From the NCBI GenBank assembly GCA_051362555.1, contig CM120640.1, positions 29,593,967-29,657,966 of the forward strand: 64,000 nucleotides of DNA, in the 5' to 3' direction. The DNA comes from Lingula anatina. Taxonomy: Eukaryota > Animalia > Brachiopoda. The position numbers were made by a program, and so were the translations under genes. Shown piece by piece: positions 1 through 64,000 of the stretch. The stretch's first letter is position 1; each line of letters opens with the position of its first letter. The notes beneath the pieces were generated by a model, which saw nothing but the letters and a program-made list of their open reading frames with translations, ran no database searches and had not been told where the DNA came from.

Positions 1-3000
1 CATCTTGCAGAGGTAGTAAGGAGAACTCTTGTATGGGTATATATTGTTTTGATCAATTTCCCATACACATGACACTTAAAAAAAAAGACTCAGATAACTG
101 ATCAGCTTATCACAGATTTTTATTGTTGTTAAACATCATTTGTACAAATTTCAGAAATATTGGACTAGATTTGACAAAAATATTAACGTTTAACTATTAT
201 AAGTCATAAAATATCCCAGTCTTTTCAGTGTAATTTTCAGTTCTCCCAAATATATTGTTCAAAAAACACTTTTTATTCAATACAGACAACTGATCAGCTT
301 ATCTCTGATTTTTGTTGTAGTTAAGCATCATTTGTACAAATTTCAGAAATATAGGACAAGATTTGACAAAATTATTAACGTTTAACTATTTTAAGGCCTG
401 GGATTTACCAGTCTTTTCAGTGTAATTTTCAGTTCTCCCAAATATATTGTTCCAAAAAACACTTTTTATTAGACACAGTCATCTGATCAGCTTATCTCAG
501 ATTTTTGTTGTTGTTAAGCATTATTTGTACAAATTTCAGAAATATTGGACAAGATTTGACAAAATTATTAATGTTTAACTATTTTAAGTCATAAAATATC
601 CCAGTCTTTTCAGTGTAATTTTCAGTTCTCCCAAATATATTGTTCCAAAAAACACTTTTTATTCAATACAGACAACTGATCAGCTTATCTCTGATTTTTG
701 TTGTTGTTAAGCATCATTTGTACAAATTTCAGAAATATAGGACAAAATTTGACAAAATTATTAACGTTTAACTATTTTAAGGCCTGGGATTTTCCAGTCT
801 TTTCAATGTAATTTTCAGTTTTCCTAAATATGTTTTCCCAAAAAACACTTTTTATTACACACAGACAACTGATCAGCTTATCACAGATTTTTGTTGTAGT
901 TAAGCATCATTTGTACAAATTTCAGAAATATAGGACAAAATTTGACAAAATTATTAACGTTTAACTATTTTAAGGCCTGGGATTTGCCAGTCTTATCAGT
1001 GTAATTTTCAGTTCTCCCATATATATTGTTCCAAAAAGCACTTTTTATTAGACACAGTCAACTGATCAGCTTATCTCAGATTTTTGTTGTTGTTAAGCAT
1101 CATTTGTACAAATTTCAGAAATGTTGGGCAAGATTTGACAAAATTAACGTTTAACTATTTTAATTAAGTCACTGAATTTGTCATTCTTTTCAAATGTAAT
1201 TTTCAGTCCTTTCAGTTATATTGTTCTTGTTTCAGAGTACCCTCACCATGAAAAAGCTGAAAAGGCAGGCAGTGAAAGATACCACCAAGAGCAGCACTGT
1301 GTCTTCTCCATGTGTACAATACATGATATTTGGCAAGATTTAGGGCCTTGTTGAGTATTGTGATAACAACAACCCCTTCCAGAAAGGAGTAATCTGCATC
1401 TTGCAGAGGTAGTAAGGAGAACTCTTGTATGGGTATATATTGTTTTGATCAATTTCCCATACACATGACACTTAAAAAAAAAGACTCAGATAACTGATCA
1501 GCTTATCACAGATTTTTATTGTTGTTAAACATCATTTGTACAAATTTCAGAAATATTGGACTAGATTTGACAAAAATATTAACGTTTAACTATTATAAGT
1601 CATAAAATATCCCAGTCTTTTCAGTGTAATTTTCAGTTCTCCCAAATATATTGTTCAAAAAACACTTTTTATTCAATACAGACAACTGATCAGCTTATCT
1701 CTGATTTTTGTTGTAGTTAAGCATCATTTGTACAAATTTCAGAAATATAGGACAAGATTTGACAAAATTATTAACGTTTAACTATTTTAAGGCCTGGGAT
1801 TTACCAGTCTTTTCAGTGTAATTTTCAGTTCTCCCAAATATATTGTTCCAAAAAACACTTTTTATTAGACACAGTCATCTGATCAGCTTATCTCAGATTT
1901 TTGTTGTTGTTAAGCATTATTTGTACAAATTTCAGAAATATTGGACAAGATTTGACAAAATTATTAATGTTTAACTATTTTAAGTCATAAAATATCCCAG
2001 TCTTTTCAGTGTAATTTTCAGTTCTCCCAAATATATTGTTCCAAAAAACACTTTTTATTCAATACAGACAACTGATCAGCTTATCTCTGATTTTTGTTGT
2101 TGTTAAGCATCATTTGTACAAATTTCAGAAATATAGGACAAAATTTGACAAAATTATTAACGTTTAACTATTTTAAGGCCTGGGATTTTCCAGTCTTTTC
2201 AATGTAATTTTCAGTTTTCCTAAATATGTTTTCCCAAAAAACACTTTTTATTACACACAGACAACTGATCAGCTTATCACAGATTTTTGTTGTAGTTAAG
2301 CATCATTTGTACAAATTTCAGAAATATAGGACAAGATTTGACAAAATTATTAACGTTTAACTATTTTAAGGCCTGGGATTTACCAGTCTTTTCAGTGTAA
2401 TTTTCAGTTCTCCCAAATATATTGTTCCAAAAAACACTTTTTATTAGACACAGTCATCTGATCAGCTTATCTCAGATTTTTGTTGTTGTTAAGCATTATT
2501 TGTACAAATTTCAGAAATATTGGACAAGATTTGACAAAATTATTAATGTTTAACTATTTTAAGTCATAAAATATCCCAGTCTTTTCAGTGTAATTTTCAG
2601 TTCTCCCAAATATATTGTTCTAAAAAACACTTTTTATTAGACTCAGATAACTGATCAGCATATCACAGATTTTGATTATTGTTAAGCATCATTTCTACAA
2701 ATTTCAGAAATATAAGACAAAATTTGACAAAATTATTAATGTTTAACTATTTTAAGGCCTGGGATTTGCCAGTCTTTTCAATGTAATTTTCAGTTTTCCC
2801 AAATATGTTGTCCAAAAAACACTTTTCATTACACACAGACAACTGATCAGCTTATCACAGATTTTTGTTGTTGTTAAGCATCATTTGTACAAATTTCAGA
2901 AATATAGGACAAAATTTGACAAAATTATTAACGTTTAACTATTTTAAGGCCTGGGATTTGCCAGTCTTTTCAGTGTAATTTTCAGTTCTCCCATATATAT

Positions 3001-6000
3001 TGTTCCAAAAAGCACTTTTTATTAGACACAGTCAACTGATCAGCTTATCTCAGATTTTTGTTGTTGTTAAGCATCATTTGTACAAATTTCAGAAATGTTG
3101 GGCAAGATTTGACAAAATTAACGTTTAACTATTTTAATTAAGTCACTGAATTTGTCATTCTTTTCAAATGTAATTTTCAGTCCTTTCAGTTATATTGTTC
3201 TTGTTTCAGAGTACCCTCACCATGAAAAAGCTGAAAAGGCAGGCAGTGAAAGATACCACCAAGAGCAGCACTGTGTCTTCTCCATGTGTACAATACATGA
3301 TATTTGGCAAGATTTAGGGCCTTGTTGAGTATTGTGATAACAACAACCCCTTCCAGAAAGGAGTAATCTGCATCTTGCAGAGGTAGTAAGGAGAACTCGT
3401 GTATGGGTATATATTGTTTTCCAGATGACAGTTATAGGTAATTTGCAACCTCTTACACAAACAACCTCAAACCATCACATTTGCTGTTTACATTCAGAGT
3501 AAATAATACATTGCAATATTGAAATATTTGTTTTGGTTAATTCTCACTCTTCTGATGATCAATTTCCCATACATGTGACACTTAAAAAAAAAGACTCAGA
3601 TAACTGATCAGCTTATCACAGATTTTTATTGTTGTTAAGCATCATTTGTACAAATTTCATAAATATTGGACTAGATTTGACAAAATTATTAACGTTTAAC
3701 TATTTTAAGTCATAAAATATCCCAGTCTTTTCAGCGTAATTTTCAGTTCTCCCAAATATATTGTTCCAAAAAACAATTTTCATTAGACACAGTCAATTGA
3801 TCAGCTTATCTCAGATTTTTGTTGTTGTTAAGCATCATTAGTACAAATTTCAGAAATATAGGACAATAGTTGACAAAATTATTAACGTTTAACTATTTCA
3901 AGTCCTGCGAATTCCCAGTCTTTTCAATGTAATTTTTGGTTTTCGCAAATATATTGTCCTAAAAAACACTTTTTATTCAATACAGACAACTGAACAGCTT
4001 ATCTCTGATTTTTGTTGTTGTTAAGCATCATTTGTACAAATTTCAGAAATATAGGACAAAATTTGACAAAATTATTAACGTTTAACTATTTTTAGACCTG
4101 GTATTTTCCAGTCTTTTCAATGTAATTTTCAGTTTTCCCAAATATGTTGTCCCAAAAAACACTTTTCATTACACACAGACAACTGATCAGCTTATCACAG
4201 ATTTTTGTTGTTGTTAAGCATTATTTGTACAAATTTCAGAAATATTGGACAAGATTTGACAAAATTATTAATGTTTAACTATTTTAAGTCATAAAATATC
4301 CCAGTCTTTTCAGTGTAATTTTCAGTTCTCCCAAATATATTGTTCTAAAAAACACTTTTTATTAGACTCAGATAACTGATCAGCTTATCACAGATTTTTA
4401 TTATTGTTAAGCATCATTTGTACAAATTTCAGAAATATTCCACCAGATTTGACAAAATTATTAATGTTTAACTATTGTAAGGTCTGGGTTTTGCCAGTCT
4501 TTTCATTGTAATTTTCAGTTTTCCCAAATATGTTGTCCCAAAAAACACTTTTCATTAGACACAGACAACTGATCAGCTTATCACAGATATTTATTGTTGT
4601 TAAGCATCATTTGTACAAATTTCATAAATATTGGACTAGATTTGACAAAATTATTAACGTTTTACTATTTCAAGTCCTGCGAATTCCCAGTCTTTTCAGT
4701 GTAATTTTCAGTTCTCCCAAATATATTGTTCCAAAAAACACTTTTCATAAGACACAGTCAATTGATCAGCTTATCTCAGATTTTTGTTGTTGTTAAGCAT
4801 CATTTGTACAAATTTCAGAAATATAAGACAAAATTTGACAAAGTTATTAACGTTTAACTATTTTAAGGCCTGGGATTTGCCAGTCTTTTCAATGTAATTT
4901 CAGTTTTCCCAAATAGGTTGTCCAAAAAAAAACACTTTTCATTACACACAGACAACTGATCAGCTTATCACAGATTTTTGTTGTAGTTAAGCATCATTTG
5001 TACAAATTTCAGAAATGTTGGACCAGACTAGACAAAATTATTAACGTTTAACTATTTTAAGGCCTGGGATTTGCCAGTCTTTTCAGTGTAATTTTCAGTT
5101 CTCCCATATATATTGTTCCAAAAAGCACTTTTTATTAGACACAGTCAACTGATCAGCTTATCTCAGATTTTTGTTGTTGTTAAGCATCATTTGTACAAAT
5201 TTCAGAAATGTTGGGCAAGATTTGACAAAATTAACGTTTAACTATTTTAATTAAGTCACTGAATTTGTCATTCTTTTCAAATGTAATTTTCAGTCCTTTC
5301 AGTTATATTGTTCTTGTTTCAGAGTACCCTCACCATGAAAAAGCTGAAAAGGCAGGCAGTGAAAGATACCACCAAGAGCAGCACTGTGTCTTCTCCATGT
5401 GTACAATACATGATATTTGGCAAGATTTAGGGCCTTGTTGAGTATTGTGATAACAACAACCCCTTCCAGAAAGGAGTAATCTGCATCTTGCAGAGGTAGT
5501 AAGGAGAACTCGTGTATGGGTATATATTGTTTTCCAGATGACAGTTATAGGTAATTTGCAACCTCTTACACAAACAACCTCAAATCATCACATTTGCTGT
5601 TTACATTCAGAGTAAATAATACATTGCAATATTGAAATATTTGTTTTGGTTAATTCTCACTCTTCTGATGATCAATTTCCCATACATGTGACACTTAAAA
5701 AAAAAGACTCAGATAACTGATCAGCTTATCACAGATTTTTATTGTTGTTAAGCATCATTTGTACAAATTTCATAAATATTGGACTAGATTTGACAAAATT
5801 ATTAACGTTTAACTATTTTAAGTCATAAAATATCCCAGTCTTTTCAGCGTAATTTTCAGTTCTCCCAAATATATTGTTCCAAAAAACAATTTTCATTAGA
5901 CACAGTCAATTGATCAGCTTATCTCAGATTTTTGTTGTTGTTAAGCATCATTAGTACAAATTTCAGAAATATAGGACAATAGTTGACAAAATTATTAACG

Positions 6001-9000
6001 TTTAACTATTTCAAGTCCTGCGAATTCCCAGTCTTTTCAATGTAATTTTTGGTTTTCGCAAATATATTGTCCTAAAAAACACTTTTTATTCAATACAGAC
6101 AACTGAACAGCTTATCTCTGATTTTTGTTGTTGTTAAGCATCATTTGTACAAATTTCAGAAATATAGGACAAAATTTGACAAAATTATTAACGTTTAACT
6201 ATTTTTAGACCTGGTATTTTCCAGTCTTTTCAATGTAATTTTCAGTTTTCCCAAATATGTTGTCCCAAAAAACACTTTTCATTACACACAGACAACTGAT
6301 CAGCTTATCACAGATTTTTGTTGTTGTTAAGCATTATTTGTACAAATTTCAGAAATATTGGACAAGATTTGACAAAATTATTAATGTTTAACTATTTTAA
6401 GTCATAAAATATCCCAGTCTTTTCAGTGTAATTTTCAGTTCTCCCAAATATATTGTTCTAAAAAACACTTTTTATTAGACTCAGATAACTGATCAGCTTA
6501 TCACAGATTTTTATTATTGTTAAGCATCATTTGTACAAATTTCAGAAATATTCCACCAGATTTGACAAAATTATTAATGTTTAACTATTGTAAGGTCTGG
6601 GTTTTGCCAGTCTTTTCATTGTAATTTTCAGTTTTCCCAAATATGTTGTCCCAAAAAACACTTTTCATTAGACACAGACAACTGATCAGCTTATCACAGA
6701 TATTTATTGTTGTTAAGCATCATTTGTACAAATTTCATAAATATTGGACTAGATTTGACAAAATTATTAACGTTTTACTATTTCAAGTCCTGCGAATTCC
6801 CAGTCTTTTCAGTGTAATTTTCAGTTCTCCCAAATATATTGTTCCAAAAAACACTTTTCATAAGACACAGTCAATTGATCAGCTTATCTCAGATTTTTGT
6901 TGTTGTTAAGCATCATTTGTACAAATTTCAGAAATATAAGACAAAATTTGACAAAGTTATTAACGTTTAACTATTTTAAGGCCTGGGATTTGCCAGTCTT
7001 TTCAATGTAATTTCAGTTTTCCCAAATAGGTTGTCCAAAAAAAACACTTTTCATTACACACAGACAACTGATCAGCTTATCACAGATTTTTGTTGTAGTT
7101 AAGCATCATTTGTACAAATTTCAGAAATGTTGGACCAGACTAGACAAAATTATTAACGTTTAACTATTTTAATTAAATCACCGAATTTGTCATTCTTTTC
7201 AAATGTAATTTTCAGTCCTTTAAGTTATATTGTTCTTCTTTCAGAGTACCCTCACCATGAAAAAGCTGAAAAAGCAGGCAGTGAAAGATACCACCAAGAG
7301 CAGCACTGTGTCTTCTCCATGTGTACAATACATGATATTTGGCAAGATTTAGGGCCTTGTTGAGTATTGTAATAACAACAACCCCTTCCAGAAAGGAGTA
7401 ATCTGCATCTTGCAGAGGTAGTAAGGAGAACTCTTGTATGGGTATATATTGTTTTCCAGATGACAGTTATAGGTAATTTGCAACCTCTTACACAAACAAC
7501 TTCAAATCATCACATTTGCTGTTTACTTTCAGAGTAAATAATACATTGCAATATTGAAATATTTGTTTTGGTTAATTCTCACTCTTCTGATGATCAATTT
7601 CCCATACACTTGACACTTAAAAGAAAAGACTCAGATAACTGATCAGCTTATCACAGATTTTTATTATTGTTAAGCGTCATTTGTACAAATTTCAGAAATA
7701 TTCCACCAGATTTGACAAAATTATTAATATTTAACTATTGTAAGGTCTGGGTTTTGCCAGTCTTTTCAATGTAATTTTCAGTTTTCCCAAATATGTTGTC
7801 CCAAAAAACACTTTTCATTAGACACAGACAACTGATCAGCTTATCACAGATTTTTATTGTTGTTAAGCATCATTTGTACAAATTTCATAAATATTGGACT
7901 AGATTTGACAAAATTATTAACGTTTTACTATTTTAAGTCATAAAATATCCGTCTTTTCAGTGTAATTTTCAGTTCTCCCAAATATATTGTTCCAAAAAAC
8001 ACTTTTTATTCAATACAGACAACTGATCAGCTTATCTCTGATTTTTGTTGTTGTTAAGCATCATTTGTACAAATTTCAGAAATATAGGACAAAATTTGAC
8101 AAAATTATTAACGTTTAACTATTTTAAGGCCTGGGATTTTCCAGTCTTTTCAATGTAATTTTCAGTTTTCCCAAATATGTTGTCCCAAAAAACACTTTTT
8201 ATTACACACAGACAACTGATCAGCTTATCACAGATTTTTGTTGTAGTTAAGCATCATTTGTACAAATTTCAGAAATATAGGACAAGATTTGACAAAATTA
8301 TTAACGTTTAACTATTTTAAGGCCTGGGATTTACCAGTCTTTTCAGTGTAATTTTCAGTTCTCCCAAATATATTGTTCCAAAAAAACACTTTTTATTAGA
8401 CACAGTCATCTGATCAGCTTATCTCAGATTTTTGTTGTTGTTAAGCATTATTTGTACAAATTTCAGAAATATTGGACAAGATTTGACAAAATTATTAATG
8501 TTTAACTATTTTAAGTCATAAAATATCCCAGTCTTTTCAGTGTAATTTTCAGTTCTCCCAAATATATTGTTCTAAAAAACACTTTTTATTAGACTCAGAT
8601 AACTGATCAGCATATCACAGATTTTGATTATTGTTAAGCATCATTTCTACAAATTTCAGAAATATAGGACAAAATTTGACAAAATTATTAACGTTTAACT
8701 ATTTTAAGGCCTGGGATTTGCCAGTCTTTTCAATGTAATTTTCAGTTTTCCCAAATATGTTGTCCCAAAAAACACTTTTCATTACACACAGACAACTGAT
8801 CAGCTTATCACAGATTTTTGTTGTTGTTAAGCATCATTTGTACAAATTTCAGAAATATAGGACAAAATTTGACAAAATTATTAACGTTTAACTATTTTAA
8901 GGCCTGGGATTTGCCAGTCTTTTCAGTGTAATTTTCAGTTCTCCCATATATATTGTTCCAAAAAGCACTTTTTATTAGACACAGTCAACTGATCAGCTTA

Positions 9001-11082
9001 TCTCAGATTTTTGTTGTTGTTAAGCATCATTTGTACAAATTTCAGAAATGTTGGGCAAGATTTGACAAAATTAACGTTTAACTATTTTAATTAAGTCACT
9101 GAATTTGTCATTCTTTTCAAATGTAATTTTCAGTCCTTTCAGTTATATTGTTCTTGTTTCAGAGTACCCTCACCATGAAAAAGCTGAAAAGGCAGGCAGT
9201 GAAAGATACCACCAAGAGCAGCACTGTGTCTTCTCCATGTGTACAATACATGATATTTGGCAAGATTTAGGGCCTTGTTGAGTATTGTGATAACAACAAC
9301 CCCTTCCAGAAAGGAGTAATCTGCATCTTGCAGAGGTAGTAAGGAGAACTCGTGTATGGGTATATATTGTTTTCCAGATGACAGTTATAGGTAATTTGCA
9401 ACCTCTTACACAAACAACCTCAAATCATCACATTTGCTGTTTACATTCAGAGTAAATAATACATTGCAATATTGAAATATTTGTTTTGGTTAATTCTCAC
9501 TCTTCTGATGATCAATTTCCCATACATGTGACACTTAAAAAAAAAGACTCAGATAACTGATCAGCTTATCACAGATTTTTATTGTTGTTAAGCATCATTT
9601 GTACAAATTTCATAAATATTGGACTAGATTTGACAAAATTATTAACGTTTAACTATTTTAAGTCATAAAATATCCCAGTCTTTTCAGCGTAATTTTCAGT
9701 TCTCCCAAATATATTGTTCCAAAAAACACTTTTCATTAGACACAGTCAATTGATCAGCTTATCTCAGATTTTTGTTGTTGTTAAGCATCATTAGTACAAA
9801 TTTCAGAAATATAGGACAATATTTGACAAAATTATTAACGTTAAATATTTCAAGTCCTGCGAATTCCCAGTCTTTTCAATGTAATTTTTGGTTTTCGCAA
9901 ATATATTGTCCTAAAAAACACTTTTTATTCAATACAGACAACTGATCAGCTTATCTCTGATTTTTGTTGTTGTTAAGCATCATTTGTACAAATTTCAGAA
10001 ATATAGGACAAAATTTGACAAAATTATTAACGTTTAACTATTTTTAGGCCTGGTATTTTCCAGTCTTTTCAATGTAATTTTCAGTTTTCCCAAATATGTT
10101 GTCCCAAAAAACACTTTTCATTACACACAGACAACTGATCAGCTTATCACAGATTTTTGTTGTTGTTAAGCATTATTTGTACAAATTTCAGAAATATTGG
10201 ACAAGATTTGACAAAATTATTAATGTTTAACTATTTTAAGTCATAAAATATCCCAGTCTTTTAAGTGTAATTTTCAGTTTTCCCAAATATATTGTTCTAA
10301 AAAACACTTTTTATTAGACTCAGATAACTGATCAGCTTATCACAGATTTTTATTATTGTTAAGCATCATTTGTACAAATTTCAGAAATATTCCACCAGAT
10401 TTGACAAAATTATTAATGTTTAACTATTGTAAGGTCTGGGTTTTGCCAGTCTTTTCAATGTAATTTTCAGTTTTCCCAAATATGTTGTCCCAAAAAACAC
10501 TTTTCATTAGACACAGACAACTGATCAGCTTATCACAGATATTTATTGTTGTTAAGCATCATTTGTACAAATTTCATAAATATTGGACTAGATTTGACAA
10601 AATTATTAACGTTTTACTATTTCAAGTCCTGCGAATTCCCAGTCTTTTCAGTGTAATTTTCAGTTCTCCCAAATATATTGTTCCAAAAAACACTTTTCAT
10701 AAGACACAGTCAATTGATCAGCTTATCTCAGATTTTTGTTGTTGTTAAGCATCATTTGTACAAATTTCAGAAATATAAGACAAAATTTGACAAAGTTATT
10801 AACGTTTAACTATTTTAAGGCCTGGGATTTGCCAGTCTTTTCAATGTAATTTCAGTTTTCCCAAATAGGTTGTCCAAAAAAACACTTTTCATTACACACA
10901 GACAACTGATCAGCTTATCACAGATTTTTGTTGTAGTTAAGCATCATTTGTACAAATTTCAGAAATGTTGGACCAGACTAGACAAAATTATTAACGTTTA
11001 ACTATTTTAATTAAATCACCGAATTTGTCATTCTTTTCAAATGTAATTTTCAGTCCTTTAAGTTATATTGTTCTTCTTTCAG

Positions 11083-11310
11083 AGTACCCTCACCATGAAA
11101 AAGCTGAAAAAGCAGGCAGTGAAAGATACCACCAAGAGCAGCACTGTGTCTTCTCCATGTGTACAATACATGATATTTGGCAAGATTTAGGGCCTTGTTG
11201 AGTATTGTGATAACAACAACCCCTTCCAGAAAGGAGTAATCTGCATCTTGCAGAGGTAGTAAGGAGAACTCTTGTATGGGTATATATTGTTTTCCAGATG
11301 ACAGTTATAG
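11083..11310 (+). pseudogene. Decayed integrase HHCC zinc-binding exon of a Ginger-like element (representative copy; repeated as the satellite spacer at ~1236, 3211, 5323, 7245, 9163)
   Basis: Bounded by ttctttcAG and ATAG|GTAATT. Reads ...QYMIFGKI*GLVEYCDNNNPFQK here and QYMICGKI*DIVKYCANSNPFQK...LHL...VWVY...VIG in the 56-58 kb copies. This matches the integrase pattern YYWPGMxKDVxxYCxxCxxCQ...LHPI...W...DLIG, and AGC/TTC are each one substitution from TGC. Confidence 0.68.
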
Positions 11311-12437
11311 GTAATTTGCAACCTCTTACACAAACAACTTCAAATCATCACATTTGCTGTTTACTTTCAGAGTAAATAATACATTGCAATATTGAAATAT
11401 TTGTTTTGGTTAATTCTCACTCTTCTGATGATCAATTTCCCATACACTTGACACTTAAAAGAAAAGACTCAGATAACTGATCAGCTTATCACAGATTTTT
11501 ATTATTGTTAAGCGTCATTTGTACAAATTTCAGAAATATTCCACCAGATTTGACAAAATTATTAATATTTAACTATTGTAAGGTCTGGGTTTTGCCAGTC
11601 TTTTCAATGTAATTTTCAGTTTTCCCAAATATGTTGTCCCAAAAAACACTTTTCATTAGACACAGACAACTGATCAGCTTATCACAGATTTTTATTGTTG
11701 TTAAGCATCATTTGTACAAATTTCATAAATATTGGACTAGATTTGACAAAATTATTAACGTTTTACTATTTCAAGTCCTGTGAATTCCCAGTCTTTTCAG
11801 TGTAATTTTCAGTTCTCCCAAATATATTGTTCCAAAAAACACTTTCATTAGACACAGTCAATTGATCAGCTTATCTCAGATTTTTTTTGTTGTTAAGCAT
11901 CATTTGTACAAATTTCAGAAATATAGGACAAAATTTGACAAAATTATTAACGTTTAACTATTTTAAGGCCTGGGATTTGCCAGTCTTTTCAATGTAATTT
12001 TCAGTTTTCCCAAATAGGTTGTCCAAAAAAAACACTTTTCATTACACACAGACAACTGATCAGCTTATCACAGATTTTTGTTGTAGTTAAGCATCATTTG
12101 TACAAATTTCAGAAATGTTGGACCAGACTAGACAAATTTATTAACGTTTAACTATTTTAATTAAGTCACAACCTCAAATCATCACATTTGCTGTTTACAT
12201 TCAGAGTAAATAATACATTGCAATATTGAAATATTTGTTTTGGTTAATTCTCACTCTTCTGTTGATCAATTTCCCATACACTTGACACTTAAAAAAAAGA
12301 CTCAGATAACTGATCAGCTTACCACAGATTTTTATTATTGTTAAGCATCATTTGTACAGATTTCAGAAACACTGGACAAGATTTGTCAAAATTATTAATG
12401 TTTAACTATTTTAAGTCACAGTGTTTTCAGTGTAATT

Positions 12438-12600
12438 ATTCAATTCAATTCAATTTATTTCTGTACTGGTACATAGATTGTCATGACCTTATACAATATG
12501 ATATACTAATGACCATACAATACAGTTAGTGCATTACCATTTCTCTAGTTAGTATTATGTTGCCTAGCCATTTGTGAATGAATAAATAATCTTTATATAA
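12438..12600 (-). mobile_element. Short 3' end of a LINE or SINE inserted in the decayed end of the satellite
   Basis: The + strand ATTCAATTCAATTCAATTTATT reads AATAAA followed by an (ATTGA)n tail on the minus strand. It interrupts a satellite monomer. Confidence 0.5.
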
Positions 12601-14999
12601 TTATTAGATTTCTCAAATATATCATCCAAAGAAAATACTTTTCATTAGACACAGACAAGTGATCAGTTCATTACAGATTTTTACTGTTGCTAAGCATTAT
12701 TTGTACAAATTTCAGAAATATCTGACAAGATTTGACAAAATTATTAATGTTTAAATATTTTAAGCAATTCGATTTGCCAGTCTTTTTAATGTAATTTTCA
12801 GTTTTCTCAAATATATTGTCTCAAAAAACACTTTTCATTAGACACATTCAACTGATCAGCTTACCTCAGATTCTAAAAGTTATTATATTATTAAAGTTGT
12901 TAATCTTAATTGACCTGATAGGCCCTGTGTTGTTTTCAGAGAATGGCAATAGATACATCCTCACTCTGTCGGACTACTACACTAAGTGGACAGAGACATT
13001 CCCAATTCTTTCTAATAATGCAGCAAGTGTTGCCAAGGTCCTTTCCTCTATAGTTGACGGTTATGTTCATTTCACTGAAATGTAATCTGGAGGATTCATT
13101 GTGAAAGCAGTAAATAATTATACATTTATAATTGTAAGTCAAATATAATTCATTTGAAAGACTATGTATTTAAAAGTAATTTGTATCACTATGCCGTTGA
13201 CATTCTTGCAAGTGACAAGTGTCTGTTTACTCCATCCTAAATAACACATGCTTTTTTTGAAAATGAATAGCTCTGTGCATATGTTATATTGTTAGGTTGA
13301 AGAAAATGTGTGAAAACATTAAATAGGTTGGAAATTTTTTGGATGAATCACATATTTGTCTCATGGATTGGAAATCTGTGGAAGATACTGTAGTACAGAT
13401 GGTAATAATGAAATTAGTTTAATAGGTGGTATTAAACTTAATTAATTCAATACCTGCCACACCTGTCGCTAGACAAATATATGCTTCATACAAAATGTTT
13501 GTTGTTTAACCTATATTTATGTGGTAAAGTTAAAGTGATGTTTTCTTTTTTTCTCAGAATGGGTGCCCCAAAAAAATTGCTGACTGACCAGGGATCGGAA
13601 TTTTGTAATGAGTTAAATGTCTCAAAATTTGTAATATGAATTAAGAATTAGTAAGTCTTTGGCATAAATTGGAAACTGGAAAGGATACAATCACCACCCC
13701 TTTATTTATGCCAAATATGATAAAGGTTTTACGGTGAATATTGGCTTCAATTTTATTGGCATGCCTGTGAATGTGTAACTGATTACCAGTGATATCTATT
13801 TCTGTACTAATCAGTTTAGAGCATGTGTAATATTGGAAGCCTACTCTGCTCAATTATAACCATTTTTATTATCAATGTAAACTGTTTAATACAGTAGAAA
13901 ATGACTAAGGATTATGTTTTTAAATATAATTTTCATACATGGGCAATTCTTTGGAATTGCCCATTTTTTTATATCCCTTTCACAGCCAGTGAAGAACACA
14001 ACACTCCTTTAGTTTCTCCCAGATTTTTATTTCAGCGTCACTGCTCCTACAACTGCTACAGCTACTACTACTGCTCCTCCTATTACTACTACTGAAGGGC
14101 TATGGAAGGCCCTCCTTTATTGTGGTCTCTATACAATGGGATACTTTAGAACTATGTATATACGCTAATGGTTTACATATAGGTGAGCGGCAGAAGGCCA
14201 AAATTTTCAGATTTAGTGTCCCCTTTATACACAGACCTGAATTATATATCATTTGAAAGCTCAGAGTCTGCTGGTCAAAGTTAGCCATGATGTGGAAATG
14301 GCAATTGCCTGCGTAACCATGGAAACGGACAAAATCCAAGATGGCCGCCTGTTTTTTTGCATTTTTTCTAAGAATACAAATCATTGATAAACATAACTAA
14401 AACATTGTGTGTCATATGGCCTTTACATGTTTTGTGATGAGGGAGCTTATGGGCTAAAAAAAACACCATGCCAGAATTTCAAGATGGCCGCCGTTGTTCA
14501 TGAAAAATTGGTCAAATTTTCTCTTTTTGTTCCCAATCTTTACATATAAAATCAAAATTGTAATGTCCACATAGTTATTTTGGTGTGGATTATACAAAGT
14601 AGACATATTATCATTTTTATATGGTATTTGGTTAAATTTGGATGAGGTTAAAGCAGTCAATTTTAAATATTCAACATGGCCGCCCTGAAATGCAAATTTC
14701 CATGAAGTGGGCTTTGCTTCACTTTAATTATTAAATAAATCATTTTTATTACCTAGCTCACACACAAGTTTGTGCTAGATGTTAAATACTACATGATGCC
14801 TCACACAACCTCTTCAAGATGGCCACCATTATCAAAATGTCCGCCTTATGGTGTGTTTTTTTTTACTAATTTGGATTGTTCACATCTAAAAGGATGAAAT
14901 TATTCGCAAAGTATTCTTATATATGTGGTTATGAATAAAAAATAATGAAAGGCTACGTTATATTACTACAACTGTTCACTTACAATAAAAAAATTGGGG

Positions 15000-15004
<5 letters not shown>

Positions 15005-15068
<64 letters not shown>
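15005..15068. repeat. (AT)n microsatellite
   Basis: Perfect AT run of about 32 units. Confidence 0.97.
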
Positions 15069-15072
<4 letters not shown>

Positions 15073-15875
15073 TAATGCATGTTAAAGTTACCAGTGTGAT
15101 ATATGTTGTAAACCTTTGCATCTATTGTCACGATAAAAGATATTCCAGAAAATCTGCAAATATTTAGACAAAAAATTATTTATATTTTTTGATCTGTCAA
15201 ATTTGATGCATTTGCTAATTCTAGGATGTGTGCCATATTAAACATTATTATTATTATCAAGAACTACAGATATTGATCGCATTTTATCCTTTATTCATCT
15301 TAGAAATATCAATCATTAAATGCAAAAAACTTAGTTACAACAAATGCATGCATCTCATTTCTTATAGCATTTCTTTACAGCATACACCATTTTCATTCTT
15401 TACTTTGAACTGTTTAAAAAGATAATAACATGCATTCATAGAGAGATACACATATTACATCAATACCAATATCTGGACAAAGATATACATATTATGAATG
15501 ATTGGAAGTGCATCAATACATATACCCAACTGCAAATCCATGTTGCATTTCTTTGGTCAACATTTATTAAGTTGACTTCTCAACAGAGAAAGAAAAACAT
15601 CAATACATTATTTTTAGCATTTATTACCTCAAAATTTCATCTCTGTACATTACAAATGCCCATATACACTCACACACACACCTTAAAATGCTTGTGCCTG
15701 TGTTACCCATCGCAAACTGAGTATCACTTTCTATATACTCACACACCCCTAGAAACAAGGGCACTCATGCTCTCAGTGTGTTCTTTATCAACTTCTGTAC
15801 ATGCATTCTGATAAAAAAAAGTATATTACACACACTCAAGAATACACAGATACCCTCTCATGAGTGACCTGTCAT

Positions 15876-16570
15876 TCATACACTTTCATCAAAATCATCA
15901 TCATCATCAATATCGTTACATGTCTCCAGGGAATATGGATTCTGGCAGACGTCACTACCTTGGCATGGACAGATTTCTGTACATGGAAGGCCACTGTGAT
16001 AACATGAACAGTTGTTACAGTTGCTCCTGAGAGTACAAGAGCATACCATTTCCCTGAGCAATTCAGACGCCATTATCCCTTTAAAGTAAACAGGTACTAA
16101 CTTGTCGTCTTCCCTTTCCCACCCATGCTGAAGTGGAGATCCAAGATGTGGATTTGCGACATGCGAGTTGCACCAGATCTTTGTTTGCCAATGAGCTCTC
16201 CTCGCATGTTCAATGAAACTGGCTTCACATGGAGGCAGTTTGGCAATTGCCTGGTCTTTCCTGTTGGCAATTTTAAAGCGTAGTTGATTAAGATCCTTGT
16301 GTGATGATATGTCCTTCTCTCCTGGATCATATAGAAGAGCCACCAATTTTCGTGCTGCATCAATGGCACCATCTTCTGGGAATTTTCCAATCCTTTCAAG
16401 GTCTTGGAAACTCCCTGGTCCTTTCCTTTGAATTACCTTCAAGACTCCTTTCTTGCCAATTCCAAAGAAGGAAGAAGTAGAGTCGCACCCAGTAACGGCA
16501 TGGACAGCAGGGAGAATCTTGCATAACTGTGGACCAAGGGATGAGCAAAGTGTGTGTACTGGTAATAGGG
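15876..16570 (-). pseudogene. C-terminal fragment of an Academ-type transposase (XPG-like H3TH region plus Cys-rich/CXC zinc finger)
   Basis: LPVHTLC..LG...HAVTGCDSTSSFFGIGKK, LPPCEASFIEHARRAHWQTKIW, PLQHGWE and CSC..C..CSC..GLPCTEICPC..CQN. The N-terminal transposase region is missing because the element end lies only ~150 bp upstream. Confidence 0.8.
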
Positions 16571-19199
16571 TCAGTACATGCAATACAAAAGTGACTATTA
16601 GTGATGTGTACATGGAATAAAGCAGTCAGACGGAGACAGATGTCTGAAGCTTGCAAGGCTGAGGTGAGATGGACATGTAAGATCTCAGAGTTATAACTTT
16701 TCATACTAGGAGTGCCACACTATTAAATTGTCTTATTGAGTTATGATATCCCTATAACCATGGAGTGGACTGAACAACTTTCAAGGAGGGCAGCAATTGT
16801 CCATGAAAAGTCTTACTCTTTGCATCAATAGAAGCAAATATTTGGAAAGATGTGCATAACGTCTCCCAGTGCAAAAATTGAATTGACGAAATACATATTT
16901 ACCCATTTTAACATCAAATATTTTATTTCTGTAGCTGTTAGATGACCTTCTGAAAGAGTGGGGAATCAAACACAAGATTACAGCTGTGCACCACCCACAG
17001 ACAAATGAGTTAGATGAGCGGTTTTACCAAACACTCAAAGTGTCACTCTCAAAAGTCACTAATGAGAGGTAGAATGACTGTGAAAGGTATATCTGGAGCA
17101 GTGACCTTTGCATATCGTACAGCACAAAACTGCGCCACTGGATACTGTTCTTTTTTCCTGATGTTCAACAGGGAGGCTCGGCTGCCATGCAAGGTAAATA
17201 AATAGTATGCATACAGATGCATTATGCAAGAACACTGTCCTTGTGAGCTTGTTGGTGTCCTATATTTGTTCCAAAACATCATTTGAGCAGACTAAGGCCT
17301 GAGCTATGTTCAAATCATGGCATGATAACAAGGCATATTAAGATAGCAGACCCAAAAGTAATTACTTTGGGAATATGGGGGTTTATAAGGGTAATTTACT
17401 CCTAATATTTTATACTCTAAAAAATAGCATTTTTAGGTGTATATTCTGGCCAGACTTTAAGGACTGTTGATTATATTTTGGCATAAAAAACAGCCCAAGG
17501 CCCCTTAAATATAAAATGCATTTTGCTTTTATGATCATAGGGATGATGATTCTTGATCTTGTCTACCATTGCATTGCTGGCATATTATGTACAAATGAAA
17601 TTCTTATATTTCATCAAAACAATAATGAGTGTATTGGCACCTTAAGATGTGGATTAATTAATAAACATAATTGATTTTGTTCATTTTTGATCATTAATTT
17701 CTGATTTTGCAGTTGAGGTACATAGAGAAAGAAGTGACAATGCCCAGCAAAGAAGACTGTAATGTGCAGATGGAATTCCAACACCAGCAACTTACTGAGT
17801 TACACGCTAAGATATGCATGTGGGACTTACATGTTCAACTTCCTCTGAATATGCTATTAATTTCTCAAGTTTTTTTTTTTTTTTATTTTGGTCCATGCAA
17901 GATTAAAGAGTAGCCCCTTACATTGAGCAATATTTGGTTTCACACAAGTTCTATAGAAAAAAAGATGTCACACGTAATCTGTTCATAAAAATATTGCAAC
18001 ATTTAGAAAAATTTGTAAAAATGTGTCAACAGAATAGTGATGGCAGCAGGTGCAGTATTGTAATTTCTGGGGCTAACTTCATTTATCCTGCTGGCTTTGT
18101 GCACAGTATAAGTTTTTATGGCAAAAACTTGAACTTTGCTTCTCCCATTTATACTGAAACATACCCTATTTAATTCAATTTCTATAAACTATATATTTTC
18201 AGTACAAGAAGAAAGTTGAAAAGTCTCAAGCAAAGTACAAGAGATAGTATGAGGCAAAGAAAGGAAAGAATGTAGTAGTATTTCAATTAGAAAGTGGAAT
18301 GAAAGTTCTGAAGAAATAACTTTCTTAAGGCTGGGTGGCAGACAGTTTGGATCAGTGTTAAAGTCAAACTTTGTAAGATATGTCTTCTGAACAGTAATAT
18401 GTGCATTCAGCCATTTGCATTGTGGTTCCAGTATCTACTTTATATCTGCTTAGAGGCCTATCATAGAGGCCTATCATATACTAGCTATAATTGATACAAT
18501 TACTGCAAATATATCCAATTCAGCACATGCTTATCTGTATATTTATGACCTTGATGAAGTGTAAATGTCGAAAGGAATTTGTTTATGAAATGGATTTGAA
18601 TACTTTTTATTAATCATACCAGTGCAAAGGATATTATGGACAATATATTTGAGGTGTTGGATATAAACTATAAACCACTGCTGTTTAGAAATCTTTTGAG
18701 ACTGATCACTGTACCAAGGACAGCATAAACAAAGACTGAATATAACAAACCACTAGTATCAAAGGACTGAAACATTTCCTTTGATCTTACTTAGTTTACA
18801 CTAGCAGGTGGGAAAGGCAGTTTGCATCAGTAGGTTTTCAAATTTGTTTGATATTAATTGGATGTTATCTGTTTGTACCCTATGATTGCTTGTGTTCAAT
18901 TTAATTGTAAATTGCATATATTGTTCATTCCAACTACATGTAATTCTAATGAATAGACATTGTTTTTGTACTGTGTTTCACAATAAATCTTTGTAAATTA
19001 ACCATTTTTTCAATCTTGGAATGTTCTTTGTTTGTGTAACATTGTAGTAACAATCAAGTACCTGATAAACATAGCAGTAATTGTCATCTGACAAGTCATA
19101 AGCATATTTTACATAAAAATTTAATACCTAAGATCTACTATGACAGACGATACATACATTAGTAAGGTGTAGTCAAGGGCTAATTTTGGCAGGTGGCAT

Positions 19200-19830
19200 T
19201 GTCTATCTATTTTTGCAGCTCATTTTTATATACAGACACTGTAAATGTCTGTATATATTCTGATTGGTCTGTTTGTTTGTGCCGTCGTTGTTGCTGAAGT
19301 TCACCCCATAACTTTCAAACTGTATTTTTGTTTTACTTTTAATTAACCGAGTGGCTTTTTTGGTAAAGAGGCAGGTTGCTTTTGAAAATCCCCATGGTTG
19401 GTTTACATTTATGATAATTATTCTGTTTTTTTTTTTTTTTTTTTTTTTGCACAGTTTATGTGGCATTCAACCCATAATTCTTGAAGCGTATTTTTGTTTT
19501 ACTTTTATTTCACTGAGTGGCTTTGTTTGGTAAAGAGACAGGTTGGTTTGGAAAATCAGCATGATTGGTTTAAATTTACGGTAATTATTCTGTTTTTTTT
19601 TTTTTTTTAATTTTTTTGCACAATTTTTGTGATGTTTGCCCCATAACTGCCGTACTGTATTTTTGTTTCACTCTAGATGTAGTGAGTGGCTTTGTTGGGT
19701 AAAGAGCCAGGTTACTTTGAAAATAGCCAAGATATGTTTACATTTATGGTAATTATTTTTTTTTTTTTGTGTGAATTTTTTTATTTTTCACATATTAGCA
19801 TTTTCAGTGGCTTTTATATCCCATGGAACT
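19200..19830. repeat. ~167-bp tandem repeat (about 3.3 copies), Helentron/HINE-like internal array
   Basis: CCCATAA..TATTTTTGTTT..GAGTGGCTTT..GGTAAAGAG..CAGGTT recurs at ~19304, 19471 and 19640. It is preceded by a GTCTGTTTGTTTGT/GTCGTTGTT micro-repeat. The Helentron assignment is inference. Confidence 0.65.
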
Positions 19831-20965
19831 GAATCATTTGGTAGCTTTTCAATGTCCCTGTTACCTGTAGTAAATAATGTAAGAGGGTAAGAGTGATTAT
19901 GCTGCTTTTAAGTATTATGTAGCAGTGCATCAAAATTGGCCAAAACATTATTTGGTGCACTTTTTTTTCTGTGTAGTGTCTGAACGTTTGTCAGCTTTGC
20001 TGCCTTGTTTGCTGTATGGTGTCTGTATATTTGCCAGCTTTGCTGTCTAGTTTAATAGAAATGACCAATATTATATGATCTGCTTACTTAAACCTGGAAG
20101 TAAAACTGATCTGACAATAAATTATGGTCATATTTTACATGTAACTTAAATAATGAATTACGATCTACCATGGTTACTTTGTTCAAGAACTAATTTTGGC
20201 AGGTGGCATTCCTATTTTTAGCTCGTTTTTGAAGAGAAATCAGCATTAATATATGATCTTCTGACTTGAACCTAGAAGTAAAATTGATCTGACAATACGC
20301 CATAGCCATATTTTACATATAAATAAAATACTGTAGTAACTAAGGTCTACCGAGACAGACGCTTGTAGACTGCTTCTACTTCTGTTTTAGCAAAACAACT
20401 TTAAATTTTGGGTTTTCATATCAAAATATCAAACCACGAATTTGGAGGAAAAGCTGGAAGACCTCCTCCTTATATAGAGAGGTAAAAATGCAAAGCAAAT
20501 ATAACCTAAAATCATTAAGCTCTGAAATGAAAAGGTGTTTGGAGATTATGATTAAAAAGGAAGTCACCTAAAAGTTAGCATTTTCCAGGAACGCGTTAGC
20601 AGCGGCATTTAACAAAACTGGCAAGGTGAACTTGAGGAGACGTCTGAGCTAAGAAACTGTAATTCATTAAAATGCATTCACAAAGAAAAATAGCTGGATG
20701 TAATGGATGATGAAAACAAAAACTCATAGTCGTTTTCGCGTTTGTGCATATAAACTTTACATTCATACAGATTGATACATAAACATTTATCCTCACTGGT
20801 GTCACAATGAAATTCAGACAAACAAGAACGTCTTTGCTGCGCCGTTTATATCCGAGGGCCGAGACACCACTCAATTGATGCACAGTTCCATGCGCGTAAT
20901 TTTTCGTCGACCCGCCCTCCTGCGTTATTGTTACTTTCTCAGTGGTTGCCCTCACTCCTCACTAA

Positions 20966-21260
20966 GGCCCCATTCAAAACAGATGATCCGAGTACTAACT
21001 GATCCGCCGACTTAATATGGCCGACAACTCTTCAAAAGAGGTGCCGCTGTTTCTGGATGGTCTCCCCGCCTCCACATGCGCCGTCGCTGCAGGGGCCTAG
21101 CAATTAAACCTCGGAGCCAAGATTTGATCCATTTCATGGCGCTTGTGGAGGCGGGGAGGTCATTAGGAATCAGCGACATCTCTAGAACTTTTGAAGTGTG
21201 GTCAGCCATATTTAGTCGGCGGTTCAGATAGTACTGGGATCATATATTCTGAATGGCGCC
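20966..21260. mobile_element. MITE with ~58-bp imperfect TIRs, PIF/Harbinger-like
   Basis: Left end GGCCCCATTCAAAACAGATGATCCGAGTACTAACTGATCCGCCGACTTAATATGGC versus reverse complement of right end GGCGCCATTCAGAATATATGATCCCAGTACTATCTGAACCGCCGACTAAATATGGC. Flanks are TAA and TTA. Confidence 0.8.
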
Positions 21261-23583
21261 TTATATTCTGCCTCCTAGGCACTCTGTTGATTTGGTAATC
21301 GTTTGGTCAAGTTGAGAGTGCAAAATTTTTATGTCTATGGTTTTGTGCCTTGTAATTCTTCTAGTCTTAAAACAGTCTCATTCATGTTTTTATTGGAAAT
21401 AACCTCATTCATTTGGGATGAAAGTCTATAGGCAAAACAAAATGGCTTGTTTGTATAATAACCTGACGGTAGCGTTTTAGATTGAGGGAAAACAACAATG
21501 TGTCTTCTCTAACACAATCCCACGACAGTGGTACTATTATGTAACCAGGTGAGCATTTGGTGAGAGGTATTCAGAAAGGGCCAAGGTCAGGAGGAGAGGA
21601 AGAAGCTTTATATGCCACATTGTCACAATTTCCACACGTAAACTGAAATTTTGGCACTGAGAACTGATGTAGTTTGTTGTAAGTACGGTATAGATGGCAT
21701 AAGGCAACACTGATCGGTTTATGTTGACGATATTTTGTCAAAAAGTATGCATTTCCCACTTCAGGGGTAATTGTTCTTGGGTATATTTCATTGACACGAA
21801 TGCCGAAATGAGCTTGAAAAGTTAAATAGCTTTTTATGTTGCCTTTTCCAGAAGGAAAGTGTTTGCTCATAAAGAAGTGAAAAGATTATCCCAGCCGTCC
21901 AAAGGTCTGAACGCGTTATTCCGTCTTAAACAAAGCAAGGCGACAAAGCAGGTAACTATCGGTGCATTCTCAGCTCCCAATGGGTGCCTTTTTTTATCTT
22001 ACGACAGCGGTTTGTACAAAATTATCCTGTTTGTTAAAGTAAACTGACAACAAACCAGTGGTTTTCTAGAGAACTAACCTCGACCAGGAAAGCAAACGTA
22101 CATTTGCTAGACACTGTCGACCTCCCTTGACTTCAATTTTCATGATTCAATTTCATTCCATCCTTGATTTTACAATCGGGAATAAAATGCTCGAACAAAG
22201 TATCTGATTTTAAAAGAAATAAAGCTAAAATTCTAGTGTTCGGATTACAAAATTAATTAAGTGGCTGAATTGAAATCAAGTAATTGGTAAAATCATTCTT
22301 TTTCTGTCTATAAAAGCGAAGTGGTTTTAATAAGCACATGTAGCAATAAAATGCTGAATTTATGTCAGACTACTCACACAATAAGCAATATAATGCATAA
22401 ATAAAACAAGACAAAAACCAAACACTTTCTGCATCCTTGTGCCCTATAAACAACATGTTAATTGTCATTGACCAGTGTTTTATGTTATCCTACGGAACCG
22501 AAACAATTTTATATTACTACATTGTAACCCTGATCCCCGCATTTACAAAATCCAGAGTTATCTTTATCAAAAATAGGCTTTCTGTAAAATGTTTACATTT
22601 ATCTACTTTTAATTCCGCAAATATATAAAGTCCAAACACTGATATCTTTTGTAATAGTTGGTATACAGAGCAGCGTGATTGTACGGCCGGTTTTCTGTTT
22701 TCATGATAAAATTATCTATGTGGGCAAATATGCAGTCTCCATCACAATACTCCTTGTGGAGGGATATGGCTTAGCAAAGATGGATTAATATAAATATTAG
22801 TATGTTGACGTGTAACAGTGTGTAGAGGGTATGCAATAGTAATGATGTCATTGTATAGAACGTGTAGGTTCAATATACCGAGGATATATCTATTCTTATA
22901 TATATAATATGACTTTTATATCTCTTAATACATACCAAAAAGGGTCGGTATGAAGATTGTATTTCACTAGATATTTTTTCTCTCACATGGATTTTGTTTA
23001 ATTTATTTCATTTTTCATTTAATTTCAGTGTCTCGTAACAACCGTCTAAGTTGAGATTGGACGCACTCCCAGAAATGACGTCAGATTCGTGTTCGCCAGC
23101 GCCCGCACCCATGTCAACGTTGTCTTGCGTTTGTCGTATAGTCAACTTGCAGGGCTGACATTTGATTTGGTTTGAAATGCAATGTTTGCTTTGGGTTGTA
23201 ATTTTCTGCATCAAAACGTGTATCGAATGAAGTGCAGCGTGCAACAAATGTTTTATTCATGAAACTTCTAATAAAATGGACTAAATCCAAGCGTCAACCC
23301 TGCACGTCGCTCGCTTATTATTATACATGTGTAAATAAGTTGTAGTACAGTACTCTATCCGCACACGATGTTTTCATTGTGATTTATTTATTTTTTGTTC
23401 ATGCCCACCAGTTCACGAACCTGAAACGACACTTTTAAAGTTATCCTTAAACAAAAAATGATTTGCTTAAGTGATCTATGAAAATAAAATTTATTGTTGT
23501 AAAATTATCATCAAGTGATGTGCAGGTAGAGCACTGTGCTAGTACTACCGGTTTAATATTTCATTGTAAAATTTTGTGTGACT

Positions 23584-24062
23584 CAGGGCCGTAGTCTGAG
23601 CAAAATGCCGGGGGGGGGGGGGGGACAGTAAGCGGACACAATGGGGCGAAGCCCCCAAGGGGGGAGGGTGTGTGTGTGTGTGTGTGTGGTGGTGGTGGTG
23701 GGGGGGGGGTCCCCCTCCCACGGTGTGGAAATTTTTTTAAAACTGTATGTATAATACTGAATTCTGGTGCATTTTAACTATTGCTAAATCAGAAGTCAGA
23801 AATTGTGGGTTCATTTTGCCATAGGTACAGTCATTTTTTCAACACAACATGCCAATTGTACTTCATTTCGTAGATTGTCTAAAAACAGTACACCATTGTA
23901 AACAGATTGTTGAATGATTGTCTAGTGGCCATGAGCGCATTTTCTCACAGAATTGATACCAACTTTGCAATTATTTTTATTCACCTTTGCGATTATTTTT
24001 TGCACCTCAAATCCCAGGGGGGGGCAACTGCCCCCCCTGCCCCCCCGGAGGCTACGGCCCTG
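23584..24062. mobile_element. hAT-like MITE
   Basis: TIRs CAGGGCCGTAG and CTACGGCCCTG, with G/C-rich subterminal hairpins. The TSD is only partly preserved. Confidence 0.75.
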
Positions 24063-24667
24063 TGTGTGGGCAACTAGGTAAGAAGACACGAAAATGCACG
24101 TTTATTCATATTAAATTGGATACAAATATTGATTTTAATGAAGCTAACTTTAGAAAAAAATAGTCGCAACTTCATTACGTAAAATGCATACAGGCATTTT
24201 ATTATGGGTTCAATGAAAAAATCTACAATAAATTGTAAACGTTGTGATCCAAATTATGCAATTAAGAATTAACGGCAGTATAAAATTGTAAAATGTGCTC
24301 AAGTTTTGTTAGAATTGCCCACACGTATTAAAACGTCTTTATAGGGTCTTTCTAGAAATGTGAATATGCGGTTGTGACGCATGGTAAGAATAAACTTCTT
24401 TTGGATCCCGGTGTTTTGATATACTAGTAGTATGTTTGCTCAGTGATAGACCCATAGTTTTATTGCTGGGAGGGGGTAAAGATGTTTTTGTTTTCAGAAA
24501 ATCAAACCAGGGGTCGAGTTAGTTTTTTCTTTCGAAATTGATAAGTTTTTGTTATTAAAAAAGGACAATTAACTTTTACCTTCATTACATAGCGGAACTG
24601 TTCACAAAGAGAAACGGTGAATAGTAGGAAGTGTTTCCTTTGCGTCTTTTGTCAATTAAAATGTATA

Positions 24668-25096
24668 TGTAGGACTGGCATTTATCGCATCTTTTACAAC
24701 TTGAAATTTTGAAAAATCTTTATCAAACTCGTATCAAAAACTACAAGCTCTGTTTTGGGGGTAATGGGTATTTCCTAGTAATTAAACGAACTTTTGTAGA
24801 CTCAACTTTTGTCAATCCTCTAAAACATGATTTTTTTTTCTGTTAATTGCCAATTTACTGACTTATCGTCTAAAAATCTTTTCTTTTGTGATTTTTTTGT
24901 CTAATCAAATATGAAAAATCAAAATACTATCAGAAAAATGACACTTTGATTGGCTAGAGTAAGTTTTACACAAAATTGGAAAGTCAGCGTTTTATTTAAT
25001 GTTGATCTTGTACTTGGCACATTATTAATTCTATAATTCAGTCGGGATCAAGGGGTGATTGAGAACAAAAGGCCTGATAAGGTGCCAGTCCTGCAC
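24668..25096. mobile_element. Non-autonomous DNA element with short TIRs
   Basis: ATGTAGGACTGGCATTTATC at the left end versus GATAAGGTGCCAGTCCTGCAC at the right end. Confidence 0.55.
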
Positions 25097-26027
25097 ATGC
25101 TGTTGGGTTATTTTTACTGAGTGTTTTTTGATCACTGAACACCAGAGATCTTTGAGTTTATTAGCATTTTCTGAGTAAATGTGATATTTATTTATCTATG
25201 AGAAAAGCACTCATCAAATTTACATAATTGAATAATGTTTGACTGCTGTTTGGTGTTGTGTGTGATCATCAGCATGGCGACATAGAGGAAGTTGTGGGGT
25301 CATGAGTGTGTACCCGCGTGTGGGGGTAACGCTTACTTGAGATCATATGCATTTTGAATTTTCAATTTGATACCACCTTTGAATTTGGATAAAAATGTCC
25401 CTCGTTGAAATTTTGGATCAGTCAAAAGACAAATACACCAATGTCAATGGCTGTAAAATACTTCACTTCAAATCTTCAACTTTCTCTTTTAAGTCGCAGC
25501 AAAAAAACCTGATAATTTCTTGTTCTGGTCAGTATTATGTGGTCTCGTATGCAGAGTTCTTGGACACTTGTTAAAAAACCAAAACAATTGTTCTTAAACG
25601 ACAATTTTCAAAATGCATAGAACCTCCGACACATTTAGTTGTAGATAGTTGTATTTAAGCTTGATTTACATCTCGAAATGCGAAGTCGTTATGAAAATTA
25701 CTTTTTATGTAGAGCCAAAACGTAATGTATGGGCTTTGCATAGATCTGTATTGTGGAATTGCTTGCATTTGTTTTAATAAACGTACATAAAAGCTGTAAT
25801 AGATGTAGTTTCAAAATTTGTAAAATGTCACATCATCATTCCCGACTCTTTTCATCAGCTCAACTCGAACCTTTGGTTATCAACTTAGTCAGTCGTCTTC
25901 TTCGTCTGTCGCCTTACCTATTGAGCCACTGTCTCAACTTGCTTTTCGTCATTCGTATGACCCTCTTATAGTAGTCTAAATTGTTTACTTGAGTTTATTT
26001 TTGCAAAAGGTAATTTGCTGGGACCTA

Positions 26028-26095
26028 GAAGTGCCAGGAATCGAACTGGCGACCTTCTGTCTGAGAGGCAAGCGCGTTACCTACTCCTCTAACTG
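26028..26095 (-). mobile_element. tRNA-derived SINE head or tRNA pseudogene
   Basis: Minus strand TAGAGGAGTAGGTAACGCGCTTGCCTCTCAGACAGAAGGTCGCCAGTTCGATTCCTGGCAC: degenerate A box, anticodon-like stem and B box GTTCGATTC. No intact acceptor stem. Confidence 0.55.
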
Positions 26096-26177
26096 TTCCC
26101 ACCCACCCTCCCCGGGTAGACTTTCTTCTTATAGTAACCAAAGGAAAATTTTAATAGCACTCCCTTTGGAATTCCAA

Positions 26178-26232
26178 AGTGCCCGAGCCAGGAATCGAAC
26201 CCCAACCCCAGGCTACCACTGAGCCATGTAGC
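26178..26232 (-). mobile_element. Second tRNA-derived head with internal deletion
   Basis: Minus strand TGGCTCAGTGGTAG (A box) followed closely by GGTTCGATTCCTGGCTCGGGC (B box). The anticodon arm is missing. Confidence 0.55.
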
Positions 26233-27057
26233 CATCAGTAAAAACACTATGACGTTTGGTATATTTAATAAGTTTTTTATTCAGAGAAATACAGATTGCT
26301 TTTATGTACTCAGTATTCAATTGTTTATAAGACATATCTGTAAAATATCATTGTCTTCAGTCTTTTTATTACTACAAGTTAAAAAGCGTTCTAGTAACTT
26401 AAAGAATATTATGATATTATAGTATAATATTACGATGTCTGTATTTAAATTCAACAAGTGTAAAAATATAACATTCTTATATATTCGACTTGACAAATAA
26501 ACTATCTACCACACTAATGGTCTTATGTTTGTTCTTAATGACAAAAACAAAAGACGAAAAAATATCCCTAATTTCTGCATCATCTGGTCAATAGAAGGAA
26601 AGATGCTGGTTAGAGAAAATTGCTTAAAACAATTAAATTTGAAAAATGAAATAATTTTCAATCACATAAATGGTCCCTTCATCTTTACCCAGAACATGGA
26701 TTTGTTTAACAGATTAATGGCAAAAATATCAGTTATTTTTCATGATAAAACGTGTCTTATTTTACATTGTAAGAACTATACGTTCAGAGATAAGTAAAAC
26801 ACGAAAGTAGTTTCTTCTCCATCATATGAAGGGCATTTACATGTACGAAATCAGCTTTTCAAGAAGGGATATTTCTCAAATGGAAATTTTTCTCAAATGG
26901 AAATTTCTTTATTCTACATACTTCACTTGTGACACAAAATAATTGATCTTGATTCGTAAAATGACATCTCTTACTCAACAAGACAGCAAATTTCAAGAGA
27001 CGATAATCCTTTTTTCTCACCTGAACATTAACAGAGAGACACACAATGAGCGTCAGT

Positions 27058-27059
<2 letters not shown>

Positions 27060-27100
<41 letters not shown>
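27060..27100. repeat. (AT)n microsatellite
   Basis: Perfect AT run. Confidence 0.95.
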
Positions 27101-27103
<3 letters not shown>

Positions 27104-30100
27104 TAGATTTCAGTCAGTTTTGAGAATCAGACTGAAGAAGACACTCACGCTGGTAAAAAGAGAAATTAAGAATTCGACATCGGACTTGTAGAATTTATCA
27201 ACGATTTCGGTTATGTGTCCCTTGGTAATTTAGGTGAAATCCAATATTACAGAATTCTGAATATTACAGAAAAATATTTTGCTTTAAATCGACATAAAAT
27301 TTGTGTATTTTTGCGTACTTAATTCCCATCTAAAACTAGAAAGTCATCCCCTGCCGTCTTGCTGAAGAATACTACAAATAGTTCCATTTTACATGTCACG
27401 TGAGACAAACTTGACACTACGATAGTATAGAACATATTTCAATACAATAAAGCAAGTTTTAAACTGATGACCATGCATTCTGATATATCATTACGTTTTA
27501 AATATGTTACATTTAATTCGTAAATTCGTAATGTTATTGAAAAAAAACACGTAAAAGACAAAGCCTTTTCAAATCCGTTCCAAACAGCATTTCGAGCATT
27601 TCGCTCCTTATGTCTTGAAAGGTTGATCTTATAATATGTCACGCAGAAATCAATACAACTTCAATTTAGCTCACACATTTTAATGCAATGAAATATTATA
27701 TATTAATTTATGAAATCTTGCCAATATTCGAAATGGAAGTGTACATTAAATTTTATAATTCCACTACCAACCGCTCACTACCGGGTACTTGTAAATATCA
27801 ACATGTCAATAGCCAGACCCTCACAAGACATTTCACACCATTTTTCCCTCCTTGGCCATTTCTCACGGTAAACTTCCACTACCACTACTATTTCTACCGA
27901 AGAAGGTCAAAATACTGAACAAGAAGTGCAACTGCATCTTCCTTTGTTTTATGAGACGTGATGAGATGAAGTGAAGGAGAAAATAAATGGTAGGCCTACG
28001 TGGGGAAAATGTTGGGAAATAGTCAAAACCACTTTTAAACAAACGGGTGTCAAAATACTTTTCAAAAATAAATCACAAGTAACTTATCACCAAATACCTA
28101 ACATTGGTTTCTTAAAACGTTATATTGATATGGCTGAAATTACGATATTCGTATACTTAATATCTAAGCCGCCTTCGCTCCACTTCCTGATCACTCAGCA
28201 ATGAGGCAGTGACGTCTCCTTCCAGGCTGTCCATCCCATTACATTCATGGTAGGGGGAGGTGGCAGGCTGAAGTGGCCGCCTTTCCTTTTCAACTCTTAC
28301 CAATATTTTATGGATGAAACTTCATTTGTAATTGACAACATTAAAAATACATAGGACGAGTTGGTGTTCAGTATATTTTCAAAAAAATACCAGACGAAAA
28401 TTAACTTCAGACCCTAAACCACCCAAATTGAAACGACATTATGTAGGTCACTGGCTATCTTGATATGACTCAATATGGCACACTGATTTTAATATCTGAG
28501 CAGTTTTGGCTGTTTGACCAATTAGACCGTACGATAGCGCCATCTGGAGGAAAATACAAAAATACTACGATCAGAAACTCGGCAGCTGGTTTTAGATTTA
28601 CAGTTTTAGGGATATGGGACGGACAGAGGATTACATTGATTTAATATTTTTACCTGCACAATTATATAGTATTGAAAACACGCATGAACAGTTTCGGACA
28701 AAGTTCACAATTTCACGCCTTTGTTAATCCAGACACTAAGTCTATTTTTCGAGAAAAGAACACCAACCAGTTTGTATACATACTGTATACTTACAAATGA
28801 ACAATCTGTTTTAATAAGAGTAATGATCCGAGCCATTAGACTACGGTGTTTTGACTCTGATGCTGTCTCAACCATGATTGTTAGTGAAGACATAACGCGA
28901 GGTGGGGAGGGGGAGGAAAAGTTCACAAAGAAATTACCTAATAAGCCATTGGAAATGGCAATATGATATTATAGTTTAAAATTAGATGTCGACGAACCAT
29001 TCAATAGAGAAAGTTGGAATAAAAGGAAATATGTTGAAATAAAGCGGCACAAAAATGAGGGGGGAAGGTATGGTAGATGGTATAAAAGGTTTGGGAGAGT
29101 CGGGGAAATTGAGTTTTGAGTGCCTCCGGGTATTTACCAGTGTCCTTTAACTTTAACACACCAGGTTATACAAACTTTAACAACTTTTGTCTCTGAAAAA
29201 ACCCTGTACAGATTTATCTTTTCTACTTATATAACTACCGTATGTTTCAACTATAGTAATTCACAAAGATGAAGTTAGAATTAAAAAATGACGTCTATTG
29301 AGAAAGAGAGCCTTTACTAAAAACGCAGCACTAGAAAATTAACTGACAAAGCGTCAACGCTACGAAGGGAACTAAAATTAAAATAATTTGTTATGCTGTT
29401 GTTATGCTAGAAAATCACCGTGGCGTTATAATTAAGCGCTGATTTGCTTTATCAATTTCTTCCTCTGAAATATTGCCCTAATGAATAAAAATGAAGCTTT
29501 CATACTCGCCTATCATGTCTTTAAATTGAAACTTTATAAATTTTAAAAAGAAAGAAATTATCGGCATTTTTCATTGAAATTAGCGTTTTTACAACGAACG
29601 CGACGAATGGCGCGTGAAAAAAAACGACGTAAAATCCTTACGCCGTGACAGTATGTGTTCTACTGTCAGTTACAGATGGAACATAAAGTGCCGACAGAAT
29701 TTACGTGAAGTCAAAGTTTGCTATTTTTGAACTACACAAACTGTCGGCGATCATCACATTAAAATAAGTCACAGCAAATGTTATCACATCAAGTATGTTT
29801 ACCTACTTGCACGAAATATTGCACATTTTCATATATGCACTAGGGCCTACTGTATTTGCGCGATTATTCAGAATACATCAGAAAACATAAAACAGAGGCG
29901 CTAATGAATGAGATTTCGTGCTTTTGCAGAACTGTCCCCATAGACAATAGACTAAAGAAGAGTAGTACAGATTGCGGTTTGAAAGACAGAATGATATATT
30001 TTTTTTAATTAAAAAATGATTTTTTACGAAATGAGATATTTGGGACTTTACAAAGAAATCTCTACAATATTTCAAAAATGATCCAGTTACATGAAGAGTT

Positions 30101-30799
30101 AGGCTAACGACGTGAGTGTCACCTCTACCTGGGGTGTGCAACAAGCCACACAATGAAGAATGAAATTTCGGAGCGCGAAAATTGACTTGTTTTAATTATT
30201 GATTAAAACAGGCTGTTAGCATGACCAAGTTATAAAACAGCCGATGAAATTCTTGAAACATTGAATGACTCGAAATGGAATTAAGTGAATTTCTTAATTG
30301 CCGATTTGTTTTTTCTATATCATTTTGTGTAGTCGAAGTATTTTATTATGGCAAACTGCTAACAACACATTTCTAACCGAGGCGTTACTATTTCCAAAGC
30401 ATAAAAATAGTTGTGTGTGTGTGTGTATGTGTGTATGTGTGTGTCTGTGTGTCGGGGTGGGGGACGTAGGGCATGCAAGGGAATCTCCCTCTCTGGCAAC
30501 TGTCAATGATGATGTCGGGGAGAATAGAAGAAGTTGAGTTACAACAGTGTTAATAATACAGTACTTGACCTCAGAGTCTATCTCAACATGATTGTGACGG
30601 TGTCCATGAATTTCATCATATTGTGCTAGTGAAGACAGCCATAAATGATAGAGGGCGCTGATATAATAATTTTTCTTATAATTTCTCCGGAGTAATATAA
30701 GGATTTTTTTAATACTCGAAACTTTTTGTACTGAATGCACTTATTTCAAAAGTGTCCAAAATTCTTCAATTTCGTTTGTATGAAAAAAGAGTAGGCCTT

Positions 30800-31617
30800 A
30801 CCATATAACAGTGATAACTGTACTTGAGGCCCCTGTTAAATATTGGCTGAAAATCCGCTCTTCAAAAAATTGTATTATACAAACATGCTATAAAGATATC
30901 CTTAACGATAATTTTGAGTGGATAAATTGTATACGGAAGGACCTTGAATTAATGGGTATGTCATTTATTTTTTATGAAAACATGTCGGATGTGTGTATAC
31001 TGTCTTTGATAGAACAAAGATTGAAGGATCATTTTAGACAAGTACTGACAGGAGAAATATTCACAGCCAGTAAAGGGCTTCTGTATCAACACCTTGTTGA
31101 TAATTTCACAGTGCAATTTTATTTGAACAAGCCAATATCACAGAAAAGTAAGGAACTTATCGCAAAATTTAGGCTTTCATCACATAATCTAGCTGTAGAG
31201 ACTGGCCGTTACACAGACACAAACAAGAAATTAAGAATCTGTAAGTTATGCAATTTAAACGACGTAGAGGATGAATTTCATTTTATTCTTAAATGCCCTC
31301 ACTACAACACGATTAGGCAGAAATATATTAAGAAATTTTATTATACAAAGCCAAGTGTCTTTTAATTAATTAAATTATTATCACTTAACAATGTATCGCA
31401 ATTAAACAATTTGGGAAAATACCTGAAATGTGCATCGGAACTAAGATTAATGTCAATCTGATGAATTATTATTATAAGTATTCGTATTATTATTATTGTT
31501 TGTATCAGTAGTAGTTGTTGTAGTCATGGTAGTTGATTAGATTTAACTTTATATTGTCACTGTTTTATATTCTGATGAGCCGTAGGGCTTAAAGGTTTAA
31601 TAAATTAAATTGAATTA
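30800..31617 (+). mobile_element. 5'-truncated non-LTR retrotransposon (RTE-X/L2-CR1-group-like): ORF2 C-terminus and 3' UTR
   Basis: KFRLSSHNLAVETGRY...RICKLCNLNDVEDEFHFILKCPHY (CCHC). A premature stop lies at 31365. The 3' end has stem-loop GAGCC-GTAG-GGCTT, then AATAAA and an ATTAAATTGAATT tail. Confidence 0.88.
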
Positions 31618-32365
31618 GGAGTGCCCACCTGGAAGAAGGTGGCCTTGCGTATGAAGTAACCAATCAGTTTTTAAGTTATGTGATGGACAGTTTAACTGAT
31701 AAAGTTTTGTATAAAAATCTGTAAACTTAAATCTAGGGGGGAGAGCTAGAGAGAGGAGGAGAGAGGTCATACTTGCATCATGTAACTTTTAGTGTAGCAA
31801 AATATATTCTGTTGAAGTTACAACATGGAGTCGTTTCATTCTTTTCCGTGTGCAGACTTTAAGACAAGGAACCTGGGAATCTCTGTAGCAGTATTACAGA
31901 TAGCGGTATCCAAAGATGAGCCTGGGCTTCAAGCCCTGGGGTTTTATTATTAAGGGGTATTTTATGTAATGTGGGGGGCCCGGGATGGTTTAAGGGGGTT
32001 TCCCACACTGTGATGCAAATAACGAAATTCAGAGAAAGCAGACGCGTTTATTATGAGTATCTCCATTCTTATGATTTCGGTTTAGAGATATTTTGGAAGT
32101 TATTATTCTTGCATAAGAAAGCACTCTTTCAGTCTGATCTTAAAAGTTTCCAAAACAAATAAATAAATAAATAAATAAAATAAAAGTAATTTCCAGCGCC
32201 CTGATTACATCACACATACCTAACACCGTATTTATTTATTTCCATGCGATAAGGACAGTAGGTTGAGAAAAATATTTGCAGGGGCGGGGGGGGGGGGGGG
32301 GGGGGATAGGAGCTTATTCCCCTCCCCCACCCCGCCCTTACATTTTCAGCCACGCCAGTTGTTAT

Positions 32366-32948
32366 GCCCCTATTTCACACAGCCCACGAATCCCACGAAT
32401 GGCCATGAATTGACAAATTTCACGATTCTTGGTTGAATCGTAATCAGTTCGTGAATTTCTTAACAGATTCGTATATATTCGTAGTCAGTTCTTGCACTTC
32501 TTGACCAACAGGAATTGGTGGCAAAAACTTTGATACCCCTATTTCACACAAACCACGAATCCCACGAATCGCCAGGAATTGAAAATTTCAGGATTCGTGG
32601 TTGAATCGTAATCAGTTCGTGAAGTTCTTAACAGATTCGTATATAATCGTAGTCAGTCCTTGCAATTCTTGATAAATCGGGAATTCGTGGCAAAAATTTT
32701 GAGCTGTTCAAAGTTTTGGCCACGAACTCCCTATTCCAAAAAATCGTAGTGAATTTCTGGACAATATTCGTTCGATTCCAGCCGAATGCCACGAATATTC
32801 GTAACACTATCGCACCTGTATCGTAACTGAATCGTAGAGCGTTTCGAATTAGACCAGAAAATTGGCAAAATCTCACGATTCCAGCCGAATCCTGAAATTT
32901 GTCAATTCCTGGAGATTCATGGGATTCGTGGTCTGTGTGAAATAGGGC
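32366..32948. mobile_element. MITE with ~70-bp TIRs and a tandemly duplicated left end (PIF/Harbinger-like)
   Basis: CCCTATTTCACACA..CCACGAATCCCACGAAT occurs at 32368 and again at 32537. The right end is ATTCATGGGATTCGTGGTCTGTGTGAAATAGGGCC. Confidence 0.82.
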
Positions 32949-33388
32949 CTTGGCGGAGAAGAGGATGATGGGCCCTGTTCATTCCTTTACCCGTTACATA
33001 TTTATAAACAAGTTCTTGATATATTGCATCGAGGATCGAGACCCCAGTCAGTCCATGGCCAACTTCAAGTGAGTAATGTTTTCGATGCCCCCCCTTCTTC
33101 TCCTACTCGGCGATTCAATGTTTGCACTGATGTCATATTTGCCTGCAGCTTGACAGACGAGACACTTACTTGGCATGGAACACCCCCTGACGTATTTTAC
33201 TGATAAGGTTAGACCTAGTGGAGTGGTCAGGAACCCATTACAGAGAACGACTTCTCACTGTCCTTGTTCATCCCCTAGCTTCAGGTTAAACATACCATAT
33301 AACATTGGTTTATAGTCATGTTATTCAATTGATGTTTTCATTCTTACAAAGTCAGTTGATTATGGACAGAAATTTTGTTATTTTACAG

Positions 33389-33422
33389 AAAGAGCTTATA
33401 TTGGTGTTACGGTGACGATGTG
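33389..33422 (+). other. Candidate 34-bp micro-exon, possibly upstream part of the EGF-cadherin gene
   Basis: Strong acceptor TTTTGTTATTTTACAG and donor G|GTAAGT. Two open frames (KSLYWCYGDDV and RAYIGVTVTM). The phase does not directly fit the exon at 59416. Confidence 0.3.
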
Positions 33423-35341
33423 GTAAGTGTGCTTGTAAATGACATTAGCTAGAGGATTATGTGGGCTTCATTGCGGCAGTTGCCCCTCTCCCAAAATCTG
33501 GGCTTCATGAATTATTGAAGACAATGCACAAAATGATGATTTAGACAAAAACGAATGACGGCGAAAAGACAGTGAGCAGAAATTTAGGTATCTCTTATTA
33601 TTACTTTTAGTGTTGGTGTTTTATTGTAGAAAATGCCCCCACCAATCTTTTATTGCTCTATTCGTTTTTTATCAACGTATTATGATGGGCCCGGGTATGT
33701 TTAAGTTGGAGCATTGATACAAGATCTGTAAAAGAAAAAAAAAAATGAAGAAAATGGCATGAAGAAGTTCTAGAAAAAAAGGTGTCTGGCGACACCAGTA
33801 CGCACTTTACATTTTTCTGTGGGAACAATACAATTTTTTTTCACAAGGAGGGCGCCGTCATCCATCAAGAGAAGAGCGGGTGAGGATGATACCTCACTGC
33901 TGGACCTGTTCATCTGTTCAGGTTTATCTCTTGCCTGTAGTAAAACGCTTTAGTTAAAGCATGGGCAAAATTACTAATAATGACCAAGGTTAAAGCTCAA
34001 GTTAGGATTTAATTTCTTTATCCGCGTCAATATAACCGTCGTCTCCAGTATTGATTTCGTCAGCAATGGAATAATACCGGGAGCTCACTCTAATGTAAAA
34101 GTAATGATAAATAAAACAATCGCCATTTTATTCTAGTAAATGATTTACTTTCGAGATAGTCTGATACATACAACAATGTTTTATATTTATTCCGTCTCTG
34201 CATAGCAGCAGCAGAATTTAAAGAAGGCCTTAAAGCATCACTGTGTACCCATTGACTGATTTTTATTATCTGTGTAAAAATTAAAACTGTTTCGTAATAA
34301 AATAAATATTTTGGTGATTGATTAACATCAACATTAACATTAACCCACCCGTAATGTAAACGTATTCGCTGTAGCCCGTACGTCGTTAAAAAAAACGCAC
34401 GGAAAATCGTATTTAATTTCATCGCACGACACGCTTTTCTAATGTAATCTAGGCATAAGAGTTAATTGTGAAATCTGATAACGGAAATAAAATAAAAATT
34501 CACTACTCCGGTAGATTTGAGATATCACTTTTTGGTGTTTTTGATATGATAATTCTGCTTAATCTAGAGTATTTTAATCCAAAAAAAGTTACGGATGCCT
34601 TCAGTCTTGGATATAATAACGTTATTCGTTATTTAGTCCAAGCTTCAGTGTAGTATAGATAGACCGCCTCGTAATAAATCGTAAATCCTGTCGAAAGAAA
34701 CCACTAAAAACAGCTCAGTCATCTTTGTTTCTTGTTCTGTTATTGTATTCTACTAGTTTTTTATCGAAAATTCATAATAAAGCCATGCTAACATTCTTAC
34801 AGGGTTATCACAAAATACACGTATAACAAAAAAACTTATAAAATAAAAGATATCAGGGAGAGATTCGTCAAGTCTTATGTATAGCCAAAATATCGAAAAG
34901 GCCTGTAGATTACGTATATTTAGATAAGTACACATACTCTTTTCATCAGCGAGTTTCCAAGACAAAGAAATTTAGGTCACGACAACTACAGAAATGCTCA
35001 TAAAGTATGTCCATGTATGCAATATGATATTTTTAAAATTAAATCTTAGACGATGTAACAACTTGAATTTGTTTTTTAAAAATTAAAGAACTAAAAAAAA
35101 AACCAAAACAAATATTGTGAGAATTCTGACTCAAGACTGTTTAAGTTGATCTACCAGTATCTTTTGACAGTATGTCTATGTATGGATATGATATTTGGTT
35201 ATTTGAAGTAAAATTTTATATAATTTGACGGCTTGAATTTGTTAAGTTTAACGAAAGAAAAAAATGTTGTGAGAAGTCCGATTCGAGACGGTTTATATTG
35301 ATCTTTGTTGATTGTTCCTATCACCTAAGAAATTTAACCTG

Positions 35342-35344
<3 letters not shown>

Positions 35345-35408
<64 letters not shown>
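35345..35408. repeat. (CT)n microsatellite
   Basis: Near-perfect CT run. Confidence 0.95.
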
Positions 35409-35410
<2 letters not shown>

Positions 35411-36684
35411 CTGTGTGTGTGGGGGGTGCGTGCGCTTCTCAAAATCAATTTGCTAAGACATGATAAAAGGAATCGTAATCAATCTTATTGGGGAATTCAT
35501 GATAACGAAATGTGCAAGAGAACTCAATGTTATTGTCTGTTTTGTAATAAGTATTTGGTGGACTGGGCACTACAAGTACCGCTGGACATGGAGAGAGTGC
35601 CAACAAGAGAAATGAGGAGCGATTACATTTTGCAGTAATTATTTCTCTCGGGAGTCTTTCGATGCACACGAAAATTGTTGCATAAGTTAGCTCAGCACCT
35701 GCGCTAATCATATTTAAAACACGAAATGCGGACTCAATTTAAACCTTTGTTACTGTCCCTCACAACACCATCTCACATCCACCTATAAGTTTATTTTCAA
35801 TAAAGTAAAAAAAATTAGGAACTTGTTAGGAAGCAAGTGTAATGTTTCAGAAAATGTCTAGAATGTTTATCTAAATAACGTAATAAATAACTTGCAGCGA
35901 CTTTCGCGGTGTCGCCCGGCTTTTAAAAACTGAGAATTCCTCCGTGGCTTATTTTTGTCGAAGATAATTAATTTTAGTTGTTTGATGCTTTTGAAATATT
36001 TTAGTAATTAATAAAACCTACATTTTTGTTAAGACAATGACTGAAGGCTTCATTGGGTATTTTCGTTAAAAGTGAAAACCACTTTTCATTTCCCGAGATG
36101 CTAGCAACGTTTTTTTAAAAATTATTTATTTATTTATTTATTATTAATAAGCGTCATCCGTGAAGCACCCCATTCCTGTGAATCGTGAAATGCGGGTTTT
36201 TATCCCCAGTCCTCAGTGAAACGAAGTCATTATACTTGATGATAGTTATTTTAAGCTCGCTGGACTAGCATTTTCAATGAGATACGAATAAAGTTTTAAT
36301 TAATTTATGTGATTTGTGATTTGATGATTTTTATTTTCCGCGGCCGTGAACTGAGATCAGTACTTTACCAGCGGGCCCTCATGATTAGCTGGACGATATG
36401 TTGACAGGGCACAGTCAAATGGTTTACACGAAACACAACAAAGCTGCATTCTCTTAGAAAGCCTTTTGCAAAACCTTCGTTACCAGGCATTGAGAAAATA
36501 AACTTGGAATTGAGGGAAATGTAGACCTTTTTATTAAAAAAAAATAAATAAATAAACGTGCAAATATATCTCATATTAGAGTACTAGCGCAGTCTGTAGC
36601 GCAGTCTATTAAAGTAATTTAAGTACGTGTACTAGTAGCTTTGCAGGGTATTTAGACAAAAATGACTAAGGGATCATTCGCAGA

Positions 36685-36890
36685 CCCTATCGTACTAACT
36701 TTGGATCGATCTATCACCAAGTGGATTCTCAGTAAATTGCTATCAACTTAAGCGGTTTAGATGCTAAACGATAATTAATTACCCCCTAGCAGCTTCAGTA
36801 GGCGTGACACACATCTGCTTCATCTGAAAGCAATTTAGCGAGAAACCCCTTGGAGATGGATCGATCCTGTTAGATAGATCTAGGTATGGG
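36685..36890. mobile_element. Diverged ~200-bp MITE-like repeat (copy 1)
   Basis: GATCGATC motifs near both ends. Its internal AATTACCCCCTAGCAGCTTCAGTAGGCGTGAC matches the reverse complement of 38974-39008. Confidence 0.55.
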
Positions 36891-37166
36891 AAACCAGTCT
36901 TAAGGTCTTTTAAAGTAAGTTTAGTATACTTTTAAAGGTAATTTCCTTTAATGCGAAGTTCCGTAAATGCTCCATTTCCTCCTTAAAATTGAGCGTTATG
37001 TTAGCAGTGCTAAGATCCAGCAAATAATTTAATTGTCTATGAGCAAAGTTAAAGCAAAAATATATATATATGATAACAATAAAAAAAAGATCAAAAGATA
37101 AAAAAAGAATTTAAAATTACCTTTTATGTAGTAATTATATTCTCCATCAATTATCAATAATATATC

Positions 37167-38743
37167 CAGGGTTCTCCCCAGAAATTGAAAATAGCCCTTA
37201 TTTTTTTTCGCGAGAGTACCGAGGTACAAAGGGGCGGGGGGGGGGGGGGGGGGGGGGGGTCCGGGGATGTGCCCTCCGGAGGAAAAAATTTTATTATTTC
37301 ATGCAAAAAGGGTGAAATCCCATGCAATCTGAAGCTGTCATTAAATTGTTACAACATAGCCCACGTGCAGGACCAAATTTTGCAGATAAATCAGGGCTAG
37401 AGACTAACTTTTATGAGCACCTGTCCGAATTTCAATCCAACCTGCCCAACAAAACCAATATTTTTTTTCTATTCATTCTATTAATTGAACTTTGTAAATA
37501 AATAATTGTAGTCATACATTTAATGCATTTATTACCAAGACATTCAATCAAATGAGTTGGAAAATGCACCTTAAAGTGGATTCATTTTCAGATAAAAAGT
37601 TTTTTTTCATACTTGTGAACTCTTGAAGATTTAATCTTGCATATAAGTATGATTTAACATAGTTTCAATCAGGGCTTCTCCTAGGATTTTGGGTACAGGG
37701 TCTACTAATTGTAAATCTGCAATTTGATAATAAATTCACATGAAGTTTAACCAAAGCTAAAAAAAATACAGGTGGGGAGGGGGTACTGTCAGATTGATTT
37801 TATTAAAATATTCAAAATGTATAATATTTGAATAAAGTTCAATGAAAAATTAAAGAATATTCATTTTATAATACTTTACTTATATTTATGTTAACAATTC
37901 AACTTTTTAGGGGTTATCATGTGTTTGATTTTTTTAATATATGAGTTAAATAAAAGCAGTATAAAAAAAGTCGCCCTTTTTAAATTCTCATATTTGTTAT
38001 TACTAATATCTAACTTACATCAATATCACACTGGTATATGACAGCAATGTTAATTTATCATATTCCAGCACTAAATTTTCAACTGTGAATAATATAGGTG
38101 ATGCTAAAGTCATTATAGAAAACATCATACAAAATTTCATGTTTTATTTTGGCAAATAAACAATATTTCAACAAGATCTTCAGTCCCAAAGATTTCACGT
38201 TCTATAGTAAGTAGATAGCATACAACGTACTTGATTGACAGGCAGTATGTTGCCTTGACAACGAACTAGATATATCTAGTTCATCCAGATCAATCTGGCT
38301 GTTGTACCCTGCACAGTACTTGTGTAGTTTCTGTTTTTGGAACGGTCTTTATCTCTAGAGCACGAAGATTTTTAACCAAATAAGTATTCAGTAGTGAGCC
38401 TGTTATGTGAATAAATTTTGCCTTGTGAAGTTCTGGAGGGTGTTCACTTTCATAATTTGGCGGTAAGTTTGTTCACAATTCATTTTGCGACTGCATGTGT
38501 TTTGTGCCAAAAGTAGGTCACTCTTTTCAGTACCGTCTAGGAAGAGAAAAAGACGTTTAATAGTATGCATCAAAAATGATTTTTTAAAAGATTTTTGCTC
38601 CAAATTTCTCTTAAATATGACCTGCCCGTCGGACAGCCAACCCTGCAACTTCACCGAACTGAATTTTTACCTTAAAGAAACGTGTCGGCAAAAAGAAATG
38701 CGTATCGCTGCCGATACGCTATAAAGGCCTGGGGAGAACCCTG
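37167..38743. mobile_element. hAT-like non-autonomous element or composite with nested CAGGG-starting fragments
   Basis: Perfect 15-bp TIR CAGGGTTCTCCCCAG and CTGGGGAGAACCCTG. Further CAGGGC starts occur at ~37392 and ~37670. No 8-bp TSD match. Confidence 0.65.
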
Positions 38744-38897
38744 AAGGGGTAGACAAAGGGATCCGCTGATCCCAGTGTTATAGGTGTTATACAGTAGATC
38801 TGGATTCCTGGAAACATCTGAGGTAAACCTTTAAAAGCACTAGCAGAGTTAATAAGTAGCAATAGGGTTTCTATGATGTACTTGTCTTAGGCTCTAT

Positions 38898-39095
38898 TCC
38901 CATAGATTTTAGATCGATCTATCCCCGCGGGGAGTCTCACTAGATTACTCTCAGATAATCCGACTTAAATGTCCGTCCCGCCTACTACAAGCAGTAAGGG
39001 GGTAATTAACTTTCGTGTCCGCCCGGCTGACAGCTATTTAGCATGAACCCCCAGGGAGTTAGGTCGATCTAAAGTAGGTTGATCTAATCTATGGA
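38898..39095. mobile_element. Diverged ~200-bp MITE-like repeat (copy 2, inverted relative to copy 1)
   Basis: Termini CCATAGATTTTAGATCGA and GATCTAATCTATGG, with internal similarity to 36775-36810. Confidence 0.55.
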
Positions 39096-39496
39096 AATGG
39101 GGTGTTAGAGCTACTATAAAAGTTACTTGTGGGGGTTTTTGCAGTGTTCGCTTCGTCCTTCGTATCTTTATAACTCTCTATTAAACCATAGTCCTCCAAC
39201 TGCAGTGCAGTATTGCTTTGCATGTTAGGAACTTGTACATTACGTAGCCAAGTATACTGTAAATAGGGCTTCACCATTTTCAAATATAGTGTTGCTTCTC
39301 ATGTTGAGACATGCTGGACTGCTGAAGATATAAAATTACAATGAATGTCCTTCAAAAATTCACTTAGGATGCCAAGCTAAATTAATAATTATGAATGTTA
39401 TTTATTTATTGGTTATTCAACATACATCCCAAATGAACCCATTTTTTTTCAGTACGTGTATATAGGTGATCCAAGACATCCATGCCTAGACAACTT

Positions 39497-39498
<2 letters not shown>

Positions 39499-39535
<37 letters not shown>

Positions 39536-40250
39536 TTTATTGAGCACTAAATGGTATGAATACATTTGCAGGCTCACTAGAATACATTATTTATACAATA
39601 TATAAAGGATATACATTTATATATGTTTACATATGTATTATGCTTAAATTACACGTGTTAAAGCATGTTATGCTATAAGGTTAATTAATTAGTTAAGCTA
39701 TTCACAGCATTATCAACAATTAGTGGCTGTGATGTACTAAATTGTAGGTGAACTATGTATTTTAACAGCAGTTTTTACAAATTCTGCTATTACTTTGAGG
39801 CTTTTTTCACAGGGTGGATTCAGGAGAATTGACAATATCTGATCACTGTCCTCTAGACCCACCACACTGATTTTCAATAGCGCATCATGCATTCGTTGCC
39901 TTTCAACAGTGTATCTTGTACATTCCTTGAGGAAGTGTTTTTCATCCTCTACACAGTTGCAGGTTTTACATTTTCTCTCATCAAGAGGAGTTTTAGGGTT
40001 TGTGTATCGGCCCCTTTCTAATGCTAGGTCGTGGTCACTTAGTCTAATTTTTGCCAGTGTTTTGATATCTAAGGAGGAGACACTCATTTTGATGTAATTT
40101 TCACATTCATAAGATTTTTTAATAGTTTTGTATGTCCTCAATTTGTTTGAGGTCCAGCTATTTAATTCCTGCCAAAAGAGTTTTTCGATTTTTAAGTTTA
40201 ATTTTTCTACTAGGTTTTCTGTTTGATGTATTTTCTTTGGTGGATTGCTA
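39499..40250 (-). mobile_element. 5'-truncated non-LTR retrotransposon: ORF2 C-terminus with (TTA)n tail
   Basis: KLRTYKTIK..ENYI..LAKIRLSDHDLALERGRY..P..ERKCKTCNCVEDEKHFLKECTRY. The minus strand has AATAAAG followed by about 12 TTA units. Confidence 0.88.
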
Positions 40251-41215
40251 GAGGATTATGCCTCACTGACTGCTCCACTATTAGAACTGACCAAGCCTGA
40301 TGTGAAATTCCGTTGGTGAGATGAGGAAGAAAAAGCCTTCGGGAAATTAAAAGAAACTATCACCAGCAGCAAAACAATGGCCTTCTTTGAACCAGGCAAA
40401 CTAATAATACTGAGAACAGAAGCCAGTTTAAACGAAGGGTTGTCAGCAGGACTGTTCCAAGAAATGGACAAAGCAAAGCAGAGCACTGACAGATACAGAG
40501 AAGAAATATTCACAGACGGAAAAAGATGGGCAAAGTACAGGATGAGAATATACCTACAGGGTGCTCCAAAGGTCAATATTATCACAGCACACAAACCATA
40601 AGTATCCACCCAGGTTTAACAAAGCACAAGCAAAATTACCATCCAGAATACAGAAATGGGTGATGGACTTCCAAGGTGTTGACCATGATGTGGTATATGA
40701 GCCAGGAAAGAATGATGCAGACCTTCTTGATTATCTCTCCAGACAGCCACAGCCACAAACGGGTGGTGATAGTACAGAGAGGATGATCAGATGGATGGTA
40801 AAATCTGAAAATGCAGTGATTCTCAAAGAGATAGCAGAAAAAAACCTCACTGACCCAACACTAATCAAACTTGGAGGGAGAATCTCAACAAGAGATTGGA
40901 ATCTATACAGAAAAGATGAGGAGATTGAACCATACTGGCACATGAGAGAAGAATTTAGTATTATTGAAGGACTCATTTACAGAAATGACAGGATTCTAGT
41001 TCCAGAGAAACTTCAGAGAAAAGTTATCCAACTTGGACATCAAGGTAAAACAAAGACCAAGAGAATGATGTGAAGCAAATACAGAAAATTCAGTTGATGA
41101 GATGCCACAGCAAGTGAAACAGTGATCATATTGAAGAACCAATTTACACCAGACCAAAGAGAACAATCAGACAACCAGCTTACTTAAAAGATTATCTATT
41201 AAAGAGACAGTTCAA
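40251..41215 (+). pseudogene. Ty3/Gypsy LTR-retrotransposon pol relic (RT connection, RNase H, start of integrase, deleted core, pol C-terminus)
   Basis: YASLTAPLLELTKPDVKFRW*..EKAFGKLK..SSKTMAFFEP..TEAS..GL, IITAHKP, RIQKWVMDFQ..VVYEPGK..DYLSR and EEFSIIEGLIYRNDRILVPEKLQRKVIQLGHQGKTKTK. It then jumps to RPKRTIRQPAYLKDY and carries stops and frameshifts. Confidence 0.92.
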
Positions 41216-44200
41216 TCAGTTATATATAATCAGGATGAAGGAGGATCGCTGTCCTGAAAAAAAAAAAAACGGAGATATTTTATATTTACTCAGGATGAAG
41301 GCGGATCGCTGTAATAAAGAAAAGTAATCTGAAATAATTTGTATGTAATCAGGATGAAGGCGGATCGCTGTCCTGAAAAAAAAGTAATCTGAGATATTTT
41401 ATATTTACTCAGGATGAAGGCGGATCGCTGTCCTGAAAGAAAAATAATCTGAGTGAATTTGTATGTACTCAGGATGAAGGCGGATCGCTGTCCTGAAATA
41501 AAAATAATCTCAGATATTTATATGTAATCAGGATGAAGGCGGATCGCTGTCCTGAAAAAAGTGATATGACATATTTACTCAGGATGTAGGCGGATCGCTG
41601 TCCTGAAAGAAAAAATAATCTCAGATATTTATATGTAATCAGGATGAAGGCGGATCGCTGTCCTGAAAAAAGTGATATGAGATATTTTATATTTACTCAG
41701 GATGAAGGCGGATCGCTGTCCTGAAAGAAAAGTAATCTGAGAAAATTTGTATGTACTCAGGATGAAGGTGGATCGCTGTCCTGAAAGAAAAATAATTTCA
41801 GATATTTATATGTAATCAGGATGAAGGCGGATCACTGTCCTGAAAAAAGTGATATGAGATATTTTATATTTACTCAGGATGAAGGCGGATCGCTGTCCTG
41901 AAAAAAGTGATATGAGGTATTTTATATTTACTCAGGATGAAGGCGGATCACTGTCCTGAAAGAAAAGTAATCTGAGAAAATTTGTATGTACTCAGGATGA
42001 AGGCGGATCGCTGTCCTGAAAGAAAAATAATCTCAGATATTTATATGTAATCAGGATGAAGGCGGATCGCTGTCCTGAAGAAAAAGTAATCTGAAATAAT
42101 TTGTATGTAATCAGGATGAAGGCGGATTGCTGTACTAAAAGAAATATAACCTTAGATATTTATATGTAATCAGGATGAAGGCGGATCGCTGTCCTGAAAG
42201 AAAAGTAATCTGAAATAATTTGTATGTAATCAGGATGAAGGTGGATCGCTGTCCTGAAAAAAGTGATATGAGATATTTTATATTTCCTCAGGATGAAGGC
42301 GGATCGCTGTCCTGAAAGAAAATAATCTCAGATATTTATATGTAATCAGGATGAAGGCGGATCGCTGTCCTGAAAAAAAGTGATATGAGATATTTTATAT
42401 TTACTCAGGATGAAGGCGGATCACTGTCCTGAAAGAAAAGTAATCTGAGATATTTATATGTAATCAGGATGAAGGCGGATCGCTGTCCTGAAAGAAAAGT
42501 AATCTAGCTGAAATAATTTGTATGTACTCAGGATGAAGGCGGATCGCTGTCCTGAAGGAAAAATAATCTCAGACATTTATATGTAATAAGGATGAAGGCT
42601 GATCACTGTCTTGAGGAGAAAAAATTATCTGAAAAGAAATTCAGAGAAAAGTTATCCGACTTGGTCAAAGACCAAGAGAATGATGTGAAGCAAATACAGA
42701 AAATTCAGTTGATAACATGCCACAGCAAGTGAAACAGTGATCATATTGAAGAACCAATTTCCACCAGACCAAAGAGAACAATCAGACAACCAGCTTACTT
42801 AAAAGATTATCTATTAAAGAGACAGTTCAATCAGGATGAAGGTGGATCGCTGTCTTGAAAAAAAAAAATAATCTGAGATATTTTATATTTATTCAGGATG
42901 AAGGCGGATCGCTGTCCTGAAAAAAAAGTAATCTGAGATATTTTATATTTACTCAGGATGAAGGCGGATCGCTGTCCTGAAAGAAAAATAATCTGAGTGA
43001 ATTTGTATGTACTCAGGATGAAGGCGGATCGCTGTCCTGAAATAAAAATAATCTCAGATATTTATATGTAATCAGGATGAAGGCGGATCGCTGTCCTGAA
43101 AAAAGTGATATGACATATTTACTCAGGATGTAGGCGGATCGCTGTCCTGAAAGAAAAAATAATCTCAGATATTTATATGTAATCAGGATGAAGGCGGATC
43201 GCTGTCCTGAAAAAAGTGATATGAGATATTTTATATTTACTCAGGATGAAGGCGGATCGCTGTCCTGAAAGAAAAGTAATCTGAGAAAATTTGTATGTAC
43301 TCAGGATGAAGGTGGATCGCTGTCCTGAAAGAAAAATAATTTCAGATATTTATATGTAATCAGGATGAAGGCGGATCACTGTCCTGAAAAAAGTGATATG
43401 AGATATTTTATATTTACTCAGGATGAAGGCGGATCGCTGTCCTGAAAAAAGTGATATGAGGTATTTTATATTTACTCAGGATGAAGGCGGATCACTGTCC
43501 TGAAAGAAAAGTAATCTGAGAAAATTTGTATGTACTCAGGATGAAGGCGGATCGCTGTCCTGAAAGAAAAATAATCTCAGATATTTATATGTAATCAGGA
43601 TGAAGGCGGATCGCTGTCCTGAAGAAAAAGTAATCTGAAATAATTTGTATGTAATCAGGATGAAGGCGGATTGCTGTACTAAAAGAAATATAACCTTAGA
43701 TATTTATATGTAATCAGGATGAAGGCGGATCGCTGTCCTGAAAGAAAAGTAATCTGAAATAATTTGTATGTAATCAGGATGAAGGTGGATCGCTGTCCTG
43801 AAAAAAGTGATATGAGATATTTTATATTTCCTCAGGATGAAGGCGGATCGCTGTCCTGAAAGAAAATAATCTCAGATATTTATATGTAATCAGGATGAAG
43901 GCGGATCGCTGTCCTGAAAAAAAGTGATATGAGATATTTTATATTTACTCAGGATGAAGGCGGATCACTGTCCTGAAAGAAAAGTAATCTGAGATATTTA
44001 TATGTAATCAGGATGAAGGCGGATCGCTGTCCTGAAAGAAAAGTAATCTAGCTGAAATAATTTGTATGTACTCAGGATGAAGGCGGATCGCTGTCCTGAA
44101 GGAAAAATAATCTCAGACATTTATATGTAATAAGGATGAAGGCTGATCACTGTCTTGAGGAGAAAAAATTATCTGAAAAGAAATTCAGAGAAAAGTTATC

Positions 44201-47200
44201 CGACTTGGTCAAAGACCAAGAGAATGATGTGAAGCAAATACAGAAAATTCAGTTGATAACATGCCACAGCAAGTGAAACAGTGATCATATTGAAGAACCA
44301 ATTTCCACCAGACCAAAGAGAACAATCAGACAACCAGCTTACTTAAAAGATTATCTATTAAAGAGACAGTTCAATCAGGATGAAGGTGGATCGCTGTCTT
44401 GAAAAAAAAAAATAATCTGAGATATTTTATATTTATTCAGGATGAAGGCGGATCGCTGTCCTGAAAAAAATGACATGAGATATTTTATATTTACTTAGGA
44501 TGAAGGCGGATCGCTGTCCTGAAAGAAAAGTAATCTGAGAAAATTTGTATGTACTCAGGATGAAGGCGGATCGCTGTCCTGAAAGAAAAGTAATCTCAGA
44601 AAATTTGTATGTACTCAGGATGAAGGCAGATCGCTGTCCTGAAAAAAGTGATATGAGATATTTTATATTTACTCAGGATGAAGGCGGATCACTGTCCTGA
44701 AAGAAAAATGATCTCAGATATTTATATGTAATCAGGATGAAGGCGGATCGCTGTCCTGAAAGAAAAATAATCTCAGATATTTATATGTAATCAGGATGAA
44801 GGCGGATCACTGTCCTGAAAGAAAAATGATCTCAGATATTTATATGTAATCAGGATGAAGGCGGATCGCTGTCCTGAAAGAAAAGTAATCTCAGAAAATT
44901 TGTATGTACTCAGGATGAAGGCAGATCGCTGTCCTGAAAAAAGTGATATGAGATATTTTATATTTACTCAGGATGAAGGCGGATCACTGTCCTGAAAGAA
45001 AAATGATCTCAGATATTTATATGTAATCAGGATGAAGGCGGATCGCTGTCCTGAAAGAAAAATGATCTCAGATATTTATATGTAATCAGGATGAAGGCGG
45101 ATCGCTGTCCTGAAAAAAGTGATATGAGATATTTTATATTTACTCAGGATGAAGGCGGATCACTGTCCTGAAAGAAAAATAATCTCAGATATTTATATGT
45201 AATCAGGATGAAGGCGGATTGCTGTCTTGAGGAGAAAAAAATAATCTGAGAAGAAATTCAGAGAAAAGTTATCCGACTTGGTCACAAAGTTGGACATCTA
45301 GGGAAAACAAAGACCAAGAGAATGATGTGAAGCAAATACAGAAAATTCAGTTGATAACATGCCACAGCAAGTGAAACAGTGATCATATTGAAGAACCAAC
45401 TTCCACCAGACCAAAGAGAACAATCAGACAACCAGCTTACTTAAAAGATTTTCTATTAAAGAGACAGTTCAATCAGGATGAAGGTGGATCGCTGTCCTGA
45501 AAGAAAAGTAATCTGAAATAATTTGTATGTAATCAGGATGAAGGCGGATTGCTGTACTAAAAGAAATATAACCTTAGATATTTATATGTAATCAGGACGA
45601 AGGCGGATCGCTGTCCTGAAAAAAATGACATGAGATATTTTATATTTACTTATGATGAAGGCGGATTGCTGTCCTGTAAGAAAAGTTATCTGAGAAAATT
45701 TGTATGTACTCAGGATGAAGGCGGATCGCTGTCCTGAAAGAAAAATAATCTCAGATATTTATATGTAATCAGGATGAAGGCGGATCGCTGTCCTGAAAAA
45801 AGTGATATAAGATATTTTATATTTACTCAGGATGAAGGCGGATCGCTGTCCTGAAAGAAAAGTAATCTGAGATATTTATATGTAATCAGGATGAAGGCGG
45901 ATTACTGTCCTGAAAGAAAAGTAATCTGAAATAATTTGTATGTACTCAGGATGAAGGGGGATCGCTGTCCTGAAAGAATAGTTATCTGAAATAATTTGTA
46001 TGTAATCAGGATGAAGGCGGATCGCTGTCCTGAAAAAAGTGATATGAGATATTTTATATTTCCTCAGGATGAAGGCGGATCTCTGTCCTGAAAGAAAAAT
46101 AATCTCAGATATTTATATGTAATCAGGATAAAGGCGGATCGCTGTCCTGAAAGGAAAGTAATCTGAAATAATTTGTATGTACTCAGGATGAAGGCGGATC
46201 GCTGTCCTGAAAAAAGTGATATGAGATATTTTATATTTACTCAGGATGAAGGCGGATCACTGTCCTGAAAGAAAAGTAATCTGAGATATTTATATGTAAT
46301 CAGGATGAAGGCGGATCGCTGTCCTGAAAGAAAAGTAATCTGAAATAATTTGTATGTACTCAGGATGAAGGCGGATCGCTGTCCTGAAGGAAAAATAATC
46401 TCAGATATTTATATGTAATAAGGATGAAGGCTGATTGCTGTCTTGAGGAGAAAAAATAATCGGAAAAGAAATTCAGAGAAAAGTAATTTGACTTGGTCAC
46501 AAAGTTGGACTTCTAGGGAAAACAAAGACCAAGAGAATGATGTGAAGCAAATATAGAAAATTCAGTCGGTGAGATGCCACAGCAAGTGAAACAGTGATCA
46601 TATTGAAGAACCAATTTCCACCAGACCAAAGAGAACAATCAGACAACCAGCTTACTTAAAAGATTATCTATTAAAGAGACAGTTCAATCAGGATGAAGGT
46701 GGATCGCTGTCTGAAAAAAAAAATAATCTGAGATATTTTATATTTATTCAGGATGAAGGCGGATCGCTGTCCTGAAAAAAATGACATGAGATATTTTATA
46801 TTTACTTGGCATGAAGGCGGATCGCTGTCCTGAAAGAAAAGTAATCTGAGAAAATTTGTATGTACTCAGGATGAAGGCGGATCGCTGTCCTGAAAGAAAA
46901 ATAATCTCAGATATTTATATGTAATCAGGATGAAGGCGGATCGCTGTCCTGAAGAAAAAGTAATCTGAAATAATTTGTATGTAATCAGGATAAAGGCGGA
47001 TTGCTGTACTAAAAGAAATATAACCTTAGATATTGATATGTAATCAGGATGAAGGCGGATCGCTGTCCTGAAAGAAAAGTAATCTGAAATAATTTGTATG
47101 TACTCAGGATGAAGGTGGATCGCTGTTCTGAAAGAATAGTTATCTGAAATAATTTGTATGTAATCAGGATGAAGGCGGATCGCTGTCCTGAAAAAAAGTG

Positions 47201-50200
47201 ATATGAGATATTTTATATTTACTCAGGATGAAGGCGGATCACTGTCCTGAAAGAAAAGTAATCTGAGATATTTATATGTAATCAGGATGAAGGCGGATCG
47301 CTGTCCTGAAAGAAAAGTAATCTAGCTGAAATAATTTGTATGTACTCAGGATGAAGGCGGATCGCTGTCCTGAAGGAAAAATAATCTCAGACATTTATAT
47401 GTAATAAGGATGAAGGCTGATCACTGTCTTGAGGAGAAAAAATTATCTGAAAAGAAATTCAGAGAAAAGTTATCCAACTTGGTCAAAGACCAAGAGAATG
47501 ATGTGAAGCAAATATAGAAAATTCAGTCGGTGAGATGCCACAGCAAGTGAAACAGTGATCATATTGAAGAACCAATTTCCACCAGACCAAAGAGAACAAT
47601 CAGACAACCAGCTTACTTAAAAGATTATCTATTAAAGAGACAGTTCAATCAGGATGAAGGTGGATCGCTGTCTTGAAAAAAAAAATAATCTGAGATATTT
47701 TATATTTATTCAGGATGAAGGCGGATCGCTGTCCTGAAAAAAATGACATGAGATATTTTATATTTACTTAGGATGAAGGCGGATCGCTGTCCTGAAAGAA
47801 AAGTAATCTGAGAAAATTTGTATGTACTCAGGATGAAGGCGGATCGCTGTCCTGAAAGAAAAATAATCTCAGATATTTATATGTAATCAGGATGAAGGCG
47901 GATCGCTGTCCTGAAGAAAAAGTAATCTGAAATAATTTGTATGTAATCAGGATGAAGGCGGATTGCTGTACTAAAAGAAATATAACCTTAGATATTTATA
48001 TGTAATCAGGATGAAGGCGGATCGCTGTCCTGAAAGAAAAGTAATCTGAAATAATTTGTATGTACTCAGGATGAAGGCGGATCGCTGTTCTGAAAGAATA
48101 GTTATCTGAAATAATTTGTATGTAATCAGGATGAAGGCGGATCGCTGTCCTGAAAAAAGTGATATGAGATATTTTATATTTCCTCAGGATGAAGGCGGAT
48201 CTCTGTCCTGAAAGAAAAATAATCTCAGATATTTATATGTAATCAGGATAAAGGCGGATCGCTGTCCTGAAAGGAAAGTAATCTGAAATAATTTGTATGT
48301 ACTCAGGATGAAGGCAGATCGCTGTCCTGAAAAAAGTGATATGAGATATTTCATATTTACTCAGGATGAAGGCGGATCACTGTCCTGAAAGAAAAGTAAT
48401 CTGAGATATTTATATATACTCAGGATGAAGGCGGATCGCTGTCCTGAAGGAAAAATAATCTCAAATATTTATATGTAATAAGGATGAAGGCTGATTGCTG
48501 TCTTGAGGAGAAAAAATAATCGGAAAAGAAATTCAGAGAAAAGTAATCTGACTTGGTCACAAAGTTGGACTTCTAGGGAAAACAAAGACCAAGAGAATGA
48601 TGTGAAGCAAATATAGAAAATTCAGTCGGTGAGATGCCACAGCAAGTGAAACAGTGATCATATTGAAGAACCAATTTCCACCAGACCAAAGAGAACAATC
48701 AGACAACCAGCTTACTTAAAAGATTATCTATTAAAGAGACAGTTCAATCAGGATGAAGGTGGATCGCTGTCTGAAAAAAAAAATAATCTGAGATATTTTA
48801 TATTTATTCAGGATGAAGGCGGATCGCTGTCCTGAAAAAAATGACATGAGATATTTTATATTTACTTGGCATGAAGGCGGATCGCTGTCCTGAAAGAAAA
48901 GTAATCTGAGAAAATTTGTATGTACTCAGGATGAAGGCGGATCGCTGTCCTGAAAGAAAAATAATCTCAGATATTTATATGTAATCAGGATGAAGGCGGA
49001 TCGCTGTCCTGAAGAAAAAGTAATCTGAAATAATTTGTATGTAATCAGGATAAAGGCGGATTGCTGTACTTAAAGAAATATAACCTTAGATATTTATATG
49101 TAATCAGGATGAAGGTGGATCGCTGTCCTGAAAGAAAAGTAATCTGAAATAATTTGTATGTACTCAGGATGAAGGCGGATCCCTGTTCTGAAAGAATAGT
49201 TATCTGAAATAATTTGTATGTAATCAGGATGAAGGCGGATCGCTGTCCTGAAAAAAAGTGATATGAGATATTTTATATTTACTCAGGATGAAGGCGGATC
49301 ACTGTCCTGAAAGAAAAGTAATCTGAGATATTTATATGTAATCAGGATGAAGGCGGATCGCTGTCCTGAAAGAAAAGTAATCTAGCTGAAATAATTTGTA
49401 TGTACTCAGGATGAAGGCCGATCGCTGTCCTGAAGGAAAAATAATCTCAGACATTTATATGTAATAAGGATGAAGGCTGATCACTGTCTTGAGGAGAAAA
49501 AATTATCTGAAAAGAAATTCAGAGAAAAGTTATCCAACTTGGTCAAAGACCAAGAGAATGATGTGAAGCAAATATAGAAAATTCAGTCGGTGAGATGCCA
49601 CAGCAAGTGAAACAGTGATCATATTGAAGAACCAATTTCCACCAGACCAAAGAGAACAATCAGACAACCAGCTTACTTAAAAGATTATCTATTAAAGAGA
49701 CAGTTCAATCAGGATGAAGGTGGATCGCTGTCTTGAAAAAAAAAATAATCTGAGATATTTTATATTTATTCAGGATGAAGGCGGATCGCTGTCCTGAAAA
49801 AAATGACATGAGATATTTTATATTTACTTAGGATGAAGGCGGATCGCTGTCCTGAAAGAAAAGTAATCTGAGAAAATTTGTATGTACTCAGGATGAAGGC
49901 GGATCGCTGTCCTGAAAGAAAAGTAATCTCAGAAAATTTGTATGTACTCAGAATGAAGGCAGATCGCTGTCCTGAAAAAAGTGATATGAGATATTTTATA
50001 TTTACTCAGGATGAAGGCGGATCACTGTCCTGAAAGAAAAATGATCTCAGATATTTATATGTAATCAGGATGAAGGCAGATCGCTGTCCTGAAAGAAAAA
50101 TAATCTCAGATATTTATATGTAATCAGGATGAAGGCGGATCGCTGTCCTGAAAGAAAAATGATCTCAGATATTTATATGTAATCAGGATGAAGGCGGATC

Positions 50201-53152
50201 GCTGTCCTGAAAGAAAAGTAATCTCAGAAAATTTGTATGTACTCAGGATGAAGGCAGATCGCTGTCCTGAAAAAAGTGATACGAGATATTTTATATTTAC
50301 TCAGGATGAAGGCGGATCACTGTCCTGAAAGAAAAATGATCTCAGATATTTATATGTAATCAGGATGAAGGCGGATCGCTGTCCTGAAAGAAAAATGATC
50401 TCAGATATTTATATGTAATCAGGATGAAGGCGGATCGCTGTCCTGAAAAAAGTGATATGAGATATTTTATATTTACTCAGGATGAAGGCGGATCACTGTC
50501 CTGAAAGAAAAATAATCTCAGATATTTATATGTAATCAGGATGAAGGCAGATTGCTGTCTTGAGGAGAAAAAAATAATCTGAGAAGAAATTCAGAGAAAA
50601 GTTATCCGACTTGGTCACAAAGTTGGACATCTAGGGAAAACAAAGACCAAGAGAATGATGTGAAGCAAATACAGAAAATTCAGTTGATAACATGCCACAG
50701 CAAGTGAAACAGTGATCAGGAAGAACCAATTTACACCAGACCAAAGAGAACAATCAGACAACCAGCTTACTTAAAAGATTTTCTATTAAAGAGACAGTTC
50801 AATCAGGATGAAGGTGGATCGCTGTCCTGAAAGAAAAGTAATCTGAAATAATTTGTATGTAATCAGGATGAAGGCGGATTGCTGTACTAAAAGAAATATA
50901 ACCTTAGATATTTATATGTAATCAGGATGAAGGCAGATCGCTGTCCTGAAAAAAATGACATGAGATATTTTATATTTACTTAGGATGAAGGCGGATCGCT
51001 GTCCTGTAAGAAAAGTTATCTGAGAAAATTTGTATGTACTCAGGATGAAGGCGGATCGCTGTCCTGAAAGAAAAATAATGTCAGATATTTATATGTAATC
51101 AGGATGAAGGCGGATCGCTGTCCTGAAAAAAGTGATATAAGATATTTTATATTTACTCAGGATGAAGGCGGATCGCTGTCCTGAAAGAAAAGTAATCTGA
51201 GATATTTATATGTAATCAGGATGAAGGCGGATTGCTGTCCTGAAAGAAAAGTAATCTGAAATAATTTGTATGTAATCAGGATGAAGGCGGATCGCTGTCC
51301 TGAAAAAAGTGATATGAGATATTTTATATTTCCTCAGGATGAAGGCGGATCTCTGTCCTGAAAGAAAAATAATCTCAGATATTTATATGTAATCAGGATA
51401 AAGGCGGATCGCTGTCCTGAAAGGAAAGTAATCTGAAATAATTTGTATGTACTCAGGATGAAGGCGGATCGCTGTCCTGAAAAAAGTGATATGAGATATT
51501 TTATATTTACTCAGGATGAAGGCGGATCACTGTCCTGAAAGAAAAGTAATCTGAGATATTTATATGTAATCAGGATGAAGGCGGATCGCTGTCCTGAAAG
51601 AAAAGTAATCTGAAATAATTTGTATGTACTCAGGATGAAGGCGGATCGCTGTCCTGAAGGAAAAATAATCTCAGATATTTATATGTAATAAGGATGAAGG
51701 CTGATCGCTGTCTTGAGGAGAAAAAATAATCGGAAAAGAAATTCAGAGAAAAGTAATCCGACTTGGTCACAAAGTTGGACTTCTAGGGAAAACAAAGACC
51801 AAGAGAATGATGTGAAGCAAATATAGAAAATTCAGTCGGTGAGATGCCACAGCAAGTGAAACAGTGATCATATTGAAGAACCAATTTCCACCAGACCAAA
51901 GAGAACAATCAGACAACCAGCTTACTTAAAAGATTATCTATTAAAGAGACAGTTCAATCAGGATGAAGGTGGATCGCTGTCTTGAAAAAAAAATAATCTG
52001 AGATATTTTATATTTATTCAGGATGAAGGCGGATCGCTGTCCTGAAAAAAATGACATGAGATATTTTATATTTACTTAGCATGAAGGCGGATCGCTGTCC
52101 TGAAAGAAAAGTAATCTGAGAAAATTTGTATGTACTCAGGATGAAGGCGGATCGCTGTCCTGAAAGAAAAATAATCTCAGATATTTATATGTAATCAGGA
52201 TGAAGGCGGATCGCTGTCCTGAAGAAAAAGTAATCTGAAATAATTTGTATGTAATCAGGATGAAGGCGGATTGCTGTACTAAAAGAAATATAACCTTAGA
52301 TATTTATATGTAATCAGGATGAAGGCGGATCGCTGTCCTGAAAGAAAAGTAATCTGAAATAATTTGTATGTACTCAGGATGAAGGCGGATCGCTGTTCTG
52401 AAAGAATAGTTATCTGAAATAATTTGTATGTAATTAGGATGAAGGCGGATCGCTGTCCTGAAAAAAGTGATATGAGATATTTTATATTTCCTCAGGATGA
52501 AGGCGGATCGCTGTCCTGAAAGAAAATAATCTCAGATATTTATATGTAATCAGGATGAAGGCGGATCGCTGTCCTGAAAAAAAGTGATATGAGATATTTT
52601 ATATTTACTCAGGATGAAGGCGGATCACTGTCCTGAAAGAAAAGTAATCTGAGATATTTATATGTAATCAGGATGAAGGCGGATCGCTGTCCTGAAAGAA
52701 AAGTAATCTAGCTGAAATAATTTGTATGTACTCAGGATGAAGGCGGATCGCTGTCCTGAAGGAAAAATAATCTCAGACATTTATATGTAATAAGGATGAA
52801 GGCTGATCACTGTCTTGAGGAGAAAAAATAATCTGAAAAGAAATTCAGAGAAAAGTTATCCGACTTGGTCAAAGACCAAGAGAATGATGTGAAGCAAATA
52901 TAGAAAATTCAGTCGGTGAGATGCCACAGCAAGTGAAACAGTGATCTTATTGAAGAACCAATTTCCACCAGACCAAAGAGAACAATCAGACAACCAGCTT
53001 ACTTAAAATATTATCTATTAAAGAGACAGTTCAATCAGGATGAAGGTGGATCACTGTCTTGAAAAAAAAAATAATCTGAGATATTTTATATTTATTCAGG
53101 ATGAAGGCGGATCGCTGTCCTGAAAAAAATGACATGAGATATTTTATATTTA

Positions 53153-54368
53153 GGCCACACTTTTTTATTTTTATGGATGACATCCTGCGCGCGCACCGAT
53201 TTTCGTCCGTTCTCCCAAAAAAAAAAAAAATCACCCCCCCCCCCCATCGAAGTCGGTTGTCGCAAACGTCGTTATTCAATTTGCCGGAAAATGTGCTTTC
53301 TGCGCATGCGTATTACTGCCACGTGGAAATATGGCCGCTTTGCCATCAAATTCATCTCTGGGATTACTTTCAAATTACAGGACAATTAATTATATAAAGT
53401 CATAAAGAGAACGGGGCCGTCGTTTTGGGTTGTTATGCCATTGATATTAGGCATGGAGATATCCACTTTTTTACAATTATGCGAAAGGCTGGCGGCGGCC
53501 AGCAATTATCGCCCGGAAAATTTCAGTGATATTCTGTCCAAAGCAACACATATCAGGTTTTTTTGTAGCGAAAAAAAAAAAGGGTCGACAGGGGGTCATG
53601 TTTTTGGTGGGCTGTAGGTCGGTCAGGCCACCCGACAGTTTGGCTGCTTCATGTGAGTCGAAGTAGACCAAATGGCATCGACCGAAATGACCTTTTATAG
53701 AATTGGTAGTATAAGCATATCTTTGCATCATTTCTGTGTATTGTTCATAATGCTTTAATATTCTGAGAGTACAAATAAAGACATGCTGTTTGTTTGATAT
53801 TTGTTTTCAAATGTTAACAAAATGCATGAAATAACCTTAAATAGATTGGTTAATATGCAGCATGCCTATTAGGCCCGTAGCCAGCAATTTCAAAAGGAGG
53901 GGGGGTTCTTTTTTTGAAAAAGTGGACCATTTTCCATAAAAACTTAATGTATCTAGATCAAATTTTACCCAGAGTGGACCTTTTCCCAGCAAAAGGGGTG
54001 GTTCTTTCTAACCCCCTGGCTACGGGCCCGTCTATTCATACCTATAGACGGTGTGACCGAAATGCGCAATACACGGCAATACAGCGCAACAAAGACACCA
54101 GTCACACCCTATTCATGACTTTTTTTTTTTACCTTATTGCGAAGTATTCACAATACTTTAATATTTTGAGAGCATGGATAAAGACATATTGTTAGTTTGA
54201 TACGTGTTTCTGTGGTAAATTGGTGTTTCCAGCTGTGTACTGACAGCATTCCTTTACTTAAGCAGCATTTTTTTTTTTTTTTGGACTGTTTTTTTTTTTT
54301 TTTCGCCCTCTCGCACCGATTTCGGGGTCCCCAGAGGATGTCATCCATAAAAATAAAAAAGTGTGGCC
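53153..54368. mobile_element. Non-autonomous DNA transposon (PIF/Harbinger-like) with perfect 34-bp TIRs and TTA TSD, inserted into the satellite
   Basis: GGCCACACTTTTTTATTTTTATGGATGACATCCT at both ends. TTA lies at 53150-53152 and 54369-54371. Removing the element restores the monomer ATTTTATATTTACTTAGGATG. Confidence 0.95.
53870..54030. mobile_element. Small hAT-like MITE nested in the Harbinger-like element
   Basis: TIRs GGCCCGTAGCCAG and CTGGCTACGGGCC. Confidence 0.72.
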
Positions 54369-54849
54369 TTACTTAGGATGAAGGCGGATCGCTGTCCTGA
54401 AAGAAAAGTAATCTGAGAAAATTTGTATGTACTCAGGATGAAGGCGGATCGCTGTCCTGAAAGAAAAGTAATCTCAGAAAATTTGTATGTACTCAGGATG
54501 AAGGCAGATCGCTGTCCTGAAAAAAGTGATATGAGATATTTTATATTTACTCAGGATGAAGGCGGATCACTGTCCTGAAAGAAAAATGATCTCAGATATT
54601 TATATGTAATCAGGATGAAGGCGGATCGCTGTCCTGAAAGAAAAATGATCTCAGATATTTATATTTACTCAGGATGAAGGCGGATTGCATTTTAAGGAAA
54701 ACCGTTAAGCCTGTTGTCATGAAACTCACAGGAGTAATCAATTTGAAAAAAAAAAACTATTTTGGGCACTGCTCCCATGATGACCATTTAAGAAAAACCA
54801 TGTCACTTATTGCTCTCAAACTGTATAGAAAATATATATATATATAGAT

Positions 54850-55265
54850 GTGTCTGTACATATTGCCATCACCTGCATCTGTCGTTGCCGACATCGCCGT
54901 TGCCGGTGCTGCAAGCACTTTCATTGTAAACAGGATAAGTGGAAGGCAGTTTTACTTTTTGGCTTTATATTTTCAGAGCTTATGAATATTTATAAATGGA
55001 GGTCAAGTTCGAAAATCGGCATGATCGGGCCACTATTTTAGTAATTATGCTTTTTTTTTCACTTTTCAGCATATATGCAACACTGTAAACACAATATAAG
55101 AAAAACAGATGGGCCAATTGTTATTAAACTCACAGTAGTGGTCAATCCTGCTAAAACGCAGGTTGAGTTAAAAAATCAGCATAATCGGGCCATTATTTTA
55201 GAAGTTATGCTGTTTTTTCACATTTCCTCAGATTCAATTCTTAGGCATGTTAACAGTTTCATTAT
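54850..55265 (+). mobile_element. Helentron/HINE-like non-autonomous fragment with two ~180-bp internal repeats
   Basis: A CGT/GCC micro-repeat head, then CAAGTTCGAAAATCGGCATGATCGGGCCACTATTTTAG..TTATGC and CAGGTTGAGTTAAAAAATCAGCATAATCGGGCCATTATTTTAG..TTATGC. Confidence 0.5.
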
Positions 55266-55589
55266 TTAATTAATAAGATACATAAAAGTGTTTGTTTGAC
55301 ATATCCTGCATCTTTACAACATTGTTAGTTGATTTTGTAAAAATTATGGTAAACTTGTTATCGTGTATTATGTTATAAAGTTTCAAAAATGGAAATAAAC
55401 TCATATCTTTGCAGTTTGTCAGATTCAATCATTCACTATGTTCAGAATCTCAGAATGGAAGAAATTGAACATTTAACACTGCTCTATTGATATTTTTCCC
55501 ATCTCATCAATTTTTTTAGTTGATCATATAAAAATGGTAGTAAACTGTTTATTTTGTTTTATGTTAAAAATTGTTAAAAATGAAAAAAT

Positions 55590-56400
55590 TACATTTTGGC
55601 ATTTTCAAGTTGTGACATTGAAGTTCCATGGGCCTGAAGACCTTTGCTAGTCAAATTATCTGAATATCCATGATACTAATATGTTATTATTAAAAATTAA
55701 TGGTCATTATGTTGTTAAACATTATGTAATATTGCATCAAAATTTGAAAAAAAACTATTTTGGGCACTGCTCCCATGATGACCATTTAAGAAAAACCATG
55801 CCACTTACTGTTCTCAAACTTACAGGAAAGAAACATGGGACTAAAATATAGCTTCAGTAGGCAATGCAATCTGCCAGTTAAACGGTCGTTTTGTGAAAAT
55901 TTAATTTTTCACATATTGGCATTTTCAAGGTGTGACTTTGAAGTTCCACAGGCTTGAAGACCCATGCTAGTCACATTTTCTGAAAATCCATGATACGTAT
56001 ATTTTATTATTAAAAATTGACTGTCATTATGCTGTTAACCATTATGTAATATTGCATCAGAATAGAAGAAAACACAATTTAGGGTGCTGCTGCCATGATG
56101 ACCATTATGGGAAAACCATGTTTTTATGATTGCCAAACTTTCAAAAAAGAAATACAGGACTAAAATGCAGCCTGAGTTGGAAAAGCAGTCTAATTGACTT
56201 CTTTTTCTGGAAGTTATACATTTTCAAAGTGTGAACTTGAACTCACATGGGCCTGAAGCCTTATGCTTGTTACACATTTTACTTACATTGGTATTACCTG
56301 TTGAGCATAATTAAAATTTGATGTTGAATTTGCAGTTTAACATAATGTACTTTTGCATCAGAATTGACAGTAGCCTTTTTTGTTATTTCCTGCTTTTTGT
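55590..56400. repeat. Diverged ~310-bp tandem repeat (about 2.6 copies; partial copy at 54740-54825)
   Basis: ATTTTCAA..TGTGA..TTGAA..ATGGGCCTGAAG..GCTAGTCA..CATTATGTAATATTGCATCA recurs at ~55600, 55920 and 56220. Confidence 0.75.
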
Positions 56401-56429
56401 CTGTACATTTGACAGCTTTGCTGCCTTGT

Positions 56430-59233
56430 TTCAGTTATATTGTTCTTTTTCCTGAGTACCCTTACCATGAAAAAGCAGGCAGTAAAAGACAGCATTAAGA
56501 GCAGCACTATGCCTTATCCATGTGTACAATACATGATATGTGGCAAGATTTAGGACATTGTCAAATATTGCGCTAACAGCAACCCATTCCAGAAGCCCAT
56601 TGTAAGGAGTAATCTGCATCTGGCATTGATAGTAAGGAGAAGCCTTGTATGGGTTTATGTTGTTTTGCATATGACAGTTATAGGTAATTTGCAACCTCCT
56701 ACACAAACAACCTCAAATCATCACATTTGCTGTTTTCTTTGAGAGTAAATAATACATTGCAATATTGAAATACTTGTTTCTGTTAACTCTCACTCTTCTG
56801 GTTATCAATTTCCAATAAATTTGACACCTAAAAAAGGACACAGACAACTGATCAGTTTGTCACAGATTTTTATTGTTGTTAAGCATCATTTGTACAAATT
56901 TCAGAAACATTGGACACAATTTGACAAATTTATTAACGTTTAACTATTTTAAGTAATGGGATTTTCCAGTCTTTTCAGTGTAATTGTCAGTTTTTTCAAA
57001 TATTGTTCTTTTTCCAGAGTACCCTTCCCATGAAAAAACAGGCAGTAAAAGACAGCACCAAGAGCAGCACTACCCTGTATGTCTTATCCATGTGTACAAT
57101 ATATGATATGTGGCAAGATTTAGGACATTGTCAAATATTGTGCTAACAGCAACCCATTCCAGAAACCCATTGTAAGGAGTAATCTGCATCTGGCATTGAT
57201 AGTAAGGAGAAGTCTTGTATGGGTATATATTGTTTTCCTGATAACAATTAATAGGTAATTTGCTAGCTCCTACACAAACAAACTCAAATCATAACATTTG
57301 CTGTTTTCTTTTAGAGTAAATAATACATTGCAATATTGAAATATTTGTTTTGGTTAACTCTCACTCTTCTGGTTATCAATTTCCAATAAATTTGACACTT
57401 AAAAAAGGACACAGACAACTGATCAGTTTGTCACAGATTTTTATTGTTGTTAAGCATCATTTATTCAAATTTCAGAAATATTGGACAAGATTTGACAAAA
57501 TTATTGTTGTTTAACTATTTTAAGTAATTGAATTTGCCAGTCTTAATTTCAGTGTAATTTTCAGTTTTTCCAAATATAGTGTCCCAAAAAACACTTTTCA
57601 TTAATTAGACACAGTTGACTGATTAGCTTATATCAAAATATTACAGTTGTTAAACTTAATATGTACAATTTTCAGAAACACTGGACTTGATTTGACAAAA
57701 TTATTAACATTTAACTATTTTAAGTAATGGGATTTGCCGGTCTTTTCAGTGTAATTTTCAGTTTTCCCAAATATAGTGTACCAAAAAACACTTTTCATTA
57801 GACACAGACGACTGATCAGCTTATCTCAGATTATTACAGTAGTTAAGCTTAAAATGTACAATTTTCAGAAACGTACTAGATTTGACAAAATTATTAACGA
57901 GGGATTTGCCAGCTTTTCAAAGTGATTTTCAGTTTTTTCAGTTATATTGTTCTTTTTCCAGAGTTCCCTTACAATGAATTAGCAGGCAGTGAAAGATACC
58001 ATCATGAGCAGCACTATGTCTTATCCATGTGTACAATACATGATATGTGGCAAGATTTAGGACATTGTCAAATATTGTGCTAACAGCAACCCATTCCAGA
58101 AACCCATTGTAAGGAGTAATCTGCATCTGGCATTAATAGTAAGGAGAGGTCTTGTATGGGTTTATATTGTTTTCCAAATGACAGTTATAGGTAATTTGCA
58201 ATCTCCTACACAAGCAAACTCAAATCATCATATTTGCTGTTTTCTTTGTGAGTAAACAATACATTGCAATATTGAAATATTTGTTTTGGTTAATTCTCAC
58301 TCTTCTGATTATCAATTTCCAATAAACTTGACACTTAAAAAAAGACACAGACAACTGATCAGCTGATCACAGATTTTTATTATTGTTAAGCAACATTTGT
58401 GCAAATTTCAGAGACACTGGACAAGATTTGACAAAATTATTAACATTTAACTATTTTAAGTAATGGAATTTTTTTGCATGAATCACATATTTGTCTCATG
58501 GACTGGAAATCTGTGGAAGGTAGTAAAGATGGAAATAAATGAAATTAGGTTAATGGGTGGTTTTAAACTTTATTAAGTTAATACCCATCACACCTGTCTC
58601 TAGACAAATATACGCTTCATACAAAAATGTTTTTTGTTTAACCTATATTTTTGTTGTTAAGTTAAAGTGATGTTTTCTTTTTTCTCAGAATGGGTGCCCC
58701 CAAAAAACTGCTGACTGACCAGGGATTGGAACTGGATACAATCACCACCCCTTTATGTTCTGCCAAATATGATAAAGGTTTTAGGGTGAATATTGGCTTC
58801 AATCTTGTTGGCATGCCTGTGAATGTGAATCTATTTCTGTACCTATTAGTTTAAATGACGTAATATTGAAGGCCTACTCTGCTCAATTATAACCATTTTT
58901 ATTATCAATGTAAACTGTTTAATGCAGTAGACACTGTCAACTGATCAGCTTATCTCAGATTATTACAGTAGTTAAGCTTACTATGTAGGATTATGTTTTT
59001 AAATATGATTTTCATATATGGGCAATTCTTTGGAATTTAATATATCATTAAACATGGTATATGTGGTGTGGACTGAACAACTTTCAAGGAGGGCAGTGAT
59101 ATCCATGAAAAGTCTTACTCTGTGCATCAATAAAAGCAGATATTTGGAAAGATGAGCTTAATTTCTCCCAATGCAAAAATTAAATTGCCCAAATATTTAC
59201 CCATTTTTGCATTCAATATTTTTTCTGTAGCTG
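56430..59233 (+). mobile_element. Second, deleted copy of the Ginger-like element: 3 HHCC-exon copies, about five 193-bp-family monomers, the MGAPKKLLTDQG exon and flanking introns
   Basis: Exon copies at ~56456-56683, 57018-57254 and 57962-58190. 58470-59037 aligns with 13335-13958, and 59065-59233 aligns with 16760-16937. Confidence 0.88.
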
Positions 59234-59415
59234 GTAATATTGTTTTTGATAGAAAGCTCCAAAGCATGGCATCAGCAACGCATGAGTAACGCTATAATAT
59301 GAGTAAGTGTAGAGAGGAATAGGTGTAATGTGCATGTATACCGTAAAGTGCCATACCGCACATTACTTAATTTCCTAAAATATACTAATAACTTCAACAC
59401 CGTACTCTATTCCAG

Positions 59416-59505
59416 CAACGTGTCTGTATGTTAATAACTGCACTGACGAGGACCACGGTGTGTGTTACAAGAGCAACAGGTGTCACTGTCTACCAGGATT
59501 TGTGG
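59416..59505 (+). CDS. Exon of EGF-repeat/cadherin protein (EGF 1)
   Basis: ttccAG and G|GTATGT boundaries. Reads TCLYVNNCTDEDHGVCYKSNRCHCLPGFVG; phase 1 fits the next exon. Confidence 0.88.
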
Positions 59506-59912
59506 GTATGTATTGAGGGCCACGGTGTGTGTTACAAGAGCAACAGGTGTCACTGTCTACCAGGATTTGTGGGTATATATTGAGGGCCACAGTGTGTGTT
59601 ACAGGACCAACAGGTGTCGCTGTCTACCAGGATTTGTGGGTATGTATTGAGGACCACGGTGTGTGTTACAGGACCAACAGGTGTCGCTGTCTACCAGGAT
59701 TTGTGGGTATGTATTGAGGACCACGGTGTGTGTTACAGGACCAACAGGTGTCGCTGTCTACCAGGATTTGTGGGTATGTATTGAGGACCACGGTGTGTGT
59801 TACAGGACCAACAGGTGCTTCTCTCTACCAGGATTTGTGGGTATGAATTGAGGACCAGGGTATGTGTTACAGGACCAACAGGTGTCGCTGTCTAACAGGA
59901 TTTGTGGGTATG
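59448..59912 (+). repeat. 67-bp tandem repeat x7 made of the exon 3' half plus splice donor
   Basis: Units start at 59448, 59515, 59582, 59649, 59716, 59783, 59850, each ending ...GGATTTGTGG|GTATG-like. Confidence 0.95.
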
Positions 59913-60182
59913 CAATAAGGATTAACTTTCGTGTGCTTTTAAGGCAAAGGGCAAAATCTTCCAGAAGCTGAGCGCACACTAAGCTTAATCACCCGAGGAG
60001 GCTCGAGGAGGCTTGTCATTTAGTATATGTTATTGCATTCAGTCCCTGCGCAGTTGGATCGATCGAAGTTAAAAAGGTTTATTGGGAATGCACCCTACCT
60101 GTATATAAATTAATGTACGAAGTTTCTGGGCAAAAAAAACACGGACACTAATTTACGCACGTCTTCAATTCTGTATATTTAG

Positions 60183-60335
60183 GTAGTGACTGTAGCATCG
60201 TTGCAACTTGTTTCAACGTGTCTGACTGCTCCAGTCACGGGGTCTGCGTGGACTTTGACGTATGCAAATGTGACAGCGGATGGGCGGGGCCAAATTGCAC
60301 CGAGTTTTCTTGTGAACGTCTGGCGGCGTGCTCAG
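60183..60335 (+). CDS. Exon of EGF-repeat/cadherin protein (EGF 2-3)
   Basis: tttAG and G|GTGTGT boundaries. Reads GSDCSIVATCFNVSDCSSHGVCVDFDVCKCDSGWAGPNCTEFSCERLAACS. Confidence 0.92.
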
Positions 60336-60572
60336 GTGTGTTGTTCATGTGAGAGATTTTTACGTTTGTTTTTACGTGAATGATATGATAAAGGGGATGC
60401 ATTTGAGAAAGTACACCAAAACAAAAAATACTACACGTTTTTGTATAATTTGACATGAAACAATATGCGATAGAATAAAGCAGTGCTATACAATATGCTA
60501 GTATACATAACTGTTATATGCGTTGTCATCAGTAGTTCAGTTAGAAGAATGTTGAAGCATGTAACTTTCCAG

Positions 60573-60831
60573 GCCACGGTCAGTGTAAAGGATACGATGT
60601 ATGCAGTTGTGACAATGGTTGGCAAGGAGACAGCTGTGCTCTGCCAGACTGTTCTTCAAATAATGACTGCTCCCTACACAGGGTGTGTACGTCACCTCAC
60701 ACGTGCACGTGTTATGACGGTTACCATGGTGAAAACTGTACCACGGTGAAGAATTGCACATCGTTTAATGGCTGTAATGACCACGGTATATGCACTTCCT
60801 TTGAAGGGAATGATACAGCTGTTATGTGCAG
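60573..60831 (+). CDS. Exon of EGF-repeat/cadherin protein (EGF 3-5)
   Basis: ttccAG and AG|GTATGG boundaries. Reads GHGQCKGYDVCSCDNGWQGDSC...CTCYDGYHGENC...CNDHGIC...MCR. Confidence 0.92.
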
Positions 60832-61132
60832 GTATGGTACTTTTCGTTACCTTCATTTAGAGGTGGCAGGCGTTTGGTTATATATATCTTAATAACAGCA
60901 ATCCCACAGCAATTGTCTACGTAAGTGACACGTAACAACTGTTTTTAAAATATATGTAAGATCAAAGTATGGGCTGGGTCTATTTATGACACTTAAAATA
61001 AGATGATATTAAAATTGTTATTATAATTTTTACAACTGGCCGTATGACAAATTTAGAGAATTTCAGACGGGGGAAAACAGCACATGCATTTATGATTTTA
61101 TTTTCTCCCTTCTAAAATGATATTTGTAACAG

Positions 61133-61302
61133 GTGTTTTGAGGGCTACCGTGGCGACACATGTGACACTGTCTCATGTTCTGCCGTAAACAACTGTTCAG
61201 GACAGGGTGCGTGTTTGGAGCCCAACCTCTGTAACTGTGACCCAGGCTTCGGGGGAATTGACTGCTCTAATTTCTCATGTGAAGCTCTTGGATACTGCTC
61301 TG
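61133..61302 (+). CDS. Exon of EGF-repeat/cadherin protein (EGF 5-7)
   Basis: taacAG and G|GTAAAC boundaries. Reads CFEGYRGDTCDTVSCSAVNNCSGQGACLEPNLCNCDPGFGGIDCSNFSCEALGYCS. Confidence 0.92.
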
Positions 61303-61595
61303 GTAAACACTCTTTGCCTGAATAAATGTCATAATACATGATTGTATATTTATTCTAACTGTGCGTCTTACCTGTTTATTTTCAAATAGAAAGCGTTAAA
61401 ACATCCACTTGACCAGAAGATAACTGCCAGTAATGCATTCATTGGGAGTTTGCACACGATTGCATTGCCTTAGCGCGGAAGAAACTAGTTTAAAACAAAG
61501 TCTTAAGCCTTATGTGTTAGCTCTGCAACGATTACATTTGTTGCTTTCCCTATTACGCTATGTGACATACTTGTGTTTGTCTTTCCTCTATACAG

Positions 61596-62585
61596 GCAAT
61601 GGACAGTGTGTATCATTGGACATGTGCTTGTGTTCTCCCGGCTGGCTGGGTGAACGCTGTGACGAGCCCGTCTGCAGTGATGTGGCCAACTGCTCTGGTA
61701 ATGGAAGTTGCCTCTCACCTAATCAGTGCGAGTGTCTGGATGAATACGACGGCGTTGACTGTTCTATTAGAATTGGTTCTAACTATCACAGCCCAGTGTT
61801 TACATACAACTGGTACAATGGCACTGTGCCGGAGAATGCCCCACCAGGGACTATCATCGTGTCTCAAGAGAACATTACCATGATTAACGCGACAGATTTA
61901 GATACAGGGCGAAATGGCAAACTAGAGTATACTTTCTCTGGGAGCAACAGAGCGGAGCAGTTCTTCAACATGGACAGTCAGGGACAGTTATCAGTGGTAG
62001 CCAAACTGGACTACGACAGTCTTCCGCAGGAGTTCATTATGACAGTAGTGGCATCTGACAAGGGCGTGCCGCCCAAGAGTGCTGCCACCAAGGTCGCCAT
62101 CATTGTCCAAGACGTCAACGACAACGCACCACTTTTCCAGTTGGTTGGTTTCCCAGATATTCCAGTGAATGCCAGCGGCGAGCTAGGACGCACAGTAGGA
62201 GGGTTCCTGGCCACAGACAAAGACAGTGGGTCGAACGGAACGGTTCGACACTATATAACCAACGAGAGCAACCCTGATGCTGTATTAGCTGTCAATGAAG
62301 ACACCAGAGAGCTGATCGTCGTGCGTTACCCAGCCCAGTATCGATATGACCTTACCATTTTGGCGGAGGATGGAGGAGAACCACCAAAGTCCGCCATCTT
62401 GCCTGTTGTTATTTCTGTCTACGGACACCTTGTTGAGGAACGAAATGATACAGTCGTTGTGAACCCTACGTCTAACACCGAAGCACCGGTTTCCACGACC
62501 CTTGGGAGTTCTTCAACTACGGGCACCCTGGGTAAAGTGACAAGTGGTGAGACAATACCAACGCCGAAGACGACGACAACACAAG
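61596..62585 (+). CDS. Exon with EGF 7-8, two cadherin repeats and Ser/Thr-rich linker; the gene continues beyond
   Basis: tacAG and G|GTATGT boundaries. Cadherin motifs PVF, VPENAPPGT, ATDLDTGRNG, LDYD, ASDKGVPP, VQDVNDNAPLF, ATDKDSGSNG and AEDGGEPP. Confidence 0.93.
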
Positions 62586-62766
62586 GTATGTTACAGTAGC
62601 TCAAAACAATGACCAAATTGACACGTATGAATTGAATCCCGCTTTTATCTTAACGAACACAAACACCTGATAAGAAGTTAGTAATTTCCACGCCTGGTGA
62701 TGTATAGGCTAATAGAGTACTTTTATTTTAATACGTTTATCAAATGACCCGAAGTCCTTAGTTATA

Positions 62767-64000
62767 CACACACTGGACAATAGAAGTGTCACCCCCTAAC
62801 TCAGAGTAATAAAAGTAGGCAGATCTTGGGTACTTATAATGCCTGGTCTACTTATAATGTGACTAATGAGTATAAAACCGCTATACCATGGAATTGTATT
62901 GTTGGTCTTGTACATGTACAGCGAATGTTATTCCTGTCTTCCTCCAATATGGCAAGATACAGGCAATTATCTAACAGTTATAGGTGCAAGTTATTATCAT
63001 GAAGAGGCGGAATATAAGCAATGTCAGAATATTGATACAATTGAATTGTTCAGTCAGAACCGTGCAGAGGGTCTGCATGGTCTCGGTATAGAAACACTGG
63101 AACAAGAGACAAATTGCCTCTGATGGGTCGTCCAAGAAAAAATACTGGCCGTGAAGACCGACGACTGATTTTTAAGTCCAGGTTGTCAAAGTTCGACACT
63201 GCTTGTCAGTTGACAGCACAGTGGAACAATTTCACACATAAGAATGTGTCTGTGAAAATTGCAAGGCGTCGGTTACATGCTCATAGAGTGTACAGTAGGG
63301 TAGCAAGACTGAAAACTCTTATATCGTTATAAAACAGGCAACGTAGAGTGAACTAGGGTCAACAGGATCTGGAACTGGACAGTCCATGACAGTTGGTCCT
63401 ATATATTTTTTCTCATGAGTGTCGCTTTGGTCTGACATCTGATGACAGATGGGTAAGATGCTGGGGAACTGCTGGTAAAGCATTTGAACCACATGCACTG
63501 AATTTTCGAACCCGGAGCAGCATATTCATCACGGTGTGGGGTTGCATCAGCATCCATGGCGTGGGCGAATTGATAGCGGTTGATGGAAACATGAATCACT
63601 AGAAATATATCGATGTTTTGGAGTCAGGCTTGCTACCATCTATTACTAACATATTTGGTGACAGGAATTATCCATTTGTTCACCAGGATGACAATGCCCC
63701 TTGTCACAGGACCAGAGCAGTTTGTGATTGGTTTGACCAACAGGACATTCGCTGGGTGATGTGGCCTGCCCAGAGTCTGGATGCAAACATAATAGAAAAT
63801 GTGTGGTATGATATGTCAAAACTTTTGACAAATGCCCGTCTAACCAGCAGAGAAACTCTGTTATTTTCAGTGTTTCATGCTTGGGCCAGCATAAGCCCTG
63901 AAGGCATCAGACAATTATACAAATCCTTGCCTCGTAGACTGGCACCTATTAGTAGGTCACGTGGCTATGCCACTAAGTACTAATTTTGGACTTGAACTGC
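62767..64000 (+). mobile_element. Decayed Tc1-family transposon (DD34E transposase pseudogene ~63120-63983); right end lies beyond the window
   Basis: TA|CACACACTGGACAATAG left end. Reads GRPRKNTGREDRRL, FSHECRF (first D mutated), VWGCIS..GVGEL, QDDNAPCH-34aa-IENVW, ending ..GYATKY. Stops and frameshifts are present. Confidence 0.93.

What the first reader, a model, noticed from the sequence alone, without database searches (positions are those of the whole stretch)
1..12875. A satellite whose higher-order unit is one integrase exon plus its intronic repeats: a satellite growing inside a Ginger transposase gene
Seen: the spacer that punctuates the 193-bp array has an AG acceptor and an ATAG|GTAATT donor. 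It translates to a decayed integrase N-terminal HHCC region, and the array ends immediately before the exon carrying the next integrase segment (G-P...NRYIL...DYYTKW). The exon end ATA-G joins G|GC-CCT to give I-G-P in the expected phase. Inference: the exon and its intronic 193-bp repeats were amplified at least 7 times, producing over 12 kb of satellite within a transposase gene. TE-derived satellites are known; an exon+intron higher-order unit from an intron-containing integrase is something I do not recognise as described.
Basis: partly seen in the sequence, partly recalled or inferred. Interest (0 to 1): 0.8.

Follow-up and report, generated by a model that had tools for sequence, protein, structure and literature searches.

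The report
Satellite carrying a spliced repeated exon
A 193-base satellite repeat in an animal genome is interrupted every 1.4 to 2.1 kb by a 230-base segment that RNA reads from related copies join copy to copy at its splice signals, and the array is fused to the remains of an intron-containing Ginger-type transposase gene, but whether the repeated exon itself came from that gene remains unproven.

Summary

About 55 monomers of 193 bp are broken by 7 copies of a 375-bp spacer, in uneven units of 1.4-2.1 kb. RNA reads from related copies elsewhere (2 of 3 studies) run from three GT donors in the spacer to its AG acceptor, so it is a spliced exon. Its spliced chains have stops in all frames.

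Downstream lie four decayed exons of a Ginger1-type integrase, and a second, diverged array-plus-tail copy sits at 56-59 kb.

The spacer has no significant similarity to integrase zinc-finger regions, only weak hints in one frame. The proposed ATAG|GCCCT join is refuted: related genomic copies read KVVGKWEMVGIDLIGP without a break, and here a monomer is fused into that exon. Exon and monomer draw hundreds to thousands of times more contig depth than the transposase tail.

Best reading: an abundant exon-bearing satellite, built like mouse Dxz4, fused to a dead Ginger core. Integrase origin of the exon is about 30% likely.

The parts
1..12908 (+). Locus A array: about 55 whole or partial 193-bp monomers interrupted by spacer copies; runs off the left end of the window
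1..50 (+). 3' part of a spacer exon copy (A0) with the same 136-bp deletion as A1
1236..1446 (+). Spacer exon A1; a 136-bp deletion removes the ATAG|GT donor and most of the following intron segment
3210..3437 (+). Spacer exon A2 (228 nt, AG acceptor, GT donor)
5323..5550 (+). Spacer exon A3 (identical to A2)
7245..7472 (+). Spacer exon A4 (98% to A2)
9163..9390 (+). Spacer exon A5 (identical to A2)
11083..11310 (+). Spacer exon A6 (99.7% to A4)
12168..12306 (+). Exon-less remnant of the spacer (post-donor intron segment only)
12836..12911 (+). Last partial monomer, running directly into the integrase exon; likely a deletion junction, shared by several genomic copies
12909..13060 (+). Ginger1-type integrase exon, 5'-truncated, with the first catalytic Asp (IDLIGP...YYTKW)
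13558..13612 (+). Integrase exon with the second Asp (MGAPKKLLTDQG)
16935..17193 (+). Integrase exon with the catalytic Glu region (HPQTNELDER); one stop and one frameshift
18203..18316 (+). Decayed integrase C-terminal exon, upstream of the GPY/F region
   Evidence: 30 bits, 0 of 300 shuffles
56455..58472 (+). Locus B array: three exon copies (56455-56683, 57018-57254, 57962-58190), 85-88% to the A copies and 91-92% to each other, with one, about four and a partial monomer behind them
58464..59236 (+). Locus B transposase tail: matches 13329-13958 and 16761-16940 at 84-96%; lacks the IDLIGP exon and the 2.8-kb block inserted in A

Best explanation
This is an exon-bearing satellite whose 230-nt spacer is joined copy to copy at its splice sites in RNA from related loci; it is likely a non-coding, genome-wide repeat family, and here it is fused, likely by deletion, to the decayed core of a Ginger1-type transposase gene. 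Mechanism: the basal unit is about 570 bp (exon, 140 bp of intron, one 193-bp monomer whose T-rich end forms the next acceptor), as seen at locus B [shown]. The monomer expanded inside this unit, and blocks of exon plus 4-9 monomers were then copied by unequal exchange, giving uneven 1.4-2.1 kb units and 3.8- and 6-kb super-repeats [anatomy shown, mechanism inferred]. Transcription into such arrays yields RNA in which the monomers are spliced out [joints shown for the family, not for this locus]. The array-transposase fusion is old, being shared by loci A and B that differ by 11-16%, and was copied a few times [shown by the two loci and contig depth; how it spread is unknown].
For:: in run X12, 46 of 251 laid reads (9, 25 and 12) leave the exon at 58108, 58138 and 58190 and continue with the first letters of the exon; in X15, 6 of 97 do so at 58138. 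One search shows GT after all three places and AG before the exon start. X12 and X15 are strand-biased in the sense that fits these sites, and depth falls after each donor; six joined copies have stops in every frame for all 8 copy-donor pairs tried (longest open stretch 83 codons); in DNA run X3, 6244 contigs laid on 1361 bp, with summed depth 1.9e5-8.9e5 on the exon, up to 3.5e6 on the monomer and 4e2-1.8e3 on the tail; only 89 contigs laid on 1124 bp of tail A; the 160 bases before each acceptor are monomer sequence; monomer runs into codon ATT at 12909, while other copies have in-frame coding letters there. Locus B joins monomer to the tail at a different place.
Against: Three weak hints, all in the same reading frame of the B copies, suggest the exon once coded for an integrase zinc-finger region. 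No RNA read was 99% or more alike to B3 and the junction letters are not of the locus A type, so splicing of this array is not shown. Back-splicing of a single exon would give the same joint. X18 (705 reads) showed no such joint among its 6 listed rows; 264 loose-end rows were hidden. Summed contig depth is not a copy number. The left end of the array and the rest of the genome were not available.
Confidence: 0.55

Rival explanations
1. One reading: the exon is a heavily decayed zinc-finger exon of a Ginger-type transposase (this family or an older one), and its exon-intron unit grew into a major satellite that still splices.
For: Array and integrase share strand and order at both loci. Exon GC is 0.38-0.42, like the integrase exons (0.42-0.45) and unlike monomer and introns (0.29-0.31). 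One frame of B copies aligns without gaps as T-x7-Y-x3-G-x3-DI-x2-Y-x7-QK. That frame has one stop in B1, the best profile score (B3: 11 of 300 shuffles; mean score 1, 3 and 4 of 60 shuffles for B1, B2, B3) and 8 synonymous of 23 A-versus-B differences (p 0.13).
Against: None is significant after allowing for three frames; A copies are at shuffle level (137 and 146 of 300; 87 of 300). Both His, the Trp and both Cys of the motif are missing in all copies, while neighbouring exons keep their motifs (30-106 bits). The natural downstream exon already holds the V-x-x-x-W-x-x-V-G segment that the spacer's end was supposed to supply. No RNA joint from the exon to an integrase exon was listed.
Confidence: 0.3
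2. The spacer is a piece of unrelated DNA (another element or a host exon) captured into a pre-existing 193-bp satellite; its splicing is incidental read-through in host transcripts, with the T-rich monomer supplying the acceptor.
For: The 375-bp cassette sits inside a monomer, and about 20 bp of monomer recur on both sides. Many RNA reads run on into unrelated sequence (51-77% of laid reads). The 60-bp satellite in the same window has likewise taken a 200-bp piece of a neighbouring retroelement into 10 units.
Against: The same anatomy follows from tandem duplication of the last 193 bp of an intron. Three donors are used with one exact acceptor, and the RNA is strand-biased. This rival differs from the best explanation mainly in order of events, which was not resolved.
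Confidence: 0.12
3. The long array is partly an assembly artefact of near-identical units.
For: Exons A2, A3 and A5 are identical; no contig spans the array.
Against: Units carry different monomer strings, a second diverged locus exists, and contigs of an independent run show the 570-bp tandem (joint 58472 to 57944).
Confidence: 0.03

Closest known systems
Mouse Dxz4 macrosatellite (PMC3491370; passages read)
   Same: Large uneven monomers with an internal variable tandem repeat, and one short exon per monomer (163 nt) spliced copy to copy into a non-coding RNA.
   Different: Dxz4 is one X-linked array with a defined external promoter and CTCF sites. Here the family appears highly abundant and multi-locus, the intron is mostly a 193-bp satellite, three donors are used, and the array is fused to a transposase remnant. 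No sequence relation was tested or is expected.
Ginger1 DNA transposons (Bao et al. 2010, PMC2836005; abstract and parts 1-2 of 4 of the main text read, figures not seen)
   Same: Gypsy-like DDE integrase split by GT-AG introns, no reverse transcriptase beside it; groups with Ulp1- and OTU-bearing proteins in a tree.
   Different: Decayed and 5'-truncated; no terminal inverted repeats or target duplication found; H2C2, YPYY, GPY/F and protease domains not demonstrated; closest protein only 42-46% identical.
Satellites expanded from tandem repeats inside transposable elements (Vondrak et al., PMC7004042, abstract only; review PMC12692304, passages)
   Same: A short repeat attached to an element expands into long arrays.
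   Different: Those cases are LTR-retrotransposon UTRs, Helitrons and MITEs. The review's main text has no occurrence of 'exon', 'intron' or 'spliced', and here the element origin of the repeat is not shown.
Firre locus local repeats (PMC4820808; search listing only; exon detail recalled)
   Same: Non-coding RNA locus built from repeated exonic and intronic units (recalled).
   Different: Firre repeats are confined to one locus; function was not tested here.

Membership tests
Ginger1 transposon (tail at 12909-18316) | Gypsy-like DDE integrase core | tested here: met
   78, 52 and 106 bits against a profile of 34 Ginger-like proteins, 0 of 300 shuffles each; rve_3 E 1.2e-4, below the curated cut-off
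Ginger1 transposon (tail at 12909-18316) | Spliceosomal introns in the transposase gene | tested here: met
   Collinear coding blocks separated by AT-rich gaps with AG acceptors; other genomic copies show GT donors at 13061 and 13613. No spliced RNA joint was listed (7 and 4 reads laid).
Ginger1 transposon (tail at 12909-18316) | Groups with Ginger1 rather than LTR-retrotransposon integrases; no reverse transcriptase | tested here: met
   FastTree of 57 sequences (3 dropped for lack of the motif): inside the clade of RT-less, Ulp1/OTU-bearing proteins, support 0.81-0.88. RT/RNase H hits lie only at 40-41 kb.
Ginger1 transposon (tail at 12909-18316) | H2C2 zinc finger and YPYY motif upstream of the core | tested here: inconclusive
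   The spacer is not significantly similar; the natural 5' part is deleted here
Ginger1 transposon (tail at 12909-18316) | GPY/F motif and C-terminal OTU or Ulp1 domain | tested here: inconclusive
   Similarity ends about 15 residues before GPY/F; tblastn with Ulp1/OTU-bearing proteins gave no such hit above 28 bits
Ginger1 transposon (tail at 12909-18316) | 40-270 bp terminal inverted repeats with TGTNR ends and CCGG/CCGT target duplication | tested here: inconclusive
   No inverted pair found around locus B; one candidate 3' end at 59395 without a partner; the left end of A is outside the window
Dxz4-like spliced macrosatellite | One exon per higher-order unit, spliced copy to copy | tested here: met
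   Family-level RNA joints at three GT donors to the AG acceptor in 2 of 3 RNA runs; linear versus circular not resolved
Dxz4-like spliced macrosatellite | Internal variable tandem repeat within each unit | tested here: met
   4-9 monomers per unit at A, 1-4 at B
Dxz4-like spliced macrosatellite | Defined promoter, chromatin-organising role (CTCF) | not testable with these tools
   No chromatin data; the array start is outside the window
Transposon-derived satellite | Repeat present inside intact copies of the element | not testable with these tools

The most novel reading that the evidence does not exclude
A major satellite family of this animal was born from one exon-intron unit of a Ginger transposase gene; its many exon copies keep working splice sites, so the satellite removes itself from transcripts and yields multi-exon RNAs made of a transposase relic.
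Probability: 0.3. Interest if true: 0.72.

Novelty: new variant of a known kind. Interest (0 to 1): 0.46.

Why it matters
Satellite RNAs are usually treated as unspliced read-through. Here an apparently abundant invertebrate satellite carries its own exon and is spliced out around it, an architecture I found described only for single mammalian loci such as mouse Dxz4. It offers a test of whether splice signals help a satellite spread through transcribed DNA. If the exon proves to be of transposase origin, it would be a route from a coding exon-intron unit of a DNA transposon to a major satellite, which ten literature searches did not find described.

Tried and rejected
Word-indexed protein search with the IDLIGP exon: 17 candidates, none at E<=0.001. 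Pfam on 9 spacer frames: no integrase family, one unrelated weak hit. tblastn of 150 and then 120 integrases: spacer hits of 20-27 bits only, mostly out of position. Frameshift-aware profile, per-protein alignment against 205 N-terminal regions and 10 subfamily HMMs: nothing significant. An early idea that both Cys codons are one change away in B copies was weakened, because most reads carry a different letter at 58086. A repetitive protein from chained exons was rejected. Rfam on 3100-4400: one chance-level hit, E 0.94. Terminal repeats: none found. Language-model look-alikes of the spacer frame could not be obtained, so that test is open. No RNA holder was listed by index for 11000-19200. 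Earlier findings by sequence, by words and near this place: none.

Full report
What the array is. Tandem Repeats Finder gives a 193-bp period over 86-12160. BLAST finds 60 monomer rows in the window, 55 in 1-12.9 kb and 5 near 57-58 kb. The 45 full monomers of the main array average 90% identity. A 375-bp spacer interrupts the array 7 times. Its 228-nt core lies at 1236, 3210, 5323, 7245, 9163 and 11083, plus a fragment at 1-50; the first two carry a 136-bp deletion that removes the donor. Exon-to-exon spacings are 1974, 2113, 1922, 1918 and 1920. Monomer strings differ between units, and long matches at offsets of 1396, 3842 and 5953 show duplications at several scales. This is a nested, uneven higher-order array rather than one unit copied seven times.

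A second locus. At 56.4-59.2 kb the window holds three more exon copies, 85-88% like the A copies and 91-92% like each other, spaced 563 and 944 bp. They are followed by the same downstream sequence as locus A at 84-96% identity. The shortest unit, about 570 bp, is exon, 140 bp of intron and one monomer. The 160 bases before each acceptor align to the monomer itself, so the monomer supplies the pyrimidine tract. B1 is the exception: it follows other repeated DNA that resembles 19.5-20.05 kb.

The transposase. Four blocks downstream of array A (12909-13060, 13558-13612, 16935-17193, 18203-18316) score 78, 52, 106 and 30 bits in a frameshift-aware search with a profile of 34 Ginger-like proteins, with 0 of 300 shuffles reaching any of them. 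A fifth candidate at 17.7 kb did not score (156 of 300). In a tree of 57 sequences the element falls among proteins without reverse transcriptase that bear Ulp1 or OTU domains, with moderate support (0.81-0.88). These match Ginger1 as defined by Bao et al. (PMC2836005; abstract and parts 1-2 of 4 read, figures and supplements not seen). The nearest protein is 42-46% identical. No ends were found. It works like, and is likely, a dead Ginger1 copy; several defining features could not be shown.

IDLIGP is encoded without a break at 12909-12926. The last monomer aligns right up to this codon run. In two DNA runs from different studies, contigs of 771 and 795 bp, about 85% alike, continue upstream of 12909 with letters that read KVVGKWEMVG in frame, and a second variant reads VVGKWETVG. 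This is the usual Ginger sequence before the catalytic Asp (alignment). So the natural exon extends further 5', and here the satellite has been fused into it, likely by deletion. Other contigs carry the same fusion, so it exists in several copies.

Is the spacer an integrase exon? No Pfam integrase family matched 9 spacer frames. Against the N-terminal profile, A2 and A6 scored 11 bits (137 and 146 of 300 shuffles as good) and B1-B3 scored 12.7-13.4 (60, 34 and 25 of 300). Against 205 N-terminal regions and 10 subfamily HMMs, one frame of the B copies was borderline (mean score 1, 3 and 4 of 60 shuffles; best HMM 35 and 11 of 300), while A was not. The same frame has one stop in B1 and 8 synonymous of 23 A-versus-B differences against an expected share of 0.23 (p 0.13), and exon GC resembles the integrase exons. 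Against this, both His, the Trp and both Cys are absent in all copies although the neighbouring exons keep their motifs; a gene decaying as one piece should not look like that. I put integrase origin at about 30%.

The spacer is a spliced exon. RNA reads were laid on 57940-59300 at 80% likeness. In X12, 46 of 251 laid reads leave at 58108 (9), 58138 (25) or 58190 (12) and continue with the first letters of the exon; in X15, 6 of 97 do so at 58138. All three places are followed by GT and the exon start is preceded by AG. X18 laid 705 reads but showed no such row among its 6 listed; 264 rows were hidden. No such joint was among the 15 of 29 joints shown, and none of the 6 listed DNA loose ends matched. 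X12 and X15 are strand-biased in the matching sense. No read was 99% or more alike, and the junction letters are of the B type, so the RNA comes from other loci of the family. Back-splicing is not excluded, though X12 is a poly(A) library. Chains of six exons have stops in all frames for all 8 combinations tried, so the product is likely non-coding. The transposase tail drew almost no RNA (7 and 4 reads, no joints).

Abundance. In DNA run X3, summed contig depth was 1.9e5-8.9e5 on the exon, 1.9e6-3.5e6 on the monomer and 4e2-1.8e3 on the tail. The tool warns this is no copy number, but 6244 contigs against 89 shows the exon-monomer family is far commoner than its Ginger neighbour.

How it likely works. 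A 570-bp exon-intron unit became tandem; its last 193 bp expanded as a satellite; blocks of exon plus monomers were copied again. Transcription entering an array meets an acceptor supplied by the monomer and one of three donors, so the monomers are spliced away. At some point an array was joined to a Ginger core, and this composite was copied a few times. Anatomy and splice joints are shown; order of events, promoter and function are inferred or unknown.

Comparison with what is known. Mouse Dxz4 has the same architecture: uneven monomers with an internal tandem repeat and one 163-nt exon per monomer spliced copy to copy (PMC3491370, passages). Satellites growing out of repeats inside transposable elements are well known (PMC7004042, abstract; PMC12692304, passages). 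Multi-exon Ginger1 genes are known (PMC12863088, passages). Ten searches of the open library listed no paper whose title or abstract start describes a satellite built from a transposase exon and intron, or a satellite of Lingula. Subscription papers, Repbase entries and supplements were not seen. Earlier scan notes name the genome as the brachiopod Lingula; I did not check this.

Verdict. A new variant of a known kind: a spliced, exon-bearing satellite fused to a Ginger remnant. Interest 0.46; 0.72 if the exon proves to be of transposase origin (probability about 0.3).

Noticed in passing
window 41006-53038: The 59/60-bp satellite (41.2-52.8 kb) is punctuated by 10 further copies of a 190-225 bp piece of the neighbouring Gypsy-type pol remnant (41006-41219), 90-96% alike: a second array that took element coding DNA into its higher-order unit.
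   Followed up: partly
window 13958-16761: A 2.8-kb block present in locus A and absent from B lies in an integrase intron; it holds a 249-codon minus-strand frame (15876-16625) with a weak TCR/CXC hit (E 0.36), recalled as Academ-like.
   Followed up: partly
window 19300-20053 and 54994-56431: Diverged AT-rich repeats (167-bp and 43-bp units) downstream of tail A resemble, in direct orientation at 73-91%, the DNA upstream of exon B1; possibly the 5' region of the same composite element.
   Followed up: partly
window 58925-58987: A 60-bp monomer fragment sits in the intron after the TDQG exon in locus B but not in A.
   Followed up: no
window 20963-21263: A 300-bp imperfect inverted repeat, 72% between arms.
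   Followed up: no
window 60100-62600: Exons of a host gene with Cys-rich EGF-like repeats followed by cadherin-like repeats (read by eye).
   Followed up: no
window 63000-63980: Decayed Tc1/mariner-like transposase (read by eye; label recalled).
   Followed up: no
window 59448-59912: A 67-bp tandem repeat, 6.9 copies, 94% matches.
   Followed up: no
window 30784-31365 (+) and 39737-40255 (-): Open frames that look like the C-terminal ends of non-LTR retrotransposon proteins (label recalled; no informative Pfam hit).
   Followed up: no
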